From NCBI GenBank assembly GCA_046757165.1, contig JBHHXT010000058.1, positions 1-24,755 of the forward strand: a stretch of DNA of 24,755 bases, read 5' to 3'. Positions 1 through 24,755 of this stretch are shown here, piece after piece. The stretch is from a bacterium (lineage in GTDB: Bacteria > Zhuqueibacterota > Zhuqueibacteria > Oceanimicrobiales > Oceanimicrobiaceae). The notes under the pieces are model-generated. The model did no database searches. It was given only the letters and a program-made list of their open reading frames with translations, and was not told where the DNA came from. Positions within the stretch are counted from its first letter, which is position 1, and the number at the start of each line of letters is the position of its first letter. The translations under genes and the position numbers were made by a program.

Positions 1-32
1 ATGTTAATCAATTTAAGTGCGTTGAATGGCAG

Positions 33-58
33 CGCAGGTTATGCTTTCGTTATATGCC
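33..58 (+). other. Possible right half of an integron attC site (left half would lie outside the window)
   Basis: CGCAGGTTATGC-TTTC-GTTATATGCC resembles an L' box, spacer and GTT core end of attC sites; the pairing partner is not visible. Confidence 0.3.
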
Positions 59-136
59 TAAAGCAGATTATGGAGCCCAAATACTCATGAATAAGCATCG
101 TGTGACGAGTATTATTCGAGTAAGCCATAAAAAAAA

Positions 137-1132
137 TCAATATGAAACATAAATAGCAGACTTGTCAATTCTCGAATTCAGCGGACCGACCGTTTTTAAT
201 TTGAAAGCGGCCAAATTGCTACCTGCCAGAATGCATTCTGGTGGTTGATGACCGTCCAACCAGGCGGTGAGAAAGCCAGCCCAAAAGGCATCTCCCGCTC
301 CGGTCGCATCGGATACCAAAACCTCTCTACCTGGAACATGCTCTTGATTAGCGCCGTGGTTCCAGGAGACCAAGCTGCCTTTTGCACCCTTGGTTAAACA
401 AACCAATTCGGCTCCCCAATTGTGGAAGCGCGAAATGGCTTCTTCAGCGGTTAATGTGCTGTCATCAAATAGCCTGGAAATATCGTCCAGACTGATTTTC
501 GTTAAAGCGCCATGACTACAATATTTGGCAACAATTCTCTGCGCTTCCTCTCGATTATCCCAAATTGATGGAGCGTAATTGACATCGATACTCAGGTGAC
601 ATCCAAGCTCTGACGCTCGACCGGCACCACCGAGGATACTGCTTTGGGCTGGCTCACGACTCAAGGCAAAACACGTCGTATGATAAATGCTGCTACGCTG
701 GATTACGTTGCCGCTAATATGCTCCGGCTTTATCATGACATCAGCAACTCTGTAGGCAATGAAATCCGGCGTTCCCTGTGTTTTCGTGAGAATGACCATA
801 GAGGTTGGGGCAATCGGGTCAGTTATAATATAATCTGTAATGACACCGGCTTCCTTCAACTGCTTCTTCAGGAAGTGACCCAGACCTTCGTTGCCTACAC
901 AAGCGATTAAAGCAGTTCGATTTCCCAGGCAGGCTAAATTAGCTGCAAGATTGGCCGGACTTCCCCCCCGATAGCGATGAAAATCGCGCGCTTTCTCTAA
1001 GTTGTCACACGCCTCATGACTTATGAAGTCGCAAAGGAATTCACCGACGGCTAACACATCGATTTCTCTACTTCGGCGAGATTTTGACGGTGCGATAAAG
1101 GTCAGTTTTAGGGAAGATGTTTTTTCAGCCAT
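137..1132 (-). CDS. PfkB-family carbohydrate kinase, probably fructokinase
   Basis: VGEFLCDF start, GGSPANLAANLACLG (PfkB signature 1), DVNYAPSIW, DATGAGDAFWAG (PfkB signature 2). As called, it overlaps the upstream GT4 gene by 25 nt. Confidence 0.9.
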   Translation of the reverse strand: MAEKTSSLKLTFIAPSKSRRSREIDVLAVGEFLCDFISHEACDNLEKARDFHRYRGGSPANLAANLACLGNRTALIACVGNEGLGHFLKKQLKEAGVITDYIITDPIAPTSMVILTKTQGTPDFIAYRVADVMIKPEHISGNVIQRSSIYHTTCFALSREPAQSSILGGAGRASELGCHLSIDVNYAPSIWDNREEAQRIVAKYCSHGALTKISLDDISRLFDDSTLTAEEAISRFHNWGAELVCLTKGAKGSLVSWNHGANQEHVPGREVLVSDATGAGDAFWAGFLTAWLDGHQPPECILAGSNLAAFKLKTVGPLNSRIDKSAIYVSY

Positions 1133-2595
1133 TCTTCATCTATATCATTATTTTCAGGATTCTTAAAATAATTTGGAATAGGATATGTTCGTTGACTCGC
1201 AACCTCTCCCGCTAAGATTGCGTGAATTTCAACAAGATAACTTTCTGCGGCTTTTTCCCAGGTGTGTTTTTCATTGACTCGATGTATTCCGGCTTGCTGC
1301 ATCAGTCGCCACTCCCGTAAGTCGAGGGTCAATCTCGTTAGGCCGTTACCAATGTCAGCCGGATCATTTGGATCAACAAGGATTCCATACTCGGTCTTTT
1401 CATCTTGCAAACTTTCGCTCGGTCCACCGTTCTTAGTCACTACTGCTGGCAATCCACAGGCCATCGCCTCTAATGGCGCCAATCCAAAGGGCTCGTAAAC
1501 CGAAGTAAGCGCAAAAATACCTCGCCGATTTTTTGCAAAATAACGATATGCGGCAGCTAACTCCTTTTGGTTTTTCAGATCAAAGGCTGTTACGCAAGGC
1601 CAAAGATTGGCTTTTTCCAGGATTTCAACAATTTGGTTAAGGATAGAAAGCTTCTCACCAGAGTAAAACGAGTTTCTTTGGCGTAATGGATCCGGATGGT
1701 CATTTACAACCAGGGCTAAATTCGCAGAATCCCGTAATCGTTGATTTACTTGCCAAGCACGTAACAGTGCCACATGATTCTTTTTTCGATCAAGGCGACT
1801 GGAACAAATCACCACGGGAAGATGGCATCGACTTTCCGGAATATCGCGTTTCAACATTGCTTCGACTTTTTCAGCGATTCGCTCCTCGAATTCATCTTTC
1901 TGGTCAATCCCGAATAATCGTAAGTTCACACCCGGTGGAATGACGGCAAACTTTTGGTCGTCTTGAGGATCGACCGCTCCCGCGTAAATCTGGTGCTTGT
2001 ATTGTTCAAATCGCTCCTGACGAGTGCTGGTGATGATGCGGCTGGCCCTGGCCATGCTTAAACGCTCAGCGGCGATGCGTTTATCGAAATGGAACCGTTG
2101 CAACAACTGTGAGAGGCTTTCTCTACTTTTTAGAAACTGGTCCATTTTTTGTGCGCCTAAGCTGTGTGCCGTGAAAGTAAAAAGGGTGCCTAAACGCTCT
2201 TGTAGCAAAGCAGCCGCAAGTCCGCCGTCACCATAATGGCTGGTAGCAGCGACAGGAAACTGACCTTCGTTTTGATAAAATCGAATAATATTCTCAACCC
2301 ACTCGCGTATCCAGGGCCACAATTCTTCTTTGGGTAATAAATGATCAGGGCCACATGGCAATCTAATAATTCTTATGTTATGATGCCCGGGATAATTATC
2401 AAATGTCGCTGCAAATTCTGGCCAATTTGGGTCGATAATTTGTCTGGTAAGAATATCTACTTTACAATTTAATTCGCCCAGTGCCAGGCTCAATTCTTTT
2501 ACATAAACGAGTTGACCGCCAAAATCCGGATGCTCGGTCCAGCCTCGATCAGTTGGATCGAAATTTCCTTGCGGATTTAAAAATGCGATTCGCAT
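1108..2595 (-). CDS. sps: Sucrose-phosphate synthase-like GT4 glycosyltransferase (GT-B domain only, no HAD phosphatase domain)
   Basis: AFLNPQGNFDP..WTEHPDFGGQLVYVKE, LPKEELWP, HYGDGG, HSLGAQK, SSRLDRKKNH, YEPFGLAPLEAMACGLP; motifs and length (495 aa) match the Halothermothrix orenii-type SPS as recalled. Confidence 0.88.
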   Translation of the reverse strand: MRIAFLNPQGNFDPTDRGWTEHPDFGGQLVYVKELSLALGELNCKVDILTRQIIDPNWPEFAATFDNYPGHHNIRIIRLPCGPDHLLPKEELWPWIREWVENIIRFYQNEGQFPVAATSHYGDGGLAAALLQERLGTLFTFTAHSLGAQKMDQFLKSRESLSQLLQRFHFDKRIAAERLSMARASRIITSTRQERFEQYKHQIYAGAVDPQDDQKFAVIPPGVNLRLFGIDQKDEFEERIAEKVEAMLKRDIPESRCHLPVVICSSRLDRKKNHVALLRAWQVNQRLRDSANLALVVNDHPDPLRQRNSFYSGEKLSILNQIVEILEKANLWPCVTAFDLKNQKELAAAYRYFAKNRRGIFALTSVYEPFGLAPLEAMACGLPAVVTKNGGPSESLQDEKTEYGILVDPNDPADIGNGLTRLTLDLREWRLMQQAGIHRVNEKHTWEKAAESYLVEIHAILAGEVASQRTYPIPNYFKNPENNDIDEEWLKKHLP

Positions 2596-2600
2596 ATTTT

Positions 2601-4184
2601 TTACCAGAACATTATTACCAGAATTGCTGTTAGAACTATCAACGCAACGGATAAGATACGGTAATTTTTGTACCAGACAACATCCTTTAACAGCCGTGAC
2701 TCAGCGTCATAAAATCGCTTCGCCCAGGTGAGTTCGTTGGTTTTTTCGTCAGGAGGCGGCGGAGTCATGAGGCTGACCATTACGATGACCGGAATCGCTA
2801 CCAGAAATAGGATCAGCGCAACGTAAAGAAAGTGCATATTCATAATTAACAGAATTTCATTGGCAATGAAAAGAAGCGCGCCGGATAAAAATCCCACCAC
2901 CAATGTAGCAAAAGCTCCCTGCGCATTTGCCCGTTTCCAGAAGATGCCAACCAGAAAAAGTGCGGCAACCGGAGGCACCGTATAGGAAAGTACTCTCTGC
3001 AAGTACTTAAAGAGCGACCCGAAATTCTCGATGAAAGGCGCCCATACCGCGGCTAGAATCATGAAAAAGGCGGTTGCGGCGCGGCCAACCCACATGAGTT
3101 TTTCACTACTCAAGTCCGGCCGCCTTTTATGCACAAAGTCCATCGTAACCAGCGTAGAGGCAGAATTTAGCGTGGAGTCAATTTGAGACATCAGGGCAGC
3201 AACAAATCCAGCCAAAGCAAGGCCTACGACACCTACCGGCAAGAGGTCAAAGAGTAGGGTCGGATAGACGAGGTCGGCTTTCGGCAACTCCGGGTAGAGC
3301 ACTCTTGCCATCGTGCCGGGAAGAACCATAATAAACAGTGGCGGCAGTTTCAGAAACCCTGCGAAAATTGCCCCCCAGCGGCCGTGGTTCTCGTCTTTGG
3401 CGCTTAAGACACGCTGCACCATAAACTGGTTCGTGCACCAAAAATAGAACCCCAACAAAGGAACACCGGTGAGTAAACCGAGCCACGGCACACCCGGATC
3501 ATCCAACGGACGGACGAGACTGAGCATCTCGGGAGGAGTGATGTCAGTTACGACGCCCCAGCTTCCGATCTTCACAAAAGCACAAATCGTAATAATAATC
3601 GAAGCGATCAAAAGTAAGATGGCTTGAATCATATCAGTATAAATCACGGCTGCCAGGCCGCCTGCGATGGTGTACAAACCCGCCAGCAGGGCCAGCACGC
3701 CAATCGTCTGCCATAAGGGGATTCCCGGAAATATCAATTTGATCAACAAACCACCGGCATATAGACTTCCGGCGGTATCGACGACAATGTTTAGAAAAAG
3801 CGTTAGCACCGAAAAATACGTGCGGGCGCGCCCATCGAATCGCTTTTCCAGAAATTGCGGCATGGTGTAAACTCGGGAGCGCAAGTAAAAAGGTAAAATA
3901 AAGATGGCAAAGAAAACCAGGATGACGCTGGCCATCCATTCATAATTGTAGACTGAAATACCTGTGCTGTACGCATCCCCGGCCAATCCAACCAGCGTAG
4001 TACTGGATATGTTGGAAGCAAACAAAGAGAAACCTATTAGTGGCCACGTCATAGAACGGGCCGCCAGAAAATAGTCTTCTGCCGTTTCGTGTTTTTTTGC
4101 AAATCGAAATCCTAAATAAACAACAAACGCCGCATACAATGCAACCAAAGTTAAATCAATGGGATGCAAACTGAATTCTGGCAT
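2601..4184 (-). CDS. Sodium:solute symporter (SSS/SGLT-like sugar transporter)
   Basis: EDYFLAARSMTWPLIGFSLFASNISS, YTIAGGLAAVIYTD, YFWCTNQFMVQRVLSAK, AALMSQIDSTLNSASTL; many hydrophobic helices. Confidence 0.95.
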   Translation of the reverse strand: MPEFSLHPIDLTLVALYAAFVVYLGFRFAKKHETAEDYFLAARSMTWPLIGFSLFASNISSTTLVGLAGDAYSTGISVYNYEWMASVILVFFAIFILPFYLRSRVYTMPQFLEKRFDGRARTYFSVLTLFLNIVVDTAGSLYAGGLLIKLIFPGIPLWQTIGVLALLAGLYTIAGGLAAVIYTDMIQAILLLIASIIITICAFVKIGSWGVVTDITPPEMLSLVRPLDDPGVPWLGLLTGVPLLGFYFWCTNQFMVQRVLSAKDENHGRWGAIFAGFLKLPPLFIMVLPGTMARVLYPELPKADLVYPTLLFDLLPVGVVGLALAGFVAALMSQIDSTLNSASTLVTMDFVHKRRPDLSSEKLMWVGRAATAFFMILAAVWAPFIENFGSLFKYLQRVLSYTVPPVAALFLVGIFWKRANAQGAFATLVVGFLSGALLFIANEILLIMNMHFLYVALILFLVAIPVIVMVSLMTPPPPDEKTNELTWAKRFYDAESRLLKDVVWYKNYRILSVALIVLTAILVIMFW

Positions 4185-4226
4185 ATGATCATTCCGAATT
4201 ATGAATAAGAGCTATTGCAAATTAAG

Positions 4227-4255
4227 AGGCCACGCACTACAACAGTGCGTGGCCT
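4227..4255 (-). terminator. Stem-loop between the TBDR and symporter genes (partial terminator or mRNA stabiliser)
   Basis: Perfect 12-bp inverted repeat AGGCCACGCACT-N5-AGTGCGTGGCCT, followed on the minus strand by a weak T tail (CTTAATTT). Confidence 0.65.
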
Positions 4256-4279
4256 AGAAACTTACTACCAGAAAATTCA

Positions 4280-6922
4280 CTAATTAAGGCTGTAACCCAC
4301 CGTAAGGGCTATAGAGCGACCCGCTATCGGCCTTACCCGCACAAAGTTAACCTGATTGTCTACGATGCTGCCTTCCTCAGATTCGGTAATTCCCAGTGTA
4401 TCCAGCAGGTTATTTCCACTAACCGATGCAGCCAATTTGCTCGTTATCTGATACCTTAGAAATCCATTGACAATCACATAGCCCGGCATAATGAGCTCGT
4501 TGCTGTCTTGCGCGTATGCCTTGGTCTGGCCGATGAGACTTAACCCGACTGAATGCTGACCTATAGAATATGTTGGGATAAGATTGAACATAACAGCAGG
4601 TTGCCGCCGCGGCGTATTGCCGTCATTCGCTCCGGATGTGATCTCAGCCTTCGTGAGGGTCATTCCACCACGTAGATCCAGTGCGCCGAGACTCAATGCG
4701 CCTTCTACTTCAACGCCGAATGCATCATAATCATTCTCAATGATCTTTTGGGTAGTCGCCTCAAATCCCCCTTCTTCGGTTGTGCTTGCCAGAAATCCCG
4801 TGACAAATAGACCACCCTTACTGAACAAGTGTTTGTACCCAAATTCCGCTTGACGGATTATATCTTTTGCATTCAGAGTCGTTCCACCTGTATAAGGCAA
4901 TCCGAGAAACAACAGGCGATCGGCTTTTGCTGAACCGCCCCGGCTGTAACGAACAAAAACTGCTTGATTTTCATTGAGCTGGTAGTTGCCGCCGACTGAA
5001 AAAGACGCATAGTCGTAGGTATAATCAACCGGCGTGGTATTGGCGTTATCTATAGCTGAAACACTTTCTTCGTTCGGTGAAATGACGCCATCGTTATTCA
5101 CATCGAAGGTTCTCTGTACGGGGCCGGCGAATTGTCCTGTAACACGTCCATTATCAATACGAACACTGGCGTCCACGTTCAATGCTTCGCTGACTTCTAG
5201 ATCTGCACTGAAGTAAGGCGCGGTGGTCAAATAATCTGTATCATAATTCCGCTGACAGCAATTGCCCCAGAAAGGCACGCCATATGCATAAAGTCCGTTT
5301 TGACTTAACTTTGTGCCATCGGCAGCAAAAACATCCACCAGCCTCGCATTCTCACCATCCACATCTGTCAGGTAAGAATTCCAGAGCCAGGACATGGAAA
5401 TGGATTGGTTCGACAAATAGAAACCGGCACCCAGATTTGCTTTTCCGAACTGCTTCGATACTTTGAAATCATTCACCAGGAAATTGAAATCGTTCAACTC
5501 GGTATCAAACAGGTGAATTCTGAGAGCGAGTCCATTCCCCGCATTTCCATTTCCAAAGGGAGTGCCATCTGCATATTGAAGGAATGCTCCCGGGCCCCCG
5601 ATGGATTCAGCCAATTCCTGAGCGGTGCCAATCTGGGCCGGAAAAGGCGCAACGAAGCGGCCAGAATTAAGTGCCAATCTCCCACGATTCTCAAGCCGCC
5701 AGCCGTTATCAAGGTCGCGTGCGAATTCAAGTCCAACTGCCGTGGAGAGAGCATGCATTCCGTCAGCGACATCACTACGCCGGAGCGCACCGTCAACTCC
5801 GAGACCCAGATTTTGCAGCAAAAACGGGGTGTGCATTGTGCCTGAAGTAGCGTCATATCCAGCAATAGAACCCCAGTTCGGGGAATCGTTTGTTCCCTCT
5901 ACTCTTAACGGCATGGGCATGTAGGCAGCGGCACGATCATTCAGGTACTTGAAGTAAATCCGGCCATATCCGCCATCAAATAGTCTGGTGAGGTTCATTT
6001 TCACCTGACCGCCGGAGTTTGCAGTGTAGCCGGTTGTTCTTGGTCCGTCTCCCTGTCGCACGAAACCACCGACGTGGAAGCTCATATCATGGCCTAATGG
6101 AGACCCATACTCAAAGTCAACGCGGGAGTGCTTATAATCCAGACCGGTGCTTGTGCTGACGTATCCACCTGCAGCTGCACCGGTTTTGCTGATAAAGTTG
6201 ATGATGCCGGCAGGTGAATTGCTTGCCAGAGTAGAAGCGGAACCACCACGGATGGCTTCAATGCGACCGACATTGTAGTCCGCTCTTAAGAAAATATCCA
6301 CTGTAGCAAAAGCAATATCGCCAAACTGAAAGATGGGTAGACCATCTTCCTGCAATTGCAGATATTTCGCCCCTCCTGCGGAGATGGGGACGCCTCTCAG
6401 GGTGATATTTGTATTTCCATCGCCACCGGAAGCTTCCGAACGAACGCCAGGTATGGTCCGAAAAATCTCCGCAGTTGTTCTGGGTGCAGACTTTTCAATC
6501 TCCCGGATATTCAATGTGGAAATGGATACACTGGATTCAATTTTTGAAGCCGGATTTACGACACCGGTGACCACGACTTCGCTCAGACCCAAAACATCTT
6601 CCTCGAGAACGAAATCTACTGTGGCCGTTGCATCGGCTGCAACCGTTACTTCTTTCTTAACCGTTTTATAACCGATAAATCGGGCAACCAGGGTGTATGT
6701 CCCTGGCGGCACAGCAGAAATGGTGTAATTACCCTCCAGATCAGAAGCAGCACCCATCAGAGTACCCTCGATAGATATATTTGCGCCAGCCAAAGCCATG
6801 CTCTCGTTGTCCTTTATGCTTCCCGCAATTTTTCCGGTTGCCTGGGAGAAAACTGTCGAAGTTGAGAAGAGGATGAGAATGGCAAAAGCGATTAATTGAA
6901 TTTTTGTTCTTTGAGATTTCAT
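4280..6922 (-). CDS. TonB-dependent receptor with N-terminal carboxypeptidase-regulatory-like domain; resembles sugar (sucrose-type) TBDRs
   Basis: Signal peptide; GKIAGSIKD..LAGANISIEGT..GAASDLEGNYTIS; EVVVTG; plug motifs IPGVRSEASGG, LQEDGLP, IEAIRGG, PAGIINFISK; C-terminal NNLLD..GRS beta strands; RBS AGGAGG. Confidence 0.92.
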   Translation of the reverse strand: MKSQRTKIQLIAFAILILFSTSTVFSQATGKIAGSIKDNESMALAGANISIEGTLMGAASDLEGNYTISAVPPGTYTLVARFIGYKTVKKEVTVAADATATVDFVLEEDVLGLSEVVVTGVVNPASKIESSVSISTLNIREIEKSAPRTTAEIFRTIPGVRSEASGGDGNTNITLRGVPISAGGAKYLQLQEDGLPIFQFGDIAFATVDIFLRADYNVGRIEAIRGGSASTLASNSPAGIINFISKTGAAAGGYVSTSTGLDYKHSRVDFEYGSPLGHDMSFHVGGFVRQGDGPRTTGYTANSGGQVKMNLTRLFDGGYGRIYFKYLNDRAAAYMPMPLRVEGTNDSPNWGSIAGYDATSGTMHTPFLLQNLGLGVDGALRRSDVADGMHALSTAVGLEFARDLDNGWRLENRGRLALNSGRFVAPFPAQIGTAQELAESIGGPGAFLQYADGTPFGNGNAGNGLALRIHLFDTELNDFNFLVNDFKVSKQFGKANLGAGFYLSNQSISMSWLWNSYLTDVDGENARLVDVFAADGTKLSQNGLYAYGVPFWGNCCQRNYDTDYLTTAPYFSADLEVSEALNVDASVRIDNGRVTGQFAGPVQRTFDVNNDGVISPNEESVSAIDNANTTPVDYTYDYASFSVGGNYQLNENQAVFVRYSRGGSAKADRLLFLGLPYTGGTTLNAKDIIRQAEFGYKHLFSKGGLFVTGFLASTTEEGGFEATTQKIIENDYDAFGVEVEGALSLGALDLRGGMTLTKAEITSGANDGNTPRRQPAVMFNLIPTYSIGQHSVGLSLIGQTKAYAQDSNELIMPGYVIVNGFLRYQITSKLAASVSGNNLLDTLGITESEEGSIVDNQVNFVRVRPIAGRSIALTVGYSLN

Positions 6923-7257
6923 CGTTTCCTCCTGCTAATTGTTAGTTCGATGTGCTCGTCAATAATAAGACTAAGAGCGTATATGAAAACTCGATCAGAC
7001 GTGTCATTCTGTAAGAATCTTTGTAATTTCAAGCACGGACTACCCCCCCAGTCCGGATGTAAAGTCAAAACAGATGCTTCCCGCATGACTGTTATGAGGC
7101 TTTTCAGACACCCTTTAAAGTAAGGGTCAGCTTTCCAACAGTCTTATTTTTCTACAAAAATTGATTGCACCTTAGCCTCCGTCTTATTAAATTAAAAAAG
7201 CCTGATTCAGATTGGGATAGCGCTACCTATCCCGGCTGATTCGTTTAAACATGTTTC

Positions 7258-7281
7258 TTACATGCTTAAACCTCCTTTCAT
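7258..7281 (-). other. Mini-ORF MKGGLSM* with embedded AAAGGAGGT, followed by a hairpin and T-run
   Basis: Minus strand ATGAAAGGAGGTTTAAGCATGTAA; downstream GGGATAG-N6-CTATCCC stem and CTTTTTT. Confidence 0.35.
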
Positions 7282-7387
7282 GATTTAGTTAGTGGTTTAA
7301 ACTACTAATTATATTATTTTGTGAAGGATTTAAGGCTTGGGCCGATCGACCAAGCGCCAATTTGTGTCCGATTGGCCCATTTTGTTT

Positions 7388-7414
7388 CTACTTCTTTATG
7401 TCACCTCCTTTCAT
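7388..7414 (-). other. Mini-ORF MKGGDIKK* with embedded AAAGGAGGTGA, followed by a hairpin
   Basis: Minus strand ATGAAAGGAGGTGACATAAAGAAGTAG; downstream GGGCCAATCG...CGATCGGCCC stem. Confidence 0.35.
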
Positions 7415-7521
7415 AACTTTGAATTCTCTCGGCTAAAATTGAGTTATTGTTTACTGATGATTTAGATGAATTGTTGGTTTTCGTTTTTTATCAATTCCCT
7501 CCAAATAAGAATTACTTTTCC

Positions 7522-10521
7522 CTAAAAAGTATAGGATGTACTTGCGACTATCGAGCGGCCGTAAATCGGCTTCGCATAAAATAGGTCAGCCGTTGAACCG
7601 ACAATGCCATCCAGCCGCGGATCGCCTTCAACGATTCCGAGGGTATTGGTCAAATTATAGCCGTTGAATTGCAAACTTATTTTCTGACTCAGTTCAATAG
7701 TAAAGGCTGCGTTATATTGCGTGTAGGCAGGCAGCTTTTTTCTATTAGCCGGATCCGCAAACCGGTCACTGTAATGCTGGATGGTTAAGGTGAAATTCGC
7801 CGGCCCAAGCCGATAGGTTGGACTTACTGTAAAATACAGTTTTGGGATTCTCTTTATCTGGTTGCCATCTAGATTGATTTTCTCAAGTACTTTTGGTGTA
7901 TCAGGGTTATGGTCATGGTCAACCGGTTGACTAAACATCCAGTTTTTATAACGGATATCCTGCACCGTTGTAATCACATTGAGGGTGAAGGGGCCATGGC
8001 TTGCGATAATTTCCGTTTCCAGCCCATAGCCACGGCTCTTGGCTGTTTCGTTGAGGGTTATAAACTTGTCCGGGTCATTCGGGTCTTGAATAAATTCAGC
8101 AAAGGGGATACGGTCGAAGGTGCTGTAGAAGAGCGTTCCGAAGAAAGCCAGGTTGGGAACGGAGTATTTGAAACCTGTCTCATATTGATAGATATTCTCT
8201 ACATCCACTTTAGAGTTTAACCCATTTGGTCTGCTTTCATCGAGCCCGCCGGTAAAATTCATATCATCCGGGGCTCTAAATCCTTTACTTGTTCGACCAA
8301 AAAGCACCGCATTTTCGCCGAGTTTGAAATTGAGACCAAAGGACCAGGCGAACACATCATAGTTAAATTTGACAGAAGTGGTCTCACCCGTGCCGTATTG
8401 GACGTTGTCGTCCGCGGTAGTCATTTCATCACCCAGGTCAAATTCCGCCGTTTTTTCTATCCAGCCGTTCATCGTGCCGGTTTCAAAGCGCAGACCTAAA
8501 TCAAGCGTCAACTTGTGAGTAGGCGTAAACTTGTCGTTCAGAAAAAAGGCATGTACCTCCGTATCAAAGCGATAATGATTGTAGAAAGAACCGTAATCCG
8601 ACCAGCCATTTTTGGTATAGGATACGCCGGTACGATTGTTCATTAAATTCAAGGCTCTGGTTTTATCTGAGATATCGACTAATAGGTTCTGCCATTGCCA
8701 CAGGCCTTCTACGTTGCTGGTTGAGAAATAATACCCGCCATTCACATGATGCAAACTAAGTTCCTTAGATATGGAAAAAACATCGGAGAAGTCCCGCAGA
8801 GGTGTGGTAACATGCCACCATCCGTATTCGCCAACCAGACCATTCGTCGTGAGATCAGCTTGTTCTCCTGTGCGTTCACCTCGCGCATACGTATAGGTGT
8901 AATCCGCATCGGGTCCAAATACATTTCTGGCAAAAGCATCGTATTGTAACAGGGAACCAACAGGGAAAATACCAATAAATTTTGAATCTATTATCGATTT
9001 CTTAAAGGTATTTTTTAGTGTCCAGTTTTTGCCAATGCCCCAAAAAGTTTCCCCACCAAATGAAAAGACCTGCGGATTTATGCCATCGCCGAGATCAGCT
9101 ACCAGGCTTTTCCCGTTAGGTTTTGGCACATCAGCGAACCTGATATCCGAACTCGCCAGAGTTCCGAAGAGAGGGTCAAACCCTGCGATTGCTTCATAAT
9201 TGTCAGCATCCTGCAAGGGGATGTTCACATAAGAGATGTTACTATCATGGAGATACTTCATATTAACACGGAGATACCCCCTGTTCATATAATAAGTCAT
9301 GTTCGCTTTAATCTGCCCGCCCTTATCTGCTAAGAACCCCGGTGAACGAATGCCGTTAGACACTCGATAAAAGCCACCGACATGGTAGCGTAATTTCTCA
9401 CTGAGGGGTCCACCAAAATCGAGATCAGTCCGGTGATATTTGTACGTAACCCCCAAACTTTGTTTGATTTTGCCTTGAGACGTTTCGCTGCCAGTTTTGC
9501 TAATAATATTGACGATTCCCCCAGGCGCATTGCTGGCAAAAATAGAGCTGGGACCCCCTCTTACGGCTTCCACACGGGCGATGGTTTGATCAACACGCAG
9601 CCAGAGGTCGGCATTGCCGAAGGCCAGTTCAGGTTGTTCGAAAACCGGCATGCCATCTTCCTGCAAGACCACATAGCGGTAATTGCCATCCGCCGGGATA
9701 CCGCGCGCCCAGAGATTGTTATTGTTTTCACCACCAACGCTTTCAACATAAAAACCAGGTATGGATTTCAGCAGATCTGCGACATTTTGCGGAGCTTGCC
9801 CTTCGATTTTTCGTGGGTTCAGCGTTGTCACGGCCACACTGGATTCAAGCTTGGTTTCAGGATTAAAAGTGCCGGTCACGACCAGCGCTTCCATATCCAA
9901 TACATCTTCATAAAGCTTGAAATTATGCGTTGATTCTGTACCTGCAGCAACGGCCACCTCTCTTTTCGCCTTTTTGTACCCAATAAAACTGGCAACCAAA
10001 TCATAGCTGCCGGGGGGCACATTTTTTATCTGGTATTTTCCCGAAGCATCCGTTGCCGCACCCAACTCGAAACCGAAATTTGAAGAGCTATCCTCAAGAT
10101 AAACGTTTACGCCGGTGAGTGCTCCGTTCCGGTCACTGACATAGCCCTCGACTGCGCCATATACGATGTCAGAAGAATTTGCGTCGCGTTCAACCAGGGC
10201 GATGGTCCTGTGTCCGATTTTTTTGAAGGTGATTGGATATTCAGCAAGCAAATCTTCCAGCACTTCATAAATATTTTGGTCTGCTGAATATGTAAGCTTG
10301 GGCACCGTACGACCTTGAACCAACTTGTCATTATACATGACATGGACACGAAAGACCTCTTTTAGCTGGGACAGCGCCTCGCCAAGATCTATCCTCTGAG
10401 GCGCCAGGTCTACGTCGCGCCGAGACTTGGAAGCCAACTCTTGTGAGAAACCGTTGATTGTGAATAAGGCAACAGCAACGGTTATCAAAATACGTATTAT
10501 ACTTTGCGTGCCCATATTCAA
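7522..10521 (-). CDS. TonB-dependent transducer (STN-like signalling domain, carboxypeptidase-regulatory-like domain, plug and barrel)
   Basis: After the signal peptide, LGEALSQLKEVFRVHVMYND..IYEVLEDLLAEYPITFKKIG is an STN-like domain; ALVVTG; plug motifs shared with 4280-6922; ends SYTF; directly downstream of fecR. True start may be ATG at 10515. Confidence 0.92.
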   Translation of the reverse strand: MNMGTQSIIRILITVAVALFTINGFSQELASKSRRDVDLAPQRIDLGEALSQLKEVFRVHVMYNDKLVQGRTVPKLTYSADQNIYEVLEDLLAEYPITFKKIGHRTIALVERDANSSDIVYGAVEGYVSDRNGALTGVNVYLEDSSSNFGFELGAATDASGKYQIKNVPPGSYDLVASFIGYKKAKREVAVAAGTESTHNFKLYEDVLDMEALVVTGTFNPETKLESSVAVTTLNPRKIEGQAPQNVADLLKSIPGFYVESVGGENNNNLWARGIPADGNYRYVVLQEDGMPVFEQPELAFGNADLWLRVDQTIARVEAVRGGPSSIFASNAPGGIVNIISKTGSETSQGKIKQSLGVTYKYHRTDLDFGGPLSEKLRYHVGGFYRVSNGIRSPGFLADKGGQIKANMTYYMNRGYLRVNMKYLHDSNISYVNIPLQDADNYEAIAGFDPLFGTLASSDIRFADVPKPNGKSLVADLGDGINPQVFSFGGETFWGIGKNWTLKNTFKKSIIDSKFIGIFPVGSLLQYDAFARNVFGPDADYTYTYARGERTGEQADLTTNGLVGEYGWWHVTTPLRDFSDVFSISKELSLHHVNGGYYFSTSNVEGLWQWQNLLVDISDKTRALNLMNNRTGVSYTKNGWSDYGSFYNHYRFDTEVHAFFLNDKFTPTHKLTLDLGLRFETGTMNGWIEKTAEFDLGDEMTTADDNVQYGTGETTSVKFNYDVFAWSFGLNFKLGENAVLFGRTSKGFRAPDDMNFTGGLDESRPNGLNSKVDVENIYQYETGFKYSVPNLAFFGTLFYSTFDRIPFAEFIQDPNDPDKFITLNETAKSRGYGLETEIIASHGPFTLNVITTVQDIRYKNWMFSQPVDHDHNPDTPKVLEKINLDGNQIKRIPKLYFTVSPTYRLGPANFTLTIQHYSDRFADPANRKKLPAYTQYNAAFTIELSQKISLQFNGYNLTNTLGIVEGDPRLDGIVGSTADLFYAKPIYGRSIVASTSYTF

Positions 10522-10536
10522 TAAAGGTAGTTAAAC

Positions 10537-11637
10537 TTAGTTTTCTTGAGTGCCAGATTCACCAAATATGATGACATTGCCTTCCTGGCGGACCGGAATC
10601 TTTAAAACCGCAGATAAGCCCCTGGTCATGACTGCCAGATTATAGTTTTCAATTGATCCCGATACGGTTTCCTCAAGCAGACGTTCATCGGTGATCTTCA
10701 CGGTGACACCATAGGTCTCTTCGAGCCGTTTTACAATTTCTTTTAATGGCGTCTTGTTCATGACAAATTCATTCTGCCACCAGGAGGTGTATGGCAGAAC
10801 GTCGATGGCTTTTGGATGAAAATCTTTCGCCCCCTGTTTGAATGACAAAATATGTCCTGGCTTGAGCAAGAAGGGCTCACGATTCATCTTAAAGGAAACT
10901 GTATCAACCGCCATCACCTCTACTAAACCTTCTTCCAGGGCCACACGTGTGCCACTCCCTCGCGCATACACTGCGAAGCGTGTTCCAACAACCTTTATCA
11001 TTCCATCGCGCGATTCTACTACAAATTCTTTCTGTTCATCTTCAGGCATAGAGACAACATCAAAATAGGCTTCACCTATGAGAAAAAAGCAACGCTTTGT
11101 CTTAGATGTCCATTTTGCCGGATAGGTAAGCTGCGAATTGGCATTCAGAACAACTCTTGATCCATCCGGGAGATTCAATTCTGCTCGCTTACCGTATTCG
11201 GTGGTAAGTATTTTGGTTGCATCATTTGCATTTCTCAAAAACCCGAAAGGGTTAAGATTCCAAACGATTGCGGCCAGCATCGCAACCGCAATAGCGAATG
11301 CAGTGCGAGGCAGCCAGCGACGCTGTGTGCCATTACTTTTAGATTTATATTTTCTGGGTAAAGAAATGATTCTTGCGGTTGAACTGGCTTCTGATAATTG
11401 TGACAAGCGACTTCTGAGATTGCTTAATTCAATATCAAGATCCGCTTTGGGATAAGGCTGGAATTGCCCCAAACGCCAAAGTTCTGCGGCTTCTTTACAT
11501 AACTCCTGGTTTTCTGGATCAGCTTCCAGCCATTCTTGCCATCGTATTTTCTCATCCTCAGAAGCAGTTCCAGAAAGCCAGCGGCCAAATGAAACATCGA
11601 ATAATAGAGTATCGAGTTTGGAGGAACTTTCAGTCAT
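10537..11637 (-). CDS. fecR: FecR-family anti-sigma factor
   Basis: N-terminal WLEADPENQ helix, single TM segment, TEYGKRAELNLPDGSRVVLNANSQLTYP, GEAYFDV, VVGTRF, C-terminal PLKEIVKRLEETYGV domain. Confidence 0.95.
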   Translation of the reverse strand: MTESSSKLDTLLFDVSFGRWLSGTASEDEKIRWQEWLEADPENQELCKEAAELWRLGQFQPYPKADLDIELSNLRSRLSQLSEASSTARIISLPRKYKSKSNGTQRRWLPRTAFAIAVAMLAAIVWNLNPFGFLRNANDATKILTTEYGKRAELNLPDGSRVVLNANSQLTYPAKWTSKTKRCFFLIGEAYFDVVSMPEDEQKEFVVESRDGMIKVVGTRFAVYARGSGTRVALEEGLVEVMAVDTVSFKMNREPFLLKPGHILSFKQGAKDFHPKAIDVLPYTSWWQNEFVMNKTPLKEIVKRLEETYGVTVKITDERLLEETVSGSIENYNLAVMTRGLSAVLKIPVRQEGNVIIFGESGTQEN

Positions 11638-11872
11638 TTAAATATTTCCGTTGAATTTCCGTTGATGATTAATAGTTTTCTTACTTAAGGTTTTCAGTTA
11701 TATAGAGAGTAGCAGGGCGTCAATTTTAATGGTCAAGAATGAAAATTCTTAAGATTTTGTTGGAATCGGTCTTCATGGCTATAAAACGGAATAGTTTTAA
11801 TATTGCAGAGAAACTTGTTGCCAAAGAGGGTTTAAGAGTGATCGATAGATTGTTGGTGGGTGAGAAAAATGA

Positions 11873-12454
11873 TTATCCTTTGCCCAAGAATGTTTTCTTG
11901 AGTCTTTGGAAAGCCTCAGAAACGTAATTGTAAGCAACCTGCGGTGAGACTTGCATGACTTCAGCGATTTCCTTATAAGAAAGCTCATCAAACGTTCTCA
12001 AATATAAGGCTTCTCGCATTCGAGCTGGAATTTCACTCATAGCATTTTGCAAAAGCTCTTTTTTCTCCTCTCGATGTTCTTGCAGCACGACTAAATCTTC
12101 AGGAGAAAACGCATACAGATCTTCACCCGTGGCTAAGCTTTGGTGTCTGTTCTTGAGTTTGCGGTTTTTTTCAAGCATTGACAAATAATGACGCCGGACG
12201 GAACTCAATAAGTACGCCTTTACAGATGAGACGCTCGCTATGTCTTTCCGTTTTTTCCAAATATAGATAAAAACTTCTTGAATACAGTCTTTTGCCAACT
12301 CTTCAGATCGTGCCAATTTTAAACAATAATCATATAAAAAGTGGTGATGGCGAGTAAACAGCGTTTCCAGGGCTTTTTCATCGTCGAGACGCAATCGCTC
12401 CCATAGTTGTCGATCTTCGGCAGCGAGTTTATTTGATGTCTCTATAAGCGCCAT
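11873..12454 (-). CDS. ECF RNA polymerase sigma-70 factor (FecR-coupled type)
   Basis: ALETLFTRH, AKDCIQEVFIYIW (region 2), VKAYLLSSVRR, IPARMREALYLR..LSYKEIAEVM (region 4); upstream of fecR. Confidence 0.95.
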   Translation of the reverse strand: MALIETSNKLAAEDRQLWERLRLDDEKALETLFTRHHHFLYDYCLKLARSEELAKDCIQEVFIYIWKKRKDIASVSSVKAYLLSSVRRHYLSMLEKNRKLKNRHQSLATGEDLYAFSPEDLVVLQEHREEKKELLQNAMSEIPARMREALYLRTFDELSYKEIAEVMQVSPQVAYNYVSEAFQRLKKTFLGKG

Positions 12455-12495
12455 GGTAGCATCGAAAAAATTATTGAAAAGTTGGGAAATATTAA

Positions 12496-12903
12496 CCTGA
12501 ATAATTCATAAAAAAAACTGTTTTCTTTCACAAGGTTTTGTTTTATATTTAGTTAGATCAAAACCAAACACAAAACCGAGTTGGAGAAAACAGCTATGAG
12601 TAAATATACGAAACAATTGATGCTTTTTAAAGAGATTTCCGGTAAAAAAGTTGAAATTGATTTTGACGGCGGTGACGTCAGTTCGGATGCAGGCGTACTT
12701 TTTCTCAAAGAAACCGAATCGGAAATCGGAATTATTAACAAAGTTGCCGAAGCCATCATTGATAAACGACATCAGAGTTATGTCAAACATGAGACGGTTC
12801 ATCTTTTAACGCAACGTGTCTTTCAAATCGCCTCTGGTTACGAAGATGGTAATGATTGTAATGAACTTCGCCATGACCCGATTTTCAAGATGTCTTGTGA
12901 TAG
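12496..12903 (+). mobile_element. IS1380-family element, 5' remnant (left end plus about the first 100 transposase codons from ATG 12596)
   Basis: Left end CCTGAATAATTCATA; FDGGDVSSDAGVLFL and QRVFQIASGYEDGNDCNELRHDPIFK are IS1380 transposase N-terminal motifs; similarity stops at the IS66 end. Confidence 0.85.
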
Positions 12904-12956
12904 GTATCCATCCCACCAACCCCACCTTGCACCTGTTTTTAGAAATCTAGAAATCG

Positions 12957-13373
12957 CTAACATGGGCTATCGGTGGGAACCGCTCTTTTCCATTTTTGCG
13001 GTAGAAGCTCGTGAAGTTTCTTGTGCGGATGCGTGGCGATGCGGGCGATGACGTCGCGCAGATACTCGAAGGGCTCGTAATCGAGTTCTTCGGTCACCTC
13101 TTCACCGATTTTTTTCATGCCGGTGGTGTCGCCCTCCGGCTCGCTGGCCATGAACTCCAGATGGCCTTGCGCGCCATTTGGCTCGGGCACGAAGCGTTCG
13201 CTTTTGGCGCCGCAGATGAGTTTTTTGAGACGGGCGAGTTTCTGAGTCAGATAGGCGACCTGGGCTTCCAGTTGCGCCTTTTCGCTCGCGACAGCCTGGA
13301 ATTGGGAGCGAAGAAGCTGATGCTGTTCTAGAAGGGCGTCGTAAGTTAGTGGTGTCTCCCCAGGAAGTTCCAT
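12957..13373 (-). pseudogene. tnpC: IS66 TnpC with in-frame internal deletions (DDE core absent)
   Basis: Leucine-zipper N-terminus (..LKKLICGAKSERF), KKIGEEVTEELDYEP, then directly the C-terminal EPFEYLRDVIARI..LHELLPQKW; only 138 aa. Confidence 0.88.
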
Positions 13374-13400
13374 GGGGATAAGATATGTAATTTCAGCGAT

Positions 13401-13766
13401 CTATGCTACTACTTTTTCGAGAAATGTCATATTTTTTCGGCGCTTGACACTGGCAAGCTCGATGCCTTCGATGAGCAGCATCAAGTCGGCATACGGCAAA
13501 AGCAGTGAGTCAGTTTGGGCTGAGTGTGGCGGCAGTTGGAAAGAGCCACTCTCCAGGCGTTTGTAGAAAATCCAGAAGCCGCCGCGTTGCCACACCAGCA
13601 GTTTGATGCGGTCGCGCCGGCGGTTCAAGAGGACATAGACATCGCCTGAAAGCGGGTCGCGCGCCATGGCGCCGCTGACGAGGCCGCACAGGCCATCGAA
13701 GCTCTTGCGCATGTCGGTCGGCGGCAAATAGAGAAAGAAGCGCTGCGGCGTGATCAGGGGCAGCAT
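13401..13766 (-). CDS. tnpB: IS66 accessory protein TnpB (Orf2)
   Basis: PTDMRKSFDGL, DPLSGDVYVLLNRRRDRIKLLVW, KRLESGSF. Confidence 0.95.
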   Translation of the reverse strand: MLPLITPQRFFLYLPPTDMRKSFDGLCGLVSGAMARDPLSGDVYVLLNRRRDRIKLLVWQRGGFWIFYKRLESGSFQLPPHSAQTDSLLLPYADLMLLIEGIELASVKRRKNMTFLEKVVA

Positions 13767-13768
13767 GG

Positions 13769-14128
13769 CTAAAGCCGCTTGCCGGCAGCAACGGGTTGCA
13801 GAGTGATGAGGACTTTGAGCAGCTCCGGGTCAACGGCTGTGCCCAGGCTGACCACCACGCCATTGGGGTAGTGCACCACCACACCCTGGTCGCCAGCAGC
13901 AGCGGCAGACTGGACGGCGGGCTTGAGCTCGACAAAAAGGTGGCGCTTTTCCGGTTGCTGTTCGTCAGAACGATGATGCTTGCGGTAGCGCGAAAGCCAG
14001 TATTGAAAAGTCGAGAGCGCCAGCCCTTGCGACTGGCAGAAAGCTTTCTGGCTCTTGCCACTGGCCGCGTAGGCCTCGATGAGCGCAAACATCTCCTGCG
14101 CCCGGATGCTCAAACGACGGTCGGACAT
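13769..14128 (-). CDS. tnpA: IS66 accessory protein TnpA (Orf1, HTH)
   Basis: SGKSQKAFCQSQGLALSTFQYW, FVEL, VHYPNGVVV; RBS GAGGAG; overlapping arrangement with tnpB. Confidence 0.9.
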   Translation of the reverse strand: MSDRRLSIRAQEMFALIEAYAASGKSQKAFCQSQGLALSTFQYWLSRYRKHHRSDEQQPEKRHLFVELKPAVQSAAAAGDQGVVVHYPNGVVVSLGTAVDPELLKVLITLQPVAAGKRL

Positions 14129-14180
14129 CTTGCTTCTCCTCTCTCAAATCGCTGATAGTTGGGGTGGGCCGGATGGATAC

Positions 14181-14540
14181 TTCAATGGTGAGAAGGTCAC
14201 CTACCGCTACCAGGACAACAAGAAACGGCAGCACACGCCAACTCTCGATGCTGAAACGTTCATCAGCCGCTTTCTGCAGCATGTGCTGCCAAAGGGCTTT
14301 GTGAAAGTGCGCTATTACGGCTTCTTCAGTCCGCGTAAAAGAGAGACGCTCGAGCGTGTCAAAGAACTCTTTGGCTTATGCGATTCAGAAGAGAAATCCT
14401 GCTCCGCGACCGGCTGTGGCGGCGACGCTGAAGGGCGGGTGATGCGCTGTCCCAAGTGCGGCGAACCCATGGTGCTTGTCGGTGACATCAAACCGAAAAA
14501 GCATCTTCTGGGCTGGCCCTTGCAGTGGAGACCGCCTTGA
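14181..14540 (+). pseudogene. IS91-family (Y2 rolling-circle) transposase, 3' fragment
   Basis: VTYRYQD..LDAETFISRFLQHVLPKGFVKVRYYGF and C-terminal CPKCG..M zinc knuckle; 5' part replaced at the IS66 end. Confidence 0.88.
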
Positions 14541-14807
14541 TGAGCCACCCGCACAGCATCGGTTATGTCAATGTGCGAAAACATGTTCGGTTTTGCAAGG
14601 GATGGCTACGGTCTGAATCGGCTCAAAAGGCGATGTTTGTTCCAGAATCGCCAGCAAAGTGGCGCAGGCAGCGTCGAGACAAGCCAAGGACTCGCGCGTC
14701 GCCGCGACAAATCCGTCAGCAAAGCGCCTGTTCCCTTCAGAAGGCCTGTTGTTCCAGCCCGAAAAACCTTGATTGAAAATCCAAATAGCTACTGCCAGCG
14801 CGGCTCA

Positions 14808-14871
14808 GTTCAACCATGCGCTGCAAGCGGACGCAAACAACGCGTCCGTTGCAGCTCTTAAATCGTTATTT
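14808..14871 (+). other. attC-like recombination hairpin abutting the IS91-like element end
   Basis: GTTCAAC (RYYYAAC)-CATGC-GCTGCAA[G]CGGACGC-N7-GCGTCCGTTGCAGC-N9-GTTATTT: 14-bp stem with one bulged base; right spacer is atypically long. Confidence 0.5.
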
Positions 14872-15021
14872 CCGACGCTTGCCAGTTTTTGAAGTAGGGA
14901 TCATAATCTTGGTATCACAGACCTTGCAAATAACCTGTGTTCCAGCTTTTTCAGACCTTGTTTTGTATTTCTTATCACAAACATGTCACTGGAAATGAAT
15001 TATTGTTTTTGACTGAAGCAT
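14866..15021 (-). pseudogene. 51-codon zinc-ribbon ORF with in-frame TGA at the first Cys position (pseudogene or recoded)
   Basis: MLQSKTIIHFQ*HVCDKKYKTRSEKAGTQVICKVCDTKIMIPTSKTGKRRK; GGAG upstream; TGA at 14986-14988. Confidence 0.55.
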
Positions 15022-15066
15022 TTTACATCTTCTCCATGCCCCCATGCTGACTTAAATTGTACATTA

Positions 15067-15099
15067 AATTCCCCGGAGCCTTCAAGACTCCGGGGAATT
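15067..15099. terminator. Palindrome immediately downstream of the SBBP gene (terminator or REP-like)
   Basis: AATTCCCCGGAG-N9-CTCCGGGGAATT, perfect 12-bp stem just after the stop codon. Confidence 0.65.
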
Positions 15100-15107
15100 C
15101 ACCGGCT

Positions 15108-18100
15108 CTACTTCATCAAAATAAGCCGCTTCATACCTTGAAAATTTTTGGCCTCCAGCCTGTAAATGTAAACACCGCTGGCGACTTTGACGCCGCTTTC
15201 ATTTCTGGCGTTCCAAACCACTTTATGTTCACCGGCAGTGGCTTGGCCATAATAAAGCGTTTTGACAAGCTGCCCCATCATGTTGTAAATGGTCAGTTTG
15301 ACTTTGCCCGCTTCCGGTACGGCAAAAGAAATCACTGTCGTCGGATTGAACGGATTGGGGTGATTCTGCGCCAGCCCAAATTCACCAGGCAATCCTAAAG
15401 ATTCCAGGTTACTGACAGCTGATTTATGGGCTTTGCCGTTATGATCATCATCATCGTCATCGTCATCTTTGGATAGGTCAGCGCTGACGGTTGCTGTGCC
15501 CACGTTCCCAGCGGCATCGGTGGCGGTGCAGACTAAAACGGGCGCTTCGGTACCTTTAACTTCTTTCAGATTTCCGTTCTTGTCAAACTTGAATTCGTGC
15601 TTGTGATCTCCGGTGATTTTGAGTTTCAATTCTTGACCGTCGTTGACGGCTACACCGCCAGCGCTTTGAACCGCTGCCCATAAGCCGTGCGGGTCCGGTC
15701 CTGCGACCTTCACTTTATTCTTTTTCAGGTCATATTTCAGCTTGTTTTCTTTTTTCACATGGAATTCTACTGTCGGGTTGGTTAAGGAGGGTGCCTGCAT
15801 GACAGCGGTCAAATCAAGAATACTCGAGCAATTATCTGTTGCGCTGCACTGGACTGCAAACCTGCCCTCGTCATTATCATCATCTTCCTCGTCGTCATCA
15901 TCGCCTGGCACTGAAATGAGGTCGGCGGTGATGACCGGCGGGGTGTTATCCACGACATTGACGGTAATATCCGTGCTGCAGCTTCCGCCGTTGCCGTCAT
16001 CAGCCATCACAGTGACTACGTTCGCGCCCAGAACCAGCGTGGTCGGGTTGACGGTGATGGTCAATGGGTCGCCATCCGGATCGGTCACGCCTGTGACGTC
16101 CGCGCCGGAGATGGTGGCGCCGCAACTGGCATCCGCGTTTTGGTCGGCGATGGCTGCGAGATTGCAGTCGGGATCCTGATTTGAGGGTACTTCCGGCGGC
16201 GGTGTGCCGCAAACGTGGGTGCCGGGTGCGTCCGGGTCCATCTTGGTGATGAAACAGTCGAAACCGCCGGCAAGGGTGGATTGCAAGGCTGATGTGGTGA
16301 CGGGGAAATCTGTAGAACTTGTTCCCCCAACCGCATAAAGCGCACCGGCGGCGTCCACTTGGATGTCGGTGATGAAGTCATTTCCAGTGCAGCCGAAATA
16401 GGTAGAGAACTCGATGGTGGACCCGTCCGCGCTCAGCCTTGTCAGCGTTGCGTCTAATCCACCAATAAGCGAGTTCTGGAAGTGATTGACCGTGGGAAAG
16501 TCGGTCGAAGCGGTGTTCCCGCCGACGTATATTCTGGCCGAGGCATCCAGGATTATGTTGGAAGGGAATTCATTTCCGTTCCCACCGAGGTAAGTGGAGA
16601 CACTGAAGGCCGTCCCGCCCGCGTTAATTTTCGTCACAAAGAGGTCGCCCGTTGATCCCCCACCACCAAACGCGGCTTGTACCGGCGACACCGTCGGGAA
16701 ATCGGTCGATTTGGTGTAGCCCGTCACGTATGCATTGCCTGCTGCATCCAGAACGAGATCGATCGCCTCATCATTGTTCGAGCCGCCGATGAACGTGGAA
16801 TAAAGGAGCGCTGTCCCCGAAGGGTTGAGCTTCGCAGCGTATGCCTCTAAGGGAGTGCCACTGAACACAGCGTCTGGAGGAGAGCCTGCCAGGGGGAAAT
16901 TAGTCGAGCGAGTGCCACCTGCCACGTACACATTGCCCGCCGCGTCAACCTCAACAGCGTTAACTCCCTCGTTGGCTGCTCCGCCCAGGAAAGTCGCCCA
17001 GTCCAAGGCCGTACCGCTGGGATTGAGCTTAAACACAACGCCGTCGGCCTGGCCGTTGATAGTCTGATCGAAGACTCCTGCTGTAACCGGGAAATTAGCG
17101 GACAGACTAAGCCCGGCTACATAGACGCTGCCGTCTGTACCCAGGGCAATAGCGTGATCTCCGACTCGTTCGGTGTTGTTGCCGCCGACGTAGGTCGAGT
17201 AGACGAGCGCCGTGCCAGTTGGGTTGAGCTTGGTTACGGCGATGTCCGACTGACCACCGCCGAATGCTGTCTGGAAGGCTCCGGACGTCGTCGGGTAGTC
17301 GTTCGATCTGGGATCAGCCACCAGGTAGGCGTTTCCGGCTGCGTCCACCTTGAGCCCCAAGAACCGTCCATCCGTATGATCGTGGTTGCTGCCGCCGATG
17401 AACGTCGAGTAGAGCAGAGTCGTACCCGTTGGGTCCAGTTTAGCGAGATAGTTGTCTCGGAGGCCGGGGCTGTTGTGCGTCACGTCGAACGCCCCAGCCG
17501 TCGTCGGAAAGTTGGCGCTGGGCGTCACGCCGGCGAGGTAGGCATTGCCGGCAGCATCCACTTCGATTCGTGTCGCACCGTCGAAGCCATTCCCGCCGAG
17601 GTAGGTCGAGTAGAACAGCACCGGGTCGATCACTAGCTCGCGGCTCGGGTCATAATCGCCAATCTCGAAACCAACCTGGTTGTCGGCCAGCAAGGCGTAC
17701 TTCCCATCAACTCTCGCGAGATAGCTATCATGTTGCTGGTAGAGTACCGGTTCGCGCAGCACCACGTCTCCGGTGGCCGTCGCCAGTACCAACTCGCCGT
17801 CCGCCAGCGATATTGCCTCGGCGCCGTCGAAAGACAGGCTTATGGCCGAGGGGTCAATACCTGGCGCGATCACGAAGTCGTACTCAAGCTGACCCTGCTT
17901 GCCATAATAAACCACATCGATTCCGGGCCAGATGTCGTCGTAACGCACCTTGCGGTACTGAGCAACATTAGTTTGCCACTGTTCCGGATCACTGCCCTTG
18001 AAGTAGTTACTGGCACCGGGCAAACGCTCGACGCCCTCGGCCTGGGCCTCAGGGTTTGCCCCTACGAGTACGAGATGCAGGCCAAAGCCGGTCTCGTCCG

Positions 18101-18377
18101 GACCGTCGAGCGACATGGCCACGCGCTCGCCCGTTAGAAATAAACCGTAGCCCGGCCCACGCGCCATAAATTGCACGGCGTCGCCGGTCTGGCCCTCATT
18201 GGCCTCAAACGCCAGCGGCAGCTTTCCGAATGCCTGCTTAGTATCAGCAGGATCATTGGCGGAAACCGTCGCATCTGCGCTGTTTTGGTCGGTTGAAAAG
18301 CTCCCTTTCTGCGTCATCGCCAACAAGATAGTCAGCAGCAGAATCCCCAGCACTCCAATAATTCTTGAAAGTTTCAT
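15108..18377 (-). CDS. Secreted SBBP beta-propeller repeat protein with Ig/HYR-like domains and C-terminal FlgD/T9SS-type sorting domain
   Basis: N-terminal hydrophobic signal; LPLAFEANEGQ..LEYDFVIAPG..LVIDP domain; repeated YSTYLGG..VDAAGNAY..G.T.S.NFP; DNTPPVIT..ATDAAGN; C-terminal LAQNHPNPFNPTTVISF..VASGVYIYRL. Confidence 0.9.
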   Translation of the reverse strand: MKLSRIIGVLGILLLTILLAMTQKGSFSTDQNSADATVSANDPADTKQAFGKLPLAFEANEGQTGDAVQFMARGPGYGLFLTGERVAMSLDGPDETGFGLHLVLVGANPEAQAEGVERLPGASNYFKGSDPEQWQTNVAQYRKVRYDDIWPGIDVVYYGKQGQLEYDFVIAPGIDPSAISLSFDGAEAISLADGELVLATATGDVVLREPVLYQQHDSYLARVDGKYALLADNQVGFEIGDYDPSRELVIDPVLFYSTYLGGNGFDGATRIEVDAAGNAYLAGVTPSANFPTTAGAFDVTHNSPGLRDNYLAKLDPTGTTLLYSTFIGGSNHDHTDGRFLGLKVDAAGNAYLVADPRSNDYPTTSGAFQTAFGGGQSDIAVTKLNPTGTALVYSTYVGGNNTERVGDHAIALGTDGSVYVAGLSLSANFPVTAGVFDQTINGQADGVVFKLNPSGTALDWATFLGGAANEGVNAVEVDAAGNVYVAGGTRSTNFPLAGSPPDAVFSGTPLEAYAAKLNPSGTALLYSTFIGGSNNDEAIDLVLDAAGNAYVTGYTKSTDFPTVSPVQAAFGGGGSTGDLFVTKINAGGTAFSVSTYLGGNGNEFPSNIILDASARIYVGGNTASTDFPTVNHFQNSLIGGLDATLTRLSADGSTIEFSTYFGCTGNDFITDIQVDAAGALYAVGGTSSTDFPVTTSALQSTLAGGFDCFITKMDPDAPGTHVCGTPPPEVPSNQDPDCNLAAIADQNADASCGATISGADVTGVTDPDGDPLTITVNPTTLVLGANVVTVMADDGNGGSCSTDITVNVVDNTPPVITADLISVPGDDDDEEDDDNDEGRFAVQCSATDNCSSILDLTAVMQAPSLTNPTVEFHVKKENKLKYDLKKNKVKVAGPDPHGLWAAVQSAGGVAVNDGQELKLKITGDHKHEFKFDKNGNLKEVKGTEAPVLVCTATDAAGNVGTATVSADLSKDDDDDDDDHNGKAHKSAVSNLESLGLPGEFGLAQNHPNPFNPTTVISFAVPEAGKVKLTIYNMMGQLVKTLYYGQATAGEHKVVWNARNESGVKVASGVYIYRLEAKNFQGMKRLILMK

Positions 18378-18471
18378 GATCTGTCACCTTCCATTTTAGT
18401 TGTTTATTGTGTAGAAACCGTCTGAATCAGTCATCACCCCCTTTGTTCGTTATTTGTGCAGGCTGAGCTGA

Positions 18472-18647
18472 GAAGCCGACCTTTTTTGAGGCGTCGGGTC
18501 CCGGCTCACCTATTTGTGAAATTACCGATGCCATCGCTCGAAGCGATGGCATCGGTCCGCTTGTTCATCACCGTCAGGATTCCAAACCCTCACCGGGTTA
18601 AAATAGGACCTTCAGGAGAAGGCGACCTTTTCAAAAAGATCGTTTTC
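18472..18647. repeat. Cluster of REP-like palindromes
   Basis: GAAGCCGACCTTTT.. (18472), perfect 15-bp stem ACCGATGCCATCGCT-CGA-AGCGATGGCATCGGT (18524-18556), degenerate CCGTCAGGATTCCAAACCCTCACCGG, GAAGGCGACCTTTTCAAAAAGATCGTTTTC (18618). Confidence 0.65.
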
Positions 18648-18719
18648 GGGTCTCCTGCGGCATCGCGTTGAATGTCTGGATAAAAGATAAAGAAAAAGGT
18701 TTGGGAAAATCTTTCACAT

Positions 18720-18748
18720 ATCACGCAAATGTTTTTAGAAATCACGCA
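18720..18748 (-). promoter_or_regulatory. Candidate AraC/HTCS binding site upstream of the SBBP gene
   Basis: Direct repeat ATCACGCA at 18720 and 18741 (21-bp period), upstream of a TATCTT -10-like element on the minus strand. Confidence 0.5.
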
Positions 18749-18763
18749 TTCTGATCTTTACTC

Positions 18764-18800
18764 TTGCTTTTATACGCACATGGTATTATATTTGGTATCA
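18764..18800 (+). promoter_or_regulatory. Candidate sigma70 promoter and operator of the TA operon
   Basis: TTGCTT-17 nt-TATATT, with TGGTAT direct repeats on both sides of the -10. Confidence 0.45.
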
Positions 18801-18976
18801 CATTCAGGAAGTAGTCTATTTATTTAGTGATTGACGAAAACTATTCTCACTTGCCCGAAGGCCCGCTTGCCGAGAGTGGATCTCTGCTTAGCTTAGTTAT
18901 AGTTGGCTGGGCGGGGACGCCTTCGCGAAGAAGTTTTTCCAGTTTTCGGTCAATCACTACTTAGGAGACCCAAGGC

Positions 18977-19411
18977 TTGGAAAAGACGCCGCTTGTGGTT
19001 CTGGATACAAACGTATTGGTGGCTGGCCTATGTAGGCGGGCAAATTCGCCGAGCTTCAAGATTCTCCAGAATATTCAAAAAGAGATTATTCCGTTGGCCT
19101 TGACGCATAAGCTTTATTTGGAGTACGAATCTGTAGTAACCAGACAGAATATCCTGAGGCTCATAGATGCGAGCGTCGAAGAGGTACGGCTTGTTCTGGA
19201 CGCGCTGGTAGCCATTGCACACAAATCTGACGTGCACTATCTGTGGCGGCCAAATCTGCCTGATGAAACAGATAATTTTGTATTAGAGACAGCGGTGGCC
19301 ACCGGGGCGATTGTTGTTACAAAAAACATCAGGGACTTTCAACGTGGCGAGTTGAAGTTTCCCGAACTCATCATTGTGAAGCCTAAACAATTTTGCGATT
19401 CATACTCATAA
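18977..19411 (+). CDS. PIN-domain protein, putative TA toxin
   Basis: VVLDTNVLVAGL, LYLEYESV, WRPNLPDETDNFVLETAV, IVVTKNIRDF; TTG start. Confidence 0.9.
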   Translation: MEKTPLVVLDTNVLVAGLCRRANSPSFKILQNIQKEIIPLALTHKLYLEYESVVTRQNILRLIDASVEEVRLVLDALVAIAHKSDVHYLWRPNLPDETDNFVLETAVATGAIVVTKNIRDFQRGELKFPELIIVKPKQFCDSYS

Positions 19412-19427
19412 AATGAGGAGAGCAGAG

Positions 19428-19697
19428 ATGAGCGCCATATCCATCCGATTACCCGATGACCTCAAAGATAAGGCAATGCGCCTCGCCAAGAAGAAAAACA
19501 TCTCTTTCAACAGTTTGGTCAACCATTGGCTGCAGGCTGCGGTGATGCAAGACGACACCCTCGAGTGGATGAAAAGACAGTTGAGCGGGAAGCAACCTGA
19601 ACTTGTGATCGCCAAATTTGGTGAATTTCTGGAAAAAACAAGACCGGGCGACGAACCAACATCGGACGAGATCGAAAGGGCGATCTCCGGTCAGTAG
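19428..19697 (+). CDS. Ribbon-helix-helix (HicB/CopG-like) putative antitoxin
   Basis: MSAISIRLPDDLKDKAMRLAKKKNISFNSLV; GAGGAG RBS before ATG 19428; directly after the PIN gene. Confidence 0.85.
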   Translation: MSAISIRLPDDLKDKAMRLAKKKNISFNSLVNHWLQAAVMQDDTLEWMKRQLSGKQPELVIAKFGEFLEKTRPGDEPTSDEIERAISGQ

Positions 19698-19794
19698 AAT
19701 GCCCCCCCTTGTCGTTTTCATAAACTTTAGACGGGATGAATCAAATACGTCGCTAGATTTATGAAACTAAGTGCATCCGGAAAGGAGGCTATTT

Positions 19795-19880
19795 TGTCAT
19801 TCCGGTTGCGCAGCATACCGGAATCTCCTGGCTTCAAGCACGAGATCCCGGCATTCGGCTTCGCTCCAGCCGGAATGACA
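19795..19880. repeat. GTCATTCC-type nested palindromic element (86 bp)
   Basis: TGTCATTCCGG...CCGGAATGACA terminal inverted repeat with internal TTCCGGT..ACCGGAA hairpin; between convergent genes. Confidence 0.75.
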
Positions 19881-19906
19881 GCGTCAGCGGATGGACACTA
19901 CTTTAC

Positions 19907-24421
<4,515 letters not shown>

Positions 24422-24709
24422 TTAGAAGAATAATTCTGTGAAATGTTGAACCATGGTTTGCTCTACAAATCCCATCGGAAAATGGTCCTGTCATTCCCGC
24501 TCCTGCATTCGTAGAGCCGACTCTGTACAAGAATTTTCTACTTAGAGTCATACAACAGGATCTCCCCGCAATTTGGCCAGGGGTGATGGTTGCCAACTCC
24601 AGTTTCCGATCAGATTTAAAAGTCTTGGTTTGAATTATCTAAATATACAGTACAAGTTACTGATTGGCAATTTATTTTTTTTGAGGCTAAAAGTAATACC
24701 TTAAAGAAA

Positions 24710-24740
24710 GAAGCCGACCTTCTTTAAGAAGGCCGGCTTC
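24710..24740. repeat. REP-like or terminator palindrome
   Basis: GAAGCCGACCTTCTT-T-AAGAAGGCCGGCTTC; first 12 nt identical to 18472-18483. Confidence 0.65.
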
Positions 24741-24755
24741 AACTTACTTACTTCG

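Follow-up and report, generated by a model that had tools for sequence, protein, structure and literature searches.

A possible route of sucrose catabolism in a TonB-dependent import locus that pairs an SPS-like glycosyltransferase with a PfkB-family kinase

How might an imported sugar be used by a locus that encodes transporters but no enzyme of the usual kind to cleave it? This question is raised by seven genes in the window analysed here, which is one whole contig of 24,755 nt. All seven lie on the minus strand, and an ORF check found each uninterrupted at the coordinates assigned beforehand. Pfam and NCBIfam assignments bore out the gene order and identities given in the initial annotation, and a Pfam scan of 16 ORFs of the window agreed with it in that neither glycoside hydrolases or phosphorylases nor SPP or SusD are encoded (0/16). 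The last three genes are indeed tightly packed, with 5 bp between the symporter and GT4 genes and a 25-bp overlap between the GT4 and PfkB genes. The features of the locus are as follows:

11873..12454, minus strand: ECF sigma factor, 193 aa (PF04542, PF08281; TIGR02937 above cut-off)
10537..11637, minus strand: FecR-type anti-sigma factor, 366 aa (PF04773 and PF16344)
7522..10521, minus strand: TonB-dependent transporter 1 (TBDT1), a putative signalling transducer, 999 aa, with an N-terminal extension of ~100 aa (plug and barrel)
6923..7521, minus strand: 599-bp intergenic gap with terminator-like hairpins (sequence; fold z -3.85)
4280..6922, minus strand: TonB-dependent transporter 2 (TBDR2), a likely sucrose transporter, 880 aa (neighbourhoods of homologues)
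4227..4255, minus strand: 13-bp GC-rich hairpin in the TBDR2/SSS interval (fold z -5.96)
2601..4184, minus strand: sodium:solute symporter (SSS), 527 aa (PF00474; TIGR00813 above cut-off)
1108..2595, minus strand: H. orenii-type single-domain SPS-like GT4, 495 aa, without SPP domain, the proposed sucrose-6F-phosphate cleaver (2r60 match; phosphate-site residues)
137..1132, minus strand: PfkB-family sugar kinase, 331 aa, the proposed sucrose 6F-kinase (PF00294; 3hj6 match; residue survey; model)
1..55, no strand: short repeat of high copy number at which the contig breaks off, outside the pathway (copy count and read depth)

The ECF sigma and FecR genes are adjacent, as in Fec-type cell-surface signalling. 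TBDT1 is 32% identical to TBDR2, and its putative N-terminal signalling (STN) domain gave a weak match to PF07660 (E 0.029, below the cut-off). The score of 78 bits against TIGR04056 (cut-off 368), together with the lack of SusD, speaks against a SusC/SusD polysaccharide utilisation locus. Orthologues of the ECF sigma factor (41–50% identical) lie beside the same cassette in six relatives (G030, G014, G027, G149, G150 and G010); ECF/FecR control is the usual state of such cassettes in the phylum and does not set this locus apart. TBDR2 is 76–84% identical to its copies in G014, G010, G027, G149 and G150. Its more distant homologues (45–51%) adjoin sucrose phosphorylase/LacI/MFS/kinase or GH68/ROK genes in all three annotated regions that we opened. 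Because these homologues sit in sucrose-utilisation loci, we take sucrose as the probable substrate and the cassette as a sucrose-type importer, in line with the sugar-import reading of the initial annotation. Orthologues of the SSS were found at E<=1e-130 in 15/167 phylum genomes, and four of them (69–71%) adjoin GH3, alpha-glucosidase or unknown GH-like genes, so the symporter alone is no marker of sucrose.

The 599-bp gap between TBDT1 and TBDR2 holds two AAAGGAGGT repeats, and searches of it found no Rfam match and no gene relic. Given this gap and its terminator-like hairpins, TBDR2-SSS-GT4-PfkB likely have their own promoter, and the hairpin at 4227..4255 could act as a partial terminator or an mRNA stabiliser. 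With these two elements in between, the seven genes may not share a single transcript. The contig ends 136 bp past the pfkB stop codon, inside a ~50-bp repeat with 35 copies, 33 of them at contig ends, and a read depth ~150–200x that of the locus (X1–X3). This end had first been read as an IS, a reading that copy number and read depth led us to replace. A further gene may lie beyond the repeat. Fragments of IS were detected by the Pfam scan just upstream of the locus.

The cassette of TBDT and SSS genes was present in nine relatives, and in eight of these the next genes include one for a sucrose-cleaving enzyme; the ninth (G010) is cut off. Four carry a GH100-like gene (G030, G144, G151, G005), three a P-loop kinase with a GFDVHQ-type sucrose-6F-phosphate phosphorylase (G014, G149, G150; match to 6s9v, E 1e-211), and one an NLR-type PfkB with a plain sucrose phosphorylase (G027). 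GFDVHQ is described as the signature of the phosphorylase TtSPP (PMC7178133). The closest cassette (G014; TBDR2 84%, SSS 86%), in which two contigs were joined by inference via a split SSS, is of the phosphorylase type. In the window, this slot is occupied by the GT4 with PfkB, which lends weight to the earlier suggestion that the GT4 may have been recruited for catabolism. The same hydrolase-free order, TBDT-SSS-GT4-kinase, recurs at locus L055, while L054 has the order ABC-LacI-GT4-kinase, mirroring the LacI-ABC-kinase-phosphorylase order of Chloroflexota. The order in G030 is SSS-GH100-like-GT4-kinase, with the GH100-like gene present besides the GT4.

Among solved structures, the best relative of the GT4 is H. 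orenii SPS (2r60, E 4e-153), and the protein has the GGQ motif I (G26-G27-Q28), the catalytic His (H144) and the E-X7-E motif II (E368-E376). Aligned to 6kih, its K89, H144, R173, R267, K271 and E368 match R105, H158, R178, R249, R253 and E331, which are reported as phosphate- or substrate-site residues of TeSPS (PMC7264703); among the phosphate-binding basic residues, two Arg of TeSPS are conservatively replaced by Lys (K89, K271). H144, S145, K150, R173 and R267 were invariant in 215/215 GT4 sequences. Since the SPS-type phosphate-site residues are kept, the GT4 should accept a phosphorylated sugar. At S145, G147, K150 and R173, sucrose synthase (SuSy) has A, E, K or a gap, and Q, respectively (HSLG vs HALE). 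The GT4 is also without the SuSy N-terminal domains (495 vs ~800 aa; the alignment begins at residues 266 and 281 of 4rbn and 3s27), and scored 143 bits against the SuSy profile TIGR02470 (cut-off 810). Against the SPS profile TIGR02472 it scored 276 bits, which does not reach the curated cut-off of 576.

In our tree, the GT4 clade was separate from the bidomain SPS-SPP proteins, and the window GT4 grouped (support 1.0) with L036, L050, L051, L054 and L055, all kinase-linked. The sole other close copy in the phylum was that of G030 (61% identical), and a search of 301 Chloroflexota genomes matched only the seed genome. At E<=1e-60, a cut-off that may include some other SPS types, 2,695 GT4-type proteins were found among 8,000 candidates.

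The best PDB sequence match of the PfkB protein is the H. orenii fructokinase (FRK) homologue 3hj6 (E 2e-54). An alignment-based model (pLDDT 93.5) gave a PfkB fold with a TM of ~0.8 to PfkB kinases, which speaks to fold and does not tell substrates apart. The GAGD anion hole with the catalytic Asp is intact (G278-D281), and E31, D35, G57, N61 and D281 correspond to the fructose contacts D26, D30, G45, N49 and D266 of V. cholerae FRK (VcFRK), E31 being paired with D26 by spacing, Glu for Asp. A187 aligns with VcFRK R176, which is reported to bind O2 of fructose (PMC6240065). This O2 is the atom that is glucosylated in sucrose, and PfkB has no Arg to grip it. The O2-site Arg was present in 0/54 GT4-linked PfkB domains and in 3/3 PfkBs adjoining plain sucrose phosphorylases; H. 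orenii FRK itself retains it, which counts against the sucrose-kinase reading. A second difference in the pocket, A126 where VcFRK has F115, was set aside, as the control kinase differs there too. The sole phylum orthologue of PfkB (G151) lies beside a GH100-like gene.

Across 79 dereplicated GT4 loci, the two kinase types alternate beside the GT4, with PfkB present in 31 and a P-loop kinase in 13, and both together in one (Fisher p 0.012, a value overstated by kinship and short contigs). The P-loop kinase precedes 7/7 GFDVHQ phosphorylases and is fused to one (P0121). Its size and fold class are those of the AgaSK sucrose-kinase domain, which is described as 215 aa long and modelled on 3ASY (PMC7688924), and its profile matches 3ASY. 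According to the same source, the only characterised sucrose kinase of this type phosphorylates C6 of glucose, not of fructose (PMC7688924). No AgaSK-like GH36 fusion was seen among 21 longer homologues. Both kinase types also adjoin GH100-like genes (G151, G144, G005; 11/21 fusions), where a plain fructokinase is the simple explanation. Near three xxDVHQ variants of the phosphorylase no kinase was found, and neither the phosphorylase nor PfkB had a match when searched against plasmids.

We also looked in the genome of the window (99.98% complete) for spp, as the initial annotation had proposed, and for the usual invertase and phosphorylase families. There was no match to SPP, GH32, GH100-like, GH13_18, GH31 or GH97; GH4, GH68 and ROK kinases lay outside these searches. 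PF05116 (SPP) had no match here or in G030, TIGR03852 (GH13_18 phosphorylase) had none here at E<=1e-40, and the search for HAD proteins yielded only one that is SerB-like and another with a weak, partial match. Those GH13 proteins that were scanned look like enzymes of starch or glycogen, one of them having no NCBIfam name. In paralogous cassettes lie a GH63-like gene (C26) and the gene for an uncharacterised 894-aa GH-like protein (C130), with a lead to an MGH1/GDE-like fold. No GalU was found above the cut-off. PTS IIC had no match in this genome or five comparison genomes, which leaves a kinase in the cytoplasm as the source of any sucrose phosphate.

An SPP HMM, built from the C-terminal parts of six bidomain SPS and used with no stand-alone SPP control, gave 0 matches in the 2,218 ORFs of 89 GT4 loci (L037, a duplicate of L036, was left out of the counts), and no amylosucrase-like gene was recognised in GT4-clade loci. 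That spp and amylosucrase are the normal company of H. orenii-type SPS, as had been presumed, was not upheld in this sample, which does not include the neighbourhood of H. orenii itself; an SPS operon of that type is described for Synechococcus PCC 7002 (PMC11046441). GH32-like genes occurred in 7/79 dereplicated loci, TreS in 8/79 and a second GT4 in several. An importer lay within 6 kb in only 24/79, and only 28/79 have 2 kb on both sides. Rubrobacter-type loci contain two GT4s, PfkB and a GalT-like gene, with no sugar importer.

The slot swap, the SPS-type residues, the Arg-less PfkB, the alternation of kinases and the gene orders of L055 and L054 lead us to favour, with slightly less than even confidence, a reading in which the kinase makes sucrose-6F-phosphate and SPS works in reverse to yield NDP-glucose and fructose-6-phosphate (F6P). 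Sucrose would enter via TBDR2 and then the sodium symporter, and PfkB would likely phosphorylate it at fructose C6. The GT4 would then convert sucrose-6F-phosphate and NDP to NDP-glucose and F6P; F6P would enter glycolysis, and NDP-glucose would be used by TreT, glycogen synthase or a nucleotidyltransferase. Induction of the genes by external sugar is probably the task of the ECF-FecR-TBDT1 module. We infer substrate, both enzyme activities, direction and regulation from the gene content, residues, neighbourhoods and genome-wide non-detections observed. The equilibrium of SPS reportedly favours synthesis, a point against reverse use. With no SPP match in this genome, G030 or the 89 loci, nothing would pull the GT4 forward, and SPS is described as reversible without SPP (PMC9971976). 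A literature search found no report of reverse or catabolic SPS. This reading was the second option of the initial annotation; it best fits the slot swap and the residues, and its activities are predicted ones. Counted against it are also the GH100-like gene that accompanies the GT4 in G030, the GH100-like neighbours of both kinase types, the glucose-C6 product reported for the P-loop sucrose kinase, the GH32-like and TreS genes and the low number of importers in the survey, the xxDVHQ phosphorylases near which no kinase was found, and the lack of a GalU match. More tentatively, the H. orenii-type SPS clade as a whole, which serves as the structural model of sucrose synthesis, may be largely catabolic. 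With an Arg-less PfkB as sucrose 6F-kinase, it may convert sucrose to NDP-glucose and F6P by an ATP-dependent route that needs neither PTS nor hydrolase and is interchangeable with the kinase/phosphorylase module; on this wider reading, the origin of bacterial sucrose-6F-phosphate would be accounted for too.

The slot swap and the genome-wide non-detections would also fit if the GT4 split unphosphorylated sucrose as SuSy does and PfkB served as a fructokinase for the freed fructose. The fructokinase homologue as best PDB match and the GH100-like neighbour of the G151 orthologue favour this, and TtSPP is reported to show that 6F-phosphate enzymes can take sucrose (PMC7178133). We nevertheless regard such cleavage as unlikely and less supported than the reverse-SPS option of the initial annotation, as S145, G147 and R173 are invariant or nearly so in the 215 sequences, K150 is kept too, the SuSy domains and profile score are wanting, and PfkB is without the O2-binding Arg. 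Forward use of the GT4 would turn imported or released fructose via F6P into sucrose-6F-phosphate, which might serve for signalling or storage or, through a non-specific phosphatase, give an osmolyte. This would agree with the SPS-type residues, with the importer-free Rubrobacter-type loci and with H. orenii SPS, described as a characterised SPS and suggested to be an osmolyte enzyme (PMC2626281). The lack of SPP and GalU matches and the catabolic enzymes in orthologous cassettes make this improbable.

It is similarly improbable that the locus is incomplete, its hydrolase being lost, beyond the contig break or unlinked, and that the GT4 has an accessory role in recycling or storage, as perhaps in G030. 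The gene order of G030, the nearby contig end and IS fragments, C130 and C26, and the families outside the searches speak for it. Against it stand the 5-bp SSS-GT4 gap, which holds no relic, the intact state of every gene, the shared order of L055 and the absence of hydrolase matches in a nearly complete assembly. Finally, kinase and reverse transfer might act by the same logic on a fructoside other than sucrose, be it one of its isomers, mannosylfructose or a short fructo-oligosaccharide. The two different TBDTs and the TreS, GH32-like and second GT4 genes of the survey are compatible with this; the phosphorylases recognised in the closest cassettes are those for sucrose or sucrose-6F-phosphate, and we consider another fructoside very unlikely.

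If the reverse-SPS reading is true, bacteria have one more way to catabolise sucrose, and an enzyme group that is widely annotated has a role opposite to the one assumed; its ‘sucrose-phosphate synthase’ labels are taken as signs of osmolyte synthesis. The phosphorylase pathways lack a sucrose 6F-kinase, for which PfkB would be a candidate; the source of sucrose-6F-phosphate is called unknown in one account (PMC7178133). The reading makes a one-residue prediction, at A187, and the pathway could offer biocatalysis a route from sucrose to NDP-glucose.

Among known systems, H. orenii SPS (2r60/2r66/2r68) and its FRK homologue (3hj6) are the best PDB sequence matches, sharing the single GT-B domain and the acceptor-site residues. 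HoSPS is described as biosynthetic (PMC2626281), whereas the genes here are coupled to a TBDT/SSS importer and ECF control with no SPP, and PfkB has Ala for the Arg of HoFRK. Sucrose synthase (4rbn, 3s27), likewise related as a GT4, releases NDP-glucose from sucrose, but has ~800 aa, N-terminal domains and A/E/Q at the phosphate site. TreT, called a trehalose degradation enzyme (PMC3553997), gives a precedent for reverse use, being a GT4 that synthesises a disaccharide and shares its regulation with an importer, although its substrate is unphosphorylated trehalose and it is only a distant GT4 relative. Like the Xanthomonas sux locus, described as suxA (TBDT), suxB (amylosucrase), suxC and suxR (PMC1790865), and like gammaproteobacterial TBDT-gtfA loci, the window combines a TBDT with an inner-membrane transporter, here probably for sucrose, and the TBDTs compared with TBDR2 were the gtfA-linked ones opened (48–51% identical); unlike these loci, it has SSS instead of MFS, ECF/FecR instead of LacI, and no hydrolase or phosphorylase. 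With the TtSPP locus of T. thermosaccharolyticum and the RgSPP/AgaSK locus of R. gnavus E1, it has in common an importer, a kinase and an enzyme proposed to act on sucrose-6F-phosphate. It differs from them in having a Leloir GT4 in place of the GH13_18 phosphorylase, which would give NDP-glucose instead of G1P, and PfkB in place of the P-loop kinase, while the nearest cassettes (G014, G149, G150) carry exactly the kinase and sucrose-6F-phosphate phosphorylase type.

All seven genes proposed for the minus-strand locus (ECF sigma factor, FecR, TBDT1, TBDR2, SSS symporter, SPS-like GT4 and PfkB) were borne out as a co-oriented, uninterrupted set, each label being backed by Pfam or NCBIfam. Contig C58, which the window spans in full, stops 136 bp past pfkB, inside a short repeat, and the locus is seen only that far downstream. 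This repeat (window 1-55) has 35 copies in the source genome (G000; 6.09 Mb, 531 contigs, completeness rating 99.98%), 33 of them at contig ends, and breaks many of its contigs. Hairpins lie between TBDR2 and SSS and in the 599-bp gap separating the TBDTs. Besides hairpins, window 6923-7521 holds two minus-strand AAAGGAGGT repeats, with ATG-TAA after one of them; an Rfam search of this interval gave no match, and a small RNA or start-stop element is possible. The window also contains:

12581-14540, cluster of IS fragments (DDE_Tnp_1_4, IS66 Orf2 and C-terminus, Y2 transposase)
15108-18377, secreted SBBP beta-propeller protein with FlgD/T9SS-like tail
18977-19697, toxin-antitoxin pair (PIN and CopG-like)
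19907-24421, hybrid two-component sensor with AraC domain

The initial annotation suggested that the locus may import sucrose for catabolism by GT4, or else turn imported fructose into sucrose-6-P, and saw no spp in the window; across G000, a family search and our own SPP HMM likewise matched none, the best HMM match being a SerB-like protein. Searches of G000 for GH32, GH100-like, GH13_18, GH31, GH97, PTS IIC and the P-loop kinase (the Udk/PRK-fold alternative to PfkB) gave no match, and its GH13 matches look starch- or glycogen-type, one without an NCBIfam name. Possible sucrose cutters are two GH-like genes, unlinked to the locus, that lie in paralogous FecR-TBDT-SSS cassettes on C26 (L040) and C130 (L039). 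The C26 cassette encodes a glucosylglycerate-hydrolase-like GH63 and a Gfo/Idh oxidoreductase; the C130 symporter looks 5′-truncated. An 820-890-aa family without Pfam match (L039:5889-8570 on C130, L050:590-3124, L151, L153, L154), always adjoined by SSS genes and with an MGH1/GDE-like fold lead, is a candidate uncharacterised glycosidase. NDP-glucose sinks in G000 comprise GlgA (GalT-like gene adjoining), a TreT-like gene and a PF01704 protein; its GalU match fell below the cut-off.

TBDR2 has 23 homologues in the plasmid collection at E<=1e-60, and of three regions opened, two hold sucrose phosphorylase, LacI, MFS and a kinase, and one GH68 and ROK. The SSS orthologue occurs in 15/167 genomes of the phylum, with a related TBDT upstream in nine; neighbourhoods were taken from the DNA around every match outside G000. 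The symporter is followed by a GH100-like gene in G030, G144, G151 and G005, by a Udk/PRK-fold kinase and a GH13_18 bearing GFDVHQ, described as the signature of sucrose-6F-phosphate phosphorylase (TtSPP; PMC7178133), in G014, G149 and G150, and by a PfkB of the NLR type with a plain (NLDVYQ) sucrose phosphorylase in G027; the G010 cassette is cut off. Closest to the window's is the G014 cassette, joined by inference from contigs C126 and C102 (SSS residues 1-318 and 397-527). Four further orthologues (69-71%) adjoin GH3, alpha-glucosidase or an unknown GH-like gene, the G013 contig is too short to show context, and the surroundings of the second match in G005 (50%) are unrelated. Because SSS orthologues also occur in other contexts, the symporter is not diagnostic by itself. 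The diagnostic feature is the TBDT-SSS pair. For this phylum neither the importer nor the ECF/FecR part is out of the ordinary, and surface-signal control does not set this locus apart.

The most economical reading, which we hold tentatively at slightly under even chances, is that the locus transporters would import sucrose, the kinase would phosphorylate it at fructose C6, and GT4 would cleave the sucrose-6F-phosphate by running the SPS reaction in reverse. SPS is described as reversible, with SPP driving it forward (PMC9971976). The best solved relative of GT4 is H. orenii SPS, and the phosphate-binding positions of T. elongatus SPS (as given in PMC7264703) are kept in its alignment and nearly invariant across 215 sequences. 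Sucrose-synthase-like cleavage is another catabolic reading, but the domains and HALE/Gln pattern of that enzyme are missing from GT4; a different fructoside is a third, and taken jointly with reverse SPS these readings are quite probable. The main objections are the GH100 pairings and G030, which has a GH100-like gene as well as GT4. Only G000 and G030 among 167 phylum genomes carry the H. orenii-type GT4, the other 9 matches being 31-36% identical.

Dereplication at 90% reduced 88 homologous GT4 loci to 79, many short and 28 with 2 kb on both sides. Stand-alone PfkB occurs in 31/79, P-loop kinase in 13/79 (both in 1) and fused PfkB in 18/79; an importer lies within 6 kb in 24, accompanied by a kinase in 20, 7 of these without detected GH or TreS. 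SPP gave zero domain matches in 2,218 ORFs from 89 loci. GH32-like genes occur in 7/79, GalT-like genes in 14, TreS in 8 and GH100-like in 1. Five kinase-linked sequences form a group with the window GT4 (support 1.0), one being that of L055, a second TBDT-SSS-GT4-kinase locus without hydrolase. The GalT-like gene adjoins GT4 at L100:4555-5688 and in 13 other loci; the best PDB match of one subgroup is 1z84 (E 7e-6), and these proteins could convert NDP-glucose to G1P or supply NDP-glucose. H. orenii-type GT4s (52-53%) also occur in Scytonema and on a Nostoc plasmid (L014, L204), with kinase and importer not nearby.

In sucrose, the fructose O2 carries glucose. The window PfkB has its GAGD intact and keeps, by alignment, all fructose contacts given for V. 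cholerae FRK but one; R176, reported to bind fructose O2 (PMC6240065), has no counterpart. An equivalent Arg is found in 0/54 GT4-linked PfkB domains and in 3/3 PfkBs adjoining plain sucrose phosphorylases. Unlike the window PfkB, H. orenii FRK also has it, which weakens a strict Arg rule for kinase substrate. PfkB domains fused to the GT4 C-terminus (including L009-L011, L013, L060, L066, L077, L099, L100 and L128, with an intact stand-alone PfkB frequently close by) have GARD, GGRD or GGSD rather than GAGD in 20/20, and are possible pseudokinase sugar sensors on SPS.

The P-loop kinase, about 215 aa long and usually labelled uridine kinase (L036:14456-15100, L166:472-1134, L213-L216; longer homologues P0121-P0141), precedes all 3 GFDVHQ phosphorylases in the window's phylum. 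Among 8 matches in 301 Chloroflexota genomes, it precedes the GFDVHQ phosphorylases in 4/4 cases and the remaining, non-GFDVHQ matches in 0/4. Fusions among the 21 longer homologues join it to a GFDVHQ phosphorylase (1), another SPS-like GT4 (5) or a GH100-like protein (11). Divergent ~410-aa GH100-like proteins (PF12899, 45-57 bits; L036:11641-12891, L146, L155, L157) accompany these kinases and might be sucrose-phosphate hydrolases.

Our literature search, with some key primary papers outside its reach, returned no report of reverse SPS as a cleaving step or of a PfkB sucrose 6F-kinase. The P-loop kinase is similar in size and fold class to the sucrose-kinase domain of AgaSK, which is reported to place the phosphate on C6 of the glucose unit (PMC7688924). 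In reviews, sucrose-6F-phosphate is said to be of unknown origin or is ascribed to PTS or uptake (PMC7178133, PMC6521584, PMC12703740). The available text of PMC7688234 holds nothing further on TreT direction. Kinase-plus-phosphorylase loci are already known, and TreT, as described in PMC3553997, sets the precedent for catabolic use of a GT4 synthase.

Follow-up and report, generated by a model that had tools for sequence, protein, structure and literature searches.

The spacer between two TonB-dependent receptor (TBDR) genes carries two extended Shine-Dalgarno (SD) sequences. Statistical comparison of leaders shows both to be local instances of an element that runs through a whole class of probably KSB1/Calditrichota-like genomes: GAAAGGAGGTGAT, an extended SD that usually has no start codon behind it and lies mostly 75-170 nt upstream of genes for exported proteins. 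The reading that fits the comparative data best, to which we give a probability of roughly one half, is that a 30S subunit docked persistently at such a site would shield the downstream mRNA from 5'-end-dependent attack by RNase E/G. The first-pass annotation had offered four options for the spacer; an RNA-stabilising, ribosome-dependent leader appears to fit best on sequence evidence, and an attenuator peptide, a CsrA sponge and an undescribed structured RNA fared badly.

The spacer and its transcript setting

The spacer lies in the window (the whole stretch of DNA analysed, 24,755 nt) among the following features, all on the minus strand.

137-1132 (-): PfkB kinase
1108-2595 (-): GT4 glycosyltransferase, sucrose-phosphate-synthase-like (score below the equivalog cut-off)
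2601-4184 (-): sodium:solute symporter, behind TBDR2
4280-6922 (-): TBDR2, TonB-dependent receptor of 880 aa with a signal peptide
6923-7521 (-): probable internal leader between TBDR1 and TBDR2, AU-rich, 599 nt (A 0.36, T 0.26, G 0.21, C 0.17)
7522-10521 (-): TBDR1, TonB-dependent receptor of about 999 aa
10537-11637 (-): fecR
11703-11731 (-): ECF-type promoter-like motif, before fecR and behind the ECF sigma gene (matrix score 16.5)
11873-12454 (-): ECF sigma gene

The nearest named relatives of TBDR2 (76-84% identity) are assigned to candidate division KSB1, Calditrichaceae or Calditrichaeota, with a single one under Bacteroidetes, so the lineage is probably KSB1/Calditrichota-like. The promoter-like motif, CATTACATT-N11-14-CTCT, is common to the sigma-fecR spacers of relatives. 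When a matrix built from nine instances in the relatives' loci was applied to the window, its top match fell at 11731, before fecR, with a score of 16.5 compared with 6.2 for the best match in the 599-nt spacer, where the scan detected no promoter site; a sigma-70 scan gave three sites against 2.1 expected. Given that the ECF motif stands before fecR and none was found in the spacer, the spacer is most likely an internal untranslated leader of one long ECF-sigma-driven transcript, fecR-TBDR1-spacer-TBDR2-symporter-GT4-kinase. The sugar genes behind TBDR2 (137-4184, minus strand), to which other sugar enzymes are added in relatives, suggest a sucrose-type uptake locus. Directly upstream of the sigma gene, positions 12500-14540 hold nested insertion-sequence debris (fragments of IS1380 and IS91, and IS66 tnpA/tnpB accompanied by a third, short frame), and a PIN-domain gene followed by a 94-aa gene at 18977-19697 (plus strand) resembles a toxin-antitoxin pair in toxin-first order.

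Within the spacer we located the following features, where the z-scores of the four stems refer to boundaries chosen by hand.

7498-7502 (-): GGAGG of ordinary strength directly after the TBDR1 stop (-10.4 kcal/mol), with TTG 3 nt behind it (frame MIKNENQQFI*, 7494-7462)
7401-7412 (-): orphan extended SD 1, GAAAGGAGGTGA, a 12-nt perfect complement of the 16S tail (-20.1 kcal/mol), 486 nt before the TBDR2 start
7388-7414 (-): frame MKGGDIKK*, its ATG without an SD of its own and its MKGG spelt by SD 1
7338-7379 (-): hairpin behind SD 1 (z -2.8; no homologue elsewhere)
7270-7279 (-): extended SD 2, GAAAGGAGGT, a 10-nt perfect complement of the 16S tail (-15.6 kcal/mol)
7258-7281 (-): frame MKGGLSM*, its ATG without an SD of its own and its MKGG spelt by SD 2
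7258-7263 (-): ATG-TAA start-stop, 7 nt behind SD 2, at canonical spacing
7194-7242 (-): GGGATAG/CTATCCC hairpin with a bulged outer stem and T6, imperfectly terminator-like (z -2.5)
7176-7180 (-): GGAGG of ordinary strength (-9.5 kcal/mol), with GTG at 5 nt (frame MQSIFVEK*, 7170-7144)
7088-7143 (-): long interrupted stem (z -2.5)
7035-7055 (-): CGGACT-G7-AGTCCG hairpin (z -1.2, within chance)
7002-7021 (-): dispersed palindromic repeat, one half only, with blastn matches in loci L159, L160 and L130
6928-6933 (-): real SD of TBDR2

All the letters to which the first-pass annotation had pointed were found at their minus-strand places in the window, among them the five mini-ORFs, the four stems, AGAAACA at both stops (7389-7383 and 7258-7252), and the 12-mer ATGAAAGGAGGT, which occurs twice, at 7414 and 7281, in a 17-nt repeat of 88% identity with a spacing of 133. 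The arrangement of these letters into a regular SD-ORF-hairpin module was not borne out: the first SD is only 3 nt from its TTG, the T-run hairpin was left uncalled by a terminator scan, and the MLEITKILTE* frame overlaps the half repeat at 7002-7021. Words related to that repeat, which we take to be REP-like, occur 31-111 times in the own genome, with fuller copies both there and in the relatives' leaders.

The SD sequences stand out against chance. The sequence AAAGGAGGT(GA) is complementary to the 3' tail of 16S rRNA, which was taken from three relatives whose 16S gene ends in GATCACCTCCTTTCT, the 16S fragment of the genome itself having no 3' end. With the last 25 nt of the spacer left out, GGAGG was counted four times (at intervals of 94-133 nt) when 0.57 copies were expected, a number reached by 2 of 3000 dinucleotide shuffles; AAAGGAGGT was counted twice against 0.005 expected, which none of 3000 shuffles reached. 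The same count on the antisense strand gave none. Pairing of 723 real GGAGG SDs with the 16S tail had a median of -11.4 and a 1st percentile of -17.7 kcal/mol, compared with the -20.1 of SD 1 and the -15.6 of SD 2. No start codon lies 4-11 nt behind the core of SD 1. SD 2 is a variant of this start-less form, since a start-stop follows it, as the first-pass annotation had correctly seen for the SD inside the MKGGLSM frame. Start-stops were found in 4 of 12 strong-SD mini-ORFs against a background of 5%; three of them precede TBDR genes, and all four are in the genome studied here.

The spacer as a whole has a more stable predicted fold than any of 20 shuffles (z -3.4). The proposal that it is an undescribed structured RNA nevertheless lost ground: the Rfam search suggested as a check gave no match at gathering score for the window or the spacer (five chance-level matches lay far below the cut-off), blastn of the spacer against 178 loci and the own genome returned only chance or repeat matches of 15-30 nt and no homologue, and no excess of structure was seen at class level (below).

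A start-less extended Shine-Dalgarno site across the class

We scanned leaders for orphan sites of at least 9 nt within 300 nt of a start, using our own gene caller and our own signal-peptide heuristic. In the own genome, such sites were present in 15 of 570 exported-gene leaders (and so missing from most, 555/570), compared with 7 of 1655 other leaders and 1 of 570 on the antisense strand. Among relatives, sampled as 60 stretches of up to 20 kb centred on TBDR matches, the counts were 13/175 for exported genes, 0/316 for other leaders and 0/175 for antisense; kin are not independent, so the class p-values overstate this contrast. After length and AT matching, the exported and other leaders gave 22/481 versus 5/636 and 18/349 versus 5/717. 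Other words behaved similarly, AGGAGGTG occurring in co-oriented spacers 23 times in sense and 3 times in antisense, and AAGGAGG in 11 of 33 TBDR leaders compared with 48 of 2417 others. A test seeded with GGAGG alone set a distinct class apart: among upstream sites of exported genes the core continued with TGA in 19/60, compared with 9/530 for real SDs, 3/69 for sites in other leaders and 11/319 on the antisense strand. The class consensus spans only tail-complement positions -4 to +8, its inner positions being partly fixed by site selection, and the match ends where the 16S tail itself does.

The 11-mer AAGGAGGTGAT was detected in 20 of 21 genomes of the family and 81 of 81 of the class, far above the reversed control. 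The 96 sites inspected in 82 loci, 40 of these loci being hand-picked in favour of tandem sites, were sorted automatically into 51 orphans, 38 'CDS' sites, 6 real SDs and one 16S site, the 'CDS' class being inflated by shadow frames, with several orphans mis-called as coding. A class set of 63 sites takes in 35 of these 96, which were kept by a distance and signal-peptide rule, with L214, L235 and L242 dropped by hand. An ATG at SD spacing stands behind 3 of the 63 compared with 12% in the background. Distance to the start is also constrained: 23 of 32 leader-scan sites lie at 70-170 nt (34% expected), as do 13 of 18 in long leaders, and the nearest is at least 75 nt away. By this measure, the spacer is exceptional, its two sites standing 486 and 353 nt before the TBDR2 start. 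The real SDs of genes that have the element are stronger than those of the remaining exported genes (median -11.6 against -8.0 kcal/mol), and the starts of these genes are no less accessible.

Conservation in related loci, on which the first-pass annotation had staked its reading, holds for the 16S-complement motif, not for the peptides, the hairpins or the spacer sequence. All four FadL-family orthologues keep GGAGGTGAT although their flanks are unrelated. Of seven TBDR leaders compared, either syntenic or the closest, four have an upstream strong SD (L039, L040, L045 and L155) and three do not (L041, L042 and L154). Some of the strong SDs in syntenic leaders are followed by frames of 1-8 codons, none of them MKGG. 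Tandem pairs 51-76 nt apart recur at L222-L226 and in contig C186 of the own genome, where start-stops behind strong SDs also precede two other TBDR genes (C189 and C449). Structure between the upstream site and the start was indistinguishable from that of controls (z -0.59 versus -0.49, p 0.27), and CCTCC, which could form a self-pairing switch, is absent from the spacer (0/1) and present in 2 of 63 class leaders. With neither a conserved structure nor an anti-SD in the class, the pairing partner is most simply the 16S tail. In single genomes, a start-less extended SD precedes what we take, from the N-terminal sequence, to be a dnaA-like gene (L196) and a ribosomal protein S1-like gene (L255). 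Outside the phylum, AAGGAGGTGAT was looked at in five genomes, and the numbers are too small to draw a boundary: judged by eye, two of the eight sites in the genome behind L043 were intergenic and start-less, and none of the 13 in the remaining four genomes.

A docked 30S subunit as a putative stabiliser, and its alternatives

The RNase J C-terminal domain PF17770 was detected in none of 61 genomes of the lineage, compared with 7 of 14 controls. In the own genome, which is 99.98% complete, RNase J (TIGR00649) scored below its cut-off and no beta-CASP domain (PF10996) was found; RNase E/G (a 510-aa frame), Rho and csrA are encoded. The same genome has two Rho-like genes, one of them below cut-off, and two RNase Y genes above cut-off (G000:C13:11842-13080, C222:847-1929, C6:34930-36462 and C52:21540-23087).

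In the portions of the literature available to us, one of the closest systems is STAB-SD of Bacillus thuringiensis cry3A (Agaisse and Lereclus 1996 and Mathy 2007, as summarised in PMC4113751). It is a strong SD from which no protein is started, some 125 nt upstream of the true start, and in Bacillus it acts by blocking RNase J1 (PMC4113751; PMC7509114). The element described here shares with it, as so described, a strong complement of the 16S 3' end that starts no protein ahead of an abundant product. Unlike STAB-SD, it extends mainly 3' (GGAGGTGAT), has tandem and start-stop forms, and marks exported-protein genes of a diderm lineage in which none of the 61 genomes searched yielded RNase J. 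With no RNase J detected, the mechanism proven for STAB-SD is not an option here; judged by gene content, the element is not a STAB-SD as defined, and it would work like STAB-SD, but against another nuclease, or like an upstream SD (uSD) of E. coli. We know of no start-less SD stabiliser established other than with RNase J.

A candidate for the other nuclease is RNase E/G. Scanning by RNase E and G starts from 5' monophosphates, and sites downstream of a bound ribosome are protected, the more so the stronger and more persistent the SD interaction (Richards and Belasco 2023, PMC9943677; accessible text). That obstacle, a ribosome bound in the 5' UTR, is likened here to the role proposed for the element; in the parts of that report at hand it was made with engineered uORFs in E. 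coli reporters, whereas here there are natural start-less candidate sites and a 510-aa RNase E/G frame. We propose that the working parts of the spacer are putative ribosome-docking sites rather than peptides, one start-less and one with a start-stop. A 30S subunit would pair over 12 or 10 bases, find no frame to translate and stay put; once endonucleolytic cuts had been made in the AU-rich leader, it would block 5'-monophosphate-dependent scanning by RNase E/G, so that the receptor mRNA downstream might outlive the upstream part and yield much protein, perhaps with help from the hairpins. A very long SD duplex without a frame has the form expected of a persistent obstacle, and the lack of sites closer than 75 nt would leave room for an initiating ribosome at the real start. 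Strong real SDs with ordinary start accessibility are as expected for abundant envelope proteins, less so for standby rescue. Because the two spacer sites lie 486 and 353 nt from the TBDR2 start, with an imperfect terminator-like hairpin behind them, they could instead belong to the 3' end of TBDR1 or to a lost gene.

We advance tentatively, as something that may hold but that we would not yet bet on, the wider proposal that RNase J-less bacteria evolved GAAAGGAGGTGAT as a dedicated start-less 'super Shine-Dalgarno', placed no nearer to the start than about 75 nt, a 30S roadblock to RNase E/G and long-life tag for mRNAs of outer-membrane and secreted proteins, lineage-wide and probably reinvented in several phyla. 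A literature search, with subscription papers and preprint supplements outside its scope (which may bear on novelty), found no paper joining KSB1 and Shine-Dalgarno and nothing on a start-less extended SD in the lineage. The element has a clear grammar in RNase J-less genomes, made up of the 3'-extended match, the minimum distance, exported-protein targets, and tandem and start-stop forms; short and portable, it could be used to tune mRNA output.

A docked 30S subunit might instead be handed to the real start, as at an upstream loading or standby site, giving more translation per message with stabilisation secondary; we consider this somewhat unlikely. Its precedent is focA of E. coli, where 30S subunits can bind, with no need of initiator tRNA, to a strong and conserved start-less SD some 213 nt upstream, and where mutating this SD reduces expression about 10-fold (Jagodnik et al. 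2025, bioRxiv 10.1101/2025.04.04.647229, in the part available to us). The resemblance to the E. coli uSDs (focA, skp), as far as that source goes, lies in a start-less SD in the far 5' UTR of an RNase J-free host (E. coli also lacked RNase J in our control list); the E. coli sites are needed for full expression, and the fixed distance from the start seen here would fit coupling to initiation. Against this, the source gives focA and skp weak GUG-type starts, whereas genes with the element have the stronger real SDs and similar accessibility noted above; a 12-13 bp duplex should release slowly, and the spacer sites lie 353-486 nt from the start, behind three stems. The E. coli sites differ in other ways too: their strong class is 5-7 nt long compared with 9-13 nt here, the enrichment reported for them is for heat-response and translation genes rather than exported proteins, and that part of the text reports no fixed window comparable to the 75-170 nt found here. 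The roadblock and enhancer readings need not exclude each other, and the lineage provides a sharp test of whether a parked 30S blocks RNase E/G or feeds initiation.

We regard as improbable the idea that the spacer is a relic, in which SD 1 would be an upstream site of the class type, SD 2 and its ATG the real start of a deleted gene, and the rest debris. SD 1 is 145 nt before the ATG at 7263, inside the class range, relatives have fecR and sigma genes between two receptor genes, and the spacer holds a repeat remnant; but blastx of the spacer for a decayed fecR or sigma gene found none (best E 2.6), start-stops behind strong SDs stand before two other TBDR genes of the genome as well (C189 and C449), and tandem sites are common. 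Very improbable, in our judgement, is an anti-polarity role, in which ribosomes tiled over a long untranslated stretch would prevent Rho termination ahead of TBDR2, as the presence of Rho and of four spaced GGAGG sites might suggest, because the spacer is not C-rich (C 0.17, G 0.21) and the class site takes its position from the start codon rather than from the length of the leader.

A leader-peptide attenuator acting through MKGG or other mini-ORFs, to which we give hardly any credence, could draw on mini-ORFs with adjacent stems, one of them with a T-run, and on the five copies of ATGAAAGGAGGT in the own genome, all in exported-gene leaders. However, the MKGG frames were not confirmed as translated units, the 15 nt before their ATGs pairing with the 16S tail at only -4.1 and +2.1 kcal/mol; the five copies have unrelated continuations, and their frames have nothing in common beyond MKGG; ATGAAA precedes only 2 of 63 comparable class sites, both in the own genome; the scarcity of CCTCC also speaks against it; and no peptide or sequence recurs in the syntenic leaders as a conserved translated leader peptide would. 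The MKGG peptides are, from the letters, a by-product, an ATG followed by SD letters automatically reading MKGG, and annotators should be warned that start-less SD sites give such false micro-peptides. The ATG and AGAAACA common to SD 1 and SD 2 are probably best read as a local duplication of a unit of about 35 nt.

AGGA motifs overlap SDs in known CsrA targets and csrA is encoded in the genome, but a CsrA sponge or CsrA-controlled leader is extremely unlikely, since the supposedly GGA-rich spacer has 11 GGA against 11.0 expected (1744 of 3000 shuffles reach 11), these GGAs are not in hairpin loops of the predicted folds, and conservation reaches TGAT exactly as the 16S tail requires.

A separate pseudoknotted RNA outside the window

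The AAGGAGGTGAT 11-mer also led us beyond the window to an unannotated RNA that stands alone and is about 235 nt long (L291:1432-1665, which is G000:C98, about 4495-4725, plus strand; also L284-L293, L185 and L248), with no Rfam match. Its predicted parts are a sigma-70-like promoter, a covarying hairpin with two-sided changes in 9 of 12 pairs, a long stem, an intrinsic terminator and a pseudoknot of 5 bp, which is 100% paired and shows one compensatory change; an invariant 16S-tail complement, AAGGAGGTGATCC, is sequestered in a stem. Counted with a model of the first 111 positions built from 11 sequences, it is present in single copy in 34 of 121 phylum genomes and in all 14 searched of the family, often upstream of a ferritin gene. 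It is possibly a ribosome-binding RNA, and it is distinct from a 6S-like locus that lies elsewhere.
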